From the IMG/VR virus record IMGVR_UViG_3300031994_000033, positions 67,627 to 131,626 of that record: DNA of 64,000 nucleotides; one strand, written 5' to 3'. Below, in pieces: positions 1 through 64,000 of the stretch (within the stretch, counting starts at the first letter, position 1; every line of letters begins with the position of its first letter). This stretch comes from a virus (Duplodnaviria; Caudoviricetes). A program made the translations under genes and the position numbers. The notes beneath the pieces were generated by a model. The model was not told where the DNA came from and ran no database searches. It was given only the letters and a program-made list of their open reading frames with translations.

Positions 1-89
1 AGGGTTCTTGTCAGTCCTTCAACGAGATCGAGGACCAGACCGGAATCGTCATGCCAGTCTTCCAGACTGAGCTTTCCAAGCAGAAGTAA
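1..89 (+). CDS. 3' end of a CDS entering from the left (...GSCQSFNEIEDQTGIVMPVFQTELSKQK*)
   Basis: Open frame from nt 3 to TAA 87-89 with phage-like codon usage. Confidence 0.6.
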   Translation, partial: GSCQSFNEIEDQTGIVMPVFQTELSKQK

Positions 90-113
90 ACAAATCTTTA
101 CACTGGAGTTCTG

Positions 114-2684
114 ATGGCAACTATCAAGTACAAGTATCTCATGCTTGGAGATTCAGACGTGAACAACAATCAGTCACGCGGAATCTCTATGCAGTTCAAC
201 GGATTTGCTCCTTTGACATTCAAAGATCCTGAGTTCGATCTCGAGTCTTACATCAGTGAGCAAGAACTAGTTCCTTCGCTAGACAAGATACTGACAGACA
301 ACAGAGGCACACTTCTGTTCGACGGCGTAAGCTATGTCTCATCTAACGGCTATCCAGTCGCTAGCACTTCTAACTATTCGACTGCCATCAAGAGTCCAGG
401 AAGCTTCATGTTCAAAGATCTGAACGTCGAAGCAGCAGATGAGTTCCAGCTCATCGGAGAAGAAGAGAAGGTTCCTCACGGATCGACTGTGATCGAGATT
501 CAGCTCTCCGATACGATGATGGCGGATCGCTTACAGGGTCAAGTTCGTGTTGACGCGATCGTTCTCTACGGACAGGCATACAATCTCGACTTCTACTCAA
601 GAGTCCAGCAGGGCAGCTTAGAGAGAACGATTCCTATCGGCATCGTGTACTTCTATGGCGAGTCTAAGCCAGTCATTGATCCCAATAGCGGAGGAAAGGC
701 TAAGACTGAGCTTCGAGTGACATTGGGAATCAGCTCTGCTGAAGTTCCGACATCAGCATACGACGAGAACTCTTCTTACTCGAAGTGGATCAAGATCGCC
801 GGATCGATGCATGTCGTGAATGATGATCTAGTTACAGCTTCTAGCTTTGTCGTCAGAGGAAGAGGCGTAGAGACCGTCTCTGCTGTAGAGCCTGAAGGAC
901 TATACGCTGAGCAGCTCTATGGCAGCACCGATACGATTGATGTAAACTCTAGAATGCTCTTCACCAACGATGTCGATTCGAACAAATGGGAGAGAAACGT
1001 ATCTTTCGGCTCTCCAGCTAAGCTGACAGTACTCGATAGAAGCGAGCCTACAGACAGTGAAGATAGAAAGCCTCAGTTCGTTCTCGGTAAAGTGTCTTAC
1101 GAGACGGACGAGAACGACTATGTCCACGGAACACTAGAGGGCGTTCATCAGACTTATTTCGAGTTCTCAGAAGAAGGCCATGAAGGACCGGTCTATGAGA
1201 CAGACCAGTTCTCGAAGAAGAAGTCTGCGATCAGTCTATTCTCAGAAGGCACAGAATACTGCCATAAGCCACTCAGCTTAGCGCAGAGCTACGCTGGATA
1301 TATGAGCACAATCGATCCAGATCAGGGGAGAGCGGCTCAATACGACTTAGCGAGCGTGGAAGCGAACAGCGCATGCTTTAATGATGGAAACAGCATCTTC
1401 TCCTACGATTCATCTTCGACAGGAGACGGAACTAATCTAAACACGACTAATGTTCATTCGAGAGGCAATTCTCTCATTATGAACTCTAGCAACGTGGTAT
1501 CTTATTCTAAATCATACGATGGAACTGGCGAATATGATGTAAAGTATGACACTTTTATCGCTAACTCTGATACTGTGCATATCTACAATCGCGTCAAGGG
1601 AACAGTCTCTAACGATGCTGGAAACTATACGACGAGAGCGTTGAACACCGTCATCAATGCTCAGAACGTCTCAATTGACAACACAAGCGTCAGCAATTAC
1701 TCTAAAGACTACGGAAGAAACTTCGTAGCTCAGAGCAACTGCCTTCTCATCAACAATGCTGATCAGAACATCTTTATCGGCATCAAGGGTGACGCATCTT
1801 CTAGATATGCACATAGCCGCATATTGAACACAAAGAACAGCGTCTATCTAGGCGGATCATTAGAAGCAGTCGGATCGATCGGAAACTTCGTCTTTGGAAC
1901 TGACTATTATAGGCCTAACCATATTAACGGCAGCGATTATCCAGAGAGAACCGTCAGCAATTCACTCATCATCGGTAGCAACTGCGAGATCAATACGACC
2001 GAAGGAGCAACTTCGATTGATGAGGATTATCAGTTCTTGTTTGGAAAAGGCCTAAAGACCGATCCTCGTCAAACTGAAGAGCTCATGGATCATCTTCACG
2101 GTCCAGCTATTCTACTCGGTTGGAACAACCAGAAGTATTATCAGCCAAAACAGAGAAAGCTGGTCGTTCTCGGCGGAGGTTCGTTCAGAGCAAACGGCAT
2201 TCCTGACTTCAAGTACAACAGCTTGGAAGTCGCTACGACAAACCTAGATGATTCCAATCCGGACGGTCTAGTCGATAGAAGCGGAAATGCTGTTCATGTC
2301 TTCAATAGAGCTACTGTAACGAAACTGACGGACATCAAGGGAAGATCAATAGACTACGGCTCAGATGCAGTCGACATGAAGTTCTTGAAGGGCGACAGAA
2401 CGGACGAGAACTACGCGAACTACAATTTCAAGGGTCTTGGTCGAATCAATATGTTCAAGCTCTATCAGCTTCTCAGAAGACTATACTGGGGAAACGACGG
2501 AGTAGTAAGATATGCTGTGTCTTCCAACTACTCGAGCTTCTCTGATCCGACAGCATATCAGTTCGAACAGACATATCTGCCATGGTCAGACTACGACCGC
2601 TGGAATGGAACTATCTTCGCTAACCTAGTTGACGACAATCTGTGCAATCTGCCATATACTCCGCAGAAGCCAGAAGGTCACTAA
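114..2684 (+). CDS. Large hypothetical protein, probably virion structural (856 aa)
   Basis: Long ORF with GGAG RBS; S/N/G/D-rich with a beta-rich C-half; near baseplate and terminase genes. Confidence 0.6.
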   Translation: MATIKYKYLMLGDSDVNNNQSRGISMQFNGFAPLTFKDPEFDLESYISEQELVPSLDKILTDNRGTLLFDGVSYVSSNGYPVASTSNYSTAIKSPGSFMFKDLNVEAADEFQLIGEEEKVPHGSTVIEIQLSDTMMADRLQGQVRVDAIVLYGQAYNLDFYSRVQQGSLERTIPIGIVYFYGESKPVIDPNSGGKAKTELRVTLGISSAEVPTSAYDENSSYSKWIKIAGSMHVVNDDLVTASSFVVRGRGVETVSAVEPEGLYAEQLYGSTDTIDVNSRMLFTNDVDSNKWERNVSFGSPAKLTVLDRSEPTDSEDRKPQFVLGKVSYETDENDYVHGTLEGVHQTYFEFSEEGHEGPVYETDQFSKKKSAISLFSEGTEYCHKPLSLAQSYAGYMSTIDPDQGRAAQYDLASVEANSACFNDGNSIFSYDSSSTGDGTNLNTTNVHSRGNSLIMNSSNVVSYSKSYDGTGEYDVKYDTFIANSDTVHIYNRVKGTVSNDAGNYTTRALNTVINAQNVSIDNTSVSNYSKDYGRNFVAQSNCLLINNADQNIFIGIKGDASSRYAHSRILNTKNSVYLGGSLEAVGSIGNFVFGTDYYRPNHINGSDYPERTVSNSLIIGSNCEINTTEGATSIDEDYQFLFGKGLKTDPRQTEELMDHLHGPAILLGWNNQKYYQPKQRKLVVLGGGSFRANGIPDFKYNSLEVATTNLDDSNPDGLVDRSGNAVHVFNRATVTKLTDIKGRSIDYGSDAVDMKFLKGDRTDENYANYNFKGLGRINMFKLYQLLRRLYWGNDGVVRYAVSSNYSSFSDPTAYQFEQTYLPWSDYDRWNGTIFANLVDDNLCNLPYTPQKPEGH

Positions 2685-2689
2685 TCATT

Positions 2690-2720
2690 ATTCCGTTGCT
2701 ATTCAGTCAGCGGAATTTTT
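2690..2720 (+). terminator. Rho-independent terminator
   Basis: ATTCCGTTG/CAGCGGAAT stem followed by a T run, just after the stop codon. Confidence 0.6.
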
Positions 2721-2752
2721 GTGTAAATATGATATAAGAGAAGAGTATAGAA

Positions 2753-3679
2753 ATGCCCGACATCAACTTGAATGGAAAATCTCTGGATCTTGATCAAAAG
2801 ACTGCACAGCAGATAAAGAATCTAGCTTCAAAGCCGGAGCTAGTCAAGCTAGTGAACGACTACTGGACTGACAAGAAGCTAGGCAAGAGGACTGAGCTGA
2901 AGAAAGACTATCTTGAGATCTTAGAGAAGACTCTGTTGATCGAACCTAACCTATTCCGTCAGGACTTATTCAACAACAAGCTTAAGCTGAAGAACTTCTC
3001 AGCGACTATCGGATCGATTCTGTCTAACACTAAGCTGAACGGAGATCTGAGAACTTCTTATCTCTCGATGTGTCTAGATGTCACGACTGAGAGACCAGCG
3101 ATAGGTAAGGGCGAGTTCCTCTTTGCAGCATCTTTCAGCAATATCGGATTCTCTAAGGACTCAGGGGATCTCATCGACATCGATACGAACGAGAAGATCG
3201 AAGTGAAGGGAATAAGCGCAGTGATGGGAAACGCACAGAACGGCAAGTTCAGACAGATGTCCGCTGAGACGATGAGAACTGTGTTCAGGCTGTTAGGGAT
3301 AAACGATGTCGCTAAGCAGGACTACTATCTCAGCGAGAGCGTCGCTAAGAAGATCAAGACAGCTATCGGACTCGATCAGAACAGGGCTAAGCAGGTATTC
3401 ACATATCTTCAGAATCTGAGAAGCGAGAACGAGTCACTAGCCAGATCAGCCGTTCAGCTCTATTTCGACAAGAAGCAGTTGATCAGGACTGTCGCTGCGA
3501 TGCACTTGTATGCTTATATGAAGCTCGAAAGAGACAACTATCTGCTCATATTGAATGATAAGAGCTTCTCGCTGTTCAAGGCTCCAGACACGCTGTATGA
3601 CGCTTATGCGATACTCGAAAATCTAGCCGTCAAGCCATGGCATCAGGGCGAGTATGGAATAAAGGTAACTCTGAGGTAG
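2753..3679 (+). CDS. Hypothetical protein, possible PD-(D/E)xK nuclease
   Basis: GKGE...GDL...IEVKG pattern; TGTAAATA late-like box at 2722-2729. Confidence 0.5.
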   Translation: MPDINLNGKSLDLDQKTAQQIKNLASKPELVKLVNDYWTDKKLGKRTELKKDYLEILEKTLLIEPNLFRQDLFNNKLKLKNFSATIGSILSNTKLNGDLRTSYLSMCLDVTTERPAIGKGEFLFAASFSNIGFSKDSGDLIDIDTNEKIEVKGISAVMGNAQNGKFRQMSAETMRTVFRLLGINDVAKQDYYLSESVAKKIKTAIGLDQNRAKQVFTYLQNLRSENESLARSAVQLYFDKKQLIRTVAAMHLYAYMKLERDNYLLILNDKSFSLFKAPDTLYDAYAILENLAVKPWHQGEYGIKVTLR

Positions 3680-3682
3680 TCG

Positions 3683-5086
3683 ATGGCTGATCAGATTTCG
3701 ATACCTAGCTTAGTCCAGTCGATCAAGCTGGCAGACAATACGAAGAATCCTAGACTAGCTCTGAAGCTGTGGCTTGACGATTATGACAGTGACAAGGGCT
3801 ATCCCTTGTCGATTCGGAACATTTCTGAGTTCAGACTGAGAGAGTCGATGTTCTTGAACCTGCCCATCGGTCAGCTCACTTATGTCGATGACGGCACAGC
3901 CAAGTCTGCTAACACATTCTATGATGGCAGACTGCTGTATGTGGGCTTCGAGTACGCGTCGAGCGACGAGAACGCTAGAGAGAAGAACATCTCGAAAGGA
4001 CGTTACCGAATCGTCGGCTCTAAGATACAGAATCGAGGACAGAACAGCGTCATCTACGTCATCACGTTCATCTATGACGCGCTCGCACTGGTGAATTCGG
4101 TGCCAAAGTTTCCAGAGTCGAGTGACGACTGCTACTGTCAATCGACCGAGGCGATGAAGAGAGTGTGCGCATCGTGCGGACTTCAGTTCATGACTAACGT
4201 CGACACGACCGACCAGATGGCTTGGTTCAACCCGAGTCTGAACGCTAGAAGATTCATTCAGTTCATAGTCAATCACAGCTTCATCAACGAGACTGACTTC
4301 GGGATGTTCTGGGTCAACAAGTCAGGAGATGCGTTCTTCTATGGCATACGCGCTGACCTGCAGAACGGCATACCCTTCTACTTCGACAATAATGTAAATA
4401 GAAATTTACGTGATAAGAAGAAGCACTTGATCTTCACTGACGTGTTCGCGAAGGACACCGAGAATCTCTCTGATGATGAGCTGAAGAGCAAATACGAGAA
4501 CAGGATGTACATTCTGTTTGACGAAGATCAGCGAAACGACGACGGATGGGTGAGTGACTTCTATGGCAACTCAGTCCAAGTGGGTGTCTATGATCCGATG
4601 GGAAGAACGGCGCTATACAAGTCAGACGACATGACTTTTGACTTGGCGCACATGACACACAAGATCACCGGAAAGACGATCCTGCCAGGCACTCCTAGCA
4701 CTGACACGACGAACAGAAACCGGGTCAGAGAGCAGATGTTCGCCGGGTACTCTTCAGTCGACTTCACTCACTCGGCTTGGGACTTCGCTCCAGTTCAGAA
4801 CTCGATCATGCGCTCAGAGTTCTTCGACAATCGACACACGATCAAGATCAACACTGGAAAGCAGTTGAAGAACTTCGGAGACCAAGAGCTACGAATCGGC
4901 GACGTTCTCGACATCGACTTCAGCATGTACGAGAAGGACATGACGATCGACAACGGAGACTACATCATCCATTCGATAGACTGGAGATTCCAGCACGGAA
5001 GCGACTTGTTCCTGATCGTTAGGGTCGCTTCCGACTCACTTCATCCGACAGAGAACGAGACGCCGACTCAGAATCAGAAAAAGTGA
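3683..5086 (+). CDS. Putative baseplate hub/tail protein (gp27/VgrG-like)
   Basis: N-terminal EFRLRESMF..PIGQLTYVDD and C-terminal LRIGDVLDI...GDYIIHSIDW resemble baseplate hub proteins; by-eye only. Confidence 0.45.
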   Translation: MADQISIPSLVQSIKLADNTKNPRLALKLWLDDYDSDKGYPLSIRNISEFRLRESMFLNLPIGQLTYVDDGTAKSANTFYDGRLLYVGFEYASSDENAREKNISKGRYRIVGSKIQNRGQNSVIYVITFIYDALALVNSVPKFPESSDDCYCQSTEAMKRVCASCGLQFMTNVDTTDQMAWFNPSLNARRFIQFIVNHSFINETDFGMFWVNKSGDAFFYGIRADLQNGIPFYFDNNVNRNLRDKKKHLIFTDVFAKDTENLSDDELKSKYENRMYILFDEDQRNDDGWVSDFYGNSVQVGVYDPMGRTALYKSDDMTFDLAHMTHKITGKTILPGTPSTDTTNRNRVREQMFAGYSSVDFTHSAWDFAPVQNSIMRSEFFDNRHTIKINTGKQLKNFGDQELRIGDVLDIDFSMYEKDMTIDNGDYIIHSIDWRFQHGSDLFLIVRVASDSLHPTENETPTQNQKK

Positions 5087-5167
5087 TGTGATAGGCCATT
5101 TATAGCTGTTTCTCGAAAATGGGCAAAAATAAGGGGTACCACGCACTGATGCGCGTGTCGTTTTTAA

Positions 5168-5175
5168 GATAAATA
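5168..5175 (+). promoter_or_regulatory. T4-type late promoter (GATAAATA)
   Basis: One mismatch to TATAAATA, 40 nt upstream of the terminase-fragment ATG. Confidence 0.5.
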
Positions 5176-5214
5176 CTCTATCAACTGGGCAAAAAACAAG
5201 CAAAAAAGCGCACT

Positions 5215-5565
5215 ATGGCAGAAGAAAAGAGAACAATTTCACTCATAAAGAACAACTCTGGACTAGAGATAATGACCGAGAACGGAAAATTCGAGCCGTT
5301 CTGGGGACTAATCGAGAAGAAGAGCCACGGGTACAAATTGAAGCTCGAAGACGGCCGAGAGCTCAAGTACTCTGACGGACACCGCTTCATGATCGACGGC
5401 TGGGAAGTGTATGTCGAGTCACTTTCTGTGGGAGACTCTGTTGCTGGCTCTAAGATAGTCGAGATAGAAGAAGTCACTGACACTTTCTACGGTCCTTACT
5501 CTGTGAGAGGCCATGAGTACAGCACAGTGAACGAGAACGGAGAGTCCGTTCAGCTTCATCACAAC
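5215..5565 (+). mobile_element. Atypically split intein C-fragment (IntC, 117 aa)
   Basis: Block B-like KYSDGHRF, LSVGD, block F FYGPYSV, block G HHN followed by Cys+1 (5566-5568); block A absent, in-frame TAA at 5170-5172. Confidence 0.85.
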
Positions 5566-6297
5566 TGCGAGTTCATGGGATCATCGACGACTCTGATCGA
5601 GCTGGATAAGCTAGCTAAGCTGTTTCCGACCGAGCCTAAGGAGTTCAAGTATGGCTACTTGGTCTCGATCTGGGAAGAGCCGAAGCCTGGCTATCTCTAC
5701 GTGATGGGAGTCGACACTTCGACTGGCTCTGGACTCGACTTCTCTGCAGTGCAAGTTCTAAAACTCGTCAGCAAGGACAAGTTCGAACAGGTATGCACTT
5801 TCCACGATGACAGAACGCTCGGAGGCAAGTTCAGTCAGATCATCAAGGATCTGAGCGAGTGGTACAACGACGCACTGATCGTCATCGAGAACAACGGTCC
5901 AGGAAAGCAGGTCGCTGAGGAGATATGGTACACACTGGACTGTCAGAACATCATCAACACGGATCCGCACGGAATCGGTACAAACGCCAACAAGGCTTCT
6001 AAGCTTGACGCGTGCTTGATGCTTCAGCGAGAAGTCAATCGAGACTCGCTGATCATTCACGACTCAGCTACCCTGAAGGAATTGACGACTTTCATTGAAG
6101 TGAGCCCAAACGTCTTCAAAGCGACGGCTGGCTCACATGACGACCTCGTGTCTGCTCTGTACTGGGCAGTCTACGCGATATTCCAGCCTGAGATCGACTT
6201 GGACAACCTGAAAGTCGACATGAACAAAAGGGAGGAGCTAGTTGAAGTCCCAAAAACCGTATTTCCGGACGAAGATGAAGGAATTTGGACATTCTGA
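5215..6297 (+). CDS. Terminase large subunit C-terminal (nuclease) fragment fused to a split-intein C-fragment
   Basis: After HHN|C: CEFMGSSTTLI, YVMGVDTSTGSGLDFSA, YNDALIVIENN and GSHDDLVSAL match the T4 gp17 nuclease domain; no ATPase domain in this ORF. Confidence 0.9.
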   Translation: MAEEKRTISLIKNNSGLEIMTENGKFEPFWGLIEKKSHGYKLKLEDGRELKYSDGHRFMIDGWEVYVESLSVGDSVAGSKIVEIEEVTDTFYGPYSVRGHEYSTVNENGESVQLHHNCEFMGSSTTLIELDKLAKLFPTEPKEFKYGYLVSIWEEPKPGYLYVMGVDTSTGSGLDFSAVQVLKLVSKDKFEQVCTFHDDRTLGGKFSQIIKDLSEWYNDALIVIENNGPGKQVAEEIWYTLDCQNIINTDPHGIGTNANKASKLDACLMLQREVNRDSLIIHDSATLKELTTFIEVSPNVFKATAGSHDDLVSALYWAVYAIFQPEIDLDNLKVDMNKREELVEVPKTVFPDEDEGIWTF

Positions 6298-6805
6298 CGA
6301 GCATAAGCGAGTCACTCGGAGAAAGAGAGAACGAGAGGAGAAGTCACTACGGCACTCTAACAATAAGATGGATCAGAAGCGCAAGCAGAAGCTCAGACAC
6401 ACGAGGCAGTGGAGAGAGCTGAAGGCCAGGCTGATCGCTTCGAGAGGAAAACGTGATGAACTCACTGGTCATGAGCTGACTAGAGACGACAAGCTCACTT
6501 GCCATCACATGAGACTCACCGCTGAGAAGTATGGCGAGTTCACGAAAGATGAAGAGTTCATGCTTCTGACTGAGACATCGCACAAGGTCGTTCACTGGCT
6601 TTGGGAAATGACCAAAGGCGAAGATTTTTCTATATTAAATAAACTAGAATCCGTCATTAGAAGGATGAAGGAACTTCAAGATGAAGATAGCGGGACTGGA
6701 CATGTCAGTGACCCACACGGGTGCTGTGAAACTGGAACTGGACGAGAGATTGAATATCCTGAACGCGGACTGGCTGACGTTCACGACTACCAAGAAGTAT
6801 GCTAG
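6242..6805 (+). CDS. HNH-like endonuclease (real start may be ATG 6368)
   Basis: RQWRELK...DELTG...LTCHH...LTETSHKVVH pattern. Confidence 0.6.
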   Translation: MKSQKPYFRTKMKEFGHSDEHKRVTRRKREREEKSLRHSNNKMDQKRKQKLRHTRQWRELKARLIASRGKRDELTGHELTRDDKLTCHHMRLTAEKYGEFTKDEEFMLLTETSHKVVHWLWEMTKGEDFSILNKLESVIRRMKELQDEDSGTGHVSDPHGCCETGTGREIEYPERGLADVHDYQEVC

Positions 6806-7337
6806 CGAAAACTGCATCTGGTACTCGAATGACGACTGGAACAGCAAATACGACAAATACAAGTTCATGCAGGATCGAATCCTGAAGTTTGTCGAAGACG
6901 CTGACTATGTATCGGCGGAAGACTACGCGTTCGGCGCTGCTGGAGCGACTGGCCTAGTGTTCGACCTAGCCGAGTTCGAAGGCTGGATCAGACAGTCCAT
7001 CTGGCGCATGGGAAAGCCCATCTATCTCTATTCACCGATGACTATCAAGAAGGTCTTCTCGGGCCACGGCAACTCAGACAAGAAGGGTATGTTCGACGCT
7101 TACAAGCGAGTTACGCTCGTAAAGCCTGATTTGAGCATCTTTCCTCCAGTGACTAATGGTAAGAAGGGCCAACCTGGCGCAAGTGACGTGATCGACGCTT
7201 ATGGCGCTGCTATGACGCTCATAACTGAGCTTCTAATCGAACGAGATGGACCAGAGAAGTTCCCGAAGCACATCCAGGAATTCTGGAAGAACAGAACACG
7301 AGAGGTCATTCTAGGTTACAAGGAGACGGTAAGATGA
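6681..7337 (+). CDS. RuvC-like Holliday junction resolvase
   Basis: KIAGLDMSVTHTG, VSAEDYAF, DLAEFEG, PMTIKKVFSGHGNSDK and DVIDAY: RNase H-fold catalytic pattern. Confidence 0.8.
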   Translation: MKIAGLDMSVTHTGAVKLELDERLNILNADWLTFTTTKKYASENCIWYSNDDWNSKYDKYKFMQDRILKFVEDADYVSAEDYAFGAAGATGLVFDLAEFEGWIRQSIWRMGKPIYLYSPMTIKKVFSGHGNSDKKGMFDAYKRVTLVKPDLSIFPPVTNGKKGQPGASDVIDAYGAAMTLITELLIERDGPEKFPKHIQEFWKNRTREVILGYKETVR

Positions 7338-7984
7338 GCTTACAGATAAAGGGAATATCCTTCGATGATCTGCTTTGTCAGACGATGATGTGCGTACTCG
7401 ACAACTTCACTTCAGTATTCGCTAAAGAGGAAGACGTAACGCTCACAGCTCAGAGGACAGACTGTCCGCATATCCGTGAGGTGATCCAAGCCTTTCCAAA
7501 GAAGATGGATCAGCTGCGTAAGCTATACGTGACGGAAGCTGAGATCGATCGTTCTCATCGTGAGTACAAGAAGACTGGAAATGGCACATTCCACTTCAAT
7601 TCAGTGAATCGCGAGAACAATCACGTCAATGGCGCGTGCCTCACTAGCATAGAGTACACGCAGGACGAAGTGACTGTCAACATTCGCGCATCAATCGCGC
7701 CTTACAACCTGCAGTTCGACTTGGTATTGATCTCAGACCTGATCCGCGAGCTAGGTCTGTCGCCGAAGCAGATCACGATAAAGATCGGCTACATTGCGTC
7801 AAAGCCAGTCCACAATCTCTACACATTCGTGCTATACGGGATGAGCAGAGAAGACATTCAGGACACCGCTTATGGCAGATCGATCTGGACTTCTTACGAG
7901 CGTGCTCTGACAGACAGATGTAAATTCAATAGCATGAAGGCTATTGCGAGAAAGATTCAAGAGAAACTAAAGGATCAAAAGTAA
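7334..7984 (+). CDS. Divergent thymidylate-synthase-fold protein, paralog 1
   Basis: GACLTSIEY..VNIRAS...LQFDLV aligns to the TS PC...RS.D...N/D core. Confidence 0.5.
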   Translation: MSLQIKGISFDDLLCQTMMCVLDNFTSVFAKEEDVTLTAQRTDCPHIREVIQAFPKKMDQLRKLYVTEAEIDRSHREYKKTGNGTFHFNSVNRENNHVNGACLTSIEYTQDEVTVNIRASIAPYNLQFDLVLISDLIRELGLSPKQITIKIGYIASKPVHNLYTFVLYGMSREDIQDTAYGRSIWTSYERALTDRCKFNSMKAIARKIQEKLKDQK

Positions 7985-7986
7985 AT

Positions 7987-8709
7987 ATGAGTTTACATTT
8001 CAACTGCACTGACTTTGACGACGTATTTGAGCAGACGGCCACTTGGGCCATGAACAACTTCAAGTGCAACACCTCAAGAGAGGACGATGTCACTATCGAA
8101 TGCACATCGAGAAACTACAGCAAGGGTGGCGACATCGACAGAATGGCTAAGCGTCATCTGAAGAAGATGACCCGTCTGAGAGGCATCTACGTGGAGGAGG
8201 GCGAGCTCGACCGTTCACATGCTGAGCTCGTAAAGACCGGATCATCCGACTTCCGTTTTAAGAACGTCCAGCACGAGTTCGACCACATTCATGGCGGATG
8301 TCTCACAGCTATGCACTTGACTAACGACGAAGTCACGATCACTCTGCGTGCGTCTGTCATTCCCTGGAATCTTCAGTTCGACTTGGTATTGATTTCCGAT
8401 CTTCTTGGAGAACTCGGCTTGAATCCGTCTAAGATCACGTTCAAGATCGGATATATCAGAACGAAGGTCATTCATGCGCTATACACGTATCTCTTGAACG
8501 GCTGGACGCCAGAGAAGATATGCGAGACACGATTCGGAAAGTCGATGATAGCAGCTTACACCAGAGGCTCACGTCCGACATGCAAGTACAAGAACTGGAT
8601 CAGGTTCTGCGCAAGGGTAGACAGAGTGAGAGAAGAGATGGGAATAGGACCTCTGGCACCATATCTAGAAGCAGCGAAAGCAAAAGAAAGAGCAGAAAAT
8701 GGGGTTTAG
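7987..8709 (+). CDS. Divergent thymidylate-synthase-fold protein, paralog 2
   Basis: GGCLTAMHL..ITLRAS...LQFDLVLISDL; clear paralog of 7334-7984. Confidence 0.5.
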   Translation: MSLHFNCTDFDDVFEQTATWAMNNFKCNTSREDDVTIECTSRNYSKGGDIDRMAKRHLKKMTRLRGIYVEEGELDRSHAELVKTGSSDFRFKNVQHEFDHIHGGCLTAMHLTNDEVTITLRASVIPWNLQFDLVLISDLLGELGLNPSKITFKIGYIRTKVIHALYTYLLNGWTPEKICETRFGKSMIAAYTRGSRPTCKYKNWIRFCARVDRVREEMGIGPLAPYLEAAKAKERAENGV

Positions 8710-8733
8710 ATTTCTCATGAAAATACTTATATT
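8705..8733 (+). promoter_or_regulatory. sigma70-like early promoter
   Basis: TTTAGA-N17-TATATT; motif recurs more than 10 times in intergenic DNA. Confidence 0.75.
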
Positions 8734-8767
8734 TCAGGTGTAAATAAGAAGAATTCAGGAGTTATCT

Positions 8768-9094
8768 ATGACCAACAATCTGCTCGACCTCAAGACTAAC
8801 ATCGACACCATTCTCGCTGTCCGAGAGAAGCTGCTCGGCGACTGGGAATGTCTTCAATACCGAGACGTGGACACTGAATCCAGCGGTTACTGGGTGAAGG
8901 TTCCGGTTCTCACCAAAGACGGCGAACACAAGAACGCTGCACTCGGCATCTATCTATATTCGGGTAAGGGCATCACAGTCAACTTCAACAGCATGGAGTT
9001 CTACAAGAAGCTACCGGGCGTTCCGTCTTACGAACAGGTGATGGACACGATCGAAGACGGCATGGAAGAGCTCGGCTACAAGCTCGACGCATAA
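8768..9094 (+). CDS. Hypothetical protein
   Basis: ORF with AGGAG RBS after a promoter. Confidence 0.75.
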   Translation: MTNNLLDLKTNIDTILAVREKLLGDWECLQYRDVDTESSGYWVKVPVLTKDGEHKNAALGIYLYSGKGITVNFNSMEFYKKLPGVPSYEQVMDTIEDGMEELGYKLDA

Positions 9095-9534
9095 TGATCG
9101 ATCCTACCAATCCAATCAATATGCCAGTGTTCTTCCCTTTCGGAAGACCTGGCGATTTTCTTGCAGATAAGCCTAGAAGCACCGAAGACATGGTGCGTAA
9201 GCTCTACGGCGACGAAGTAGAATTCCGTGAGATTCCTCAATCCGTCACTTACACAGAGTTCGCGGCGCCAGCAGCCGATCGTGCTAAGTTCGGGCCGATG
9301 GTGTTCGGAGACGCTGGACTATCAGATGAAGATCTAGCGCTGCTGCCGACTCAGGACGATCTGCCACAGCCAGATCGAAAGCAGTTGATCCAGAACTCGG
9401 AACCTGCAGAGGATCTACTGCCTCCGCCAGAGATGACTCAGGATCTCGCATCTATTCTCGCTGCCTTCGACTCAGAAGCTGCGGGATATATCAAGTCTGG
9501 CGCAATCAACACGAACACGAGAGGAAGGCGATAA
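9094..9534 (+). CDS. Hypothetical acidic, Pro-rich protein
   Basis: Coupled TAATG start; phage codon usage. Confidence 0.7.
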   Translation: MIDPTNPINMPVFFPFGRPGDFLADKPRSTEDMVRKLYGDEVEFREIPQSVTYTEFAAPAADRAKFGPMVFGDAGLSDEDLALLPTQDDLPQPDRKQLIQNSEPAEDLLPPPEMTQDLASILAAFDSEAAGYIKSGAINTNTRGRR

Positions 9535-9546
9535 CAACAATGAAAG

Positions 9547-9573
9547 AGAGCAGATCCGTTCTGCTCTATTGTT
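9547..9573 (+). terminator. Probable terminator hairpin
   Basis: AGAGCAGA/TCTGCTCT stem after the stop codon. Confidence 0.5.
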
Positions 9574-9613
9574 GTGTAAACTTAAGTTTACTTATACTGC
9601 TTTTTATAAAGGG

Positions 9614-9642
9614 TTTAGAATTCTCACGGATTTACCTATATT
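9614..9642 (+). promoter_or_regulatory. sigma70-like early promoter for the paralog array operon
   Basis: TTTAGA-N17-TATATT, followed by the leader AACTTCAACAAAGGACC. Confidence 0.75.
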
Positions 9643-9672
9643 AGCTGTGTAAACTTCAACAAAGGACCAACT

Positions 9673-9966
9673 ATGAATCTCCACGACCAGCTTGACTACA
9701 AGATCGAACCGATGGGCGCACTCTGTTACCTGTCTAGCGCAAGCCATATCAATCACAAGCGCATCGAGGAGTCAGACTTCGTCAACAAGTACGACCACGA
9801 CTCTGAGAACGCTCAAGAATACGGCTGCGGAAACATGAAGGCAGACGTCAAGGCATCAACTCCTGAAGTACTTGCTAAGTATGGAATTGACGAGGACGAG
9901 TACAAGATCATCGCTTTCGAGATCTCGCATGCTCTCTCGTTCGGTCCTTGCGGATGGTGCGTATGA
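9673..9966 (+). CDS. Hypothetical protein
   Basis: ORF with AAGGA RBS; C-terminal CGWC. Confidence 0.75.
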   Translation: MNLHDQLDYKIEPMGALCYLSSASHINHKRIEESDFVNKYDHDSENAQEYGCGNMKADVKASTPEVLAKYGIDEDEYKIIAFEISHALSFGPCGWCV

Positions 9967-10175
9967 TCACTTCAAGAGACGCTTTCATGATACTCGATCG
10001 GAACGGATTTCGCGTACCGAACGGTGGTGACAGCTACGGAGAGATCACGTACAACGGCGAACGATCGAAGCAGGTCAGAGCCTGCTTCGAAAATCGGAAC
10101 AACAAGATGTGTGAGATCGACAGACAGATCGCTATTCTTGAGGCTGAGTACTATCGTAGACATAAGGAAGACTAA
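9963..10175 (+). CDS. Short or truncated member of the tandem paralog family
   Basis: MITSRDAFMILDRNGFRV...ITYNGE matches the family N-terminus; ATGA overlap. Confidence 0.55.
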   Translation: MITSRDAFMILDRNGFRVPNGGDSYGEITYNGERSKQVRACFENRNNKMCEIDRQIAILEAEYYRRHKED

Positions 10176-10519
10176 TGGAATTAACTATAGCAGAAGCGAA
10201 AGAGATCATTGAATCGAGAGGATTGACTATCGACTCTAACATGCCGAATGATCAGAATCCTGCGATCTACTGGAAGGGCGAATGGGTCGGCTACATATCG
10301 GAGTTCAGCGTATCCATACACCAGGATCTTCCGTCTCTCGGACTGACTGAACAAGGCGAGCTGATTCCGTTCTCTGACGGCAATGCAGACCAACGGCTAT
10401 CTAGAAGGATAGACACATTGAAGGATTCGCCCAGAAGATATGAAGAAGGTCTGCGTCAGGAGAAAGTGGACGACATACGCGACTACTTCAACAGACGCAA
10501 GGACAGAACATGTGCTTGA
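10175..10519 (+). CDS. Tandem paralog family member (YF-helix)
   Basis: ...RRYEEGLRQEKVDDIRDYFNRR. Confidence 0.8.
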   Translation: MELTIAEAKEIIESRGLTIDSNMPNDQNPAIYWKGEWVGYISEFSVSIHQDLPSLGLTEQGELIPFSDGNADQRLSRRIDTLKDSPRRYEEGLRQEKVDDIRDYFNRRKDRTCA

Positions 10520-10875
10520 CATACTATGAAGCGATGAATCTTTTGAAGTCGAAAGGTATCGAGTTCGACGGCAACGAACTCCTTCTCGATGGTGAAGTCG
10601 TAGGACATCTGTGGGAAACAATGCTCGTCATATCCAAAGAAATTCCGTCTCTATACAATCGTCTGTATGCTGAAATGGAGAAGACTAGGATCGGATTGAG
10701 CAGCGCCGATGCTCAAGAAGCGATCTCAAAGGCAGTCAAATGTCTCAAATCGTCACAAGTTCGATACGAGAAGACATTGAAAGAGATGAGAATCTCCGAT
10801 ATACGCGACTACTTCAAGAGACGCAAGAACGCTGTAAACGAAATTGAACAATTTATGCTAGCGGAGATGTGCTGA
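10510..10875 (+). CDS. Tandem paralog family member
   Basis: ...RYEKTLKEMRISDIRDYFKRR. Confidence 0.8.
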   Translation: MCLTYYEAMNLLKSKGIEFDGNELLLDGEVVGHLWETMLVISKEIPSLYNRLYAEMEKTRIGLSSADAQEAISKAVKCLKSSQVRYEKTLKEMRISDIRDYFKRRKNAVNEIEQFMLAEMC

Positions 10876-11327
10876 TGCAATTGCTTGACAAGTCGAGAGG
10901 ACCGCTTCCTGGAAGCGTCGCGAACAACCGCAAGTTCGTGATCAACTATATGCGCAATCACGGATTCGAAGTCAAAGCGGACGGCCTGTCTGAATATCCC
11001 GACAAGTACAACTACTATCTTCGTGGCGAGCTAGTAGCGTTGTCGTATGAGAACGTTATGTATCTCTATCCTGTTCTGCAATCACTTGTCGAGATGGGCA
11101 TTCTAGCGCAGAGAAGAAATACTGAGATACCGTTCGATCTGCCGAGCATCGAAGTACACAATCGTCTGCAAGAGGCTGTGAAGGAGCTCAAGAACAGCTA
11201 TGACTCTTATGACGATCTAGTCAAGAAGTCGAGAGTGCAGAAGATCAGAGAGTATTTCAAGTACAGGAATATCGAGAATCAGGATGTAAAAGAGTACAAC
11301 AAGCTTATGAAAGGGCTAATGAGATGA
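10869..11327 (+). CDS. Tandem paralog family member
   Basis: ...SYDDLVKKSRVQKIREYFKYR. Confidence 0.8.
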   Translation: MLMQLLDKSRGPLPGSVANNRKFVINYMRNHGFEVKADGLSEYPDKYNYYLRGELVALSYENVMYLYPVLQSLVEMGILAQRRNTEIPFDLPSIEVHNRLQEAVKELKNSYDSYDDLVKKSRVQKIREYFKYRNIENQDVKEYNKLMKGLMR

Positions 11328-11728
11328 CGAGAGATGAAGTAGAGCTGAGAATGAAGCAGATCGGATTCGAGCTACGAAGAGAAGATCCGCAGGATCCTTA
11401 TGCTACTATCTGGCTGAACAACGAGCTCATTGGAGATCTGACTCCAGCTGGAATCGATGTAGCTATCTATCTTCCGAGTTATGTTGGTAAAAATTGGATG
11501 GCTGTCGAACGACAGAGATGCGGTTATGGTACGATAGCAAATGCGAACTACTTCAGGAATCTTAAACGCGATCTTCTCGATACTCCGAGACGCTATGATG
11601 AAGCGCTGAGGAAAGCACGAGTGAAGGAAGTACAGAAGTATTTCAAGTACAAGCAAGAGTCTCACAGGTTAGCTGATCTTGCATGGAAAACCTTGTACCC
11701 AGGATTCAAGAAGGCAAGAGGTGAGTGA
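11324..11728 (+). CDS. Tandem paralog family member
   Basis: ...RRYDEALRKARVKEVQKYFKYK. Confidence 0.8.
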   Translation: MTRDEVELRMKQIGFELRREDPQDPYATIWLNNELIGDLTPAGIDVAIYLPSYVGKNWMAVERQRCGYGTIANANYFRNLKRDLLDTPRRYDEALRKARVKEVQKYFKYKQESHRLADLAWKTLYPGFKKARGE

Positions 11729-12078
11729 TGAAGATAAAATTGTTTGAAGTGTCAAAGCTGCTAGATGAGGCAGGTTTCGAACGCAAAGGCATCGAAGTCG
11801 ATTACTTGGGAGAACGAGTTGGAAGACAGTGGCACGATGAGCTCGTGCTCTTTGACGAGCACCCGAGAATCAGCTTAAAAGACTACGAGAATGCAGACAA
11901 GACCTTCGTCAAGTACAAAGACAAAGAAGCGAAAGAGAAGATAATAGCAGCTATTCGCACGCTCAAGGAATCTCATCGAGAGTACGAGCAGAAGATCCGA
12001 TCCGACAAGGTCAGCGCTATCAAGATGTACTTCGATCTGAGAAAGGAAAGACAAGAGATGCATGAGAGGATGGTATAA
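11725..12078 (+). CDS. Tandem paralog family member
   Basis: ...EYEQKIRSDKVSAIKMYFDLR. Confidence 0.8.
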   Translation: MMKIKLFEVSKLLDEAGFERKGIEVDYLGERVGRQWHDELVLFDEHPRISLKDYENADKTFVKYKDKEAKEKIIAAIRTLKESHREYEQKIRSDKVSAIKMYFDLRKERQEMHERMV

Positions 12079-12080
12079 TT

Positions 12081-12503
12081 ATGAATGAAGAGATCTCTAG
12101 GACAAGAGAGATTGCAATTGAACGGCTTCAGGCAGCTGGTCTCGAAGTTACTGATGTACCGCGAGACAAGACGACATATCCTGATCTTCACTTCGAGATA
12201 TGGTATCACGGCGAGAAGGTCGGTGACATATACGAAAACGAGATGTATCTCGCTACAGCGCTGCCATCTCTAGAACAGCTGGGCGTATTCACGTCAGTGT
12301 CTAAGAGCTCGATAGCTTTCGGCGTTCAGAGCGCCATCGATCTGCTTCTGACCGAGACGTTAGAGAGACTGACGAGATCAGCCGAGAAATACGACGAGCT
12401 CGTCCGCGAGAAGCGCATCACTGACGTTCGAAACTACTTCAAAGACAGAGAAGACAGAGAGTTCGCTAAGTCACTACATGACGCAGACAGGAGCAGAGTA
12501 TGA
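12081..12503 (+). CDS. Tandem paralog family member
   Basis: ...KYDELVREKRITDVRNYFKDR. Confidence 0.8.
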   Translation: MNEEISRTREIAIERLQAAGLEVTDVPRDKTTYPDLHFEIWYHGEKVGDIYENEMYLATALPSLEQLGVFTSVSKSSIAFGVQSAIDLLLTETLERLTRSAEKYDELVREKRITDVRNYFKDREDREFAKSLHDADRSRV

Positions 12504-12841
12504 AGCTAACAAGAGCTGAATGCATATACCTGATCGAGAAGGCTGGAATGGAAGTCAAAGAGGAGAACATCAGCCTCAACGCATATCGTGACCGGATATT
12601 GTACAAGGATGAGAGGATAGGCACTGTGTACTATGACAGCGTATCGCTCAGCCCTCACTACGACTATGACGACAGTCCAGTGACTATCAAGTACAGAGAA
12701 GAGAACGCAGTGGAGCGGCTAGAGAAAGCTCTAAACTTGATAGTCAACTACGATGCTGAGTCTGAGCTGAGAACTCAGAGAGTCAAGGCAGTCAAGAAGT
12801 ACTTCGAAGACAAAGCGATAGAGAAGAAGTGGAGTGTATGA
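12500..12841 (+). CDS. Tandem paralog family member
   Basis: ...SELRTQRVKAVKKYFEDK. Confidence 0.8.
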   Translation: MKLTRAECIYLIEKAGMEVKEENISLNAYRDRILYKDERIGTVYYDSVSLSPHYDYDDSPVTIKYREENAVERLEKALNLIVNYDAESELRTQRVKAVKKYFEDKAIEKKWSV

Positions 12842-12941
12842 AGCAAACAATTCTATTATATTTTAAGATATGTAACAGAATTAGCTTCGAATAATATAAT
12901 GCCAGATTGCAATAGTCAAAACGATAAAAGGAGTATAACAC

Positions 12942-13457
12942 ATGACCATTACTGACGAAAAGTATTTCAGAGAGCATAGCGATGTAGTTCAGGTCAGTGC
13001 GTATGCGCTGCACGATGTTCTTCATGCTCTCAAGAACGATAACTGCGAGTGCCTAGTGTCCAAGGAAGACGGACATATAGTCGTGCATTACTGTAAGAAA
13101 CGCAAAGAAAAGACTGATGACAAATCTTCAGCGTGCACAGATTGTAACTCGGACTCAGAACAGACGATTGACTTGCACGACTGGAACGATGTCTCAAACA
13201 CGAAAATCCCACTCAACGAGGAAATCTTCGCTCTGCTCGAAGACAGGCAGAATCCAGAAAAACTCAGACCGGAAGTCATCGTCGCAAAGATGATGCTAGC
13301 CAAGAGACTTCTCTGGACGGAAAACAAAGAAGGCTATGTCCTCTGCTACGATGTCCCAGCAGGCAACTTCCATAGCTGCAACGGGTCCCAAATCAAGTAC
13401 TGGAAACCTGTTGACATCCCTGTGAGAACTAGACGAGGCAACATCGAAGACCAATAG
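12942..13457 (+). CDS. Hypothetical protein
   Basis: AAGGAG RBS; C-terminal IKYWKPV resembles DUF551-like phage domains. Confidence 0.7.
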   Translation: MTITDEKYFREHSDVVQVSAYALHDVLHALKNDNCECLVSKEDGHIVVHYCKKRKEKTDDKSSACTDCNSDSEQTIDLHDWNDVSNTKIPLNEEIFALLEDRQNPEKLRPEVIVAKMMLAKRLLWTENKEGYVLCYDVPAGNFHSCNGSQIKYWKPVDIPVRTRRGNIEDQ

Positions 13458-13470
13458 AGGAGAAACTCCA

Positions 13471-13914
13471 ATGATTCTCGCAATCCTATTGATCATCTTC
13501 ATCATCGTACTCATATCAGCACTACTGTACATCCTCGGACGCTTAGTAGCAAAGCGTATGATCTCAAGGCGAAAGAAGTATCAAGATCATATCGACAGCA
13601 TGGTAGAAGAGCTGTTTCCTCCATCTATCCAAGCGGCTATCCAAGACTCTTCTGCTATAGACACGACTATCCAAGCGGCTATCCAAGACACTACTGTCCA
13701 AGAAGCTGCTGTCATCGAGTCAGATCTCCAGCGCCAAGAGGCCAAGCGCAAGATGGTCGCAGACATCCGCAAGTACTTCAATCAACGCAAGATAGACGCA
13801 ACACTCGCAAAGGTACAGGGATCTAGTGACTTCGTTAAGATCAATCCGTCAGCAGGATCTTATAGCGAGCAGATCATCCCGTCTCCTCCATCTCTCCAGA
13901 TGATCCTCGAATGA
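13471..13914 (+). CDS. N-terminally membrane-anchored protein carrying the YF-helix motif
   Basis: Hydrophobic residues 2-22; IQAAIQD repeats; KRKMVADIRKYFNQRK. Confidence 0.75.
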   Translation: MILAILLIIFIIVLISALLYILGRLVAKRMISRRKKYQDHIDSMVEELFPPSIQAAIQDSSAIDTTIQAAIQDTTVQEAAVIESDLQRQEAKRKMVADIRKYFNQRKIDATLAKVQGSSDFVKINPSAGSYSEQIIPSPPSLQMILE

Positions 13915-14625
13915 CATCCTCCCATCCCTATAAGGATCTCTGTTATAGTCCCCATACTTGGAAAGTGTCCTCTTATTGGCACTATTTCCGGCAGGTTTCC
14001 TGGCCGCTATACCCGGCCCAAAACCGGCAATTTCACCGGGTCCCAGTATAAAACGCTCTCACTTCCAAAACTTTGTATTAAGGCATATAGCCGTCTATCC
14101 GTCCCGTCTCACCCGAAGGTGCCCTATATCGCGACGGGATCCCTCACGTTCACGCACGGAGAAATTTCCAAAAAAAAATTCCTAAAAAAATTTGACTCCT
14201 CGCAATCGCCACGCAGAATCCGCCAAAACCTCGCAGAACCCGCAAAACTCATGTTATGTTCAAAACTGGGTTTATGTTCAAAAACCCATCTTATGTCCAA
14301 AACCCCCGTTATGTTGCCGTCCGAAGAAATTTTTCCAAAAAATTTTTCCAAAAAAAATTGACCCACGTGCGCTTGCCTCTATCGCAGATGCCTCTATCGC
14401 AGATGCCTCTATCGCAGATGCCTCTAAATGCGCTTTATCTTACATCGCGAGAAATTTTTTCCAAATTTTTTTTTCCAAATTTTTTGGGCTTCTTCAACAC
14501 CCCAGCTGATGGCTTCGTGAGGGAAACGTAACGTAATGAAAATATGATGAAGCTGAGAAAACTTCCTGAGACAGAAAATTTTCTATTGCAGAAAAGTTTC
14601 TAGCACAGAAAAGTTTCTATATATA
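13915..14625. repeat. Non-coding repeat-rich region, putative replication origin
   Basis: Three A/T-tract blocks (about 14160, 14326, 14451); TTATGTTCAAAA-like x4 (14254-14315); GCCTCTATCGCAGAT x3 (14375-14426); CAGAAAAGTTTCTA-like x3 (14572-14619); local C-rich to G-rich switch. Confidence 0.6.
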
Positions 14626-14648
14626 CTGTACAAGGAGCTTATGAACTC

Positions 14649-15194
14649 ATGAGAAACGAAGAGAAGCTTTCGATAACTTCACTGACGATCACAGCGAGAG
14701 GCGTGATCGACTTGTACCGCTGGTGCGCAGAGAGACTGAACAAGCCGTGCTCTGATCCCGTCGTCGGCTTAGCGATCTCGATCAACGAGATGATTCTGGC
14801 TGAGCCCTATCGAGAGATCGCTCAGCGGCTCTGGTACAGAGAGGCCGATCCCAAGTGGCAAGACTGGCGTCGAGCCGAGGCTGGATGCGTCGAGAAGTGG
14901 GCTGATCGAGACAACAGCGGCAGCCTCAGGCGTGACCGGAACGGCGATCCGACTTTCACCGAGAACGCCGTCGAGATGGACAAAGAGATCGAGACGCTGA
15001 AGCAGTCGGAAGAGTTCAGGGAGCTGTGGGAGAAGATCCGCAGCTCTCGTGAAGCGAACGAGGAGGTCCTGTCGAGCGCATCGACGGTCAAGGTGTGCTG
15101 CATCGACTGCTGGGACCACTGCCCATCAGACGCTTCGCCGAGAATTCTGGGACTGCTCATGGGCAGAGAAGTTCAGAGACTGATGCAGGAGTGA
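14649..15194 (+). CDS. Hypothetical protein
   Basis: AAGGAG RBS, 181-aa ORF. Confidence 0.75.
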
Positions 15195-15205
15195 GAGCAC
15201 AAGGT

Positions 15206-15967
15206 ATGAGCGGAATCTTCGAGCAAGAATGGCTGTGCAGCACGGTGAGAGAGAAGCCCGTCTTCTGCACGCTCGCTGACGGATCGAACGTCGGCGGAGA
15301 GGACGCTGCGCTGTCGGAGCGCGTCTCGATCGAGGGAACTGATCTCTACGGGCTCAAGATGGCATACTACTGCGTCGACGAGAAGACATATCAGAGCGGC
15401 GCCGACGCGATCGATCCGCTCTTCGGAGAGCACCAGCTCGAGACGATCGATCGGGCGTTCTGGTTCACGGGATACGTCTCGCAGATGCCGCCGAATGTCA
15501 GGACGTACCAGCTGCAGGGCATCTGGGGAGAAGACATAGTCCAGCTGTGGACTTCGATACCCGCCTTCGAGTACTTCTCCACTTACGGGGGAGCCGACAG
15601 GAACACGCCAGAGGTGCACGACGCTCTGAAGAGCCCGCGTGTCGGAGACGTCGTCTACCTGCCAAACAACGACACTCTGTACGAGATAGTGGACGTGAAG
15701 CGGTGGGAAGAGACGCTCGGAACGACTTCCCGCTACTTCGAAGTAACGCTGCGGGTCTTCAAAGACACTAAGAGGACTGTCTCAGACGATCCGTCGATCC
15801 CAGCGGACGACGTGATCCGCAAGTTCAGTCCGAGCGAGATAGAGTCTGACGAGCCGACTCCAGACTGCTTGAGACTGAAGCCAGAAGAGACGCCAGACGA
15901 CGCTGGAAGGATCGACTTGTTCGACTGGGAGTACAATTTCGAGCCAGGAGAGGATCAAAGACGATGA
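15206..15967 (+). CDS. Neck/head-completion protein, T4 gp14-like
   Basis: EGTDLYGLKMAYY..DPLFGEH..RAFWF and PRVGDVVYLPNNDTLYEI correspond to gp14 motifs; start reassigned to ATG 15206. Confidence 0.75.
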   Translation: MSGIFEQEWLCSTVREKPVFCTLADGSNVGGEDAALSERVSIEGTDLYGLKMAYYCVDEKTYQSGADAIDPLFGEHQLETIDRAFWFTGYVSQMPPNVRTYQLQGIWGEDIVQLWTSIPAFEYFSTYGGADRNTPEVHDALKSPRVGDVVYLPNNDTLYEIVDVKRWEETLGTTSRYFEVTLRVFKDTKRTVSDDPSIPADDVIRKFSPSEIESDEPTPDCLRLKPEETPDDAGRIDLFDWEYNFEPGEDQRR

Positions 15968-16545
15968 GCTACGCTTACAGAGATCTGTTCGACGACGACG
16001 ATGACGACGACGAGGACTTCGATGGCGAAGCCGACGGATACGGATACGGCGACGACGACGAAGTCCTGTCTGCTTTCGATCGAGACGCTGTGCTCTTCAA
16101 CGAGATCACAGCGAAGCAGATCAATCGTGAGCTCGTCTCTCTGTCCAATCGAGAGCTTCTGGAGTTTCTCCAGTGGGAGCTCGACGAGCTGAAGTTCACG
16201 GAGAGCTCTGAGCTGGTTCTCGTCGGAATCGAGTTCGACGATCAGTACATCCTGCAGTTCTACAACGTGAGAGAGGACAAGACGCTCAAGACGGCTACTG
16301 GAGCTGGAAACGTCTACATGCTGATCAACGGATGGATATTGAGGACGCTCACTGACTTATATGTCTCTGAGCTATACGGCGAGCTGGGAGACGTGTATCC
16401 CTCTGATCTCACGGACTGCTACCTGAGCATTCTGACAGACGTTCTCGACTGGAAGTCTGAGACTGGCATCGAGCCAATCAGCTCTCTGTCTCCCGAGGAC
16501 GACGGACCGCTCGAAGATAGTGGTTCGGAACGTTCAGAATCGTGA
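15964..16545 (+). CDS. Hypothetical highly acidic protein
   Basis: Poly-Asp N-terminus; ATGA overlap with the gp14-like gene. Confidence 0.7.
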   Translation: MSYAYRDLFDDDDDDDEDFDGEADGYGYGDDDEVLSAFDRDAVLFNEITAKQINRELVSLSNRELLEFLQWELDELKFTESSELVLVGIEFDDQYILQFYNVREDKTLKTATGAGNVYMLINGWILRTLTDLYVSELYGELGDVYPSDLTDCYLSILTDVLDWKSETGIEPISSLSPEDDGPLEDSGSERSES

Positions 16546-16915
16546 CGCCGGCCGGAGTCTTCTTGTCTCCCCTCAGAACGAGAGCGTCCCATAGCTGGAC
16601 GCCTTCGATCACGAGTCCCCTTCTAACGATCTTGTACAGACATCCGTCTCTGGGATCCAGAGCGTCGACGCACTCGACGCCGACTTCGTTATCGATATGC
16701 TGTTCTTGCGCAGTAGGCTCTGCGTGCGCCATAGAGTACTGTTCTGTGGCCTTTTCGGTCTCAGCCAGATGTTCAGACGGCTGAAGCGCTTTCGCCTCTT
16801 TTACGGCGTTCTCGAGCGGATTCTTGATCCAGCTAGGCGTTCTCGGGTTTGTCGCGATCTTTCGGATCGCTTCGACTAGAATCTTGATCTGCTGTCTCTT
16901 CGTGTCTTCTGTCAT
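16478..16915 (-). CDS. Hypothetical protein
   Basis: 145-aa ORF with minus-strand late box GATAAATA at 16957-16964. Confidence 0.7.
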   Translation of the reverse strand: MTEDTKRQQIKILVEAIRKIATNPRTPSWIKNPLENAVKEAKALQPSEHLAETEKATEQYSMAHAEPTAQEQHIDNEVGVECVDALDPRDGCLYKIVRRGLVIEGVQLWDALVLRGDKKTPAGVTILNVPNHYLRAVRRPRETES

Positions 16916-16956
16916 TCTCTATCTTTCTCCGCTGCATCTCAGCTCTTCAGTTTAGA

Positions 16957-16989
16957 TATTTATCTGTGTATGATCTTGCGCTATAAATA
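16957..16989. promoter_or_regulatory. Divergent pair of T4-type late promoters
   Basis: TATAAATA 16982-16989 (+) and GATAAATA 16964-16957 (-). Confidence 0.65.
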
Positions 16990-17023
16990 AAGCATAGAAC
17001 ATAGCGATCGAGGCGAAATCGAG

Positions 17024-18400
17024 ATGATAGTATCTGGTGGACACATTTTAGCGATAGATGAAGTAGAGCACGACTTGAGCCTGTATGGAGACGGGGTCGG
17101 CCTTCCGCTTGGCGTCAGGAGAGACTACGTCGACAAGATAGAGTCCGTCTCTAGCAAGCTAGACGTGGTAGAGTTTCAAGAATGGTCGGCGCAGACTGAA
17201 CACTGGGACGTCGAGGAGTACTCTGGCGCAGATGGAATCGAAGTCAGCGGACACGTGATATTCGCTGATGCATCTCCTATCGTCGGAAGCGGATCAGTAG
17301 TGATTCTGCCAGGAGAGGACGGCTCGGTCGTCGTATCGGGAGAAGAAGTCGATCTGAGCGGCTATGCGACAGAAGAATGGGTCCGAGAGAGCTACACTCC
17401 TAAGCTAGAGCCATACGATGACAGCGTTCTGCTGGTCGGCAGCGCTAACGGCGAATACGACTGGGTCAAGATCCGTTCTTCTAAGTTCGGCAGCTCGCTC
17501 GTAGACTCTTCTGCCGATCTCGTCTGGTCTGAGGACAGCGATGCGCATCTCAGCGAGAACGCAGTGGAGCTATGGAGCGAGTTCTCCGGAATCGGATTCG
17601 GCGCAGAGAGAGCTTACGCTGACGTCGAGGGAAATCCGTTCTTGGACACTTACGCCACGATCGTGAGCGTGAGCTCTGGGCTAGCGCAGAAGCAAGACGA
17701 GCTTCGCTTCGGATATGACGCTTCTGGAGAGATCGTATCCATCAACAGCAGCGCTATAGCGCAGACCAAGCAAGAGCAGGCCGACTGGACAGAAGAAGAC
17801 TCTTCTGTTCCGTCTTATATAAAGAACAAGCCAGACACTTCTGAGCTAGTCGAGGGCTACGGCATCGTCTTGACATACGAGCAGGGAAGCCTGATCGTCT
17901 CGACTTCTGGCATGGCTAGTTCGGGCTATGTCGATCAATCAGTCTCTGGAAAGATGGACAAGTCCTCTTCAGCAGACTTCTATCCGATGGCTGCGAATCC
18001 GTCTGGCTATCTGATCCATTCTGATCTGAACGATTACGCTACGAAGTCAGATCTAGACTACGTATCGGGTGCAGTCGATGACTTATCCGATGACCTCGAC
18101 GACGTCTCCGCTAGCATACATGACGCCAAGCTGAAACTGCAGCTCGGCTCGGGCCAGGCTTCTGATACCGGGTTCACCGCAAATGCGGCATCGGACACCA
18201 CGGTGACTATTCCCGAAATGACCGGGGCTACGTCAGCTGCCAATGGTGTTGCGGGACTTGTACCTGCCCCAGCTGCCGGTGACGAGGACAAGGTCTTGAA
18301 GGGTGACGGAACATGGGGTGAAGCTGGAAGCTCAGTTAGAGTCATCTACGATGCAGTCAACGAAGAACTGCATCTCGACTTCAGCAATGGAGGTAACTAG
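17024..18400 (+). CDS. Tail fibre-like structural protein
   Basis: VDLSGYATEEWV, QADWTEED..SYIKNKP, GLVPAPAAG..LKGDGTW fibre motifs. Confidence 0.7.
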   Translation: MIVSGGHILAIDEVEHDLSLYGDGVGLPLGVRRDYVDKIESVSSKLDVVEFQEWSAQTEHWDVEEYSGADGIEVSGHVIFADASPIVGSGSVVILPGEDGSVVVSGEEVDLSGYATEEWVRESYTPKLEPYDDSVLLVGSANGEYDWVKIRSSKFGSSLVDSSADLVWSEDSDAHLSENAVELWSEFSGIGFGAERAYADVEGNPFLDTYATIVSVSSGLAQKQDELRFGYDASGEIVSINSSAIAQTKQEQADWTEEDSSVPSYIKNKPDTSELVEGYGIVLTYEQGSLIVSTSGMASSGYVDQSVSGKMDKSSSADFYPMAANPSGYLIHSDLNDYATKSDLDYVSGAVDDLSDDLDDVSASIHDAKLKLQLGSGQASDTGFTANAASDTTVTIPEMTGATSAANGVAGLVPAPAAGDEDKVLKGDGTWGEAGSSVRVIYDAVNEELHLDFSNGGN

Positions 18401-18401
18401 T

Positions 18402-19193
18402 ATGGCAGTGACTTATTCGCAGAATGGCGTGATTGTTAGAGGAGTATATTCATACCATAAGACATATGAATTTGGTAATTACCTTGTGGATTCTAATGGA
18501 TATATAGGTGAAGTACTTACACCTAGTTCTGGAAAAAGAACTAATGTTTCGATAGTAGATGCCAATGCAGATTTTTCAAATTCTGGATTAGGACAAGTCA
18601 CTTTTATTGAGTATGGAACAGTAGAAATTCAAGGAATTGAGCATAATACAGTAAAAGCAGGTTCTTTAATATGGCTTGCTGAAAATCTTAAAGTTGAATT
18701 TGCTGACATACCATTATTGACTGTCAACGACTTTCCTTCTACAAAAGGAATGTGGTGGATGAATGATGATAAACAAGCAGCGTTGACTAAAAGAAGAGGT
18801 GCATTGTACAACTGGTATGCTGCAAAGTACATAGATGATAATAAGTCTACATTACTTCCATCAGGTTGGCGAATGCCTACATATAATGATTGGCAGGCAT
18901 TAGGCACAGCTGCTGGAGGTGGCTCTATTGCTGGTAGAGTTTTGAAGTCTAGTAGTCAAATGTGGCAATATGGTTGGGATGGCGACGATTTGCTAGGATT
19001 TTTTGTTCAGGAGTCTGGAAGTATTCGCCAATCAGGGCAATATAGGGATTTGGAAGCTAATTATTGGACTATCTCACCTATTGGTAGTAACTATCACAAT
19101 TTTTATTTTAATAGTGATGTCGATAGACTTGGAACGTATCCTGACCCTCCAGAACGTGGTTATGCATTGCGACTGGTAAAGGACATTACCTAA
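18402..19193 (+). CDS. Fib_succ_major (FISUMP)-domain protein
   Basis: WLAENL, GALYNWYAA, LPSGWRMPT..DW, GYALRLVKD. Confidence 0.8.
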   Translation: MAVTYSQNGVIVRGVYSYHKTYEFGNYLVDSNGYIGEVLTPSSGKRTNVSIVDANADFSNSGLGQVTFIEYGTVEIQGIEHNTVKAGSLIWLAENLKVEFADIPLLTVNDFPSTKGMWWMNDDKQAALTKRRGALYNWYAAKYIDDNKSTLLPSGWRMPTYNDWQALGTAAGGGSIAGRVLKSSSQMWQYGWDGDDLLGFFVQESGSIRQSGQYRDLEANYWTISPIGSNYHNFYFNSDVDRLGTYPDPPERGYALRLVKDIT

Positions 19194-19205
19194 AGGAGCA
19201 AGTAT

Positions 19206-19880
19206 ATGTCAGGATATTTATTGAAATTTAAGCAAAGATATTCAGTCAAGATAGGCGGACGCAAGTACCCGGTTGTCAAGATTGGGAATCAGTTGTGGAT
19301 GGCTGAGAATTTGGACTGGAAGTTCACTGGATGCGATATTGCTCCAGCAGGGTCCCCTTCAACTCCTTCCGCTTGGTACTATAACAATGACGAAGTGAGC
19401 TATGGAATAGATGGGACATACAAATGTGGATTGTTATATAACTGGTATGCGGCTAAGTACATAGACGATAATAAGGCTACATTGTTGCCTGATGGTTGGC
19501 ATGTTCCTTCGTTTGGTGAATATGAAACATTATGTACTGTAGTTGCTCCTGAAGGTGCTGGTTATCATGTCAATTATAAAGCAGGACGAAAGTTAAGAGC
19601 TATTGATGGATATATTGTTAGTTCAAGTCCTATTTGGCCTTCTGATTGGAACGGTAATGATGAAAGTGGATTCCATGCACTACCTGCTGGCTCAAGAGAT
19701 TACTATGGAAATTTTAGTGGACTAAATGATTATTCATGCATATGGAGTATAACGCCTGTCGGCAAAGAAGATAATATATATTATTTTCAAATGTGGAAAG
19801 GTGAAGAGTCTGCTTCATATAGTGCATGGGGCAATAAATTAACAGGATTTTCTATCCGTCTTGTCAAGGACCTAACATAA
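19206..19880 (+). CDS. Fib_succ_major (FISUMP)-domain protein
   Basis: VVKIGNQLWMAENL, GLLYNWYAA, PDGWHVPS, GFHALPAG, GFSIRLVKD. Confidence 0.85.
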   Translation: MSGYLLKFKQRYSVKIGGRKYPVVKIGNQLWMAENLDWKFTGCDIAPAGSPSTPSAWYYNNDEVSYGIDGTYKCGLLYNWYAAKYIDDNKATLLPDGWHVPSFGEYETLCTVVAPEGAGYHVNYKAGRKLRAIDGYIVSSSPIWPSDWNGNDESGFHALPAGSRDYYGNFSGLNDYSCIWSITPVGKEDNIYYFQMWKGEESASYSAWGNKLTGFSIRLVKDLT

Positions 19881-19892
19881 GGCAGGCAATAT

Positions 19893-20516
19893 ATGAGCGA
19901 TTTGTTGAAAGTAAAAATTGGTGGAAGTGATTATCTGTGCAAGTGGAAACCTAGTGATTTGTACCAATTTAATCTTAATTCGTTTGACTTACAAACTTTA
20001 AAGGATGGTAGGGTACAGTGGCATACATCTGGACCTTCTGTAGGATTGACAAAAGTAAACGATGCTCTTAAAATCTCATTTGTTTCAGGAACGAAACAGT
20101 ATTTTGGTGTAGTTCCCAACGAAATATTCTCTGATAATAGTAAATTTTCTGTTGAGGTAGAATATAGTAGTCCAGGATATCCCTATATGAGCTATTTATG
20201 TATTTTATACGGAGTCTATATTCAAGCAGAGGGTACTAGAATGAACGGAATATGGGCGTATAATGGTAGATCTTGGAAACTGGGGCCATCATTCAGTAAT
20301 GCTTCCTCTGATAAAACTAATGTGAAGTGTTTATTTGAAAGAAAGGAGAATTACTACGATATAAGAGTATTTCTCAATGAATTATATGTTGGAAACACCA
20401 CTTCCTATAGTAATTATGATGGAACTGGTCTCAATGGAACTAATACTGATTATAATGGCTCATCTTCCCCTGGAATCATATATTTGCATAAATTTATAAT
20501 AAGGAAAGAATCATAG
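19893..20516 (+). CDS. Hypothetical beta-rich (lectin-like?) protein
   Basis: AT-rich ORF inside the tail module. Confidence 0.65.
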   Translation: MSDLLKVKIGGSDYLCKWKPSDLYQFNLNSFDLQTLKDGRVQWHTSGPSVGLTKVNDALKISFVSGTKQYFGVVPNEIFSDNSKFSVEVEYSSPGYPYMSYLCILYGVYIQAEGTRMNGIWAYNGRSWKLGPSFSNASSDKTNVKCLFERKENYYDIRVFLNELYVGNTTSYSNYDGTGLNGTNTDYNGSSSPGIIYLHKFIIRKES

Positions 20517-20544
20517 TAGCATAAAGTTTTAAGGAGCGATTCAA

Positions 20545-21126
20545 ATGTCAACCACATCTGGAAACATGCAATCATTTAAGGTCACGGACCCGAACGGCAA
20601 CGTCTACGTTATGATACCTGTGGACACTGAAGCACGCCGGGAAATCGATGAAGGCAAATTTATGGATTTTGATCCAGATTATTTTACTTCCCAGTTGAGT
20701 CAGGATCAAAAAGAATTAAAAATTGGCCTGAACGGGGTACCTATCGGAGTGGAGGCACCGCTGAAGTTTGCCCAGGACAACGCACAGGGAATCGTGCTCG
20801 GGGCCGACTTGCTCCTGAACGGAGGCGCACTCACTGATGCCGCTTCCATCGACGTGCCGAACAACGCCCTCTCGACGCTGGCAACGGCCCAGTCCACCCT
20901 TACATTGAACGTCGATGTAGGAGCTAGTGAAGTACCGAACTTTGCAGTGGAAGTTATCCCGAGCGTGGACTGCACCTTGACCGTCACGAAGACGGTGGGC
21001 AGCACAACGACAACACTCAACCCCAGCATGGCTGGCGGAGACTCGCTCACCACGGGCAAGCTGTACCAGGTGACGTGCGTTGGTAGCTGCTGGACATTGG
21101 CCGAGTTCACGCAGCCCACTCCGTAG
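20545..21126 (+). CDS. Hypothetical tail-associated protein
   Basis: AAGGAG RBS; GC-richer codon usage than neighbours. Confidence 0.7.
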   Translation: MSTTSGNMQSFKVTDPNGNVYVMIPVDTEARREIDEGKFMDFDPDYFTSQLSQDQKELKIGLNGVPIGVEAPLKFAQDNAQGIVLGADLLLNGGALTDAASIDVPNNALSTLATAQSTLTLNVDVGASEVPNFAVEVIPSVDCTLTVTKTVGSTTTTLNPSMAGGDSLTTGKLYQVTCVGSCWTLAEFTQPTP

Positions 21127-21136
21127 GAGGTAAAAT

Positions 21137-21442
21137 ATGATACTGACGCACGGAGCGAATAGTCTAGATAGAGGCGGTGGAGCGGCGGTTCAGGGCTGGA
21201 CAAAAGAAAATGTCCCAGCTGGCGTTCAGATTACTCATGATTTTGGGGACGGGTCTGGCGCAGTTCCAGCTATACCTACCGACAGTTGCGGTGTGAGAAA
21301 CGACATCGTATCAGTTACTAGGTATGATGTTCACGTCGACAGTTGCGGTGTGAGAAACGACATCGTATCAGTTACTAGGTATGATGTTCACGTCGACAGT
21401 TGCGGCGTGAGAAACGACATAATTTCAATTGAATTTATTTAA
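21137..21442 (+). CDS. Small protein with internal 19-aa tandem repeat
   Basis: AGGAGG RBS; DSCGVRNDIVSVTRYDVHV x2.5. Confidence 0.65.
   Translation: MILTHGANSLDRGGGAAVQGWTKENVPAGVQITHDFGDGSGAVPAIPTDSCGVRNDIVSVTRYDVHVDSCGVRNDIVSVTRYDVHVDSCGVRNDIISIEFI
21280..21420. repeat. 57-bp tandem repeat, about 2.5 copies
   Basis: GACAGTTGCGGTGTGAGAAACGACAT... at 21281, 21338 and 21395. Confidence 0.9.
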
Positions 21443-21457
21443 AAGGCGGTAAAAACT

Positions 21458-22561
21458 ATGGCTAAACTAGGCGGAGCCCTTATCGGGTATGGAATCAGAA
21501 AGAAGAACGGCGAGGAAAGGAAAGTAATCTTTGACAAGCCAATCCACAATACAATCACAAAATCTTGCTTGAACAACCTTTTGAAGTTTAACGGCGGGAA
21601 TGGTTTATCTTCGAATACGCAATATCCTGGACTCGATATGTGCAGTATATTTGTAAAGTCTGTCGACTTCAATGGTTCCAGCAGTAGGTATGGAGTGTTT
21701 AATTCATGTGCGCTGGGAAACGGAACCGGGGTAACGTCCGTAGATGACACGCAACTAAAAAATAAAATTGGTGATTATACAGATACGAAAAAAACAGGTA
21801 ATGGCTGGTGTGGCTATTCGCTTGACTATCAAAACGCAACTATCAGATTAAGAGTTTCGCACACACACTCAATAAATGAAAATTTCACTATCAAGGAAAT
21901 AGGCTGGTTTAACAGGATATACCCAGACGGCGTTTACTCCCTATCATCCAGAATTCAACTAGATAATTTCATAGATGTTGAAAGCGGAGATGAATTTTAC
22001 TCAATATACGAAATTATTGTTTCATTTCAAGACGAAGAAAAAGTTCCGGAATTTTCGGGGCTGAATGTTGGCGGATACTCTGTCAACGCTTGCACGATTC
22101 CGACATACTCTAATGCATGCTGTTGTTTCCCATATATCAATACAAGTGGTACGGGATCCATTCATATTAGTAATGGTTGGCCTGTAGTGTCCCAATTCTC
22201 GTGTTGGATAGATTTTGTTTGGACTCAAGTTCAGTATAAGGTAAGAATCTTAAAAAGAAATTGGGCGAAAAACAAGCCTATCACGCAACAAGATGCAACG
22301 ATTCTTAATTACGGTTTCGTATACGAAAGTGTCGTTCGCGATTATACGGAAAATTCTTTTTACCGGGATGTTGAATTCACGATACCGCAGTCCGCGCTCG
22401 GGGCAGACGTATATGGGATTGAAATTCTTGGCACCTTATACCGCTTCGGCACGTTTGACGAACAAGATAATTTTACGCCAACGCCAATAACAATAAATTC
22501 CGCGTTGAAAATTACTTGCCGCCAAAGCTGGAGCACCGACTTGCTCACACCCGCCGGGTAA
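21458..22561 (+). CDS. Tail fibre/baseplate-associated protein
   Basis: HNTIT...CALGNGTGVTSVDDTQL...TIKEIGWF resembles tail fibre N-terminal anchor domains. Confidence 0.6.
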   Translation: MAKLGGALIGYGIRKKNGEERKVIFDKPIHNTITKSCLNNLLKFNGGNGLSSNTQYPGLDMCSIFVKSVDFNGSSSRYGVFNSCALGNGTGVTSVDDTQLKNKIGDYTDTKKTGNGWCGYSLDYQNATIRLRVSHTHSINENFTIKEIGWFNRIYPDGVYSLSSRIQLDNFIDVESGDEFYSIYEIIVSFQDEEKVPEFSGLNVGGYSVNACTIPTYSNACCCFPYINTSGTGSIHISNGWPVVSQFSCWIDFVWTQVQYKVRILKRNWAKNKPITQQDATILNYGFVYESVVRDYTENSFYRDVEFTIPQSALGADVYGIEILGTLYRFGTFDEQDNFTPTPITINSALKITCRQSWSTDLLTPAG

Positions 22562-22664
22562 ACGCAAACTCGACGGATAAAATGAAAAACAAAGACTCCC
22601 CGCGAACGACGGTGGCAGCAGTTACCCGGTTCCCCGGGTGCCCTATTTCCGCATATAGGTGCCC

Positions 22665-22706
22665 TGTGTTGCATATGCCGCCGTGATATTGCGCATATGC
22701 AACACA
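22665..22706. repeat. Perfect 14-bp inverted repeat with 14-nt loop
   Basis: TGTGTTGCATATGC / GCATATGCAACACA. Confidence 0.85.
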
Positions 22707-22751
22707 TGGCCAAATGTAAAGATAATTTTACCACATTTCTTACAGTTTCCC

Positions 22752-22775
22752 TACAAAATCCGGCAGGAAAGATGC
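22752..22775. repeat. Left copy of a 24-bp direct repeat flanking the methyltransferase
   Basis: TACAAAATCCGGCAGGAAAGATGC; 23/24 identical to 24110-24133. Confidence 0.85.
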
Positions 22776-22901
22776 TGTCCCAAATTGAAGGCATATGAGA
22801 GCCTGGCAGAACAAAAATTAAAAAGAACTTGAAAAATAGGCGGTCGCAATTAAGCTATATTTGAAAATGTCAGGCTGAAAGATTTTAGCTAGGAGGATTA
22901 A

Positions 22902-24026
22902 ATGGATATACATACACAGAATCACCTGAATTATAGTGGCCGAGTCAATTTAGGAAGCTTTTATACCCCTTATAAATATGTCATGCTTGTTAAAGGATGG
23001 CTTGAAAAATACGGGCTGACGGATGGCATGACTATTTTGGATAGTTCTTGTGGCTATGGGGCTTTTTTTGAACTTCAGGACCTTTTGCCGAACAACACCT
23101 ATATTGGAAACGATATCGATTCTGTGGCCGTAGGCAAGGCGTCGGAAATGTTTCCGAAGGTTCGGACTTACAACAAGAACGCCCTTTTGAATGTCTCGCG
23201 GAAGCTTTATAATATCGGTGCAAAAGACAAGCTTGTTGTGGTGGGGAATCCTCCTTATAACGATGTCACCTCCCAGATAAATCAGAAGGTTAAAACTTCT
23301 GATATGCAAATCGATGCCGATATAAAAACCAGGGATTTGGGATTGTCGTCGTTGTTGTCCTATAACAAACTTGCGGCAGATTATGTTGCTGTTTTGCATC
23401 CGCTTTCTTACCTGATAAAGAAGGCGAACTGGACGGCAGCGCGAAAGTTCTTCTTGAACTACAAGTTGCTGGAGCATGTGGTTTTTAATAGCCAGGAATT
23501 TGCAAACACTTCCAAGACGACCGGGTTCCCAGTAGTGGTCGCTTTTTACGAAAGAAACCCGTTCGAAAGCTTGAGTTACGAGGATGTCGTCCGGATGACT
23601 TTCCGTACGGTGGAAGGCAAGGAATTTTCTCTTTCGAACTGGGACTATGTGGCGGATTACATTGAAAAATATCCGCACAAGAACCGGTATGAACCCGAAA
23701 TCCTCTATTATACGCTTCGCGATATCAATGCGCTGAAGCGCAGCAGGACCTTCGTTAAGGATCGTTGCTCCAATGCGGTTGATGTGGACCCGGAAAAACT
23801 TCCTTATTACTGCTATTTGGATTGCTTCAAGAAATATGCGAAAATTCCCTATTATATGGGGAATTTCGATGTTCCCTTTGACAGGAAGACTTTCCAGAGC
23901 ATAGAGAAGGCTGTTGTAGCCATATCGAAATATGACCATCCGGACGTTTTTGGGGAGAGCCGCAAACCCTCTGCAAAGACAGAGCAAAAGGTAATAGACT
24001 ATATTGAAGGTATCTTGAACCGATAA
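22902..24026 (+). CDS. N6-adenine DNA methyltransferase (gamma class; resembles the PabI/HpyAXII family)
   Basis: GSFYTP, ILDSSCGYGAF (motif I), VGNPPYND (motif IV); AGGAGG RBS; codon usage unlike the phage core. Confidence 0.85.
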   Translation: MDIHTQNHLNYSGRVNLGSFYTPYKYVMLVKGWLEKYGLTDGMTILDSSCGYGAFFELQDLLPNNTYIGNDIDSVAVGKASEMFPKVRTYNKNALLNVSRKLYNIGAKDKLVVVGNPPYNDVTSQINQKVKTSDMQIDADIKTRDLGLSSLLSYNKLAADYVAVLHPLSYLIKKANWTAARKFFLNYKLLEHVVFNSQEFANTSKTTGFPVVVAFYERNPFESLSYEDVVRMTFRTVEGKEFSLSNWDYVADYIEKYPHKNRYEPEILYYTLRDINALKRSRTFVKDRCSNAVDVDPEKLPYYCYLDCFKKYAKIPYYMGNFDVPFDRKTFQSIEKAVVAISKYDHPDVFGESRKPSAKTEQKVIDYIEGILNR

Positions 24027-24109
24027 GCACAAGAGAGAATTGCGATTGGAATACAATCGATGAAGATTGAACTGGCAAAAAGGAGGGTCTGTTCGTTTGC
24101 CTCCGTTTT

Positions 24110-24133
24110 TACAAAATCCGGCGGGAAAGATGC
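24110..24133. repeat. Right copy of the 24-bp direct repeat
   Basis: TACAAAATCCGGCGGGAAAGATGC. Confidence 0.85.
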
Positions 24134-24168
24134 AACCCTATCAACATCAAAATGAAGTGCACCTGAGC

Positions 24169-25128
24169 TCAGCTATTGTTTGCAGGAGTGTGGGGCGTGC
24201 TCGGAGCTGAAACTACGCTTATGCGCATGCAAGCTCTTCTAGGAAGTTCATCTTCTATGTGGTCACATACCGGAAGCAACTTCCATATTACGCTACTGGC
24301 TGTCGAGGCAGCCGTGTTGCTGATGTTGAACCCCATCATGTTCAGATGAAGCGCCAAGAAGTTTCCTTTCGAAGCGAACGTCTTAGTGTGAGACCAGTTT
24401 CCTAAGAAGACTCCGGTAGTACTGCCACATAGTTCATCTGGCGTCTCGTAAGTGACTCCGCCTCCATCGTATATGCTGTACTGGTCTCTCAAGAATCCGA
24501 ACCTTCCTTCAACAGTTGAGTCATCTACGCTGTAGTTGTTCAATCCGATGAAGTCAATCACGATTCGACAGTAGTTGTGATTCGATGGAAGAGACGAACG
24601 ATCATTCAAGTAAGACGCTATGCGCTTCACGTTGATAGTGATAGATGACGGCTGTTTGTCGTCGATCCATCCGGCTGGGTGATTCGTTCCGCCCCAGCCA
24701 GCGGCTAGCGGAGCACTGAAAGTAGCGAGGTCGTATGTGAAGTTTCCACTTCTGACGAACTTGTACACTTGTGTCGGATTCATAGGATCAGCATAAGCCC
24801 AAGGTCTGTTATTGAACCAGTGTATTTTGTCAGTTCCAGTCACCGACGAGTACAGCGCCGTATAGTCTGCTCTGGCTGTCATGTCCGGCAATAGCCAGCA
24901 CTGCTGAAGCCAAGTGATTCCTTCTGGACTGACATAGTACTGCCCGTCGTCTGCGTCCATCATGTACTGGTGGCACTCGTCATATCCGGTAGAACCTACT
25001 CTGTTCATCATGATGACTGGACGATATTTTCCGACAGTAGTCCAGCTAGGAAGGCTAGTGTCCTCCACCATCTGTATGGGAATCGTATATGTTGTGTGGC
25101 CAAATATTCTGTCGTAAGTGTATGGCAT
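24169..25128 (-). CDS. Hypothetical tail-associated protein
   Basis: 319-aa ORF immediately downstream of the long fibre gene. Confidence 0.7.
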   Translation of the reverse strand: MPYTYDRIFGHTTYTIPIQMVEDTSLPSWTTVGKYRPVIMMNRVGSTGYDECHQYMMDADDGQYYVSPEGITWLQQCWLLPDMTARADYTALYSSVTGTDKIHWFNNRPWAYADPMNPTQVYKFVRSGNFTYDLATFSAPLAAGWGGTNHPAGWIDDKQPSSITINVKRIASYLNDRSSLPSNHNYCRIVIDFIGLNNYSVDDSTVEGRFGFLRDQYSIYDGGGVTYETPDELCGSTTGVFLGNWSHTKTFASKGNFLALHLNMMGFNISNTAASTASSVIWKLLPVCDHIEDELPRRACMRISVVSAPSTPHTPANNS

Positions 25129-25132
25129 AGCG

Positions 25133-28100
25133 TTAAGTCTTTACAAAGTATATAGTGTCTGTGTCTTGTCCGAGAGAACCGACGACTATCTTGTAGCCGC
25201 CGAGAGCGTTCTCTATACTGCTTACTCTTCCTGACAGAGACTGAAGCGATGAGTTGACACTGCTAAATGTTGACTGAATGGTTCCTCCGGAAGAGTCATA
25301 GTTCTTCGCTGTATCTGCTGTTCCGCTGATGTTCGCGGATATAGTATTCGTGGAAGGTGTGAGTTTCACACCTGAATCGTATCTAGCAGTAGTTGCAGTA
25401 CCGTTAGGGTCAGTAGCTCCTGCCATCAGTAACGGATATGCAGTCGTTCCATTGTCATCTTTCGTCTGTGTGACTTTTGTATCAGCTGGAGTTTTGAATA
25501 GCACTGATGTGCCGCCAGTAGTCAGCTTGTACTGGGTATTATGCGCTAGCGAGACTACTGTACCAGAGCTACTATCGGCGGCGATAGACGTAGTGTGTGT
25601 GTGATTGGTTTCAGACAGTTTGGTCCATGTAATACCGGTAGTTGAGTTACCCACCGAAGCAACGTATGGGCTACTGCTTCCCTGCACCCAGCATGTAAGA
25701 TTGTATCTATAATCGCTGGAGTTGTTGTAACGCTTGCAGACTACTTCGCATACAAAACCCTTACTACCGGATTCTGGCTTGTCCGATATATTTGCCGACC
25801 CACCATCCGTTCTAGTATAGAACCTGGCATAGTGGGTACCGGCAGCAGCCATGGCTTGTACTTGGGCCAATAATGTAGTAGTCTGTGCCTCAAGACTGGT
25901 ATTAGCTATCTTGACCTTACCATCCAAAGCCGTCTTTATGCCGCCGCTAGTCACCGCCTTTGTCGAGCTTGCCGTAGGCGTAGTGTCCATCGTGGTAGCC
26001 GTGGCAGAAATCTTGCCGTTCGTTTCCGAGATGGCGGAGATGTACTTGCCATCACCACCGACAGAGTCCACGTCCAGGCCACCTATCGCGGCAGCTACCG
26101 CAGTGCCGTTCACCGGGGCGGTCCCGGTAGATGAATACGTGGACGTCACGTCGCCGTCGTGCACGAAATCGTCATTGCAAGGAGTAATGACACCATTTTC
26201 GTTCGCATACACAGGAACAGAAGTAGACCCAATTGCAGACGTGCCTTCAGTAATAGCAGCTGTACGTGGCGTATCAAGAGTAAAGCCTGTCAACGCAGAT
26301 GTAAGATTTTCGTCCTTGACCTCAACACCGCTAGACAGCGTCGATTCCTGCTGTGTTATTTCCCAACCATAAGTATCATTTGCTGCTGTAGCCGTTCCTT
26401 CCGCATTCCAAAGTATGAATACATCTAGGCCATCAGCCCAATTTGACGGTCTCTTGTACGCAAGACGAACTACCCTAGAACCTCGTCTAGTACTTGTAGT
26501 AATTAGATTGATTGAAGAAGGGTTATTTTCAACTGCATTTACATTAGCAATAACAAGGTCAAAAGAGATATGCTCATTATCGCCAGTAGTACCGACAACT
26601 ATATTACCAGAAATTCGTACTCTCGTTGCAGATTGTGCCGTACTGAATTTGACATTAAAGAGCCTATATCCGTAAGACGTAGTTCTATTATTACGGACTC
26701 CGAATGGATATCGTTTATTGATGTTTGCAACGGCATTGTCCAGTGCAGTCTTTATACCTCCGCTGGTCACCGCATTGGTGGAACTTGCCGTCGGAGCGGT
26801 ATCCATCGTGGTAGCAGTAGCACTAATCTTGCCGTCCGTTTCGGAAATGGCGGATACGTACTTCCCAGCTCCGCCTACAGACGATACATCAAGTGCCTGG
26901 ATTGCTGTCGTTATATCGCCGGCCTTTGCAAAAGATTCAAACGTGCCCTTCGGAGTCAGCGCCTGTGTCGTAGTACTGCCGTCAAACGATATGGATGCCC
27001 TGGCTACCTTGTTCGAGTCGGAACTGTCGGTAATGACGAGCTTGTCACCGGACGCTATGGCAACGTCTGTTGTCTGAAGAGCACCGGCGGAGGTAATGTT
27101 GCCATGGGTATGAGTGGAGTTAGATAACAGCGTAGTTGCAAAATCTACAACTTGCTTGTTATTTTCTACATCCGCCGTTGGCTTATCGCCTCCCCCACCT
27201 GATGTATTGTAATATGTCCATCCAGGCTTATTGTCGGGCTGATAATAGTCACCACCAATTTCACGTATACCTACTCCATGCCAGGTGTTGGAAAGGTATG
27301 CCCATAGTTCCACTGTGCTAGCCGTATTATTCGTACCATTGATGTATATAGCAAATTTAAGTTGGCTGGAATTATCTACGGTAACGATGTGGTTATATCG
27401 TCTTGCTTTTGCACCATAAGTTGAATCAAACCGAATAGTGAGCTCAAGCGTTGAACGATATGCCATATCTGTTGCTAAATAAACGACATCCCATATACCA
27501 GACAAATTGGTCCATGTCCACGTTCTTGACATGGATGCAATTTTTGCCCACCCGTTTCCGGTATTTGCCGAACGCTCGAATGTGCCGTCCATCCAGTTCA
27601 GCTTAGTTTCGAGAGCTGTTTTTACTGCGCCGCTTGTTATGGCATTGGTGCTGTTCGCTGTCGGCGTAGTATCCATCGTCGTAGCGGTAGCCGAAATCTT
27701 GCCGTCCGTCTCAGAAATCGCCGAGATGTACTTCCCGGCACCGCCCACCGAACCGACATCAAGGGCCTGTATCGCCGAAGTAATGTCTCCCGATTTTGCG
27801 AACGCCTCAAACGTTCCTTTTGGAGTCAAAGCCGTTGTCGTAGTCGAACCGTCAAATGATATAGATGCCCTAGCAACCTTGTTAGAATTATCTGCATCCG
27901 TTACGACTAACTTGTCACCGCTAGCGATAGTAATGTCGTTAGTCTGCAATGCACCACCATTTGTAATGTTACCGTGAGTATGCGATGTAGGAGTGCGGGC
28001 AGAAGTATATGGGTCCGTAGACGGCAATGCCAATGTATGAGAACCATCATACGCCTGGGCAGTAGTGGATAGCGTTAGAGTGGAATGACTATGTTTCTTA

Positions 28101-29554
28101 CTAACTGCATCGGCAACATCAGTACCCTTAATCGTGGATGTCTGAATCTTCGCATTGTCGGCGTCACGTATGACAACATAGTCATTACCAGCAGCTGCAG
28201 CTGCTGTATCAGTAAGTGTACCACCATTAGCAATATTTCCGTGCGAATGCGACGCCGGGGTTACTCCAGAAATAGTAACTTCTTCTATACTAGTAACGTG
28301 ACCTGTTGAATCAGTAGTTATCTTAGGAACTTTTGTAGCAGAGCCTTTTGATGAATACGCAGTATGTGTAGGATGCGTATATACAGTAGTATCGGTTCCA
28401 TTTATCTTAATCTTTCCGTTGGTAGTAGATGCCTCAACTTTAGTAGCACCTGATGCAATTCTGTCTAATTTAGTTCTATCCGCCTTAGATAATCTAGGAA
28501 CTTCCGTCAAATTAGTTCCGTCATAATAGTAGACCGGATGATATGGAACAAGGCACAGTTGATACTCAGTAGAATACGTTAAACCTAAGAATATATAGTA
28601 TTTACCGCTTTCTAATGTTTGGGTAATGCATTTTGTCGTTGGTGACCAAAACCCATCTTCATCTATAGTACATTCTATATACAAGGGAGAATCAACTGAA
28701 AATGCAGTTGTATGATTATGTGAATATCTAGTATCAATGGCCGTCAATGCATTAAATGTTGCATAGGTAGAAGAAACTCTAGCATTTGCAGCTGCGGTGT
28801 TATTACCATTATAGAATAGAATAACAGGACTTAATTTAAATTTTCCAGATGTATTGATTGTCTTACTAGTTCCTGTTCCAGAACCAGAACTAATTAGCAT
28901 TGAAAATTTATTATCTTTATCTAAGCAAATCAAAGAATACGGATTACATCCTGTAGAACCTGCATAAAATCTCCCGTTTTCGTGACGAAGTTGATTTACA
29001 CTATTGCCAGAGTCATAGTCATTTATAACTCGCCAACAACCTGATGTGTAGTTTTGTCTTGCAGTAGCGCCAGCAGGCGGGAAGCAACTATCAACACAGC
29101 CTGAGTTAGTAATACCAGAAGCCGCACCCTCAAATACAACACAGATATATGCACCATTAGGGTATTGAGTTCCTAAACGAGATTTACCTGTATGTCTAGC
29201 AACAGGGAAGTAAGTAGTTCCATTGTCAGTTGATATGAATACACCATAATCGTGACCTGCAACAGGTATTCGTATACAAATCTTATCGCCAGCCGTTGGG
29301 GTTGCAATTCCGAGATTAAACTTCCACAAAGCAGGATAGTATAATGTAGAAGAGCCTGAACCTGAAGTTGTAGCCGCAGTACCCGTACCAGTAATAACTT
29401 GACTGATAGGCTTTTCTAATGTAAGCCTGCCTGTCATTGTATCACCAGACTTAGATACTTTTCCGTTAATTTTAGTTTCTAGTGGTGAGGACGGAACAAC
29501 CTCAGAGGCTGCTATAAGATTACCATTTATCTTTTTTGTGTAAGTATCGCTCAT
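25133..29554 (-). CDS. Long tail fibre protein (1473 aa) with repeated shaft modules
   Basis: T/S/G/A-rich; HTHGNIT and KYISAISETDGKISATATTMDT modules; VSKSGDTMTG motif. Confidence 0.85.
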   Translation of the reverse strand: MSDTYTKKINGNLIAASEVVPSSPLETKINGKVSKSGDTMTGRLTLEKPISQVITGTGTAATTSGSGSSTLYYPALWKFNLGIATPTAGDKICIRIPVAGHDYGVFISTDNGTTYFPVARHTGKSRLGTQYPNGAYICVVFEGAASGITNSGCVDSCFPPAGATARQNYTSGCWRVINDYDSGNSVNQLRHENGRFYAGSTGCNPYSLICLDKDNKFSMLISSGSGTGTSKTINTSGKFKLSPVILFYNGNNTAAANARVSSTYATFNALTAIDTRYSHNHTTAFSVDSPLYIECTIDEDGFWSPTTKCITQTLESGKYYIFLGLTYSTEYQLCLVPYHPVYYYDGTNLTEVPRLSKADRTKLDRIASGATKVEASTTNGKIKINGTDTTVYTHPTHTAYSSKGSATKVPKITTDSTGHVTSIEEVTISGVTPASHSHGNIANGGTLTDTAAAAAGNDYVVIRDADNAKIQTSTIKGTDVADAVSKKHSHSTLTLSTTAQAYDGSHTLALPSTDPYTSARTPTSHTHGNITNGGALQTNDITIASGDKLVVTDADNSNKVARASISFDGSTTTTALTPKGTFEAFAKSGDITSAIQALDVGSVGGAGKYISAISETDGKISATATTMDTTPTANSTNAITSGAVKTALETKLNWMDGTFERSANTGNGWAKIASMSRTWTWTNLSGIWDVVYLATDMAYRSTLELTIRFDSTYGAKARRYNHIVTVDNSSQLKFAIYINGTNNTASTVELWAYLSNTWHGVGIREIGGDYYQPDNKPGWTYYNTSGGGGDKPTADVENNKQVVDFATTLLSNSTHTHGNITSAGALQTTDVAIASGDKLVITDSSDSNKVARASISFDGSTTTQALTPKGTFESFAKAGDITTAIQALDVSSVGGAGKYVSAISETDGKISATATTMDTAPTASSTNAVTSGGIKTALDNAVANINKRYPFGVRNNRTTSYGYRLFNVKFSTAQSATRVRISGNIVVGTTGDNEHISFDLVIANVNAVENNPSSINLITTSTRRGSRVVRLAYKRPSNWADGLDVFILWNAEGTATAANDTYGWEITQQESTLSSGVEVKDENLTSALTGFTLDTPRTAAITEGTSAIGSTSVPVYANENGVITPCNDDFVHDGDVTSTYSSTGTAPVNGTAVAAAIGGLDVDSVGGDGKYISAISETNGKISATATTMDTTPTASSTKAVTSGGIKTALDGKVKIANTSLEAQTTTLLAQVQAMAAAGTHYARFYTRTDGGSANISDKPESGSKGFVCEVVCKRYNNSSDYRYNLTCWVQGSSSPYVASVGNSTTGITWTKLSETNHTHTTSIAADSSSGTVVSLAHNTQYKLTTGGTSVLFKTPADTKVTQTKDDNGTTAYPLLMAGATDPNGTATTARYDSGVKLTPSTNTISANISGTADTAKNYDSSGGTIQSTFSSVNSSLQSLSGRVSSIENALGGYKIVVGSLGQDTDTIYFVKT
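25923..27985 (-). repeat. Three dispersed copies of a fibre shaft module (about 25923-26088, 26739-27116, 27608-27985)
   Basis: LDV.SVGG.GKY.SAISET.GKISATATTMDT.PTA.ST.A.TSG..KTAL x3; two copies extend to HTHGNIT..GALQT. Confidence 0.85.
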
Positions 29555-29623
29555 AATATATCCACATATTTTAATAAGATTTATAAAATAAGTGTTACTA
29601 TTAAAAACATAGTAACCCTATAG

Positions 29624-30823
29624 TTAAATAGTGGCAGTTTCAACAGTTACTACACCATAAGTAGAAGCATTCGCAACAGAGATAGAGGCTACTTTAGAAG
29701 AATTAACTACTGAAGTTCCGTTGACTTTGACATCTTGAACTGCGGAATCTGCTTTAGTGCCTTGTGCGGCAGTAGCAAAGTCAGCAGCCTTCTTTCCGCT
29801 GTCTGTCAGATTTCCGTTGGCGTCGAGTCCAGCGAAGTTTCCGTTAGTAGCGCTAGAGACTTTGTCAGCTTTGTTGCTCAGTCCCGGAACGGCTCCCCAA
29901 GATGCAGTACCTGAAGAATTGCCATATACAAGAACCTGACCACTTGAACCACCACTAGGAACGTGTTTGTTACCAGCAGATGTTGGGTGAGTGTACTTGT
30001 TGAATGTATTAGTGCCGTCTGATACAGATGTGCTAGTTACGGTGATCTCTTTCAGAGTGTCGAGCTTGCTCTTGTCAGCAGCAGTCATGAGACCGTTCGT
30101 CTCGCCCGTTTCTCCAGTAGCTACGGCGTTCGGAATCGTAACGACTCCTGAAGCTGGAGTCATAGAGCTTGCAGCGCCCTCGAGCTTGACACCTTGAATA
30201 GAGCTGTCTGCTTTTCCGAGAGAGGTCTGAACCGCCGAAGCGAGATCAGACTTAGGAATTCCTGTGCTGGGCTTCGAGTACTTTCCGTTTGCGAGATCGT
30301 AAGCCTCCTTCACGTTTTTCGGTGTAGCGGCTTTCGTGGTGCTGGTGCTGGTATGTGAGTCTTCAAGCTGTACAACGCCTTTCAGAGATGTAGAAGCTGA
30401 CTGGATGTCGCTAGCTGTAGCGGAGATCTCGCCGTTTGCGTTCTGAGTGAGAGCAGTGATCGTCTTCAGCGTTCCTAGACCAGAAGCCGTGTAAGCGGTC
30501 TGCTTAGTCTTGTACCCGCTCAGATCCATAGTGGTCTCGCCGATGACCTCCCATTTGCTAGCGACTGCAGCTTCTCCATTGTTTCCTGTGTAGATCCACT
30601 CGGTGTAAGGGTCGGTAAGAGCAGACGAAGTGTCTTTAGTCAGATAGATGATCTTCGTCGACGGTTTAGCGACATCGGGCTTTCCGCTCTGATTGAGACC
30701 GACTACTTCGAAAGTGCCGGACACTAGCGATGAGATCTTCGTCGCTAACGGCGAGTCTGGAACGACTTCCGAAGCTGCTAGCGGCTTCGCATTTACTTTA
30801 GTTACGTATTCAGTAGAGGCCAT
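29624..30823 (-). CDS. Tail fibre protein (399 aa)
   Basis: ASTSLKGVVQL...AATPKNVKEAYD tail-fibre repeat; NGNFAGLDANGNLTDSG. Confidence 0.8.
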   Translation of the reverse strand: MASTEYVTKVNAKPLAASEVVPDSPLATKISSLVSGTFEVVGLNQSGKPDVAKPSTKIIYLTKDTSSALTDPYTEWIYTGNNGEAAVASKWEVIGETTMDLSGYKTKQTAYTASGLGTLKTITALTQNANGEISATASDIQSASTSLKGVVQLEDSHTSTSTTKAATPKNVKEAYDLANGKYSKPSTGIPKSDLASAVQTSLGKADSSIQGVKLEGAASSMTPASGVVTIPNAVATGETGETNGLMTAADKSKLDTLKEITVTSTSVSDGTNTFNKYTHPTSAGNKHVPSGGSSGQVLVYGNSSGTASWGAVPGLSNKADKVSSATNGNFAGLDANGNLTDSGKKAADFATAAQGTKADSAVQDVKVNGTSVVNSSKVASISVANASTYGVVTVETATI

Positions 30824-30862
30824 ATCAGCTCTTCTCCTTGTAATTTCTAATCTCGTTTGTCA

Positions 30863-31375
30863 TCATAGACTCTTTGTTCTGCATCTCTCATGAAGATCTA
30901 CTTGTAGTCTGTTGTCTCTCGTGAATAGAGCGCTAGAAGTGTAAGTGCACTCAGCGTCGGGATCGTCAGAAGGGACATCGATCGTCTCAGACAGAGACTG
31001 AAACTCCATCGCTGCTATCTCATCTCCAGAGTACCATATCTTGCTCAGCTCGAAGCAGCTCCAGTCTGATCCGTCTTCGTTAGAGACTCTCAAAGTCAGT
31101 CCATAGTCTTTAGCAATCGCCTGAGAAGCTTCTAGAAAGCTGTGATTCAAGCTATATCCAGAACCTCTCTTCTTCGCTCTGATGACCATGTATGCCGATC
31201 CGTTAGAGCTTGGCACTACGAACCGGACTGGAATCTTGTAAGTCAGCTTGTCTGGACCAGTGACTGGGAGAGCGCCGCTGTCTAGAAACGATCTAAGCTG
31301 CTTCTCAGACCAAGCGCTCGGTACTGAGTCTAGCTGGCTTATTCTTCTAGCTCTCTTAGTAGTCACCATAGTCAT
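30863..31375 (-). CDS. Hypothetical late protein
   Basis: First gene after the minus-strand TATAAATA; RISQL motif. Confidence 0.65.
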   Translation of the reverse strand: MTMVTTKRARRISQLDSVPSAWSEKQLRSFLDSGALPVTGPDKLTYKIPVRFVVPSSNGSAYMVIRAKKRGSGYSLNHSFLEASQAIAKDYGLTLRVSNEDGSDWSCFELSKIWYSGDEIAAMEFQSLSETIDVPSDDPDAECTYTSSALFTRDNRLQVDLHERCRTKSL

Positions 31376-31397
31376 GCTCCATTCAAAATGCTCTTAT

Positions 31398-31426
31398 TAT
31401 TTATATTCATTAAATCTGTATAAATA
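31398..31426. promoter_or_regulatory. Divergent pair of T4-type late promoters
   Basis: TATAAATA on minus (31405-31398) and plus (31419-31426) strands. Confidence 0.7.
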
Positions 31427-31465
31427 ACTAGTAAAAGGGTATAATTCAGCGGGACGGAAGAGAAA

Positions 31466-31789
31466 ATGGAAGCATATCTTGTCGAAGTAGCTAAGACGAA
31501 CTCGCCGACTCTGCTCATCTGCGGAGGTCTGATCGGTCTAGTATACTATCTGATCAAAGCCCAGCGTGAGAAGACGGCGGCTAAGAGGGACTCTGAGAAG
31601 AAAGACACGGATCTTCAGCTAGCGCTTCAAGCTAAGGACATCGAGAATCTGAAGGCTCAGGTCGCTATGCAGTCTAGCCGTTGGGAGACACTGCAGGATA
31701 CGCTCGGCAAGATGAACGAGAACTTGGCCGCTATTCGAGAGAACATATCGAACTTAGACGCACGTATCGACAGACTAGAGAACAGGTAG
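31466..31789 (+). CDS. Single-TM coiled-coil protein (holin/spanin-like candidate)
   Basis: TM segment LLICGGLIGLVYYLI followed by heptads; late promoter. Confidence 0.55.
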   Translation: MEAYLVEVAKTNSPTLLICGGLIGLVYYLIKAQREKTAAKRDSEKKDTDLQLALQAKDIENLKAQVAMQSSRWETLQDTLGKMNENLAAIRENISNLDARIDRLENR

Positions 31790-31844
31790 TTAACAGTCTG
31801 AGAACGAAAAGTTCGTATGTAAAGAAAAAGTAATGATTTAGCGG

Positions 31845-31874
31845 TTTACGAATATCCAAATAAATGTCTAAATT
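31845..31874 (+). promoter_or_regulatory. sigma70-like promoter
   Basis: TTTACG-N18-TAAATT. Confidence 0.5.
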
Positions 31875-31935
31875 GATAATGTAGAAGAGATCACGACCTG
31901 GTCTCTCTTTTAATTCTATAGACTAGAGGTAGACT

Positions 31936-32109
31936 ATGAACTTAGAATCGATAAATCTGGACGAACCGTTGGACGAAGCGACGCGAACCTTCATCCGTCT
32001 GGTGTATCATGAGCAAGTCAAGGAATGGCTTAGAGAGGCGTTCCTCTATCCGATGACGCTTCTCGTCTCGTATGTCTCTATACTTCTTCTGTTCGATAAG
32101 ATTTTATAA
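31936..32109 (+). CDS. Small protein (57 aa) with hydrophobic C-terminus, not in the ORF track
   Basis: GAGG RBS; MNLESINLDEPL...LLVSYVSILLLFDKIL. Confidence 0.55.
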   Translation: MNLESINLDEPLDEATRTFIRLVYHEQVKEWLREAFLYPMTLLVSYVSILLLFDKIL

Positions 32110-32198
32110 ATGACTGTGTATAGAAAAATACTCTGCTAAATCATAGTGCAGTTTTCACAAATCTATCAAATAAAACTTATATTTTGAAGAACTAAGAT

Positions 32199-33056
32199 AT
32201 GGTTGAATTCGACACGATAGATACTCCGAGCTACATCCGCAGCAAGCTCAAGGACTACATTCACATGGAGCCCAGAGAGGAAGAGTCTGTGATAAGCATC
32301 ATGCTGGATCCGAAGTATGAGCGTCGCATCAGAGACGCTGCGAGAAACAAGCTCGTTCAGTCTCATGCCAGGCTGATGTACAGCGTAGCGCACATGTATG
32401 CTAGAAGATACAACAAGCAGGTAGGCGATCTGTTCCAAGCAGCCTATATCGGCATGTTCAACGCGACGCTAAAGTATGATCCGAAAAGAGGAGTCAAGTT
32501 CACGTCGTTCGCCATCTGGTGGATCACTCAGAAGATACAAGAAGAGATCTATGTAGAGAACTGCAAAGTCCACTGTCCCATGTACAGCAAAGCTGAAGCT
32601 GAGCGACACAAAGACTCGTCTAATCTAGACCTCGAAGACAGCTCTGGTCGAAAGTTCCTTCACGCTATGCCGATAGTCATATCGACAGAGACTCCGCTAT
32701 ACAACGGAGATAGCGCTATTGAAGAGGGTCAGCTTACGCTAATAGACTCGATCAAGTCGATCGACAATGGAATAGACCATCTGTTCACTGAAGAAGAAGA
32801 CCGTAAGCTGGGAATACTGCTGAAGGGTATTCTAGAAAGCAAAGAGTACTCTATGATCAAAGACAGCTACTATTACGGGCTGACTCAGAATCAGATCGGC
32901 GAGAAGCACGGCCTGTCTGGAGAGCGCATCAGACAGAAGAAGGGAAGAGCGCAAGTCATCGCTAGAAACGCTCTTAGAAAGCTGATGAAGGAACACAAGT
33001 TCGCTTACACGAACGATGCGAAAGAGTGCAGCATAGCTAAAGTTTTCGAGGTATAA
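32199..33056 (+). CDS. RNA polymerase sigma70-family factor (RpoD/RpoS-like, regions 2-4)
   Basis: DLFQAAYIGM..A..KYDPKRGVKFTSFAIWWI (region 2); LTQNQIG...GLSGERIRQ (region 4). Confidence 0.9.
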   Translation: MVEFDTIDTPSYIRSKLKDYIHMEPREEESVISIMLDPKYERRIRDAARNKLVQSHARLMYSVAHMYARRYNKQVGDLFQAAYIGMFNATLKYDPKRGVKFTSFAIWWITQKIQEEIYVENCKVHCPMYSKAEAERHKDSSNLDLEDSSGRKFLHAMPIVISTETPLYNGDSAIEEGQLTLIDSIKSIDNGIDHLFTEEEDRKLGILLKGILESKEYSMIKDSYYYGLTQNQIGEKHGLSGERIRQKKGRAQVIARNALRKLMKEHKFAYTNDAKECSIAKVFEV

Positions 33057-33347
33057 ATGTATAGTGGAAAAATTTCAGAGAAAGGAGAAAGAACTGATAT
33101 GATGAAGATGTTTACAGTAGTCAGAATCTTTCTAGAGAGATACTTCAGCGGCGCTAAGAACGGACGATTCTATCGACCCGAGTTCGCAGACAGCATGCTG
33201 TCTGTCTGGTATGGACTCAGCGAGGGCGAGAGAACGCTAGTTCTGAACTACGCGAGAAGAGACGATCTGATCAGCTTAGAGAATCTTCTGAGAAGAATCG
33301 ACGAAGAGGACAAAGCGAAAGAAGAGAAAGATTCTGAGCAAGAATAA
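33057..33347 (+). CDS. Hypothetical protein
   Basis: ORF in operon; real start possibly at the MMKMF codons. Confidence 0.6.
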   Translation: MYSGKISEKGERTDMMKMFTVVRIFLERYFSGAKNGRFYRPEFADSMLSVWYGLSEGERTLVLNYARRDDLISLENLLRRIDEEDKAKEEKDSEQE

Positions 33348-33380
33348 ACTTAAATTTTGAAAAACTAGAGGAGATCTGCT

Positions 33381-33806
33381 ATGAAGTCACTAATCGACAG
33401 ACAAGAGATCAAGAAAGGGCTAGAAGATCCTAATGTGGACACTAGCGACTACAAGAGAGCTAAGAAGAGGTTCGATGAAGCTAAGGCGAACTATCGTTCG
33501 GAGAAACAGTCTTACAACAGGTTCATCCGATACAAGATGAACCGAATGAACGTGAATACGATTGGGATGCTCAGCAAGCTGTATAAGTCACTGAAGAAAG
33601 CTAGAGACAGATACTGCGAAGCTAAGGTGAATCTGAACACGCTGACGATCACTACATTCTCAGAGAAGATCGATCTCGAAATGTCGATCAAATCGGCAAA
33701 GAACCTGTCCATCATGCTGTCGAAGATCGCAGATGACGATACGTTCGAAGAAGATGACGTCATCTCTGTATCGCTGTTCAAGAACAGTGAAGGGAGGGTT
33801 CTGTAG
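33381..33806 (+). CDS. Hypothetical basic helical protein
   Basis: GAGGAG RBS. Confidence 0.7.
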   Translation: MKSLIDRQEIKKGLEDPNVDTSDYKRAKKRFDEAKANYRSEKQSYNRFIRYKMNRMNVNTIGMLSKLYKSLKKARDRYCEAKVNLNTLTITTFSEKIDLEMSIKSAKNLSIMLSKIADDDTFEEDDVISVSLFKNSEGRVL

Positions 33807-34282
33807 TGGATAAGTTCGAAATCTTGTCTGGAGAAGTAGCTAGCGTCACTGTTCTCATCAAAGTGTTCGATGAAGCTTGCCGTCCTACCGTCAACGAGAA
33901 AGGGGACTGGATCGATCTGAGAGCAGCTGAAGACGTATTCATGGGAATGGGAGAATTCCGTCTCGTTCCGCTCGGCGTAGCTATGAAGCTGCCAGAGGGC
34001 TACGAAGCGCACATCGCTCCTCGCTCTTCGACATTCAAGAACTACGGAATCATCATGACCAACTCGGTCGGGATAGTAGACAACAGCTACTGTGGACCTA
34101 ACGACATGTGGAAGTTCCCTGCCCTGAAGATGGGATCTGGACAGAATGGTCCGCTCATCAAGAAGGGCGAGAGAATCTGTCAGTTCCGCATCGTCAAGAA
34201 GCAGCCCTCGATTCAGTTCGAAGACAGCACACTGCAATATCAGGAAGATCGTGGCGGATTCGGAAGCACGGGGGTCAAGTGA
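33806..34282 (+). CDS. dut: dUTPase (trimeric)
   Basis: DWIDLRA, APRSS, GIVDNSYCG, ERICQF, RGGFGSTG. Confidence 0.95.
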   Translation: MDKFEILSGEVASVTVLIKVFDEACRPTVNEKGDWIDLRAAEDVFMGMGEFRLVPLGVAMKLPEGYEAHIAPRSSTFKNYGIIMTNSVGIVDNSYCGPNDMWKFPALKMGSGQNGPLIKKGERICQFRIVKKQPSIQFEDSTLQYQEDRGGFGSTGVK

Positions 34283-34926
34283 TGGCTATTCAAGAGATGA
34301 ACAACAATGAATTCCACGGGGTATGCACTGAAGAGGGAATCAATGGAATGACCGTTGAAGTTCTGAAGTACCCCACTTCGATGGACTGGCAGTGGGTCAA
34401 GTTCCTTGCTCTCAACACTGTCGGCAAGAACTACATTCTCGATGACGGAAAGCCTCTCAGTGATGAGCTAAAAGTCAAATATCTTACTTCAGAGCACTCG
34501 CCTATCCGCTACCTCCAGTTCATTATTCGTATGCATATCCCGTACTGCGACTCTGTATGCTTCTGTCGTCATCACACTGGCGTAGAGCATTACGTCCAGT
34601 CGCAGCGCAACGATAGGCAGGACAAATATGACCGCTATCAGGAACCGCAGGGTCACTATGTCACCCACGTTATGGTCGTGAACGCTCAAGAGCTCATGTT
34701 CATGGCGAGAAAGAGACTCTGTCGCATGGCTTCTAAGAACTGTCAGAAGATCATGATGATGATACGCATGGCTGTTCTAAGCCATAACCCAGAGTTCGAG
34801 ACAGTGCTTGTTCCAAACTGCGAATATCTTCACAAGTGTCCAGAGTTCAAGAGCTGTGGATATTGGCACACCAGAGAAGTTCTAGCAGCTGCTGAACGCG
34901 CTTCAAAGATCGGAGAAGATAAATAG
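34282..34926 (+). CDS. thyX: Flavin-dependent thymidylate synthase ThyX-like
   Basis: EHSPI, RHH...QSQR, NAQEL...RLC, LVPNC; start reassigned to the TGATG overlap. Confidence 0.75.
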   Translation: MAIQEMNNNEFHGVCTEEGINGMTVEVLKYPTSMDWQWVKFLALNTVGKNYILDDGKPLSDELKVKYLTSEHSPIRYLQFIIRMHIPYCDSVCFCRHHTGVEHYVQSQRNDRQDKYDRYQEPQGHYVTHVMVVNAQELMFMARKRLCRMASKNCQKIMMMIRMAVLSHNPEFETVLVPNCEYLHKCPEFKSCGYWHTREVLAAAERASKIGEDK

Positions 34927-34931
34927 ATCGT

Positions 34932-35375
34932 ATGATGGTACTATTCACTTCTTTGGGATTCTTGTCAGCGATATGCTTCGGACTATGCACACTACCCCAG
35001 ATACTCAGAGTTAGAAAGAGAAAGAGCACAGCAGATATCAGCATGCTCTTTATTTTGATGTCACTTGTAGGAAATCTGAGTGCAGCTTCATATATCATAT
35101 ACTCGAACATTCAAGCTGACTTTTATCAATGGCCTCAATATCTCAACTACTCGGTCGCTACGACTCTAGTCATCATTCTGCTGTCGTTGAAGATCAAGTA
35201 TGATCGAGAGATTCTCATTCAGCAGTTCAGAAGGACTATATCTAATACGAAAGCGAGGCTATATAAGCGGCTGTTCGTTCATCAGCAGGACTTGGAAGAG
35301 CGCATAGCTCTGATCGTCATCTTCATGGCTTTCATATTCTCTATGATAATTCTATTTGGCTTCATAGATAAATAA
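34932..35375 (+). CDS. PQ-loop/SemiSWEET-like membrane protein
   Basis: LPQILRVRKRKSTADIS, WPQY.NY, 3-4 TM helices. Confidence 0.8.
   Translation: MMVLFTSLGFLSAICFGLCTLPQILRVRKRKSTADISMLFILMSLVGNLSAASYIIYSNIQADFYQWPQYLNYSVATTLVIILLSLKIKYDREILIQQFRRTISNTKARLYKRLFVHQQDLEERIALIVIFMAFIFSMIILFGFIDK
35367..35374 (+). promoter_or_regulatory. Late promoter GATAAATA
   Basis: Context GCTTCATAGATAAATAAA almost identical to that upstream of the gp21-like gene (43003-43022). Confidence 0.55.
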
Positions 35376-35388
35376 AGAGAGGTATGAC

Positions 35389-36261
35389 ATGAAGGGAAGA
35401 TGGAACTACTATCACAATTTTGACTATGGCAGCGATTGGCACCGAGGAAACAGAGGCGACCACGTCTCTGGTTGCGTAGATCCGAGCTCTTATGTGAGCG
35501 CATTTGACGTCCACAACAAGGCCATACGCAAGCTATCTCCGCTGTTCACTCGGTTGACTGATAGGCTCATCAAGCTTCCTGGAGTAGAATCGTTTAGCGA
35601 GGGAAACCGCCTTCTGAAGTGCAAACAGGACGATGGGTCTTTCAAGTACTTGAAGATCTTGGGATCTCTACAAGATGACTACGATCCATCAGAGAACGTC
35701 ACTAACTTGATCGACGGATATGGCGCAATTCTAGGAAATGATGAGTCTGTATGGGAACATCAACTTGCCGATCACAGCAAGGGCAAAGGTCTGATTCCTC
35801 TATACATCATGCCTGATGAACTGTCAGACGGCTCGATGAGAGAATTCCACAGCAGGTGCAAAGAAGCTCTGACTTATGACAATGTGATCTTGAGCAATCC
35901 TGCAGTGAAGGACGTCCTCAAAGACTTCTTGAACAAGGAAGCATTCAACAAGTTCTATCACATACACGAAGAGAAACCCAATGAAGTACATCAAGAGGTC
36001 GATGTCACATCTCGTGGTAAAGCTCTTGTTCGAGACTTCTGGAAAGCTCAGAAGGCTGTAAAGCAACACGAGGTCAATCCATTGTCTTTCTCTGATATTG
36101 AAGACTTAAAGAGTTTCATTGACACTGATGAGGGCTACACAGCATTCGGAAAATACTACAACTACGCTAAGAAGCTAGTCGGATCTTGGCTCGGCGAGTC
36201 TATGACTCTGAAAGATTCTCTTAAGCTTCTGCGTGAGAGCGGTTTTGAGGTTTATAGATGA
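35389..36261 (+). CDS. Hypothetical late protein, possible head internal protein
   Basis: C-terminal LGE|SMTLKDSLKLLRE|SGFEV. Confidence 0.7.
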   Translation: MKGRWNYYHNFDYGSDWHRGNRGDHVSGCVDPSSYVSAFDVHNKAIRKLSPLFTRLTDRLIKLPGVESFSEGNRLLKCKQDDGSFKYLKILGSLQDDYDPSENVTNLIDGYGAILGNDESVWEHQLADHSKGKGLIPLYIMPDELSDGSMREFHSRCKEALTYDNVILSNPAVKDVLKDFLNKEAFNKFYHIHEEKPNEVHQEVDVTSRGKALVRDFWKAQKAVKQHEVNPLSFSDIEDLKSFIDTDEGYTAFGKYYNYAKKLVGSWLGESMTLKDSLKLLRESGFEVYR

Positions 36262-36791
36262 CAGACAAGAAATTGACTTCTAACTTTAAGCTTTCGGAGT
36301 TCACTAAGAGTTATCCGACTGCTTATCAACTATCGCTGTTGAAGATCTTAGCGAACGAGCTTCAGATCGTCAGGGATGAGCTTCAGGCATATAAGTCTGG
36401 CATGAAGCCAGTCTCGATGGTTATCACGTCTGGTGTGAGAACTAAAGCTGACATCGATCGCTTGAAGAAAGAGGGCTACAATCCCGCTGAGAATTCAGAT
36501 CATCTGTGTGGCGTTCAGATCAATGGCATTCCAACGATAGGCGCAGCAGATATTCAATTCTATAACTGCTCACTGAGCACGAAGAAGATCGCACTGTTCA
36601 TCAAGGAGCTCGTTCTGGGCTACAAAGTGAACTTCGGTCAGGTGATCTATGAGAAGAACCCTAAGACTGGTTCTGAGTGGATTCATCTCGGAAACGATCC
36701 AGAGCTCATATTCAAGCCCGGAATTGAAGTCAAGAGAACCAAGTTTTTGATGAGCACAGACAACGGAAAGACGTATAAGACACTAAAATGA
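36258..36791 (+). CDS. Peptidase M15-family endolysin
   Basis: LTSNFKLSEF, ITSGVRT, SDH, AADI, WIHL zinc-peptidase motifs. Confidence 0.8.
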   Translation: MTDKKLTSNFKLSEFTKSYPTAYQLSLLKILANELQIVRDELQAYKSGMKPVSMVITSGVRTKADIDRLKKEGYNPAENSDHLCGVQINGIPTIGAADIQFYNCSLSTKKIALFIKELVLGYKVNFGQVIYEKNPKTGSEWIHLGNDPELIFKPGIEVKRTKFLMSTDNGKTYKTLK

Positions 36792-36931
36792 TCATGTTCT
36801 ATATCGTCATAGGAGTAGTAGTTCTATATCTCTGTCTATTGATCGCTTGCATTATAAAGTGTGTCAAGAGGTCTGACAAGCAGTTCAGGATAGTCGATTC
36901 GATTTTTGATGAGGACGAACACAATGGCTAA
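36788..36931 (+). CDS. Small single-TM protein (47 aa), not in the ORF track
   Basis: MIMFYIVIGVVVLYLCLLIACIIKC...; overlaps both neighbours. Confidence 0.55.
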   Translation: MIMFYIVIGVVVLYLCLLIACIIKCVKRSDKQFRIVDSIFDEDEHNG

Positions 36932-37790
36932 GTTAGCAATCTCAATCTCTGGCGGCGGTGCGCTTGGTTGCGGACCGCTTCAGTTCATGTGCAGGTTGGA
37001 ATCCGATCTAGGAAAGAAGCTCACAGATCAGAGCGTGGCTTTCGCTGGAACTTCAACTGGCGCTATCATCGCAGCATGTCTAGCAGAGTGTATGTCTGCT
37101 CACGACATCTTCGATCTGTACAAGAACAACTTGAAGAAGATCTTCACGAAGTACCCGTGGTACAAGAGAATCGAGCCTAAGTGTCCGACTTACGACAACT
37201 CGACTCTGAAGGATCTGCTCAAGAAGAATCTCGACGGCAACATCATGGATTGGAAAAAGCCTATCTTCATTCCTACGACTGCTATGAACGGCAAATCTCG
37301 TGAGAAGGTATGGGATCTTGGTGATCCTAAGGTAGAGAAGTGGTTCGCTGTTCTGACGAGCGCTGCTGCACCACGATACTTCGACGTGATCGACAGAGAC
37401 GGCATCTCATACTGCGATGGCGGTATGTGGGCTAACGATCCAGTATCTTGTCTACAGTCTGGTTTGAAGAACATGTGCTTCAACAAGAAGTACAAGATTC
37501 TCACGTTCGCTACCTGCATGATGACTCCAAATACCTCGAGAGGCAACAAGACCATGTTGGGTTGGGGCGAGTACATCTTAGAGGACTGGGTCGCTACGAC
37601 TGGTAACGCTAACTTCTTTGAAGCGAGAGCGAACGTGGGCTACAACAACATCTTCCGTGCTTCTCCTGAGCATCCGACAAAGATCAAGATGGACAAGACA
37701 GACGACGATACGATCAATCATGTCATCGAAGTCTGGGATAAATACTACGACTCGGTCCGAGACCAGGTTGTGAAGTTTGTAAAGGAGTAA
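36924..37790 (+). CDS. Patatin-like phospholipase
   Basis: SGGGALG, GTSTG, SAAAP.YF, DGG..AN.P. Confidence 0.9.
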   Translation: MAKLAISISGGGALGCGPLQFMCRLESDLGKKLTDQSVAFAGTSTGAIIAACLAECMSAHDIFDLYKNNLKKIFTKYPWYKRIEPKCPTYDNSTLKDLLKKNLDGNIMDWKKPIFIPTTAMNGKSREKVWDLGDPKVEKWFAVLTSAAAPRYFDVIDRDGISYCDGGMWANDPVSCLQSGLKNMCFNKKYKILTFATCMMTPNTSRGNKTMLGWGEYILEDWVATTGNANFFEARANVGYNNIFRASPEHPTKIKMDKTDDDTINHVIEVWDKYYDSVRDQVVKFVKE

Positions 37791-37792
37791 AG

Positions 37793-38740
37793 ATGGAAAA
37801 GTATAGAATCATCAAGACTGGTTTGAAGACTCAGAAAGAGTGCGACATCATAGACGGAGTCTTCGGACAGCTCTCTGACGGCATGTGGGAGAACAGCCGA
37901 GCTGCTGAGGGATATTGGCCCTATATCGCCGCTGATCTCAGGAACGGTGAAGTCGTGTTGACTGTTTCTAATTCTTATAGATACGATGGGAGACCCACTA
38001 ATAAGCTGCTTGATATGTCCGATGACGATGTCAAGAAGTGGCTCGCTAAGAAGATCAAGCAGGTCATCAAAGAAGAGGGTCTAGACTGGAAGAGAGACAA
38101 CTCTGATGAGACCGACTATCTCGACACAGCGTGGAGAAAGAGTAAGCAGCCTTCCTCTGTAGCTGACTGCTACTACGTCTATGAAGTTCTCAAGGGCAGA
38201 AACGTCGCTAAGCATCCTGAGTACGCAAAGCAGATGAGCATCTCCGATGCTCTGAAGACTCTGGATGACGCTAAGATCAAGTATGTGCAACAGGAAGATG
38301 AGCCTTGGGAATCTGATCTAGACGAATCGGCTATCTCATGGCCTCTGCTATCTGAAGCTGTGCTGACTCCTGAGCAGAAAGAAGCGAGAAGGAGACGTGC
38401 AAAAGCACGTCGAGAGAGGGCGAAGAGAGAAAATCAGCCATACTACGTCAAGATCTTCCAGAAGTCAGGAAATGTTGGTGGAGGTTGGTGGGTAGAAAAG
38501 CCAGGGAAGCCTGAGTATCAAGCATACAAGGACCTCGCGACCCTCAAGAAGTACTTCGGATCCGACACAGAAGCTCTGATAAACGGCGCCAGACTAGACT
38601 ATGAAGATGGCGAAGCTGGTGGACCTGGCTGGAAGATGAGACTCTGCGATCTGCCAGAGATCCCTGAAGATGTTCTTGAGAAACTCAACAGGGATCTAGC
38701 GAAAGGCGTCTCTATGAGCCACCACTCTCATGAGTGGTAG
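37793..38740 (+). CDS. Hypothetical multidomain protein, possible head internal protein
   Basis: Internal MSISDALKTLDD, LDE|S and LSE|A sites, TPEQKEARRRRAKARR. Confidence 0.7.
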   Translation: MEKYRIIKTGLKTQKECDIIDGVFGQLSDGMWENSRAAEGYWPYIAADLRNGEVVLTVSNSYRYDGRPTNKLLDMSDDDVKKWLAKKIKQVIKEEGLDWKRDNSDETDYLDTAWRKSKQPSSVADCYYVYEVLKGRNVAKHPEYAKQMSISDALKTLDDAKIKYVQQEDEPWESDLDESAISWPLLSEAVLTPEQKEARRRRAKARRERAKRENQPYYVKIFQKSGNVGGGWWVEKPGKPEYQAYKDLATLKKYFGSDTEALINGARLDYEDGEAGGPGWKMRLCDLPEIPEDVLEKLNRDLAKGVSMSHHSHEW

Positions 38741-40387
38741 TTAGGCGTTAGGATCGATCAATCTTTTCTCGAAATACTCAGGCAGGTATTTCGAGAATTT
38801 TTTGTGTTGGAAACTGAATGACGCATCGAGGACGAAAGTCTCTGCGTAGTCTTCGTGGCTTCTCACGGAACGGCCACTAGCCTGAAGCAGTTTCTGCCAC
38901 ATCTTGTTCGAGTACCATAGCGGCACTTCCTCGGACAGCGTCTTAGTTCTGAGGTTGCCAAGAGATTCCCACGGAAGCTTTACGATGATCTGGAATGTAG
39001 ACAGGTCGTCATGCAGGTCGATTCCCTCTGTCATTGAAGACGACACGAGAACAGAGTCCTTGCTGACATAGTGCTCTTCCAGAATATCTTCGTTTCTCAC
39101 TTCGTCAAGGCGCACCAGAATGCGTGAGTCGTGAAGATGCTCCTTGATGTATTTCGAGATCTTCATGTTTCCCGTATGGATGATGCCACGCTGTCCCTTG
39201 TGCTGGTCCATGATGTATTTGACGGACTTCACTATGTTCGCCATGTTCGACTCATCCTGCAGATCCTTGTAGTTGGTGTTGCAGTTGCCGAGCACTACGA
39301 TTGGAGCTTTTCTCGGATCGAAAGTCGATTCGACATCTACGAAGCAGCACTGGTCTGGACGGATGCCTAGGCTGTTAGCGAAGTTAGAGAGATTCAGAAT
39401 GGTAGCAGACATGAAGATGATCTTGTCGGCGAGGCCATCGAAATACTTCTTGAAGATCCAGTCCACGTTCACAGGAACGATGTCTAGACGGCGTTCTTTC
39501 TTGTCCCAGTTGTAGACCCAAGAGTCCGTCTCGTCGCTGTTCTTGTATGCGTCGATCTTTGCGATCGTTTCCAGAATCTCACGCTTGTGCTTGTACTTAG
39601 ACTTGCGTGGATCTGCCGCATCTTCCATCGCTTTCTTTACCTTGCTGTCAACGACTCTCTTTTGCTGCTCAGCTTCGTACTCGATCAACTCTTTTGCGAT
39701 ACTCTGTGCTAGGTTCTGGCAGATGTTGATGTATTTCTCCATCTTGGCAGTCGGCTTAGAGGAGGACTCGAAGTCACAGTGCTTGATGTAGTGGAGATCT
39801 TCACTGCTCAATCTCTTCTCGGCTTCGAAAGCCTTGATCATCTTGTCGGCGCTGAAGCTGATCGTTCCGACGTCCACGAGGAAATCTTCGAGTAGATGTG
39901 CTTCGTCGATTATCATCACGTCTCGCTTGACCTGCTCTCCCTTCGGCGCAACAGCCGATCTCATGATGGAAGTGTTAGCGAGGAAGACCTTAGAGTCGAA
40001 CGCCTTCTTTAGCGTGTTGTAGTACGGGCACATGTCGTTGATCTTGCAATAGCGCTTGATGCCGATAGAAGTAGAGTCAGAACCCTGACAAGGTCCTTTG
40101 TCGCACTTGACATTGTCGTTCACTACGCAGTCGTAGTTCTGCATGCCCTTTAGCATCTGGATAGGAAATCTGTCTTTGAAGTCTCTCCAGTACTGATCCT
40201 GCAGAGCTTTGTTGGTCACTACTATGTAGCTGGAGTTAGCTAGCATCGACTCATAGATTGCGATACCCGACTTTCCAGAGCCCGTGGGCATCTGAGCTAC
40301 AATATACTTCTTGTCTGTTCCAGCTACAGCGTCTAGGAATTTCTGCTGCTCTGGACGAATCTTCTCATAAGGGAATTGAAAGTTCAT
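38741..40387 (-). CDS. DinG/Rad3-like SF2 helicase
   Basis: Q motif IRPEQ, PTGSGKS, Cys cluster, DEAH, EGIDL, QASGRSVRS; start at ATG 40387. Confidence 0.9.
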   Translation of the reverse strand: MNFQFPYEKIRPEQQKFLDAVAGTDKKYIVAQMPTGSGKSGIAIYESMLANSSYIVVTNKALQDQYWRDFKDRFPIQMLKGMQNYDCVVNDNVKCDKGPCQGSDSTSIGIKRYCKINDMCPYYNTLKKAFDSKVFLANTSIMRSAVAPKGEQVKRDVMIIDEAHLLEDFLVDVGTISFSADKMIKAFEAEKRLSSEDLHYIKHCDFESSSKPTAKMEKYINICQNLAQSIAKELIEYEAEQQKRVVDSKVKKAMEDAADPRKSKYKHKREILETIAKIDAYKNSDETDSWVYNWDKKERRLDIVPVNVDWIFKKYFDGLADKIIFMSATILNLSNFANSLGIRPDQCCFVDVESTFDPRKAPIVVLGNCNTNYKDLQDESNMANIVKSVKYIMDQHKGQRGIIHTGNMKISKYIKEHLHDSRILVRLDEVRNEDILEEHYVSKDSVLVSSSMTEGIDLHDDLSTFQIIVKLPWESLGNLRTKTLSEEVPLWYSNKMWQKLLQASGRSVRSHEDYAETFVLDASFSFQHKKFSKYLPEYFEKRLIDPNA

Positions 40388-40394
40388 GTAAGTC

Positions 40395-40448
40395 AATATA
40401 GAAAATTTTGTCAAAAACTAAACAGAAATTTGACAAAATGACTATATT
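40395..40448. promoter_or_regulatory. Symmetric divergent promoter region
   Basis: AATATAG..ATTTTGTCAAA / TTTGACAAAAT..CTATATT inverted symmetry. Confidence 0.6.
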
Positions 40449-40474
40449 TATTCTAACAACATAGGAAACGATCC

Positions 40475-41350
40475 ATGAAAGAACGAAAAAGAGTGCTGCT
40501 TGTCGACATGGCGAACATGGCGATACGGACAGGCTGCAAGTGCTATAGAGACGATCCGACTGACACTACATACAACAACTGGAAGTGCGAAATTCTAGAG
40601 AATCTCGCTAGTCTTGTTCAGAAGACCGAGTCTACTTCAGTGATTCTATGTCTAGAAGGAAAGAAGAACTGGAGATATGAGATTTTCGACGCTTACAAGG
40701 CTCATCGAAAAGAAGAGAAAGCTAAATCTAAGCTCGACTTCGACACGTTCTATCCGATGGCAGACGAGTTCTGCGAGAAACTCCGTCAGTACATTCCGAA
40801 CATCTATCAGCTCAAGGTTGAAGGAACAGAAGGAGACGATCTCATCGCTATCTTGACGAAGAATCTCACTCCAAAGTATGAAGTGATCTGCGTATCGACA
40901 GACCGAGACTTCTATCAGCTTCTGAAGTATAACGGCTACAAGCAGTATCATCCGATCAAGCGGCAATATGTCCACGTCGTAAATCCGGAACGCTACCTTC
41001 TCGAAAAAGTAGTAGTTGGAGACAAGGGAGACGGGATTCCTCACATCAAGTCGAGAGTCTCAGTGAAGACGGCAGCTGATATAGTAGAGAACGGTCTCGA
41101 AGAGTGGCTGAGTGAACAGACGGATGAGGTGAGAGCGAACTTCGAGCGCAACAAGAAGCTGATCGACTTCGACTGCATTCCGATACATGTTCAGTTGAAG
41201 GTGATGGAAGAGTTCAAGAAGCTCAGATTCAGCAGCATGAGCATGCGAGACATGTCCTCGTTTCTGATCGCTGCTGGACTGGGCAATCAGTTCGACAAGA
41301 TTCCAGAATACGCTAACACTTTCATCAGACTTGAGAGAATCGATGTGTAA
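40475..41350 (+). CDS. rnh: T4-type RNase H / 5'-3' exonuclease
   Basis: LVDMAN, NWRYEIF..YKAHR, EGDDLIA, STDRDFYQL, GDKGDGIP. Confidence 0.9.
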   Translation: MKERKRVLLVDMANMAIRTGCKCYRDDPTDTTYNNWKCEILENLASLVQKTESTSVILCLEGKKNWRYEIFDAYKAHRKEEKAKSKLDFDTFYPMADEFCEKLRQYIPNIYQLKVEGTEGDDLIAILTKNLTPKYEVICVSTDRDFYQLLKYNGYKQYHPIKRQYVHVVNPERYLLEKVVVGDKGDGIPHIKSRVSVKTAADIVENGLEEWLSEQTDEVRANFERNKKLIDFDCIPIHVQLKVMEEFKKLRFSSMSMRDMSSFLIAAGLGNQFDKIPEYANTFIRLERIDV

Positions 41351-41852
41351 CAATCCCAAGAAATTCAACCGCTTCTATGTCGATGTGCTCAACTCGCTAA
41401 AGAAGTACTCGACCTGCTCAAGACTCCAAGTCGCAGCGATCTTGGTGAAGGATTCTAGAATTCTCAGCTCTGGCTACAACGGCGTCGCTAAGGGCTGCAC
41501 CGAGTGCAACAAGATCTACAAGAGAACTCCTGACGGCAAGATCACTTGGAACAGCGCTCTAACGCGTCAGACCAGGTTCTTGACAGAGGAAGAGTATCGC
41601 AAAGAGCATCATGAGTTCGCAGACAAGTACGAGATTCACGCAGAGATGAACTGCTTGGGCTTCGCACTGAAGAACAACACGGACATCACGGGAGCACAGC
41701 TCTATCTGACTACTAGTCCTTGTCTGAACTGCTGCAAGCTCATTCTCACTTCTGGGATCAAGGAAGTGTACTACATCGAGGAGTATGATGATCGAAAAGG
41801 CATCGAGTATCTGCTTCAAAATGGTGTAATTTGCGAGAAAATCGAGCTTTAG
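41343..41852 (+). CDS. dCMP deaminase
   Basis: STCSRLQVAA, SGYNG, IHAEMN, TTSPCLNC. Confidence 0.92.
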   Translation: MCNNPKKFNRFYVDVLNSLKKYSTCSRLQVAAILVKDSRILSSGYNGVAKGCTECNKIYKRTPDGKITWNSALTRQTRFLTEEEYRKEHHEFADKYEIHAEMNCLGFALKNNTDITGAQLYLTTSPCLNCCKLILTSGIKEVYYIEEYDDRKGIEYLLQNGVICEKIEL

Positions 41853-41853
41853 C

Positions 41854-42990
41854 ATGACTGATTTTGGAACAGAAGAAATTGATGTTCTCACAGATATTGG
41901 TTGGAAACCAATAAAAATGATATCAGTTAATGATAAAGTGTGGACATTAGATTTATCTTCTAGAAAAGCGAATTTAGAGTTAGTAAAAAGTATAAAGAGC
42001 ATCAAAGTAGAACCGATTTTTCGTATAAGCGGAAAGAATATATTTGGTGAATTTCCGGATAATAATAAGATCTTAATAGAGGATAGATATGGTAAATTAG
42101 AAATCGTCCATATTTCTGATATCTTTAACAACAGAATAAGATATTCTCATAGTAGCATTCCGAAAATAATCGATATACAAGATTCCAGCAGCAATGATGA
42201 GACTTTTATTATACCTGGGGTAATTCCAAAACGCAGATATAAAAATAAGGTCGATACAACTGAAGATCTTATATTTGATAGAGAACTGCTATGTAAAATT
42301 TTAGGACTATGGCTTGCAGAAGGTGGAATTTGGGGTTCTAATAGGAAAGAATTTAGACCTAGACGTATAGTTATAACACAATCAATTGAAGCAAATTCTG
42401 AGAAATGCAAGCAAATAGATGATTTATGGGACGAAATTCCTAAAGATATAGTTACTAGCAGAAGAATATATAGGAGGAAAAAGCTATGGTATATACACGA
42501 TGCACGCTTAGTACACTATTTCCATTCTATGGGTAATATTTATACCAAGAAAATTCCAAATGCTATCTTTGATTTCAATAAAAAGGATTTAGAGCAACTT
42601 TTATTCTGGTTTGCTTTAGGAGACGGACGATCTTCCAAACACAGGAAAAAGTATAATAATATAATTCTAGACAATTATAAAGATATATTTTCAGTATCGA
42701 GAGAACTAACTGAAGGGCTATCGTATATTGCTTTAAAATGTGGAATTGGTATTTCTAATTATCGAAAGATAACTGAGAAAGACTATATGTTCGCAAGTCA
42801 TCTAATAAAAGCTGAAGATCGAAAGCCTTTAAATTTCGTATCTCTGAACGCGAATAAGAATATTTCGCTGAAATACGGCAATCTAAATATAGAAAGAGAC
42901 AAAAAGACTATAGAATACATTAAGCTAGAAACAAACAGCCCTGTAATTTATATTAGAAGTAAAGGCAAAAGCTACTGGACTGTAGATTAA
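41854..42990 (+). CDS. Free-standing, splicing-defective intein-like protein with LAGLIDADG homing endonuclease
   Basis: VLTDIGWKPI..DKVWTL (Hint N), LGLWLAEGG and FALGDG (LAGLIDADG), YIRSKGKSYWTVD (block G lacking Asn); very AT-rich. Confidence 0.75.
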   Translation: MTDFGTEEIDVLTDIGWKPIKMISVNDKVWTLDLSSRKANLELVKSIKSIKVEPIFRISGKNIFGEFPDNNKILIEDRYGKLEIVHISDIFNNRIRYSHSSIPKIIDIQDSSSNDETFIIPGVIPKRRYKNKVDTTEDLIFDRELLCKILGLWLAEGGIWGSNRKEFRPRRIVITQSIEANSEKCKQIDDLWDEIPKDIVTSRRIYRRKKLWYIHDARLVHYFHSMGNIYTKKIPNAIFDFNKKDLEQLLFWFALGDGRSSKHRKKYNNIILDNYKDIFSVSRELTEGLSYIALKCGIGISNYRKITEKDYMFASHLIKAEDRKPLNFVSLNANKNISLKYGNLNIERDKKTIEYIKLETNSPVIYIRSKGKSYWTVD

Positions 42991-43012
42991 ATCATACACA
43001 TAGCTTCATAGA

Positions 43013-43020
43013 TATAAATA
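43013..43020 (+). promoter_or_regulatory. T4-type late promoter
   Basis: TATAAATA 30 nt before the gp21-like ATG. Confidence 0.7.
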
Positions 43021-43049
43021 AAAAGAAAAATATCTATGGAGTCATAATC

Positions 43050-43742
43050 ATGGCTGAATACAAGAAACTTCTGAATGAATCATTTATCAATGATGTAACA
43101 ACATCTAATGGAGAAGACGGAAAAACCCTATATATTGAGGGCGTTTTCATGGGCGCAGAAAAACGCAATAGAAACGGCCGTATATATCCAAAAGCGTTGA
43201 TGGAACGTGAAGTAAACCGCTTCAACGAATATATTAAGAACAATGAGGCTTTGGGTGAGCTTGAACATCCAGCTGAACGAGCTAAAGTTGATCCACGTGA
43301 AGCTGCTATCAAGATTGTTAGCCTACGTATGGATGAGAACTTTGCTCTAGGCAAGGCTAAGGTTCTAGACTACATGCCTAACGGAAAGATGCTTGCTGGA
43401 CTTCTTCAGGATGTTAGAATGGGCGTTTCTTCGAGAGGAGTTGGAGATGTCAATGAGTCTACAGGTATTGTCGAATCGAATTTTCAGCTCATCACTATCG
43501 ACAGCGTATTAGGTCCCTCTTGTCCAGATTCCTACGTTAATGCTGTTCGTGAGTCCTATGAGTGGGTCTTGAACGAGTCTACAGGTCTCTACATCGAGAA
43601 GCGCATTCAACATACACCTGAAGAAGCCATCGCTACACTAGAACCCGCTAAGGAAGCTTTCGAGAAGAAGCTAGACAAGCATGGATCTAAGGCTGTCGCC
43701 GAGGCGTTCAAGGAATTCTTCGAAGTCTATCGACACATCTAA
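43050..43742 (+). CDS. Prohead core protease, T4 gp21-like
   Basis: LYIEGVFM.AE.RNRNGRIYPK, ALGELEHP, GVSSRG.G, D.V..PS. Confidence 0.92.
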   Translation: MAEYKKLLNESFINDVTTSNGEDGKTLYIEGVFMGAEKRNRNGRIYPKALMEREVNRFNEYIKNNEALGELEHPAERAKVDPREAAIKIVSLRMDENFALGKAKVLDYMPNGKMLAGLLQDVRMGVSSRGVGDVNESTGIVESNFQLITIDSVLGPSCPDSYVNAVRESYEWVLNESTGLYIEKRIQHTPEEAIATLEPAKEAFEKKLDKHGSKAVAEAFKEFFEVYRHI

Positions 43743-43758
43743 TTTTTCAGAAAAATCT

Positions 43759-43798
43759 AAAATCCTGGGTTTAGAAATACTCAGGATTTTCTTAAATT
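43759..43798 (+). promoter_or_regulatory. Terminator hairpin overlapping a sigma70-like promoter
   Basis: AAAATCCTGGGT/ACTCAGGATTTT stem containing TTTAGA (43770), with TAAATT at 43793. Confidence 0.6.
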
Positions 43799-43819
43799 TG
43801 AAATATCAAAGAGGAAATC

Positions 43820-44176
43820 GTGAACTACAAGAAACTAAAGGCTACCGTCACCGATGAAGTCAAGAAGCGTATCTTAAATGCTTCTCTCGATTTTGTCAAC
43901 ACGTTCCGTTTCCATGACAGTGATGATCCGACAGAAGTGATCACAGAGTTCGACAACAACTACAACAATGCAGCATATTCAGTTATCCGTGCTGTGCTTG
44001 AGGGTGTAAGAGACGGAATCAATCAGGCTGGCGACACTGCATTCAACAAGTGCATCTCTAAGGCTGTTGCAAACGGAGACCTTTCAGAAGAACGCGCTGA
44101 CATCGTTTCGAACGAGTACAACAGCTACGAGAGCATGGAACTAAACGGCATTGTCGACAACTACTTTAACCAATAA
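43820..44176 (+). CDS. Hypothetical protein
   Basis: GAGG RBS, GTG start. Confidence 0.7.
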   Translation: MNYKKLKATVTDEVKKRILNASLDFVNTFRFHDSDDPTEVITEFDNNYNNAAYSVIRAVLEGVRDGINQAGDTAFNKCISKAVANGDLSEERADIVSNEYNSYESMELNGIVDNYFNQ

Positions 44177-44194
44177 CAATCATAGGACTGAATA

Positions 44195-44647
44195 ATGAAA
44201 ATCGATCAGGCACTACAGATCATCGAATCTAGCAACCTCAAGGCAACTAAGTCTCAAGAGCAGATCGCACGTCGTCGCTGGAGAGCTAAAGTCCGCAGAG
44301 CTCAGAAGAAGACTCCCGAGCTCATGGCTAAGCTCGACAAGATGTATGATCGAGTCATCGACTTTGATCGTGATCTCGAAGCACCTTGGATAAGTCGTGC
44401 TCTTGCTAACGAAGACTACAAGTCCGTTAAGGAAGAGAAAGAACGAATCAACAAGCTCTACAAGAAGGAAGTAGCAGAGCCGTTCGACAAGATGGCTGAC
44501 GATCTCTATCGTGCTATCGATCACGACAAGAACTCTGAGCTGTTCAAGCTTCTCTCGAAGATGTGCAGAAAGCTAGAAGGAATCCAGTTCTTCCACAGCG
44601 GCGCTTGTCCAGAGACAGATGAGATGAGAAGAATCAACGACGTGTAA
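44195..44647 (+). CDS. Hypothetical protein, possible head internal protein
   Basis: MKIDQALQIIE|S and KSQEQIARRRWRAKVRR resemble motifs in 37793-38740. Confidence 0.7.
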   Translation: MKIDQALQIIESSNLKATKSQEQIARRRWRAKVRRAQKKTPELMAKLDKMYDRVIDFDRDLEAPWISRALANEDYKSVKEEKERINKLYKKEVAEPFDKMADDLYRAIDHDKNSELFKLLSKMCRKLEGIQFFHSGACPETDEMRRINDV

Positions 44648-44666
44648 TTTTCGTATATTTTAATAG

Positions 44667-44810
44667 ATGAACCGAATTTTTGACTTTCTAAATAAGATAC
44701 TTGAAGCAGACCCGATAGATGTAATCGTCTGGTTCTTTATGTTCTTGGCAACGATAGGCATATTCGGTATGGGACTGAAGATGTTCATTACAGCGATCTG
44801 GGGTAACTGA
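44667..44810 (+). CDS. Small membrane protein (47 aa), not in the ORF track
   Basis: MNRIFDFL...VIVWFFMFLATIGIFGMGL; TGATG overlap. Confidence 0.55.
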   Translation: MNRIFDFLNKILEADPIDVIVWFFMFLATIGIFGMGLKMFITAIWGN

Positions 44811-45100
44811 TGGATACGGCTAGAGAAGAATATGAAGTAATGAAGCAGCTCTTCATTAGGATGAGCAACGACTACAAGTGGGATCTGACGGTCAACGAGA
44901 GCAACAAGACGCTAATGTTGAAACTGATCGATGGAGATCACGTCATGACGTTCTCTTATGTCTTCGGAAACTCTAAGATCTTTGTTGTGGATGAATGGGA
45001 CGCTATGTCAACTTTGAACACAACTAACTTACAGTATCTTCCAACTGACATAACATTCCGTGTATCGAAGTGGAAGAAGATGATCTCGGAGCGAACATGA
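44810..45100 (+). CDS. Hypothetical protein
   Basis: Coupled ORF. Confidence 0.7.
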   Translation: MDTAREEYEVMKQLFIRMSNDYKWDLTVNESNKTLMLKLIDGDHVMTFSYVFGNSKIFVVDEWDAMSTLNTTNLQYLPTDITFRVSKWKKMISERT

Positions 45101-45390
45101 CCCTTGACGTATTTGCGCTATGGAAGTTCAAGCGTTTCGAAGGAAGACTCAAGGGATTCCATGCGTCAGACATGTTTGTGACAAAGATCGAGCATGGTCT
45201 CGAGGAGTATGAGCTGACTTATGACATCAAGACAAACACGGCTACGCTGAGAGACAACTTCAGCGAGAAGATCATCTTTGAATGTCATTTCAGAGAGCTA
45301 GAGATAAGACTGAGAGAGCTAGGTCTGATGGAAGAGAGGACCGAGAATAGACATTCTTCCGCAGATGTGCCTCTTGAAGTTAAATTGTAA
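45097..45390 (+). CDS. Hypothetical protein
   Basis: ATGA overlap. Confidence 0.65.
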   Translation: MTLDVFALWKFKRFEGRLKGFHASDMFVTKIEHGLEEYELTYDIKTNTATLRDNFSEKIIFECHFRELEIRLRELGLMEERTENRHSSADVPLEVKL

Positions 45391-45413
45391 ATCTTTCTTA
45401 ACAATATCAATTA

Positions 45414-45442
45414 TTTAGAATTTTATGAAAAATTCTTATATT
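45414..45442 (+). promoter_or_regulatory. sigma70-like promoter
   Basis: TTTAGA-N17-TATATT. Confidence 0.75.
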
Positions 45443-45469
45443 GTATGTGTAAAATACATGGAGTAACTT

Positions 45470-45874
45470 ATGAAGAGATTTGCCGAATTTCTAACTGAAT
45501 CAGAGTTGCTTACCGAGATGGCTAGAGTCGGATTTCTAGACGAACTGGAAATTTGTGTCTATACTGATGATCCAGGAAATGTTCCTCACGTACACATAAG
45601 AGATGTAGCTACTAGAGGAAAATTATTTGATGCATGTGTGAAACTGGAATATCCTGAATACTTCGATCATGGCTGCCATACTGACACTTTAAATTCTAAA
45701 CAAAAACGAGAATTAGATAAGTTTATGAATTCTGCTCCAGCAAAAGGTGTATTTAAAACGAATTATGAAAAAGCCGTATATATGTGGAATGACAATAACT
45801 CTAGTAAGGACGTAGAACTAGAGTATTATGACGACGGCAGAGTGATAGTTCCAGACTACACTACTCTTCACTGA
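45470..45874 (+). CDS. DUF4160-like protein with capsid-targeting-like leader
   Basis: MKRFAEFLTE|SELLTE|MARV; VYTDDPGNVPHVHI; WNDNN. Confidence 0.7.
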   Translation: MKRFAEFLTESELLTEMARVGFLDELEICVYTDDPGNVPHVHIRDVATRGKLFDACVKLEYPEYFDHGCHTDTLNSKQKRELDKFMNSAPAKGVFKTNYEKAVYMWNDNNSSKDVELEYYDDGRVIVPDYTTLH

Positions 45875-45903
45875 TATAATTAACTAAACAAGGACCTAAA
45901 ACT

Positions 45904-46608
45904 ATGTTGAAGAGAACTAGACAAACATTCATCACCTCCGACACTCATTTCGGACATTCAAACATCATCAAGTACTGCAAGAGACCGTATAAGGTCGAGG
46001 GCGGAAACCGAAATCCCGCTAACATTCCAGAAGTCCAGCGCATGAACGAGGATATCCTCAAGCTGTTCGACAGACTTCCCGCTGACTGCGACATCTGGCA
46101 TCTTGGTGACTTCTGGTTCCCTGGTGGAAATCCGAAAGTATTTTCTAGCGACGAACTAGTTCTCAACATTGATAGCGCAGTGAAGCGCATCAAGCAGAAT
46201 GGACGCAGGATCTTCCTAGTTCTCGGCAATCACGACAACGGCCGACTGAACAACATGTCTTCTGTCGACTACTATCGTGATCGCGGCTTCGACAAGGTCT
46301 ATGACAGCCCTGTCATCTTGGAAGACAAGTGGATCTTGTCACATGAACCGGTATGGATCGAACCGTCTTCTCACTTCGTCAACCTCTACGGCCACACTCA
46401 TGATCTGGTCATTCCGGAAGACTACTTCTGCTACGATCAGGAGAACTACGCCCAGCAAGTTCGTGAAGTTATTGTACCCGAACTGAAGTGGCCTGAAAGA
46501 AAGATAAATTTAGACAACTATAGGAACGTGTGCCTTGACCACTGGCACGGAATTCCTGAATGGAAAGGAGATACACTACATGTCAACGAACAACACAAAA
46601 TCTGGTAG
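45904..46608 (+). CDS. Calcineurin-like metallophosphoesterase
   Basis: SDTHFGH, LGDF, GNHD, SHEP, GHTH. Confidence 0.9.
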   Translation: MLKRTRQTFITSDTHFGHSNIIKYCKRPYKVEGGNRNPANIPEVQRMNEDILKLFDRLPADCDIWHLGDFWFPGGNPKVFSSDELVLNIDSAVKRIKQNGRRIFLVLGNHDNGRLNNMSSVDYYRDRGFDKVYDSPVILEDKWILSHEPVWIEPSSHFVNLYGHTHDLVIPEDYFCYDQENYAQQVREVIVPELKWPERKINLDNYRNVCLDHWHGIPEWKGDTLHVNEQHKIW

Positions 46609-46996
46609 CGCAAGCACTGGCATCGGCCTCGTAGGTCTTTGGACAATCCTCGCTACTGTCTTCCACTTCGCGGGCTTTGGCGCCTTCGCTGAATGGCCAG
46701 TCATCGCATGGCCGTGGCACTGGTCTTGCTTCTGCATCGCTATTTGGTGGAGCGCAATCATAGCTCTGGTAATCTCGGTCATTGCGCTATACTACATCAT
46801 CAAGGTCCTGCGTGAGAAAAAGAAGTCCGAAGTGGCAAAGAAGGAGCTAGACGTCGCAAAGCTCGCGGCTATGGGCCGTTTCGATGAAGCTCGTTCATTA
46901 GCTAAGGCTAATTGGCCGAATGGCGTTCCTGAAAGAGTCATGAAGCATATCGAAGATCTCGAGGAGAGAAGCAAGAATGAAAGTAACGCTTCCTGA
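46580..46996 (+). CDS. Membrane protein
   Basis: Two hydrophobic segments; AGGAG RBS. Confidence 0.7.
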   Translation: MSTNNTKSGSASTGIGLVGLWTILATVFHFAGFGAFAEWPVIAWPWHWSCFCIAIWWSAIIALVISVIALYYIIKVLREKKKSEVAKKELDVAKLAAMGRFDEARSLAKANWPNGVPERVMKHIEDLEERSKNESNAS

Positions 46997-47306
46997 TCTG
47001 ACCACGATCGACTGCACAGTGGATGAGTATGAAGAGCTCATCGCACGAGGGCTAATCGGAAAGAAGCTTGATGAGTTGAAGGTCGATCTTGGCTTAGGTG
47101 AAGACAAGAAGATAACGCTTCCCAGAGCTCCTAAGTACCCTCCAAAATGGGACCAAGTCGTAGCTCTCTATGGCTGTGATGTTGCTCAGAAGCCATACAG
47201 CGGCAGCATAGATGTCAAGTTCGAACACAACTCATACACGACAACAGATGGAGTTCAGAAGTTGAATTCCGTCGTGATCAACGATACGAGCAATACAGAC
47301 GAGTAG
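46977..47306 (+). CDS. Hypothetical protein
   Basis: ORF in operon. Confidence 0.65.
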   Translation: MKVTLPDLTTIDCTVDEYEELIARGLIGKKLDELKVDLGLGEDKKITLPRAPKYPPKWDQVVALYGCDVAQKPYSGSIDVKFEHNSYTTTDGVQKLNSVVINDTSNTDE

Positions 47307-47312
47307 TGATAG

Positions 47313-47579
47313 ATGGAAGAATATATAAGTTCAGCTGAAGAGAGACCGCATATGACTAAGTACAGTTGGAGGGATCTGTGTCTCATGCTAGTCCGAGCGA
47401 TCGAGAAAAAGAATGGACCGGTACTCACGATAAGAGTTCCGATCTTGGGATGCATGACGGCAGCATTTATGTCGCACTTCTCTGGAAACGGGATCTGCTG
47501 GAACATTCTGCACTTCTTCTGCTCGTGGTTCTATGTGTCTTACAAGACTATCGAGTATCTGACTACCCACTTTTCTTGA
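47313..47579 (+). CDS. Small membrane protein
   Basis: Hydrophobic C-half, W.ILH.FCSWFYV. Confidence 0.65.
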   Translation: MEEYISSAEERPHMTKYSWRDLCLMLVRAIEKKNGPVLTIRVPILGCMTAAFMSHFSGNGICWNILHFFCSWFYVSYKTIEYLTTHFS

Positions 47580-47588
47580 GAATCTCTA

Positions 47589-47617
47589 TTTAGATTTCTC
47601 TAGAAATTACTTATTTT
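47589..47617 (+). promoter_or_regulatory. sigma70-like promoter
   Basis: TTTAGA-N17-TATTTT. Confidence 0.6.
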
Positions 47618-47640
47618 AACTAATATAAGTAGGTATCTAT

Positions 47641-48006
47641 ATGAAGTCATTTAAAGAATACATAAATGAGTCTGAGCTGTTAGTCGAGATGGCACGTGTA
47701 AATGTACGTGAGGTTGACGGGTCAATGCCGACTAACAAATACGACGTTAGGATATGGTCTAATGATCATCAACCACCTCACATTCACGTTACCTCTCCTG
47801 ACAGAAAAAACGCTGACTATGAAGCCATTTTCGAGATCGAGACCGGTAATCTCATTAAGGTCCTATTCTCTAAAAAGAATGGTGTAAGCTTTGATAATTT
47901 AGAGAAATTAGTTAAACAGTGGTTGAATGAGAAAAGTTCTCAAGTTAAAGATAAGACTAATAGAGAAATGTCTATGATCGCATGGGAACAGAACAATGAA
48001 CAGTAG
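47641..48006 (+). CDS. DUF4160-like protein with capsid-targeting-like leader
   Basis: MKSFKEYINE|SELLVE|MARV; IWSNDHQPPHIHV; WEQNN. Confidence 0.75.
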   Translation: MKSFKEYINESELLVEMARVNVREVDGSMPTNKYDVRIWSNDHQPPHIHVTSPDRKNADYEAIFEIETGNLIKVLFSKKNGVSFDNLEKLVKQWLNEKSSQVKDKTNREMSMIAWEQNNEQ

Positions 48007-48448
48007 GCTAGTCGTATTCAGAGGGATTCCTGGGTCAGGAAAGAGCACAATGGCTAAGAGGATGAGAGACAGTCTCATCGAACTCGGCTACACTGTCGGC
48101 TACTACGAGGCTGATATGTACTGGATGACTGAAACTGGAGAGTATCTGTTCGATCCGAAAAGACTATCAGACGCTCACGCTTGGTGCAGAAGCAAGGTAC
48201 GAGAAGCCCTTCACAACTGCGACGTCGTTATTGTCGCGAACACTAACCTCACAAAGAAGGAAATGGATCTATGGCAGCAGATCGCCTTATCGGAGCATGT
48301 CAAGCTGGAGGTCTTCCACTTGAAGACAGAGTATGGGAACATTCACAACGTTCCAGCGGAGACTATCGAGAAGATGAAGAATAGAGAGATAGACTGGCCA
48401 GGAGAGATAGTCATAAATGAGGCTAGTCAAGAGGGATATGATGAATAA
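47996..48448 (+). CDS. P-loop kinase (AAA_33/polynucleotide kinase-like)
   Basis: RGIPGSGKST, EADMY, VIVANTN, HNVP.ETIEKM. Confidence 0.85.
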   Translation: MNSRLVVFRGIPGSGKSTMAKRMRDSLIELGYTVGYYEADMYWMTETGEYLFDPKRLSDAHAWCRSKVREALHNCDVVIVANTNLTKKEMDLWQQIALSEHVKLEVFHLKTEYGNIHNVPAETIEKMKNREIDWPGEIVINEASQEGYDE

Positions 48449-48587
48449 GATGTATGTGAAGCCAGAGATGAGAATCGTCGAGGGTGAGCCTCAATATCTT
48501 CTTGCTGCTTCTGGCGAAGAAGATGATCCGTGGTGGGTTCCGCCAGAAGAGAAAGAGGGCTGTGATACTCCGTGGTGGTGCCCGTAA
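48438..48587 (+). CDS. 49-aa peptide with YxKPxM leader-like N-terminus and PWW repeats, not in the ORF track
   Basis: MMNKMYVKPEMRIVEGEPQYLLAASGEEDDPWWVPPEEKEGCDTPWWCP; GAGGG RBS; overlaps both neighbours. Confidence 0.65.
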   Translation: MMNKMYVKPEMRIVEGEPQYLLAASGEEDDPWWVPPEEKEGCDTPWWCP

Positions 48588-48754
48588 TGAGTGACTCCAT
48601 GATGTCTGTCTTTCCAGCAGAAGAGCTCAAGCGGATGATCATGCACGTAGATCGATTCGACACGGACGTGGTCACCGACGAGAAGCTCAATGTGATAAAG
48701 GCAGAAGAGAAAGTGGAAGAGATCACTGAACAGATCATCACCGAGAACTTATAA
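48587..48754 (+). CDS. Small hypothetical protein
   Basis: TAATG coupling. Confidence 0.55.
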   Translation: MSDSMMSVFPAEELKRMIMHVDRFDTDVVTDEKLNVIKAEEKVEEITEQIITENL

Positions 48755-48763
48755 GAGACAACT

Positions 48764-49306
48764 ATGAAAAGACGAATCATGCTCGACATGGACGGAGTGC
48801 TTTGTGACTTCGACTGGCAAGTGAAAAACTTTCACGCTATCAAAGATAACGGAAAGTGCGACTGGAAGCTGATGGACAAGATAGGACCGCAGTTCTGGTC
48901 GAACATGAAGTGGAACGAAGAGGGACACAAGCTCTACAACGCTCTTATCGAACTCGTAAAGAAGAACCCTGACTTAGAGCTGGGCATCGCATCTGCTATC
49001 TTCCTGCACAACGGCAAGAAGGGTAAGCGCGAGTGGATAGCTGCTAACTGTCCAGAGATCCAGATGCAGAACATCGAGATCATAAACAAGGGAATCGACA
49101 AATGGCACTTCCTCCAAGAGTCCGACATCCTGATCGATGACAACAAGGACAACGTAGATCTGCACGTCAAGGCGCATCCAGACTCTCGAGGCATCGTGTT
49201 CACGGACTCTAAATCTGCACTGTTCAGACTGGATATGATCCTCGCCGATGACAGAGAATTCGACAAATTGTGCGAAGATCACGACAAAATGCTAGAAAAT
49301 TCTTAG
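48764..49306 (+). CDS. HAD-family 5'(3')-deoxyribonucleotidase-like
   Basis: LDMDGVLCDF, K..W, ILIDD. Confidence 0.85.
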   Translation: MKRRIMLDMDGVLCDFDWQVKNFHAIKDNGKCDWKLMDKIGPQFWSNMKWNEEGHKLYNALIELVKKNPDLELGIASAIFLHNGKKGKREWIAANCPEIQMQNIEIINKGIDKWHFLQESDILIDDNKDNVDLHVKAHPDSRGIVFTDSKSALFRLDMILADDREFDKLCEDHDKMLENS

Positions 49307-49314
49307 TTTCTCTA

Positions 49315-49343
49315 TTTACAAATAGGACGAAAATGTCTATATT
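49315..49343 (+). promoter_or_regulatory. sigma70-like promoter
   Basis: TTTACA-N17-TATATT followed by AACTTCAACAAGGACC. Confidence 0.8.
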
Positions 49344-49373
49344 GTAGATGTAACTTCAACAAGGACCACTATT

Positions 49374-49709
49374 ATGAAAACTCCGATGTTCGCATTTCTC
49401 TTAAGGGAACACCTCAAGATCAGCATCGATCGTGCGAATAAGCTAGCTTCTGTATTGACAGAAGAGACTCTACGCTGTATGCAGTATGAGCTCGAGGAAC
49501 AGAAGGCGTTCTTTCTCCAACGCGAAAAGGACTTGCAGGCTCGCTACGACGCTCTGAAGAACGAGTCTCTGAACGACATGATCAAGCGTATCGCTGCTGA
49601 AGTAGTCGACAAAGAGATCAAACAGAACTTGTCGATTGAACCGAACCCGGATCCCTACTCACACTCTACCACTCCGGTTCTTGAGTGGAAAGGCGAGGAA
49701 ATAGCATGA
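49374..49709 (+). CDS. Hypothetical protein
   Basis: AAGGA RBS. Confidence 0.7.
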   Translation: MKTPMFAFLLREHLKISIDRANKLASVLTEETLRCMQYELEEQKAFFLQREKDLQARYDALKNESLNDMIKRIAAEVVDKEIKQNLSIEPNPDPYSHSTTPVLEWKGEEIA

Positions 49710-50857
49710 ACGAATTAACTCTTGAAAAGTGCTTAGAATATGCAGATCTCGGATGGCTAGACAAGCACGAGTCTGCTGACGGAAAGCTTGTCGGCTTCAA
49801 GTACTCTCGACAGACAGTCTATGACGGCGCTTGGGACGAGATCACGCTCCAGTGCCGTGGCATCGTGTTCGATAAGTCTACTGGTTACATCATCGCTCAT
49901 CCGTTCAACAAGTTCTTCAACTATGAAGAGATCTACGACGTGACTACTAATGACGGCTACATGCGTCTTACTAAGCTCGGTGAAACTCTAACGAGACTGG
50001 GACACGAATTTGAGCCGAACATCACGAAGGACTTCCGTGCTATGGACAAGCTTGACGGATCGCTCGGCATCTTGTTCTACTACGACGGAAAGTGGATCAT
50101 CAAGACCGCTGGATCATTCGATTCAGATCAGGCTAAGTGGGCTCAGAACTGGTTCGACACTAAGATCGACGACGAGCGCAAAGAATTGCACTTGGACCAG
50201 AACTGGACTTACTGCTTCGAGATCATCTCCAACGAAGACCCGCACGTATGTCACTACGACTACGAGGGCTTAGTTCTGTTAGGATTCTTCGACGAGAATC
50301 ACACAGAGGCAGAGATGGTCGAGATCGCGGATCTCGCTTACAAGCTGGACATCCGTTACTCTGAAATGATCTACTTCGACTCGATGGAGAAGATGATCGC
50401 GCAGGCTAAGAAGCTCGACGTGGATCACGAGGGCTTCGTAGTGACATTCTCGTCTGGGTTCAAGATGAAGATCAAGGGCGTAGAATATCTCGAGAAGTTC
50501 AAGATGATGTCTGCAATCTCTAAGAAGGACATCCGCGCTCACTTCGATAAAGATGCATTGATAGTAGAGCCAGAGTACAAAAAGATGATTCCGGAAGAGC
50601 TCTGGGATATGCGCGAATACGCTGACAAACTTGAACGCAAATGCGAAGAGATCAAATTTAAGGCGGAAGATTCTGCTGCTGAGCTATTGAATCTTGAAGG
50701 TCGTGAACGCTACGACAAGGCTGTAGAAATCCTGGGCAAGAGATACGCTTGCCTGGCAATCAACTTGGCGACTGGAAGGAAGATCAACGAACTCGTCTTC
50801 AAGTTCGCAGTAGAAGAACTAAAGTCTAAAGGAGACGACGATGACGACAACGAATAA
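49706..50857 (+). CDS. RNA ligase, T4 Rnl1-like
   Basis: QCRGIVF, PFNKFFNYEE, motif I DKLDGSL, FEII, EGFVV, KMKIKG.EY. Confidence 0.9.
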   Translation: MNELTLEKCLEYADLGWLDKHESADGKLVGFKYSRQTVYDGAWDEITLQCRGIVFDKSTGYIIAHPFNKFFNYEEIYDVTTNDGYMRLTKLGETLTRLGHEFEPNITKDFRAMDKLDGSLGILFYYDGKWIIKTAGSFDSDQAKWAQNWFDTKIDDERKELHLDQNWTYCFEIISNEDPHVCHYDYEGLVLLGFFDENHTEAEMVEIADLAYKLDIRYSEMIYFDSMEKMIAQAKKLDVDHEGFVVTFSSGFKMKIKGVEYLEKFKMMSAISKKDIRAHFDKDALIVEPEYKKMIPEELWDMREYADKLERKCEEIKFKAEDSAAELLNLEGRERYDKAVEILGKRYACLAINLATGRKINELVFKFAVEELKSKGDDDDDNE

Positions 50858-51284
50858 TAGAAAGACTACTGAACTCCATCACTACTCGGTAGCTCGATGG
50901 AATGGACAGCCCTTCCATCCAGACTATGTCTGGAACGCTGGAGACGAGTACGCAAACAATATCACCAAATTGCCGTGGGGCAAAGACGTGAAGGTTATCG
51001 GGTACAGTGATGGCAAGTGGCTCGTGACTAACGGTAGCTCAAAGACACCAGTCAAGATCGATTTTGTCGGCATCCACGCTGACAATCTGCCGAGACGCAT
51101 GTTCAACCGTGAGCTCATGGAATGGCTGCTCGAACACAAGGGCGTAAAGATCACTAAGACTGGTTGGGTTTCCATGATCCATCAGTACCAGATCAAGGAC
51201 GAGAACAACTATGTCGAAGCTGGTGTTCTAGTGCGTCCGAACGGCAGCACTGAACTAGTCCAGCCTACAATCGATCTTCTGTAA
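50841..51284 (+). CDS. Hypothetical protein
   Basis: AGGAG RBS inside the upstream gene. Confidence 0.7.
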   Translation: MTTTNNRKTTELHHYSVARWNGQPFHPDYVWNAGDEYANNITKLPWGKDVKVIGYSDGKWLVTNGSSKTPVKIDFVGIHADNLPRRMFNRELMEWLLEHKGVKITKTGWVSMIHQYQIKDENNYVEAGVLVRPNGSTELVQPTIDLL

Positions 51285-51298
51285 AATAAAGTTTACTA

Positions 51299-51327
51299 TT
51301 TACAAATCCGCAAAAGTTTTCTATATT
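51299..51327 (+). promoter_or_regulatory. sigma70-like promoter
   Basis: TTTACA-N17-TATATT. Confidence 0.8.
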
Positions 51328-51341
51328 GTGGTACAACAAAA

Positions 51342-51400
51342 ACGAGAGATGGTCACAGCAATTTTTTATGCATGGTTCGCACAATCAAATTCCATCTCGT
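51342..51400 (+). ncRNA. Candidate structured leader/small RNA upstream of the DUF2828 gene
   Basis: ACGAGAGATGG pairs with CCATCTCGT (2-nt bulge); loop contains CACAGCAA and GGTTCG. Confidence 0.45.
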
Positions 51401-51428
51401 CAACTTTGAACCGAAGGAAGTAACTCAA

Positions 51429-52937
51429 ATGTCATTCTATTCCGAAATGGAAAAGATCCTCAAGAAGAACAAGACTCTCACCGAGAACGGTGGTGTCGGT
51501 TATGAAACCTCTGGCCACGCCCTCTTGGATATGAACTACAAGGTAGCCTCTTACCGCACTGCGGACGAGGGCACTATCTTGGCTGACTTCCTGAAGGCTT
51601 TCGCAGAAACCCCGGAACTCGCTATCAAGTGGATGTTCTATGCGGGTGACGTTCGTGAAGGTCTCGGCGAGCGCCGTCTGTTCAAGATCCTCGTCAAGAA
51701 CGTGATGCCGAAGTACCCGCACTTGATCAAGTTCATTCCCGAGTACTCTCGTTGGGATGTCGTGACCGAGCTGCTCGGCACTTCTGTCGAAGCGGAAGTT
51801 GTAGCTCTGATCCGTTCTCAGCTCGATACCGACTTGAAGGCTGCTAAGGCAGGCAAGTCGATCTCGCTGCTCGCTAAGTGGATGCCGTCTGTGAACACTT
51901 CCTCTAAGGAAACTGTCGCTAAGGCTAACAAGCTTTGCGCTCTCATCGGTATGAAGCCCGCTCAGTATCGTAAGACTCTGTCTGGACTCCGCAAGTACTC
52001 GAACGTGATCGAAGTCAAGCTCTGTAAGAACGAATGGAGCGACGTGGACTACGAAGCTGTTCCGTCTCAGGCTAACCTGAAGTACAAGGACGCCTTTCTC
52101 AAGCACGACGAAGCCCGTCGTCGTGAGTTCCTCGGTAAGCTCACCAAGGGCGAAGCTAAGATCAACGCTTCTGCTGCTTTCCCGCATGAAGTGGTATACA
52201 AGTACCGCTCTCAGTCTGGAGAATACAGCTCTACAGTCGATCCGGCGCTCGAGGGTATGTGGAAGAACTTGAAGTCCATCGAGATGACCAAGCCGATGAT
52301 CGTCGTTCGCGACGGCTCTGGCTCTATGGTATGCACGGTCGGCGGTACTCGTGTCCAGGCGCTCGACGTCGCAACTGCTATCGCAATCTACTGCTCTGAG
52401 CACGCTGCTCAGGGTTTCGAGAACGAGTTCATCACTTTCGGCAACAAGCCGAAGCTCGTGAAGTTCGGTCCGAAGATGACTCTTCGCGACAAGATGACAT
52501 TGGCTTACCGAGAAGCTGACTGCTCCAACACCGACATCGAGGCTACTATGGATCTCATCCTTAGCACGGCTAAGAGAAGTCATCTGAAGCAGGACCAGAT
52601 TCCGGATGTGATGATCATCTCCGACATGGAGTTCGACTCTGCAACTACTTGCTCAACGGCCTACAGCTGGCAGATAACTTCTACGAAGGATCTGCCGACC
52701 GTGTTCGAGTCTATCCGTCAGAAGTACAAGGCTGCAGGCTATGACCTCCCGGGCATGGTCTTCTGGAACGTCAACTCTCGCACCAACGCTGTTCCGCTTC
52801 AGGAGAACAAGTATGGTCTCAAGCTCCTCTCGGGATTCAGCCAGAACGTGCTCAACATGGCGCTCTCTAACAAGCTCGATCCGTTCGAAGTCTTGAAGGA
52901 TACTCTGCTCTCCAAGCGCTATGAGGTCATCAAGTGA
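51429..52937 (+). CDS. DUF2828 family (TROVE-like helical + vWA/MIDAS) protein
   Basis: TLTENG, DVREGLGERR.F, PEYSRWD, LAKWMPS, RDGSGSM, ISDMEFD, VFWNV, SGFS. Confidence 0.85.
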   Translation: MSFYSEMEKILKKNKTLTENGGVGYETSGHALLDMNYKVASYRTADEGTILADFLKAFAETPELAIKWMFYAGDVREGLGERRLFKILVKNVMPKYPHLIKFIPEYSRWDVVTELLGTSVEAEVVALIRSQLDTDLKAAKAGKSISLLAKWMPSVNTSSKETVAKANKLCALIGMKPAQYRKTLSGLRKYSNVIEVKLCKNEWSDVDYEAVPSQANLKYKDAFLKHDEARRREFLGKLTKGEAKINASAAFPHEVVYKYRSQSGEYSSTVDPALEGMWKNLKSIEMTKPMIVVRDGSGSMVCTVGGTRVQALDVATAIAIYCSEHAAQGFENEFITFGNKPKLVKFGPKMTLRDKMTLAYREADCSNTDIEATMDLILSTAKRSHLKQDQIPDVMIISDMEFDSATTCSTAYSWQITSTKDLPTVFESIRQKYKAAGYDLPGMVFWNVNSRTNAVPLQENKYGLKLLSGFSQNVLNMALSNKLDPFEVLKDTLLSKRYEVIK

Positions 52938-53116
52938 GTAAGAAACGCTACCGCTGCGAAGTCCTCATGGGCGGCGAAGCCGAAGTCTTCAAGCGCTATG
53001 GAAAGGACGAGGAGACGGTCCGTAGTGAACTTCAGGCATTCCTGAGAGAATCCTACGGGCACATCTTCCAGATCAAGTCCGTCGAGCTTGACAAGACGAA
53101 GACCGTAAAAGAATAA
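52934..53116 (+). CDS. Small hypothetical protein
   Basis: GTGA overlap. Confidence 0.6.
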   Translation: MSKKRYRCEVLMGGEAEVFKRYGKDEETVRSELQAFLRESYGHIFQIKSVELDKTKTVKE

Positions 53117-53124
53117 AGAACAAC

Positions 53125-53161
53125 AAAGTCTGTGAGCTGTCTTACAGACTTTTTCTATATT
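53125..53161 (+). terminator. Terminator hairpin abutting a TATATT -10 box
   Basis: AAAGTCTGTGAG/CTTACAGACTTT followed by a T run. Confidence 0.7.
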
Positions 53162-53167
53162 TTGAAT

Positions 53168-53347
53168 ATGAAGATCTATCTATTCACAGTTCGCTATCGC
53201 CAGACTTTCGACAACGACTGGCAGTTCAAGAATGTCGTCATATCTGACAGCGCTAACTTGAAGAGCGCTTTATATGAGCTTCGAAAACAGTTCAGCGATG
53301 GAACGAAGTACATAATCGACAACACGTATTCGGAAGAGGATAAGTAA
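53168..53347 (+). CDS. Small hypothetical protein
   Basis: ORF MKIYLFTV... Confidence 0.55.
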   Translation: MKIYLFTVRYRQTFDNDWQFKNVVISDSANLKSALYELRKQFSDGTKYIIDNTYSEEDK

Positions 53348-54159
53348 TGAAGATCAACTCTAAGTTCAAAGACTACTACGACTGTGCTCTAAGTTCATTC
53401 ATGGACTCTGACGTCGTGTTCAACCGCACACCGAAGATCGAAGCACACAACGTGATGGACTTCCCGTCATTAGGAGCGGACTTCGACGGATTGATGCACA
53501 GTCCTAGGAGTTACATTGAAGAGCACAATGGACTCGCTATCGATCCAAGGATAGGACGTCCTGAGCTATACTCGTTCTGGGTAGGCTTCTGCGGAAAGTA
53601 CTATCCTTTCGTGACTCCATCTGGAACGGTAGGAGAGATGGTCTGGTCGAAGTACTCTGATGAGACGATCGAGGATCCGATGAACAGCGAACTCAAAGGT
53701 TTCTTCAGAGATTCAGTCAGATGGAACGTCGAGCCATCGGACTTTGACACGATCTCGCTCTATAGTCGATTCGATGTTGACTTCAAGAGCTCGATAGGAC
53801 TCAAGATGGACAAGATGCCGTCGAGGACAGAATTCCAGAATCCAGCCGAAGCTATGTTCTGGAAAGACGAAGCTTTCGAGAAGTTTGGACCGATCTTCAT
53901 GGTCGTGTTCCCTGTTCAGACTAAGTACGTTATTAAGCGTGATAGAAAGCGTATATGGATCTTCAAGAACCCATGCCTGAAGTCTATTGGGTTCCAGAAA
54001 GTCATGGATCCATACACGGCTCTGTGGACTCTAGAGAACTGGTTAGACAGTCACGCAAGACCAGATGACGCAGTCGTACCCGTTGGCGACGACATAACGA
54101 GGATCAAAGCCTATGGTTTCGACCCGAAGACGTCATTCAGAAAAGGAAAAGAAAAATGA
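53347..54159 (+). CDS. Conserved phage hypothetical protein
   Basis: MKINSKFKDYYD...GFCGK.YP...GFD.KTSFRK. Confidence 0.75.
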   Translation: MKINSKFKDYYDCALSSFMDSDVVFNRTPKIEAHNVMDFPSLGADFDGLMHSPRSYIEEHNGLAIDPRIGRPELYSFWVGFCGKYYPFVTPSGTVGEMVWSKYSDETIEDPMNSELKGFFRDSVRWNVEPSDFDTISLYSRFDVDFKSSIGLKMDKMPSRTEFQNPAEAMFWKDEAFEKFGPIFMVVFPVQTKYVIKRDRKRIWIFKNPCLKSIGFQKVMDPYTALWTLENWLDSHARPDDAVVPVGDDITRIKAYGFDPKTSFRKGKEK

Positions 54160-54440
54160 TCTACACAAGAGACGAAACAGGATATATCCTGAAGCACGAA
54201 ACTGGAAAATACTTCTCGATGACGGATCCTACTCCACTTGGTTTTGACCATCTCACGGATGATCCAGTCAAAGCGACACGATTCCCTGTTCGTGAACTAG
54301 CAGAGATTGCAGTCAAACGGAATAAAGAGCATGATCGAAGCACTATTCGCTGGAATTCTGAAATGGCTCTAATCGAAACAATCTCTGATTGCACCGTAAA
54401 AGAGATAAAGATCCACACTGAATATGAGGTAGAGGAATGA
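54156..54440 (+). CDS. Hypothetical protein
   Basis: ATGA overlap. Confidence 0.65.
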   Translation: MIYTRDETGYILKHETGKYFSMTDPTPLGFDHLTDDPVKATRFPVRELAEIAVKRNKEHDRSTIRWNSEMALIETISDCTVKEIKIHTEYEVEE

Positions 54441-54631
54441 GAAATTTGTGGTTCTACTTGGGAATGTTCATTGTAGTGAGTGGCATGGAAATTGCCGTCA
54501 GGAACATCTGCGGACTTGATAAGCTTCCGACATCTGCTGCAGTAGTTCTAGGGGTTGGTTCTGGCGTAGTCGCTACACTGGCTTACATCTTAGCTAAGCT
54601 CGAAGATCGAGACAAGAAGGACGATGAGTAA
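54437..54631 (+). CDS. Small two-TM protein
   Basis: Two hydrophobic segments. Confidence 0.6.
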   Translation: MRNLWFYLGMFIVVSGMEIAVRNICGLDKLPTSAAVVLGVGSGVVATLAYILAKLEDRDKKDDE

Positions 54632-54902
54632 GTTCTTCGATACAAAAGAGTGGGACGTTGACGTAAAGTTCGTGAAGTTCTACATCAATGGAATTCCGTT
54701 GACTGTGAGATTCACTGCTCATCGGACGATCAACAAGTGGCTGTGGAACTTCTACAAGTCAGACACGCTCACGTTCCATCACAACTACACAGAGAGCCGA
54801 AAGAAGCTTATAAATTCAACATTCGGAGAAAAAGAGGCTCGCCAACTTCAGCTCTTGGTCGACATCGAGATGCTGAAGCTCAAGCTCAAGAATCTCCGAT
54901 AG
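54624..54902 (+). CDS. Hypothetical protein
   Basis: Overlapping ORF in operon. Confidence 0.6.
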   Translation: MSKFFDTKEWDVDVKFVKFYINGIPLTVRFTAHRTINKWLWNFYKSDTLTFHHNYTESRKKLINSTFGEKEARQLQLLVDIEMLKLKLKNLR

Positions 54903-54914
54903 AAAGGAGAAAAC

Positions 54915-55184
54915 ATGAAGAGAACAATGACTATCATCTGCATGCTCGCTTTTGCGGCATTTGCGAATGTACAGAGCGAATTCCTGCTTGAGCTGTCTGG
55001 CTATGACTGCGAACTCGTCAAGTGGGTAGAGAACGACTACGAGAGCGGAGATCAGTTCAAGCACTACGCGAAGGTAGCTTGCAACGAGAAGTACCGCCTT
55101 CCGCTCAAGATCGCTGGGCTCAAGTTCATGGACATTTCGAAGAGCTTGGCAGGAAAATTCATCTATACTTACGGGGAACAGTAA
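54915..55184 (+). CDS. Secreted small protein
   Basis: Signal peptide MKRTMTIICMLAFAAFA; AGGAG RBS. Confidence 0.7.
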   Translation: MKRTMTIICMLAFAAFANVQSEFLLELSGYDCELVKWVENDYESGDQFKHYAKVACNEKYRLPLKIAGLKFMDISKSLAGKFIYTYGEQ

Positions 55185-55193
55185 ATTTACCCA

Positions 55194-55222
55194 TTTACAA
55201 AACGGCTTGAAGATTCTATATT
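55194..55222 (+). promoter_or_regulatory. sigma70-like promoter
   Basis: TTTACA-N17-TATATT followed by AACTTCAACTAGGAGG. Confidence 0.8.
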
Positions 55223-55252
55223 GATCATGTGAACTTCAACTAGGAGGCCTAA

Positions 55253-56152
55253 ATGGTCGACAACTTCGAAATCATCAAGCAGCTTCTCACGTTCGAGAGT
55301 GAAGGCGACTGTTACTACGTTCAACTTCTCCGTCGTCAATCCGATGACCCGATGATCGATGGAATTCCGGATCCTTCGTATCACGGCAACATGCACAGCC
55401 GCAGCATCAAGGACTACTTCATCACTTCGGTCGACCACTTGGAACAGCGCAAGGGAGACATCATCAAGATCTGCCAGACGTTCAACGTGAGAGCTTACAT
55501 CCGTCTCAACAAGCGAAACTACAAGCAGATCTCGCTTCACATGCTCAAGCACATCGCGGAACAGGAAATCTCGGGACAGAGCTTCTCGTCTCCGTTCCAT
55601 CTCGTGGCTTCTGCTGCGGGCATCGCTAACTGCGCTGGAAAGGGAAACAAGACTTGGATCGTTGACTGCGACGCTGAACATAAGCCGCACCTCGACAAGA
55701 TCGAACAGCTCATCTTCGAATGCGAGCCGTATGCAAGCAGCCAGGCTATTCTGATGCCTCTTCCGAGAATTCCAAGCAAGTCTGGCGTTCATCTCATTCC
55801 TCATCCGTTCAACTGCAACAGCTTCGAAAAGAGCTGGAATCAGTACGTGATCGAGAACGACATTCCCGCTGCTATTCCTCAGTTCGAACGTGATCGCGAG
55901 TACACGCACTTCTCGCTCACTGGAAAGAATCTCAAGCGTCTTGACTGGTTCACTGAGTTCCACGATCAGACTGGCGCAATCATGATGATCGACATCAAGG
56001 ACAAGAACAAGACTATCGTTCACATCAAGAACGACACTTTCGTCTTCCAAAACTTCGAAGATCACTGGAAGTCTATGTGCAAAGCTAACAACTTCTACCT
56101 CGAGAAGCCAGACATCCACAAGGACAACCCTTGCGTGTTATATTGTCCATAA
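55253..56152 (+). CDS. Conserved phage protein with AEP primase-like motifs
   Basis: WIVDCD (DxD) and PSKSGVHL (SxxGxH). Confidence 0.55.
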   Translation: MVDNFEIIKQLLTFESEGDCYYVQLLRRQSDDPMIDGIPDPSYHGNMHSRSIKDYFITSVDHLEQRKGDIIKICQTFNVRAYIRLNKRNYKQISLHMLKHIAEQEISGQSFSSPFHLVASAAGIANCAGKGNKTWIVDCDAEHKPHLDKIEQLIFECEPYASSQAILMPLPRIPSKSGVHLIPHPFNCNSFEKSWNQYVIENDIPAAIPQFERDREYTHFSLTGKNLKRLDWFTEFHDQTGAIMMIDIKDKNKTIVHIKNDTFVFQNFEDHWKSMCKANNFYLEKPDIHKDNPCVLYCP

Positions 56153-56162
56153 GGAGTGAAAG

Positions 56163-56483
56163 ATGGAAGGAAATACAGATAAAAGAAAGCTCATCAAGGC
56201 GAAGATCGATGAACTCGTCAAGCCCATCGAGAACGTGAACGACGCTGTAGACTTCGCCTTCGAGCTTCGTCTCGCCTTGAAGGAATGGCTCAAAGAGCAC
56301 CACACTAGCGATCGCGGTTCGATCAACCGCAAAGATCCAGCGTGGAATCTCATAAACAACCTTCAATACGGCATCAAGTTCGCTGTTAACTCAAACGCTT
56401 CTGACATCTCGCTCAGCTCTATTCTGCTCTTCAACAGTGAGCTGTGCGACATGATCCGGAAGTACTATGGGGAAGTAAAGTGA
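56163..56483 (+). CDS. Hypothetical protein
   Basis: AAGGAG RBS. Confidence 0.7.
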   Translation: MEGNTDKRKLIKAKIDELVKPIENVNDAVDFAFELRLALKEWLKEHHTSDRGSINRKDPAWNLINNLQYGIKFAVNSNASDISLSSILLFNSELCDMIRKYYGEVK

Positions 56484-56746
56484 CTTTCATTGAATATGAC
56501 GAAATGCATGAACGGTGCGAGATGTACAAGGCCAATGCTGTCAAAGCCATCATCGACATCAAGTCCCTGAACATCAAAGACCCGTATCTCAAGAACTCCT
56601 ACATGTATCAGTCTGGAGATGATGAGCTGACTTACGTGATCGATGAAGACGGTTTCGAGCATGAAGGCCGTCTTCCGATCTCTATCTTGGAACTCTACCT
56701 CGATGGAAACGAGAAAGAAGCTAAGACGAAGTACAAGGAGCTCTAA
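56480..56746 (+). CDS. Hypothetical protein
   Basis: GTGA overlap. Confidence 0.6.
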   Translation: MTFIEYDEMHERCEMYKANAVKAIIDIKSLNIKDPYLKNSYMYQSGDDELTYVIDEDGFEHEGRLPISILELYLDGNEKEAKTKYKEL

Positions 56747-56764
56747 CATTCTTATATTTGGAAT

Positions 56765-57427
56765 GTGAAGATACTTGTTAGATACCCGATAGCCGATGCT
56801 GCTATGCAAGACCTTCTTCAGAAGTACCCCTTCCTGAAGAAGCGTTTTTCTGATTATAGGGATGATCCGACACTCTGCTACAATACAGAGAAAGAGGACA
56901 TCAGGAACAACTGGTACAAGGAATGGGAAGGTACAGGGTGGGAGAAACTCTGGAAAGTCTACTTCATGCCAAAGCTGTTCAAAGCATACAACTCATGGGA
57001 CGACGAAAAGAAACAGAACTTCCATATCTATGACACGAAGAGCAAGTTCGGATCTCTCAGAATCTCTACTTCGTTCGCTCTGCCAGATGACATAGAATAC
57101 ATCCTAGAGTGGATGTCTGAGTTCATCTGTGAGCATTGCGGAAAAGAGACGATCGATGAACACGGCCGCCAATACATCTATCATACTCGTGGATGGATCT
57201 CCAATCTCTGTGAAGACTGCCTTAGAGGGCTATATCAGTCGAACGTCGATTTCATGGAAAAAGATGAAGTCGACAAAGGTATAGAAGGAATTAAGCACTA
57301 TGGCGACACGTTCGGCTATAAGCGCTGGATCGGAAACGGCTTCATCACGAAAAAGTACAAGTACAACAAAGATCACACCTGGCTAGTGAACTACAGGACA
57401 GAATTTGATAAGGAACAACAAAAATGA
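56765..57427 (+). CDS. Conserved phage protein with Zn-finger
   Basis: KSKFGSLR...CEHCG...GW..LCEDC. Confidence 0.7.
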   Translation: MKILVRYPIADAAMQDLLQKYPFLKKRFSDYRDDPTLCYNTEKEDIRNNWYKEWEGTGWEKLWKVYFMPKLFKAYNSWDDEKKQNFHIYDTKSKFGSLRISTSFALPDDIEYILEWMSEFICEHCGKETIDEHGRQYIYHTRGWISNLCEDCLRGLYQSNVDFMEKDEVDKGIEGIKHYGDTFGYKRWIGNGFITKKYKYNKDHTWLVNYRTEFDKEQQK

Positions 57428-57720
57428 GCATTGACAATTACGCAGTAGAACGACTTGATGATATTCTTGATGAGATCGAAAATCTAGCAGACGATCAGCC
57501 AGATATAGAAGATGCGGTACGCAGGGCTAGAGGCTACCTCAGCGACATCGAGGATTCAGACGATGACGATGACCTGCTGGAGCTTGATCAAGAAGATCTT
57601 CCGTCCGCAGACGTTCAAGACTTCAAGACTCGTGTTCTCGACGCTATTCCGTCTGGCGCTTCGATGAAGTTCAGAATGGATGTTGAAGAGATGCTCGAGA
57701 AGTTCAATGGAGTCTACTAA
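57424..57720 (+). CDS. Acidic hypothetical protein
   Basis: D/E-rich, ATGA overlap. Confidence 0.7.
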   Translation: MSIDNYAVERLDDILDEIENLADDQPDIEDAVRRARGYLSDIEDSDDDDDLLELDQEDLPSADVQDFKTRVLDAIPSGASMKFRMDVEEMLEKFNGVY

Positions 57721-57863
57721 TGAAAGAGCTCAGAATTGAAGCTGTCTACAATCATGAGTACGAGAAAGACGACCTGATAGCGAAGCTCATTCACGAATAT
57801 CCTAACACGAAGATATACGTGAATGGACAGCTCGAGTGGACTCCAGAGATAAATAATATGTGA
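57720..57863 (+). CDS. Small protein (47 aa), not in the ORF track
   Basis: TAATG coupling; MKELRIEAVYNHEYEKDDL... Confidence 0.55.
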   Translation: MKELRIEAVYNHEYEKDDLIAKLIHEYPNTKIYVNGQLEWTPEINNM

Positions 57864-57973
57864 GAAGAGATGATGACAGCGGATTCTGGTATGACTTGGC
57901 AATCGGTGCCATGATATTCGGCATCGTTGTCTGCACGACACTCATCATATTTCACAAAGTAAATTTTCTTTAA
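57860..57973 (+). CDS. Small single-TM protein (37 aa), not in the ORF track
   Basis: GTGA overlap; ...LAIGAMIFGIVVCTTLIIF... Confidence 0.45.
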   Translation: MRRDDDSGFWYDLAIGAMIFGIVVCTTLIIFHKVNFL

Positions 57974-57976
57974 CAT

Positions 57977-58013
57977 AACTCTGGGTTTACAACGCCGCCA
58001 GAGTTTCTATATT
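57977..58013 (+). promoter_or_regulatory. sigma70-like promoter inside a hairpin
   Basis: TTTACA-N16-TATATT; AACTCTGG/CCAGAGTT stem. Confidence 0.65.
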
Positions 58014-58038
58014 GAACTAAAACAAGAGGACAACTTAA

Positions 58039-58596
58039 ATGCCGCTTCTAATCGCAGCAACAGTACTAGTATTTTTCATCGCAGCCGCAGCAATCTACGC
58101 TATCTGGACTGGATCAAGAATCAAGTCTGAACAGGAAGAGCATTGCGCAGCGATGAACAACCCGTACCGAATCATTCTCGACGGATTCGACAAGTACAGA
58201 ATCCAGCACTACGAGTTCTACGGAAACGAGCCGACTGGATGGCAGTGGATGAACACTACTGAAGTCTTCACCGATCCAGACGACGCTAAGCAGAGATACT
58301 GCGTGCTCATGGCGGAGTTCCGCTACCAGTGCGAGAACGAAAAGCCCAAGATCGACGGCAAGACTGAGTTCTTCCTCAACAACATCCGCATTCACAAGAT
58401 CCTCGATATGTCTGACACTATCGAGCTTACCGACAAGATCCTCAAGAAACTGCGTGAGGAACATGCGCAAAAGCCTACAGAACTTCCAGTCAACAAGACT
58501 AAATCGAAAGCGAAGCCGAAAGAGAAAATTGAAGAGCCTGAAGTAAAGACTGAAGCAAAGAAGCCAGTCAGAAGGAGAAAGAAGACTGATGACTGA
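58039..58596 (+). CDS. Membrane-anchored protein with Lys-rich tail
   Basis: N-terminal TM segment. Confidence 0.75.
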   Translation: MPLLIAATVLVFFIAAAAIYAIWTGSRIKSEQEEHCAAMNNPYRIILDGFDKYRIQHYEFYGNEPTGWQWMNTTEVFTDPDDAKQRYCVLMAEFRYQCENEKPKIDGKTEFFLNNIRIHKILDMSDTIELTDKILKKLREEHAQKPTELPVNKTKSKAKPKEKIEEPEVKTEAKKPVRRRKKTDD

Positions 58597-58828
58597 GAAG
58601 GAACTCCAGCTAGCGCTATGGGAAGCGAGAAGCCTGAGATGCTCCGCAGAGTCCCAGAAGTTTCACGTGCTATCCTGCGCTAAGCTCGCTATCGGCGAGA
58701 TCCAGGACTACAAAGAACTCCTCAAGAAGTCTGTAAAGTTCGGCAAGGCCGCAGGAAAGTGCATCAACAAAGCAATCAGCTTAGGAATGAAGGTACCGGA
58801 TGAAAAAGAGAATCGAGATCGAGTTTGA
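58589..58828 (+). CDS. Hypothetical protein
   Basis: Overlapping ORF in operon. Confidence 0.6.
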   Translation: MTEKELQLALWEARSLRCSAESQKFHVLSCAKLAIGEIQDYKELLKKSVKFGKAAGKCINKAISLGMKVPDEKENRDRV

Positions 58829-59066
58829 CGGCGCTGACTTCACAGACAAACAGATGGCTGAGCTCAACAAAGCGCTCACACGAGCTATCTACAGCATCAG
58901 CAACTTCTCCAATCCAAAGAAAGTCACAGTTGACGGAAACGTCTTCTGGCTGAGAACTAAACCTCTCTTTGTAGGAAAGATAGAAGGGAAATATCCTCTT
59001 CATCATGAGGAACACATCGTGATGAGTGTACCGAGATGGAACAGAGATGAACGTAGAACTCAGTAA
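58800..59066 (+). CDS. Hypothetical protein
   Basis: Overlapping ORF in operon. Confidence 0.6.
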   Translation: MKKRIEIEFDGADFTDKQMAELNKALTRAIYSISNFSNPKKVTVDGNVFWLRTKPLFVGKIEGKYPLHHEEHIVMSVPRWNRDERRTQ

Positions 59067-59322
59067 TCGTGCAACTATTCTGGCTGCTCAATACGCAGGC
59101 AACAGCACTGAGATGCTATATCCGCCACAGATCGGATTCTGGATCATTGGCGGCATAATACTATTTCTGGTGATACTGCTAGCAGTCGGATCCTACATTT
59201 TTGACAAAATAACTTACAAAGAACACGAACAAATCTGGAAAGAGGTAAACTATGACAACAGAACAGTGGGCGAAGAACGAAGTCGCGATCGCGATGGACA
59301 AAGAACGCAAGGCAGCCGATAA
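59047..59322 (+). CDS. Single-TM protein
   Basis: IGFWIIGGIILFLVILLAVG. Confidence 0.55.
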   Translation: MNVELSNRATILAAQYAGNSTEMLYPPQIGFWIIGGIILFLVILLAVGSYIFDKITYKEHEQIWKEVNYDNRTVGEERSRDRDGQRTQGSR

Positions 59323-59962
59323 AGAAGGCACTGTCGGAATCGGCTATGCGAACGCTTGCTACCAGTCTGCGCTCAAGGCATATAACTGCATGTGCGAAGA
59401 CGATCACTCGGGCATGTCCTGGTCGATCACAGCGAACATTCTCATCCGTCTCTTGAGAGAAGCCCCTCTCACTCCGATCGAGGAAGACGAAGAGTGCTGG
59501 TCTAACAAGGATTCTTTCAACAACGACGAACAGTGTCTCCGCAGATTCTCTCTGTTCCGTAAAAAGCAGCCTGATGGAACTTACAAGTATCACGACATCG
59601 ATCTCGTATGCACTTGCTATGCCGAGAAGGATCACTTCTGCACCTGCACTTCTAGAAAGGGCGATCTTATCGCAGAGAAGTTCTTCGGACCGCTGATCAA
59701 GTTCCCGTACTATCCGCCAGCTGACCGCTATCAGGTCCGCATGATCGAGTTCGACAATCTCTGCGACGAACGTGGCAACGAGATCTGCTTCGTGATCTCT
59801 GCTAAGTCTCCGTATGGCGAGACTAAGCAGATCATGGACTTCTACGCTTTCACTGCTGAAGGTGCAAAGAAGCTCAAGGCCGCAGATGTCGAACCGAAAC
59901 TCTCCGAGAAAGATCAGCAAGAACTTAAGGAAAATCTCGAGTTCTCTAATTCTCGAAAATAA
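59252..59962 (+). CDS. Conserved phage hypothetical protein
   Basis: WAKNEV...ACYQSALKAY...DHSGMSW...PLTPI. Confidence 0.75.
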   Translation: MTTEQWAKNEVAIAMDKERKAADKEGTVGIGYANACYQSALKAYNCMCEDDHSGMSWSITANILIRLLREAPLTPIEEDEECWSNKDSFNNDEQCLRRFSLFRKKQPDGTYKYHDIDLVCTCYAEKDHFCTCTSRKGDLIAEKFFGPLIKFPYYPPADRYQVRMIEFDNLCDERGNEICFVISAKSPYGETKQIMDFYAFTAEGAKKLKAADVEPKLSEKDQQELKENLEFSNSRK

Positions 59963-59976
59963 TTTGAGATTTATGG

Positions 59977-60004
59977 TTTACGACTTCAAAACTTTTTCTA
60001 AATT
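59977..60004 (+). promoter_or_regulatory. sigma70-like promoter
   Basis: TTTACG-N16-TAAATT. Confidence 0.5.
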
Positions 60005-60048
60005 ATCGAACATCAACTGAACAATCATCCAAAAGGAGATAAAACTAA

Positions 60049-61341
60049 ATGGAAAAGAAATTCACGTTCGAAAAACTCAAGTTCTGGCAAAAGTGTCTCG
60101 TCATCGGTGCTCTTCCAGCGCTTCTACTAATCATCTGGTTTCTCGCGGAAAACGTTGGCTACAAGAACTCCACAGAAATCGTGATCAAGCAGAGCCCGTT
60201 TGGCGATATGAGCTGCGTCGAAGGCCAGGGCTACTACTTCAAGGGCTTCTCGAAGACCTGGACGTTCCTCAAGGCTCGTTCCTTCTACTTCAACTCTTCG
60301 ACAGAGAAGGTAGAAGGCAAGAACTGGGAAGGCGACGAAACGGATGAAGACGACATTGAAGTGACTCTGTCCCGAAACTCTAAGGCGTGGATCTCAGGTT
60401 ACCTCATGTATGAACTTCCGTCTGACTGCTCTGTATTGCTACGACTCCGTGAAAAGCATCACACTGACGCCGAGATCAAGCACAACCTAATTCGTAACGC
60501 TGTGATGTCAGGTATCGCTAAGACTGCGCCGATGTTCACCGCAGAAGCTGCAAAGGTCACCAACTTGGCAGAATTCCAGGCTCTCGCTTACGATCAGATC
60601 ACGCAGGGCGAATATCTCACAGAGACTCGCACTGAAAAGGAACTCGTATCTGAAGAGGAAAAAGACTCCAGCGGCAAGGTCATCAAGAAGCCAGAATATG
60701 CCGAATATAAGGTCACAAGCCTAAAGCTCGACTCTACAGGCCGTCGCATCATCATGAACGAGTCTGCTCTGAAGGAGTTCGAGATCAAGGTTACCCAGTT
60801 CCAGATCCGTGGCGTCAAGCTAGACGACGTGTCTCAGAATCAGTTGGACGTCGTAAAGAAGCGTGAAACTGAAAGAATTATTCGAGCAACTGAAGCGGAA
60901 ACATCGAAGCAGGATGCAATAACTGCTGAAGCTAAAGGAAAAGCAAAAATCGCTGAAGAAAGAGCTGAACAAGAAGCGATTAAGATAAGAGTTATAACCC
61001 AGATGGAAAAGAGCAGAGATTCTGCAATTATTATCGCACAACAAGAAAGAGAGGTAGCAAAATTAAATGCGGAAAAGGCAAAATTCATCTCTGATTCTAT
61101 AAAGCAAGCTGGAATAGCCGAAGCAGAGGCTAATAGAGCTAAAAAGATTGCAGGTCTTACACCAAAAGATGAGCTAGAGGGCAGAATCCGTATGAATAAG
61201 GATAAATGGGAAGCTATTTCTAAAATTCAAGTTCCGATTGTTCCAAGCTACTATATTGACGGAACGAACGGTAAAGGTATAAGCGGTGTAGATCTATTGG
61301 GTGCATCTAAGGCGTTTGAAGTTTTAAATAACTCGAAATAG
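60049..61341 (+). CDS. SPFH/band-7 family membrane protein
   Basis: N-terminal TM, G.YFKGF, Ala/Glu/Lys coiled coil; 3' third has AT-richer codon usage. Confidence 0.75.
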   Translation: MEKKFTFEKLKFWQKCLVIGALPALLLIIWFLAENVGYKNSTEIVIKQSPFGDMSCVEGQGYYFKGFSKTWTFLKARSFYFNSSTEKVEGKNWEGDETDEDDIEVTLSRNSKAWISGYLMYELPSDCSVLLRLREKHHTDAEIKHNLIRNAVMSGIAKTAPMFTAEAAKVTNLAEFQALAYDQITQGEYLTETRTEKELVSEEEKDSSGKVIKKPEYAEYKVTSLKLDSTGRRIIMNESALKEFEIKVTQFQIRGVKLDDVSQNQLDVVKKRETERIIRATEAETSKQDAITAEAKGKAKIAEERAEQEAIKIRVITQMEKSRDSAIIIAQQEREVAKLNAEKAKFISDSIKQAGIAEAEANRAKKIAGLTPKDELEGRIRMNKDKWEAISKIQVPIVPSYYIDGTNGKGISGVDLLGASKAFEVLNNSK

Positions 61342-62353
61342 TATTATATAATACTCTTTTCACATTTTCTAAATCGGTATCAAGGTCGTCTGTCCATACA
61401 GTTATGACCTTGATATTTTTAGTTTCTGCAAATTTAATCTTTTTATAGTCCTTTTCCCAAATTGTTGTAGCATAAACTTTTCTTTTAGGAAGCGAAATTA
61501 TATCCAGTGCATTGTATACTCTCGGATCGGCATGAAAGAAAGTACCATTCACTTCTATACCTAACTTAATATCAGGAAGATATAAATCCAATTCTAACCC
61601 AGATAAAACGGATCGATTGTTACAAGAAATCTCTTTATCGTAGAATTCTCTTATAATTTTTAGAACTATATCCTCATAAGAAGATCTTAGCAAACTGCCA
61701 TTATGCTTTTTAGTTTCCCATACTTTAATCTTCGTTTCTTCACTTCTGCATTTATCTCGAGATTCTTTAGTACACCACCAATTGATAACACCGTAACGCT
61801 CTAAACATGTTTGCACATATTTCTCATGATTGACGTAATTTTTGTCACCATATCTTATCTGTTTTGTATTCTTCATCTTATCTACATTATTATACGTACT
61901 TTTACCATATCGTTCTTCTGTAGTTTTCCTCATCTTTTCAGTAGCGCTCTTTGACGAGAAACCGATTCCTTTATTATTCTTCAGATAAGTGCTTTTAATT
62001 TTTTCTGAATTATTATATGTTTCAGAGCCATATCTTTCCAATTTAGTTGTTCTAATTCTCTTTTGAATATTTTTATCTAGTTGTGCACAGCGATTTGAGC
62101 AATGCCAGAAGTAGCCATTATTTGTCGTCTTTATATGAGACGGATTTCCTTCGAATCTACAATCTTTTCCACATACTTGACACTTTGGTGTTTCTGATAT
62201 TCCAAAACGCACTCTCCAGCATATTTCTTTGATCGAAAACCCTGGATACTTAGACAGTAAATACTCTACTATTTCTTCATTTCTTTTTACTGCATAAGGA
62301 TTTATCGTTAGGTTTCCTTTTAATAGTAGATTAACTTTTTCTATATCAGTCAT
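61307..62353 (-). CDS. Free-standing endonuclease (Zn finger, ERYG repeats, C-terminal DUF559/Vsr-like domain)
   Basis: CQVCG..CSNRC, T..ERYG x4, ELDLYLPDIKLGIEVNG.FFH...KD..K; very AT-rich. Confidence 0.8.
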   Translation of the reverse strand: MTDIEKVNLLLKGNLTINPYAVKRNEEIVEYLLSKYPGFSIKEICWRVRFGISETPKCQVCGKDCRFEGNPSHIKTTNNGYFWHCSNRCAQLDKNIQKRIRTTKLERYGSETYNNSEKIKSTYLKNNKGIGFSSKSATEKMRKTTEERYGKSTYNNVDKMKNTKQIRYGDKNYVNHEKYVQTCLERYGVINWWCTKESRDKCRSEETKIKVWETKKHNGSLLRSSYEDIVLKIIREFYDKEISCNNRSVLSGLELDLYLPDIKLGIEVNGTFFHADPRVYNALDIISLPKRKVYATTIWEKDYKKIKFAETKNIKVITVWTDDLDTDLENVKRVLYNTISSYLKLQTP

Positions 62354-62401
62354 ATTTGTATAGCTTATTTTTTAGTTATATTTTAATATAGAAATATATT
62401 A

Positions 62402-62449
62402 GATGCTCTCGCTGGCGCTAAGGCTTTCGAAGCTTGTCTTCTTAAGTAA
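62402..62449 (+). pseudogene. Orphan duplicate of the SPFH gene 3' end
   Basis: Reads DALAGAKAFEACLLK* versus the current terminus DLLGASKAFEVLNNSK*; phage-core codon usage. Confidence 0.6.
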
Positions 62450-62494
62450 AGCTTGTCTTCATAAATAAATTTCCAAATACCATCCAAATAACGA

Positions 62495-62526
62495 AGAGGC
62501 AGTCCGAGTGGGCTGTCTCTTTTTTT
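62495..62526 (+). terminator. Rho-independent terminator
   Basis: AGAGGCAGTCC/GGGCTGTCTCT followed by a T run. Confidence 0.8.
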
Positions 62527-62556
62527 GAGAAAATCATATTTTTTCAGTTTTTTCTA

Positions 62557-62585
62557 TTTACAAAATGCCCAAAAATTACTATAAT
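62557..62585 (+). promoter_or_regulatory. sigma70-like promoter
   Basis: TTTACA-N17-TATAAT. Confidence 0.8.
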
Positions 62586-62630
62586 ATAATGTACAACCAG
62601 TTAAACCTCTTTCCTTCAAGGAGAAAAGCT

Positions 62631-62999
62631 ATGCTGAGATACATAGAAGTGCCTGAAACCGTCGAAACCGAAATCCGCAAGTTCTTGGTCATGAGATCGA
62701 AACGCGAAAGTCTTGTCGGCGACGTAAACGACACTTATGAAGCTCTCGTGGCTAAGATCGCTGACATCGCCGAGGACAAGGCTTACGCCAAGTGGCTCGA
62801 CGAAGATCTGCCAGCTTCTATCAATCCAGTCATTCTCCGTGCTTCGTCAGTCCGTATCGCTGAAGAGACTATCGAAGTCTACGCTAACAAGATCGAAGAG
62901 GATGCAGCGAGAAAGCTGCTCAAGGCTATCTTCGATCCTGATTCGCTCGAAGACGAAGAGGAAGGCGAAGATGAAGTCGACGCCGAGGAGGAAAACTAA
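62631..62999 (+). CDS. Hypothetical protein with acidic tail
   Basis: AAGGAG RBS; start reassigned to ATG 62631. Confidence 0.75.
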   Translation: MLRYIEVPETVETEIRKFLVMRSKRESLVGDVNDTYEALVAKIADIAEDKAYAKWLDEDLPASINPVILRASSVRIAEETIEVYANKIEEDAARKLLKAIFDPDSLEDEEEGEDEVDAEEEN

Positions 63000-63223
63000 T
63001 GAACTACACTACAAAGAAAGACGCTCGCGCTAAAGAGGGCGACACCATCATGATCGACGGCTTCGCTACTGATCGCGACGGAACTATTCCCGAAACCGAG
63101 AGACGCCTGATCGGCAAGACGGGCGTCGTCACTTATGTCGGCGGTCTGGGCGACCTTCACGGCACTTGGGGCGGAACTGGAATACTTCCAAACGACCAGT
63201 ACCATGTCATCAAAGAAGGATAA
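62999..63223 (+). CDS. DUF4314-like small protein
   Basis: GDTI...GKTGVVTYV..LG.LHGTWG..G.LP.D. Confidence 0.55.
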   Translation: MNYTTKKDARAKEGDTIMIDGFATDRDGTIPETERRLIGKTGVVTYVGGLGDLHGTWGGTGILPNDQYHVIKEG

Positions 63224-63224
63224 C

Positions 63225-63437
63225 ATGAAGTGCTCTATCTGTCAACTGCCGTTTAGCGTCCCAGGGACCTGTATAACGTTCGAAAACTGTCTAGACAAGT
63301 ATCTACACAGGAAGTTCTCGAACGTCTGCTATAAGTGCGCTTATGCGCTTCTAGAGAAGACCCTAGAACTTGATCCAATGAACAAGAGACTCAATCAACC
63401 TACAACCTACGACGATGTCGTGAAGAGAGAAGGATAA
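63225..63437 (+). CDS. Small Zn-finger protein
   Basis: CSIC...VCYKC. Confidence 0.6.
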   Translation: MKCSICQLPFSVPGTCITFENCLDKYLHRKFSNVCYKCAYALLEKTLELDPMNKRLNQPTTYDDVVKREG

Positions 63438-64000
63438 TGGAAAAATATGACGTGATTCCTGATCCGGATGATATGCCGGACCGTGGCAACTATCCGAAGA
63501 TCGGAAACAGCGACTACCGCTTCAACCTGTGGTACAAGTTCCCCAAGTTGATCAAAAAGGAGAAAGCGGATGATGGCTTTTATCGAAACCTAGACAACTA
63601 TCACGGAGAACACAACTTCGTATCGGATGATCTCATCGACTACATGAGAGAATCCATGTCGGGCATCAAGCTCATCGAAGACTTCGACAAGAATGATGAC
63701 TACTGGTCTTCTGACCCGAACGACAAGACCAGGTACGTGTACCGAGTTGCAGCCTTCATTCCCGAACGTGAATGTGGAATGGACTCAGTCTACGCTCAAG
63801 AGAACATGAAGTCTTTCGACGAGATCGACTATCAGAAGTCTGGCGAATGGATCGCTAAGATGCTCGAGAAGCTCGGTGCAGTGCTCGACGTCGACAAGTG
63901 CATCGAACGCATCAAGAGTCAGCAGGCGGAAGCTAAGGCTCTGATCGACTCGAACGAAGAGCTGTTCGCTATCGTGGGCGAAGCTAACGAGAAGCTCGAA
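63437..64000 (+). CDS. Hypothetical protein, truncated by the window end
   Basis: TAATG start MEKYDVIPDPDD..., open to the end of the window. Confidence 0.7.
   Translation, partial: MEKYDVIPDPDDMPDRGNYPKIGNSDYRFNLWYKFPKLIKKEKADDGFYRNLDNYHGEHNFVSDDLIDYMRESMSGIKLIEDFDKNDDYWSSDPNDKTRYVYRVAAFIPERECGMDSVYAQENMKSFDEIDYQKSGEWIAKMLEKLGAVLDVDKCIERIKSQQAEAKALIDSNEELFAIVGEANEKLE

Follow-up and report, generated by a model that had tools for sequence, protein, structure and literature searches.

A divergent thymidylate synthase-fold family, present as tandem paralogs in a gut jumbo phage, as a candidate accessory enzyme of phage cytosine replacement

The window analysed here is a stretch of 64,000 nucleotides that forms the final part of a 131.6-kb IMG/VR record (IMGVR_UViG_3300031994_000033) with an estimated completeness of 52%. 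Near-identical DNA was found in a sheep gut metagenome and relatives in bovine and other gut samples, the close relatives being jumbo phages of 243-248 kb. The gene content of the record is distantly T4-like and includes a gp15-like tail sheath stabiliser, baseplate and neck proteins, SbcCD-like genes, an S77 prohead protease, a T4-type RNase H and an Rnl1-type ligase. The genes of the locus under study, designated A and B, are listed in Table 1 together with their neighbours and with the genes of pyrimidine nucleotide metabolism.

Table 1. Genes and residues of the window referred to in the text (TS, thymidylate synthase).
Feature	Position	Strand	Remarks
Large terminase, C-terminal (nuclease) half (TerL_C)	5215-6297	+	Intein-like segment ahead; opens the conserved block that holds A and B
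RuvC-like Holliday junction resolvase	6681-7337	+	Directly 5' of A, with a 4-nt overlap; in the block TerL_C-HNH-RuvC-[A]-B
Paralog A	7334-7984	+	216 aa; minimal TS-fold protein; lineage-specific tandem duplicate of B; motif R-A-S-I
Catalytic-type residues of A	Cys102 (7637-7639), Arg118 (7685-7687), Asp129 (7718-7720)
Paralog B	7987-8709	+	240 aa; conserved member of the TS-like family
Key residues of B	Cys105 (8299-8301), Arg121 (8347-8349), Val124 (8356-8358), Asp132 (8380-8382)		Val124 at the ThyA D169 position, Asp132 at the ThyA N177 position
Trimeric-type dUTPase	33806-34282	+	dUMP supply context
Divergent ThyX-like flavin-dependent thymidylate synthase	~34282-34926	+	dTMP supply independent of A and B
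dCMP/cytidine deaminase	41331-41852	+	Pyrimidine nucleotide metabolism context

The large terminase of this phage group is split, its two genes lying >100 kb apart in the complete relatives. In the window gene, ~115 intein-like residues ending in HN are followed by Cys and then by the nuclease domain (Terminase_6C), and the ATPase half in the complete relative G002 (L132 185-1081; Terminase_6N, 298 aa) has, after its FAQEY motif, a tail of ~30 residues beginning with Cys. From their sequences, the two pieces look like an atypically split intein (short N, long C piece), which would join them by trans-splicing. The 3' end of the window terminase gene is shared with an overlapping HNH endonuclease gene, and a second Terminase_6N match with an in-frame TAG in the 248-kb relative (G001:C1:70462-71043) could represent a pseudogene, a further piece of a split gene or a gene that is recoded. 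At 10175-12078, the window also contains small paralogous genes in tandem, at least five in number (114-152 aa), with a C-terminal motif like IRDYF..RK, whose copy number and order differ among related phages. The Fibrobacter succinogenes major paralogous domain (PF09603) was found in three proteins, two of them in tandem (window 18303-19880; G000:C1:31970-32731); a receptor-binding or surface role is possible for them, and their presence points tentatively to a rumen host of the Fibrobacter or Bacteroidota type. At 47996-50857, genes for a PNK-like P-loop kinase, a 5'(3')-deoxyribonucleotidase-like protein and a T4 Rnl1-type RNA ligase form a cluster, probably an RNA-repair module, with a DUF2828/DUF7788 protein (51372-52937) after it. 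Additionally, the window has genes for a patatin-like phospholipase (36906-37790), a homolog of the Thoeris inhibitor Tad3 with an anti-defence function (59252-59962; PF25185, E 2.7e-21) and, slightly under the Pfam cut-off, a weak N6-adenine DNA methyltransferase-like protein (22902-24026).

Both A and B are present on the plus strand as the two paralogous reading frames described in the earlier note, with 43% identity over their whole length (218 columns; BLASTP E 4e-62), and the shared motifs reported there (G[AG]CLT, RAS and NLQFDLVLISDL) were found in both. The start of A overlaps the stop of the RuvC-like gene in an ATGA, with an AAGGAG 9 nt 5' of A; B starts 2 nt past the stop of A, and Shine-Dalgarno-like sequences precede both genes. 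Neither protein had a Pfam match at E up to 1 or matched a PHROGs family, searches of GenBank phages by megablast or tblastn returned nothing for them, and no PF00303 (thymidylate synthase, TS) match was found anywhere in the 131.6-kb record. For B, the protein atlas gave a lead (0.87). The best PDB match of the family in profile searches, diphthine synthase (E 0.29), was judged to be due to chance.

The AlphaFold2 model of B, made with 19 homologs, was confident (pLDDT 92.2, pTM 0.88), and its Foldseek matches in the PDB were, in order, HY126 AfhB (dCMP hydroxylase, 9iqu, E 3.4e-6), T4 dCMP hydroxymethylase, MilA and many ThyA structures, all with a probability of ~1.0. In this model, residues 1-173 form a TS core and residues ~174-240 an added, family-specific helical domain. 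The highest-ranking BFVD matches of B were uncharacterised viral proteins (one from Pseudomonas phage PMBT14), above annotated TS and gp42 proteins. Structure searches with the models of both A and B thus recovered the alpha/beta fold of the TS/dCMP hydroxymethylase superfamily, as the earlier note had proposed; both proteins carry the TS core. They are two copies of a very divergent, unnamed branch of this superfamily, and the variant is new within it. Compared with E. coli ThyA (PF00303), the core beta-sheet and J-helix architecture is shared, and the A/B core is ~25-50 residues shorter. MilA, the CMP 5-hydroxymethylase (PDB 5jnh, 5b6d), has 8% sequence identity and differs in being a folate-dependent enzyme of 318 aa that acts on a ribonucleotide in a bacterial antibiotic pathway.

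At the sequence level, the similarity to TS is statistically weak (hhalign of the family against a nine-member set including E. coli ThyA, T4 gp42 and RB69 gp48: probability 2%, E 0.02), so A/B residue equivalences outside the core at 115-155 are unreliable. The sole confident stretch pairs B 115-155 with ThyA 160-204 without gaps; local alignments were trusted for this stretch only, and N-terminal equivalences were dropped. The residue pairs given by hhalign were C105=C146, R121=R166, A122=S167, V124=D169 and D132=N177, with Cys146, Arg166 and the R+11 position aligned ungapped. The nucleophilic Cys and phosphate-binding Arg of ThyA thus have counterparts in B, and the Asp at R+11 has the spacing of R166-N177 in ThyA, as also in T4 gp42 and RB69 gp48. 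In ThyA and T4 gp42, the Cys nucleophile, the Arg that holds the 5'-phosphate and the residue at the pyrimidine-specificity position together make up the centre for covalent catalysis and recognition of the substrate. Residues C105, R121, D132 and Y68 are invariant among 22-23 members with 15-25% pairwise identity, and A retains every family-invariant residue as B does. Two residue assignments of the earlier note hold: the specificity residue is Asp in both proteins (Asp132 in B, Asp129 in A; invariant in the family) where ThyA has Asn177, and the folate-contacting Asp169 of the RSxD motif is missing (R-A-S-V in B, R-A-S-I in A). This position is Val or Ile in the jumbo clade and Glu in most other members (motif R-x-[ST]-E). 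Also unlike ThyA, A and B have Leu for His147, and the SRR arginines and the Trp80/Trp83 folate segment were not found. Equivalents of ThyA R21, R126'/R127', E58, Y94, H207 and Y209 were not identified, the profile alignment having near-zero confidence beyond 115-155. Where dCMP hydroxymethylases of the T4 gp42 type have an acidic residue at 143, three positions ahead of the Cys, the A and B clades show H, Q, R, K or N, and the loop 97-103 has low model confidence.

In published work, Asp177 marks TS homologs directed at dCMP and correlates, along with NTP pyrophosphatases, with modified-cytosine phage DNA (PMC8670742). The dCMP-directed homologs make 5mdCMP or 5hmdCMP (10.1101/2024.12.05.627091), and one branch has switched to flavin/O2 chemistry producing 5-hydroxy-dCMP, with D169N as the diagnostic change (PMC13326640). 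Judged by its residues, the new family appears to match none of these signatures exactly.

The TS fold and the conserved Cys and Arg would fit an ordinary thymidylate synthase, merely divergent, that converts dUMP to dTMP; however, Asp in place of Asn at 177, the loss of Asp169, the failure to match PF00303 and the presence of a ThyX-like gene make this reading extremely improbable. As the earlier note had argued, dTMP supply is covered by other genes of the window. The dUTPase and the dCMP deaminase were both confirmed, while the ThyX assignment stands for a divergent copy: the gene overlaps and directly trails the dUTPase gene, and in the protein atlas its product scored 0.98, with 28 of 30 matches in viral ThyX clusters, but it reaches only 15 bits in Pfam and has the signature RHH...QSQR instead of RHR...S.R.

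The closest solved structure to both models, AfhB, and the Asp at position 177 raise the possibility of a flavin- and O2-dependent dCMP 5-hydroxylase (5hodCMP synthase) of the AfhB/RB69 gp48 type. Against it, A and B have no detectable sequence similarity to the 5-hydroxy-dCMP synthases HY126 AfhB, RB69 gp48 and DLP3 gp80 (PDB 9iqu, 9iqc; PMC13326640), the published D169N is replaced by Val/Ile here and by Glu in relatives, the acidic residue at 143 is not conserved, and the C-terminal helical domain is an extra element. Neither arabinose nor sugar-activation genes were seen nearby, and the hosts, judged from habitat to be gut or rumen anaerobes or Clostridium perfringens, make O2-dependent chemistry implausible. 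We therefore consider this activity very unlikely.

Genomic contexts of A and B relatives were taken from IMG/VR loci, of which nine have in common the block TerL_C-HNH-RuvC-[A]-B followed by a small ORF. In RNA libraries of three metatranscriptome studies, contigs with 90-100% identity extend from TerL_C to B and further, several genes being spanned by some of them; they are compatible with co-transcription of TerL_C to B, with DNA carry-over also possible. A is found only in the window, L012 and L014/L015, whereas L013, whose B is 80% identical to that of the window, and L016-L020 have B alone. In the maximum-likelihood tree, A lies on a long stem (1.27 substitutions per site) amid short B branches, with its branching point not resolved. 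Because of this restricted occurrence and the long stem, A is best read from the sequences as a lineage-specific duplicate that has diverged fast while keeping all family-invariant residues.

The family extends well beyond the jumbo clade. One distant member, of 305 aa, comes from a complete phage genome of 68 kb and belongs to a module whose genes run dNMP kinase, dUTPase_2, PF00303 TS homolog (RSND and Asp177), two small ORFs, TS-like gene and primase-helicase. An exhaustive search of 1.8 billion representatives with the family profile gave only 10 clusters, a count that understates the family because cassette members score 20-70 bits. A survey was seeded with the PF00303 subfamily of the partner TS homolog (227 viral contigs), and the family profile matched in 24 of the 39 records with this subfamily and in 21 of the 30 that are >=90% complete. 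The remaining 9 of these 30 genomes have the partner TS homolog and no detectable family member, so the family is not essential to the partner's pathway. In all 12 inspected loci (phages of 40-88 kb), the gene is directly flanked by a dUTPase_2-like gene on one side and the PF00303 homolog (RSxD and Asp177) on the other, or is found 1.2 kb past the latter; most of the inspected cassettes have a single copy, and G007 and G033 have independent tandem double copies. The same trio is present in cultured C. perfringens phages, including Clostridium phage P21, where it is annotated as hypothetical, hypothetical and thyA. No match to the family profile was found in T4, RB69, NotTheCreek and ctIqW946, phages whose TS homologs are of other kinds. 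Other phages thus have the family as a fixed part of a cassette consisting of a dUTPase_2-like NTP pyrophosphatase, the TS-like protein in one or two copies and a canonical dCMP-type TS homolog.

Each of the three complete genomes that were retrieved via the new family also has the PF00303 homolog. In the complete jumbo relatives G001 (98%) and G002 (100%), it is a separate, Pfam-detectable gene (RSCD and Asp177) at a distance of ~85-90 kb from B, where it adjoins genes for a P-loop protein and a dUTPase_2-like protein, and the record of the window most likely lacks it since that half of the genome is missing. This canonical homolog is a more obvious maker of modified dCMP than A and B, and its presence in the complete relatives indicates that A and B are an additional enzyme and not the core of the pathway. 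The earlier proposal that the pair makes a modified pyrimidine is therefore upheld in part, in that the wider family is embedded in cytosine-modification cassettes, but the primary modification is more readily assigned to the canonical enzyme.

The proposal had also treated A and B as one functional unit, possibly a heterodimer, that would make the modified pyrimidine of the phage. TS enzymes are obligate dimers, both copies have all the family-invariant residues, and tandem pairs recur in G007 and G033. However, B stands without A in L013, L016-L020 and in most cassettes, which makes an obligate heterodimer unlikely and removes the pair as a unit, and the canonical dCMP-type TS homolog of the complete relatives can do the primary step; we regard a modifying A/B heterodimer as improbable.

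The strict adjacency to the PF00303 homolog in the inspected cassettes, and the loss of many canonical TS residues, would also suit a non-catalytic or regulatory TS-fold partner. As the TS fold dimerises through its beta-sheet, such a protein could form a heterodimer with the canonical dCMP-type TS homolog, or else bind the nucleotide made by that homolog or channel it onward. An invariant Cys, Arg and Asp at 15-25% identity would be unexpected in a pseudoenzyme, and in the jumbo clade ~85 kb separate the two genes, so that this role seems unlikely, if slightly less so than the modifying heterodimer.

The place of A and B in an operon with terminase, HNH and RuvC-like genes suggests another TS-fold activity, one acting on DNA after replication, during packaging. 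The conservation of the TerL_C-HNH-RuvC-[A]-B block in nine loci and the late-promoter-like sequence GATAAATA 5' of TerL_C, the only one of its kind there, would agree with it, as would the fact that no counterparts of the additional phosphate-binding arginines were identified. The window has 6 copies of the exact T4 late promoter TATAAATA against 1.2 expected, none of them directly 5' of the block. Outside the jumbo clade, however, the gene is always in a mononucleotide-metabolism cassette in the inspected loci, and to our knowledge no TS-fold enzyme acts on polynucleotides. Action on DNA thus has a very low probability.

A protective modification had been linked to the impression that palindromes are not avoided. 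Tetranucleotide statistics over the whole 131.6-kb record bear this out for GATC (observed/expected 1.12), TCGA (1.07), AGCT (0.98) and GTAC (0.96), but not for CGCG (0.47), GGCC (0.69), CCGG (0.72) and ACGT (0.80), which are depleted. The depletion of CG-rich palindromes does not fit fully restriction-proof DNA, and because some palindromes are avoided and others are not, these statistics neither prove nor exclude a protective modification. Record-wide, ATTAAT and CCGCGG are absent (6.9 copies of the former expected) and CATATG occurs 7 times against 37 expected; together with the deficits of CGCG, GGCC and CCGG, this suggests that certain restriction sites are selected against. Around A and B, neither a glycosyltransferase gene nor any other tailoring gene was found, and Pfam scans of 20 ORFs ahead of the window, within the first 34 kb of the record, identified T4-like structural genes and SbcCD-like genes with no glycosyltransferase among them. 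The search for such genes suggested earlier was thus negative in both places, and in G001 and G002 the GT2 matches are weak or distant from both the B locus and the PF00303 homolog.

Here it is proposed that the A/B family is catalytic on a cytosine mononucleotide and probably serves as an accessory enzyme of a phage cytosine-replacement pathway, the roles of sole modifying enzyme or obligate heterodimer being improbable. This reading is favoured because of the invariant Cys, Arg and Asp residues together with the fixed place in the dCTPase/dCMP-TS cassette, and we hold it with somewhat better than even confidence. A protein of the family would bind a cytosine (deoxy)nucleoside monophosphate, and Cys105 would add to C6 and so activate C5. 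The step would differ from that of the neighbouring canonical enzyme, with either dCMP or the 5-substituted dCMP product of the partner as substrate. The second substrate or cofactor would be other than methylene-tetrahydrofolate, or folate would be bound differently than in ThyA, in view of the Val/Ile at the D169 position (Glu in most relatives), the seemingly shorter stretch from helix B to helix H and the newly added C-terminal helical domain. In the jumbo T4-like clade of the sheep gut, the gene would have been relocated from the cassette to the terminase/RuvC operon, and in the closest relatives it would then have been duplicated in tandem, with copy A diverging fast. The likely role would be to provide a non-canonical cytosine for phage DNA as counter-defence.

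A more specific form of this catalytic reading is put forward tentatively and with clearly less confidence than the general one: the family may be a second catalytic TS-fold enzyme whose reaction at C5 is independent of folate or uses a different cofactor, the substrate being dCMP or the partner's 5-methyl- or 5-hydroxymethyl-dCMP, possibly through an exocyclic-methylene intermediate, giving a not-yet-identified cytosine modification in phages of anaerobes (rumen jumbo, gut and C. perfringens phages). As a counterpoint to the general catalytic reading, the gene of the jumbo clade lies apart from the cassette, in the company of genes for packaging and recombination and possibly with late expression, which is odd for an enzyme acting at the precursor level.

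Similarly to T4 gp42, A and B have a TS fold, a Cys nucleophile and Asp at the specificity position, and the cassette, with its dCTPase-like pyrophosphatase and sometimes a dNMP kinase, follows the same pathway logic as gp42, the gp56 dCTPase and the gp1 kinase. Unlike in T4, the gp42-like role is already held in the cassettes by the separate PF00303 homolog, and A and B lack the RSxD Asp of gp42 (in the jumbo clade) and a PF00303 match.

Most pyrimidine modifications known from phages begin with a TS homolog, including 5hmC, 5mC and 5hmU and, since 2025-26, 5-hydroxycytosine through an unexpected flavin switch. Pfam and PHROGs do not detect the branch described here, and its only annotation is 'hypothetical protein'; it is the third fixed gene of a widespread dCTPase/dCMP-type TS cassette. 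Cultured carriers are available in the C. perfringens phages P21, CPD4 and Clo-PEP-1 and, by fold search, in Pseudomonas phage PMBT14. If the family is catalytic, it would represent an unknown step of cytosine replacement or lead to a new cytosine derivative, and would be relevant to how phages resist restriction and CRISPR, to defence systems that recognise modified DNA and to the enzymes available as tools in epigenetic sequencing.

Follow-up and report, generated by a model that had tools for sequence, protein, structure and literature searches.

A tightly packed array of seven paralogous genes in an uncultured T4-like phage (about 245 kb, from sheep or cattle gut) encodes small proteins in which differing heads are combined with one conserved helix, the YF module. 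The best reading of this family, which we put forward tentatively and at somewhat less than even confidence, is that differing binder heads form a repertoire in which a single helix, common to all, would serve for docking or assembly. The array lies in a 64,000-nt stretch of DNA (the window) spanning positions 67,627 to 131,626 of IMG/VR record IMGVR_UViG_3300031994_000033; the record (G000) is 131 kb long and covers half a genome, and a relative, G001, is complete. The other relatives named here are L009, L010, L013, L014, and L018, and head types were counted in six genomes, i.e., the present phage and five relatives. Conserved genes flank the array, its neighbors being phage core genes, and the phage encodes a sigma factor of its own. 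Its terminase fragment is at most about 30% identical to those of T4-like phages, and megablast of the array against a collection of cultured phages gave no match. The relatives all come from one phage lineage, recovered from metagenomes of ruminants (rumen and gut); co-occurrence among them is thus unable to indicate a partner.

Operon layout and paralogy

Features of the array and its surroundings are collected in Table 1. Genes w1 to w7 (10175-12841) are translationally coupled, with overlaps of 1 to 10 nt or a 2-nt gap, and pairwise BLASTP connects all seven at 21 to 39% identity (e.g., w1-w2, 3e-19; w2-w5, 1e-15; w3-w6, 1e-13; w5-w7, 4e-7). A profile built from the seven recovered each copy at E values of 1e-33 to 1e-44 and nothing elsewhere in the 131-kb record. 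Furthermore, the pattern [RK][VIL]xx[VIM][RKHQ]xYFxx[RKH] occurred seven times in a six-frame translation of that record, always within the array, whereas 200 codon-block shuffles averaged 0.035 occurrences and never exceeded 1. By these sequence comparisons the seven genes are significant paralogs, and w0 and w9 belong with them. An earlier note, written from the sequence alone, had described seven consecutive coupled paralogs behind a truncated first one, and both the ORF positions and the significant homology in all-vs-all alignment agree with it. The truncation is likewise real: from its ATG at 9963, w0 retains ~36 N-terminal residues of type T3 (112 aa, intact in relatives), fused to a post-YF tail resembling that of a w1-type gene in L010.

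Table 1. Features of the YF array and adjoining sequence (positions in the window)
Feature	Position	Strand	Remarks
Terminator-like hairpin	9547..9567	+	directly 5' of the operon promoter
Putative promoter, sigma-70-like	9612..9642	+	class GGTTTAGA-N15-17-TATATT; leader ...CAAAGGACC-N5-ATG
First operon gene	9673..9966	+	97 aa, Cys-rich, unrelated to the YF family
w0	9963..10175	+	internally deleted copy; 5' part of type T3 plus post-YF tail
w1	10175..10519	+	114 aa, type T4, canonical head plus YF helix
28/30-nt repeat, copy 1	10475..10504	+	codons of the D-I-R-D-Y-F...R-R-K stretch
w2	10510..10875	+	121 aa, type T11; AlphaFold pLDDT 92.6
28/30-nt repeat, copy 2	10801..10830	+	
w3	10875..11327	+	150 aa, type T1, basic, pI ~9; AlphaFold pLDDT 88.9
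w4	11324..11728	+	134 aa, type T17
w5	11728..12078	+	116 aa, type T18
w6	12081..12503	+	140 aa, type T32
w7	12500..12841	+	113 aa, type T5
Inserted gene	12942..13457	+	171 aa, unrelated, between w7 and w9
w9	13471..13914	+	147 aa, type T7, membrane-anchored carrier outside the range first noted

The single promoter that had been placed at 9614 corresponds to a sigma-70-like site of a class that recurs eight times in the 131-kb record; that the site acts as a promoter is read from its sequence. The gene of a 295-aa protein that also carries the YF module has a promoter of the same class and a near-identical leader, and in G001 it too is preceded by the hairpin-plus-promoter layout. All carriers appear, from this promoter class, to be early genes. 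The 97-aa first gene is present in close relatives and missing from L013, and it was rejected on that account as a universal partner of the YF proteins. For the 171-aa inserted gene, tblastn found no match in L009, L010, L013, or L014. Beyond it lies w9, in which an N-terminal transmembrane segment is followed first by basic residues and a low-complexity linker and then by the YF helix; its tail terminates in a conserved peptide, P-P-S-[IL]-x-x-[IL]-[LM]-E. The neighboring putative origin named in the earlier note amounts to no more than a cluster of short tandem repeats (14160-14620).

As far as the searches reach, no described family matches the YF carriers, and the statement that the array belongs to no recognized family has held up against profile and library searches for characterized families. 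In Pfam, PHROGs, NCBIfam, and PADLOC, matches of all carriers and of the noncanonical heads never rose above chance level, and the Pfam families hit by the nine carriers at E values up to 1 were unrelated ones at that level. A profile sequence search of the PDB returned nothing credible, Foldseek found no match at an E value of 0.001 or below in the PDB or BFVD, and ESM Atlas held no usable match to w3 or the 295-aa protein. Among 1.84 billion representatives there were only 84 clusters, all of proteins of 53 to 177 aa, and no fusion to a known domain. A single-protein query of viral contigs found no relative, after which a query with an ortholog alignment succeeded. Literature searches turned up no paper on the YF family or on Fibrobacter or rumen jumbo phages that carry it.

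A portable helix on conserved, shuffled heads

The YF module is a basic amphipathic helix of 22 residues, roughly [YF]-[DE]-[DE]-x-h-[RK]-x-x-[RK]-[VI]-x-x-[VIM]-[RK]-x-Y-F-x-x-[RK]-[KR], in which the Y and F are unchanged throughout 57 carriers from six genomes. Across these carriers the conserved Arg is encoded by AGA, CGC, CGT, CGA, and AGG and the conserved Val by GTC, GTG, and GTA; such varied codons at conserved residues indicate selection on the peptide, and the stretch was rejected as a DNA-level element on the same grounds. The module stands at the C terminus or inside the protein and is predicted to be helical. It is found on at least five head types, and its contexts comprise the canonical head, a beta-rich head, a transmembrane anchor, an N-terminal position in an acidic protein, and a 53-aa helix-only protein. 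The beta-rich head alone was seen only in the present lineage, in proteins of 89 to 135 aa, mostly about 125 aa. In G001 the sole carrier outside the array is the 295-aa protein, which has at least 25 orthologs at 60 to 98% identity, all of which keep the module, and a Lys/Ala-rich, histone-H1-like tail. When its profile was compared with that of the array family, 27 columns aligned, those of the module only. The variable head and constant helix proposed at the outset thus withstand comparison, the helix being both portable and conserved at the protein level.

AlphaFold models of w2 and w3 have the same topology, an alpha/beta sandwich head followed by a long terminal helix of ~57 residues, the last ~40 of which protrude. 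This helix aligns to straight coiled-coil helices of 56 to 60 residues, so that ~40 residues would be left without intramolecular contacts. Fold matches to the heads were weak (Z 5 to 6.3, all below the Z of about 8 that the fold-comparison tool treats as meaningful) and included YjbR/DUF419 "double-wing" proteins, frataxin, type III secretion system (T3SS) chaperones, and the TriTu immunity protein. For the two models, the PF04237 structures scored below that level at Z 5.0 (rmsd 3.9, 76 residues aligned) and Z 6.3 (rmsd 2.8, 80 aligned) for 2fki, 4.9 and 6.0 for 2a1v, and 4.8 and 5.5 for 2kfp, alongside the Rhs-toxin immunity protein 7zhm_D (Z 5.9), CesT-like T3SS chaperones that have no sequence match (1xkp_B, 2bsj, 1ttw, 1s28, and 4jmf_B; Z 4.0 to 5.0), and the C-terminal domain (CTD) of MotA (Z 4.0 to 4.8). 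Matches of this strength, at most Z 6.3, yield no function. The mean net charge of the heads is -3.4, and most carriers have a pI of 5 to 6, only the w3 type being basic; the helices of the carriers, those of the w3 type and the 295-aa protein included, are net-positive.

The six genomes hold 32 head types, of which only T1 (w3) occurs in all, and T32, the head of w6, is absent from all five relatives. dN/dS and copy sets were compared across relatives: the sets differ, and omega for the heads is about 0.27 when pooled and 0.08 to 0.43 per ortholog pair. On these ratios the heads are old types under purifying selection. Diversifying selection on the heads was rejected on the per-pair values, and the heads are not fast-evolving. 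A fixed hetero-oligomer, suggested in the earlier note, is made unlikely by the differing subsets of the 32 types, with only one universal, in related phages, and the anti-defense role suggested there finds no support, as nothing ties the array to anti-defense.

The helix and tail segments look to have been exchanged between orthologs. The w7 head is 83 to 92% identical in L010 and L013, whereas its helix and tail look exchanged; the post-YF tail of w5 matches a tail on a different head type in L010; and the w6 tail is common to other head types. Crossovers map within the YF codons. The 28/30 identity reported for nt 10475-10504 and 10801-10830 is correct, and in L018 a single chimeric gene crosses over at the 10801-10830 repeat, the segment between the repeats being missing. 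By this comparison the repeat falls on a junction at which recombination adds or removes cassettes.

What the helix may do

In the model that we consider best, the locus would be a hyperplastic operon of small cytoplasmic proteins, probably expressed early to judge from its promoter class. Each head version would have a ligand of its own, most likely a protein of the host or the phage, and the protruding YF helix would serve as a portable protein-protein docking handle. All carriers, namely the array proteins, the membrane-anchored member, the helix-only mini-protein, and a conserved early protein of about 300 aa, would attach through this helix to one common partner outside the family. Homologous recombination inside the YF-coding stretch would generate new combinations, and a "tail plus next head" cassette moved in or out in this way would leave related phages with different sets. 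Several points weigh against this model. The fold matches are weak and yield no function; the purifying selection on the heads is unlike an arms race; the module sits inside a long predicted helix with variable tails after it, unlike most short docking peptides; and the protruding helix could equally pair with other YF helices.

This last point leads to an explanation that we consider possible though rather unlikely, in which the YF helix is a self-association module and carriers form homo- or hetero-oligomers helix to helix, with no external partner. The hubs would be the early protein of about 300 aa, the universal basic w3 type, or both, with the transmembrane member as a membrane tether. 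In its favor, both models show some 40 residues of amphipathic helix standing free of the head, and these align to helices of coiled coils. Residues 10, 13, and 17 of the module make up a hydrophobic seam; with residues 2-3 acidic and residues 20-21 basic, two such helices laid antiparallel would complement each other. Genes as tightly coupled in translation as these typically encode subunits of a complex, one carrier is a single-copy core protein and another is anchored in the membrane, and the 53-aa protein, which occurs naturally and consists of the helix only, could act as a cap or competitor. Against it, the conserved face is broad (about 180 degrees) and Arg/Lys-rich, a basic residue occupies what would have to be a core position, the candidate hubs and the other carriers all have net-positive helices, and copy sets vary among relatives. 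A phage-private assembly code, with the protein of about 300 aa and the membrane carrier as platforms onto which heads plug by helix pairing, strikes us as improbable; if true, it would equip the phage with a "toolbelt" of exchangeable binders that target the host, positioned on DNA or at the membrane.

Still less probable is a reading in which the heads, as double-wing domains, bind DNA: the family would be a set of factors for transcription or DNA processing that differ in DNA specificity, docked on RNA polymerase or sigma by the common helix. The three PF04237 structures are the best fold matches for both models, the MotA CTD is among the matches, the predicted layout of helix, antiparallel sheet, and helix resembles that of MmcQ/YjbR (PF04237) and the MotA CTD, the phage is T4-like with its own sigma factor, and the universal w3 type is basic. 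Z, however, stays below 8, where the tool flags no more than a common arrangement, and equal scores went to T3SS chaperones, frataxins, and an immunity protein. In contrast to MmcQ/YjbR, the heads have no Pfam or NCBIfam sequence match, are mostly acidic in charge and pI, and bear an extra long C-terminal helix. T4 MotA has an N-terminal sigma-binding domain and a C-terminal double wing; the YF carriers have no Pfam match to the MotA activation domain or MotCF, and their domain order is reversed, with the alpha/beta head leading and one helix at the end.

We give slightly less credence again to the module as a tether or degron for an AAA+ protease or unfoldase, with the carriers acting as SspB-like adaptors that would hand over targets bound by the heads, or subject to timed early-protein removal. 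SspB combines a substrate-binding domain with a ClpX-binding tail, a two-module design that the carriers parallel, and all carriers appear to be early genes; yet the 131-kb half genome has no Pfam match to the ClpX zinc finger, ClpP, or AAA_2, and the module is helical and internal instead of a terminal extended peptide.

Two further readings are very improbable. The first takes the module for a PIP-box-like peptide that binds a sliding clamp. The PIP-box pattern is Q-x-x-h-x-x-a-a with a basic flank, which h-x-x-h-[RK]-x-Y-F plus basic residues resembles, down to the hydrophobic residue three positions before the aromatic pair; position 1, however, is V or I, not Gln, and the context is a long predicted alpha-helix, where a PIP box would be expected in a flexible terminal peptide. 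On inspection, the C terminus of the phage DNA polymerase is not YF-like, gp45 Pfam models find no match in G000, nor does the C-terminal domain model in G001, though clamps diverge and one could escape such models, and a membrane-anchored clamp binder is hard to rationalize. The second, equally improbable, dispenses with a common partner and has the helix kept as a structural part of its own protein and as a repeat promoting cassette shuffling, which suits junctions within YF codons and tails swapped between heads but not the peptide-level selection seen in codon diversity or the module's retention on unrelated heads, a helix-only protein, and a single-copy 295-aa protein far from the array.

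Large phages hold many genes in private multigene families of obscure logic, and the YF family is a clean case, with a confidently predicted fold, a sharply defined portable helix of 22 residues, no fewer than 32 head types, one carrier anchored in the membrane and one conserved in single copy, and mapped junctions that reveal how gene sets are reshuffled. Finding the reader of the helix would account for 8 to 13 genes per genome in this lineage and might also supply a naturally occurring tag-and-dock pair; as long as neither partner nor cultured host is at hand, the family is a well-described orphan.

Relation to known systems

Poxvirus ankyrin-repeat/PRANC (F-box-like) proteins place variable target-binding heads on a constant C-terminal docking element for a host machine. 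The design principle is that proposed here for the YF family, but fold, kingdom, and partner are unrelated and there is no ubiquitin-like system, so that this is an analogy only. The Ip proteins of T4 are diverse small proteins from a variable locus that bear one short address peptide for a common machine; this capsid-targeting sequence, some 10 residues at the N terminus, is cleaved off by the prohead protease. YF carriers share the diversity, the short conserved peptide, and the variable locus, whereas their module is a 22-residue helix, C-terminal or internal, encoded downstream of an early-type promoter and also present on a membrane-anchored protein. Capsid-targeting-sequence cargo was rejected as an identity for them on position, helicity, the early-type promoter, and the membrane-anchored carrier.

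SUKH homogeneous polyimmunity loci consist of tandem unidirectional paralogs in a set that varies between strains (Zhang et al. 2012, PMC3482391). The YF array is similarly a unidirectional, probably polycistronic series of distantly related paralogs of one small alpha+beta fold, with a set that varies between relatives. No Pfam or NCBIfam match places the carriers in an immunity family, and the neighbors are phage core genes, with no toxin gene apparent among them; in addition, the array sits on a lytic-type phage, and its protruding shared helix has no counterpart in polyimmunity loci.

Also comparable are the hyperplastic regions of T4-type phages, which undergo modular shuffling mediated by promoter-early stem-loops (PeSLs) (Arbiol et al. 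2010, PMC2839356). There, as in the array, variable, small, nonessential early genes lie between conserved modules and recombine via short repeats, and a hairpin-plus-promoter cassette resembling a PeSL heads the operon. In contrast to PeSL shuffling, the YF array shuffles paralogs and not unrelated ORFans, and its recombining repeat is intragenic, within the codons of a conserved peptide.

Array paralogs and family status

Eight back-to-back ORFs on the plus strand, seven of them full length (w1 to w7, 113-150 aa), make up the array and are joined by overlaps of 1-10 nt or a 2-nt gap. The seven paralogs were linked all-against-all by BLASTP at 21-39% identity (for example, w1-w2, 3e-19; w2-w5, 1e-15; w3-w6, 1e-13; and w5-w7, 4e-7), and each was recovered by its own-family profile at E values of 1e-33 to 1e-44. 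Across all six reading frames of the 131-kb record, the C-terminal YF pattern was found seven times, all in the array, versus a mean of 0.035 in codon-block shuffles. These results bear out the tandem paralogs and truncated first copy described in an earlier note made from the sequence alone. In the short first gene (w0, ATG at 9963), the initial ~36 residues of a 112-aa type, which is intact in relatives, are joined to a post-YF tail. A further carrier of the helix, the membrane-anchored w9, lies outside the range originally reported. The extreme C terminus of membrane-anchored carriers has a second conserved peptide, P-P-S-[IL]-x-x-[IL]-[LM]-E, that may be another short linear motif.

The earlier note had recognized no family, and profile and HMM searches likewise matched no characterized one. 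Pfam, PHROG, NCBIfam, PADLOC, and PDB sequences yielded no match to the array family; a word-indexed profile search returned 159 proteins, every one unnamed or "hypothetical"; and when 1.84 billion representatives were searched exhaustively with an HMM, only 84 clusters were recovered, all of 53-177 aa and none fused to a known domain. Since all sampled members belong to a single phage lineage, the family appears private to that lineage, and it is undescribed in the libraries and literature searched. Its kind, a phage multigene family with a common handle in a hyperplastic region, is not unprecedented; the module and the family are new. Also new are two confident models with their fold neighborhood, a peptide-versus-DNA test, selection estimates, a probable cassette junction that accounts for a 28/30-nt repeat, and a conserved, coregulated 295-aa carrier.

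The proposed architecture, an N-terminal head with a shared C-terminal helix, was right. AlphaFold models were made for w2 (72 sequences in the alignment; pLDDT, 92.6) and w3 (90 sequences; pLDDT, 88.9), and in both a helix at the N terminus precedes an antiparallel sheet of five strands with a short helix, after which comes a very long terminal helix (residues ~64-120 in w2 and 91-149 in w3) that superposes on straight coiled-coil helices of 56-60 residues. Contact with the sheet is limited to the first ~17 residues of this helix, so that ~40 are predicted to protrude from the head. Foldseek found nothing. An exhaustive aligner returned as best hits, with Z scores for the two models, YjbR (2fki; 5.0 and 6.3), DUF419 DR2400 (2a1v; 4.9 and 6.0), PSPTO_3016 (2kfp; 4.8 and 5.5), Med17C (4h62_Q; 5.0 and 6.1), and the TriTu immunity protein (7zhm_D; 4.5 and 5.9), along with several entries for frataxins, T3SS chaperones, and the T4 MotA CTD (Z 4-5). 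The fold of PF04237 proteins has been described as a CyaY-like "double-wing" that resembles MotCF (PMC7641849); with Z below 8, the modeled heads would resemble PF04237 at the fold level only. Mean charge was -3.4 for the heads, most of which are acidic, and +2.9 for the basic helix module.

A portable helix module

The 22 residues around Y-F were aligned for 57 carriers from six genomes. Y and F were invariant (57/57), with strong conservation of [RK] at positions 6, 9, 14, 20, and 21 and of [VIM] at 10 and 13; in our reading, conserved positions span about half the helix circumference and variable positions the rest. The codons vary freely (Arg as AGA, CGC, CGT, CGA, AGG, and CGG; Val as GTC, GTG, and GTA), and this variety at conserved residues places selection on the YF peptide, not the DNA. 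The module was found with canonical heads, a beta-rich head (three genomes), a transmembrane anchor (three genomes), an acidic protein carrying it N-terminally, and a 53-aa helix-only protein. The YF helix is a portable module conserved at the peptide level. The Y-F pair has been lost in one sub-branch of canonical heads, whose members could act as natural negative controls for YF function.

In the complete genome of a relative, G001, the module profile matched eight array genes, one 295-aa ORF ~85 kb away, and nothing more. The 295-aa protein, itself an orphan, has at least 25 orthologs, 60-98% identical and lying on contigs of at most 258 kb, and every one retains [RK]..[DE]-K-L-x-A-[IV]-[RK]-x-Y-F..[RKH]-K; after the module comes a tail that is rich in Lys and Ala and resembles histone H1. 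When the profiles of this protein and of the array family were compared, just these 27 columns aligned. Its gene neighbors a polyA-polymerase-like gene, a metallophosphatase, and a thymidylate-synthase-like gene, and is preceded by a hairpin, the promoter class of the array operon, and an almost identical leader; the product is probably an early protein. No match to it was found in the 131-kb record of the window phage, which is 52% complete.

Head types and recombination at the YF codons

Each of the six genomes had 8-13 carriers, whose heads fell into 32 types when clustered at ≥45% identity; the basic w3 type (150 aa) alone was universal, and the w6 type was confined to this phage. The suggestion that the heads are hypervariable and diversifying did not hold, as head omega in ortholog pairs was 0.08-0.43 (pooled, 0.27), values pointing to heads that are old and maintained, not racing. 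Within one ortholog, helix and tail are often far more diverged than the head (for w7 versus relative locus L010, dN was 0.02 in the head, 0.24 in the helix, and 0.52 in the tail) because tails swap between head types.

BLASTN mosaics placed breakpoints in the YF codons. In a five-way alignment, a gene of relative locus L018 was w1-type up to the D-I-R-D-Y-F codons and w2-type beyond, and L018 therefore lacks a "w1 tail plus w2 head" segment that is bounded in the window by two 28/30-nt repeats. Since it bounds the missing segment, this repeat, already remarked upon in the earlier note, probably marks where a cassette was gained or lost, and gene conversion may also have homogenized it. In P0001, a naturally occurring 217-aa protein from a 69-kb Logan contig and a further product of within-array recombination, a w1-type head that ends just before its own YF module is fused in frame and directly to a complete w3-type protein. 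Such shuffling parallels that mediated by PeSL, the promoter-early stem-loop cassettes, in hyperplastic regions of T4-type phages; unlike there (PMC2839356), the recombining repeat here is coding sequence.

Candidate partners and genomic setting

The analysis establishes that the family has two modules, that the YF peptide is portable and under purifying selection, that recombination occurs at its codons, and that two YF-bearing transcription units share a promoter class. In the mechanism that we propose, the heads would bind different ligands and the YF helix would serve as a protein-protein interface. All carriers may dock through it on one common partner outside the family, a reading that we hold tentatively. 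Alternatively, the helices could assemble with one another around a hub, either the 295-aa protein or the w3 type. We consider this rather unlikely, and favor docking on a common partner, because the conserved helix face is broad and Arg-rich and the helices are net-positive on both candidate hubs and other carriers alike. Lesser possibilities are that carriers are MotA/YjbR-like DNA-binding factors whose helix docks on polymerase, which the acidity of the heads argues against; that the module is a degron or the carriers protease adaptors, although neither ClpX nor ClpP was found in the 131-kb record (about half the genome); and that the module is a PIP-like clamp binder, although it lacks Gln and has a helical context, the DNA polymerase tail is unlike it, and Pfam searches for gp45 in the 131-kb record and, with the C-terminal domain model, in G001 gave no match. 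Retention of the helix by structure and recombination only is contradicted by the codon variety and by the presence of the module on the 295-aa protein far from the array.

The window forms the final 64 kb of a 131.6-kb IMG/VR record rated 52% complete. Its relatives are metagenome contigs of 243-264 kb whose record names (STEW19 series, PRJEB21624) suggest rumen studies, and the best-matching DNA sample was sheep gut, with no RNA run among those listed as containing the stretch; G001 (243,336 bp, direct terminal repeats) is rated complete. A terminase nuclease half, T4-type RNase H, prohead protease, RNA ligase, and sigma factor mark the phage as a distant T4-like virus. The array is flanked on both sides by conserved genes, and since what lies between them varies among the phages, the block is a hyperplastic region. 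The promoter class, typified by an AAGGACC leader, is GGTTTAGA-N15-17-TATATT and has 8 copies in 131 kb, 5 of which, including that of the array, have a ...GTAAA...AAGGACC-N5-ATG leader. The hairpin ahead of the array promoter resembles PeSL cassettes, and the array is likely expressed early.

Features of the window and of relatives' loci (L and G prefixes)
Position	Feature	Remarks
5215-6297	ORF matching terminase nuclease (RNaseH-like) domain	Only other match a weak intein-splicing hit; no adjacent ATPase half
7334-8709	216-aa and 240-aa genes, just upstream	Mutually paralogous (42% identity, tblastn against relatives); lineage-conserved
8703-8733	Promoter copy	Exact to longer shared pattern; CAGGAG leader instead of AAGGACC
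9547-9567	Terminator-like hairpin	Precedes operon
9612-9642	Putative sigma-70-like promoter copy	Precedes operon; exact to longer shared pattern
9963-12841	Array, w0 to w7	Plus strand
13471-13914	w9 carrier	N-terminal transmembrane segment, basic residues, low-complexity linker, YF helix, conserved C-terminal peptide
L010:9742-10137, L018:8979-9371	Orthologs of w9	Same C-terminal peptide
14160-14620	Intergenic cluster of different short tandem repeats	Periods 13-18 nt; three exact 15-mers in one of them; putative origin of the earlier note
18303-19880	Two neighboring proteins with Fib_succ_major domains	E 2e-19, 1e-23
32199-33056, 36906-37790	Sigma-70-family factor (regions 2 and 4), patatin-like phospholipase	
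43768-43798, 57984-58013	Promoter copies	One mismatch; purine-rich leaders (AGAGGA / AAGAGGA)
59252-59962	236-aa protein	Match to Pfam Tad3 (the inhibitor of type I Thoeris) over the N-terminal 120 residues, E 2.7e-21
L022:113-1000 = G001:C1:126912-127799	~300-aa carrier gene	Not in window
L013:9177-9497, L015:7432-7770, L016:2525-2845, L016:4936-5277	Sub-branch without Y-F	e.g., R-L-R-Y-A-[VI]-D-L-H

The Fib_succ_major proteins may be receptor-binding proteins, and the pair gives a weak hint of a Fibrobacter- or Bacteroidota-type host.
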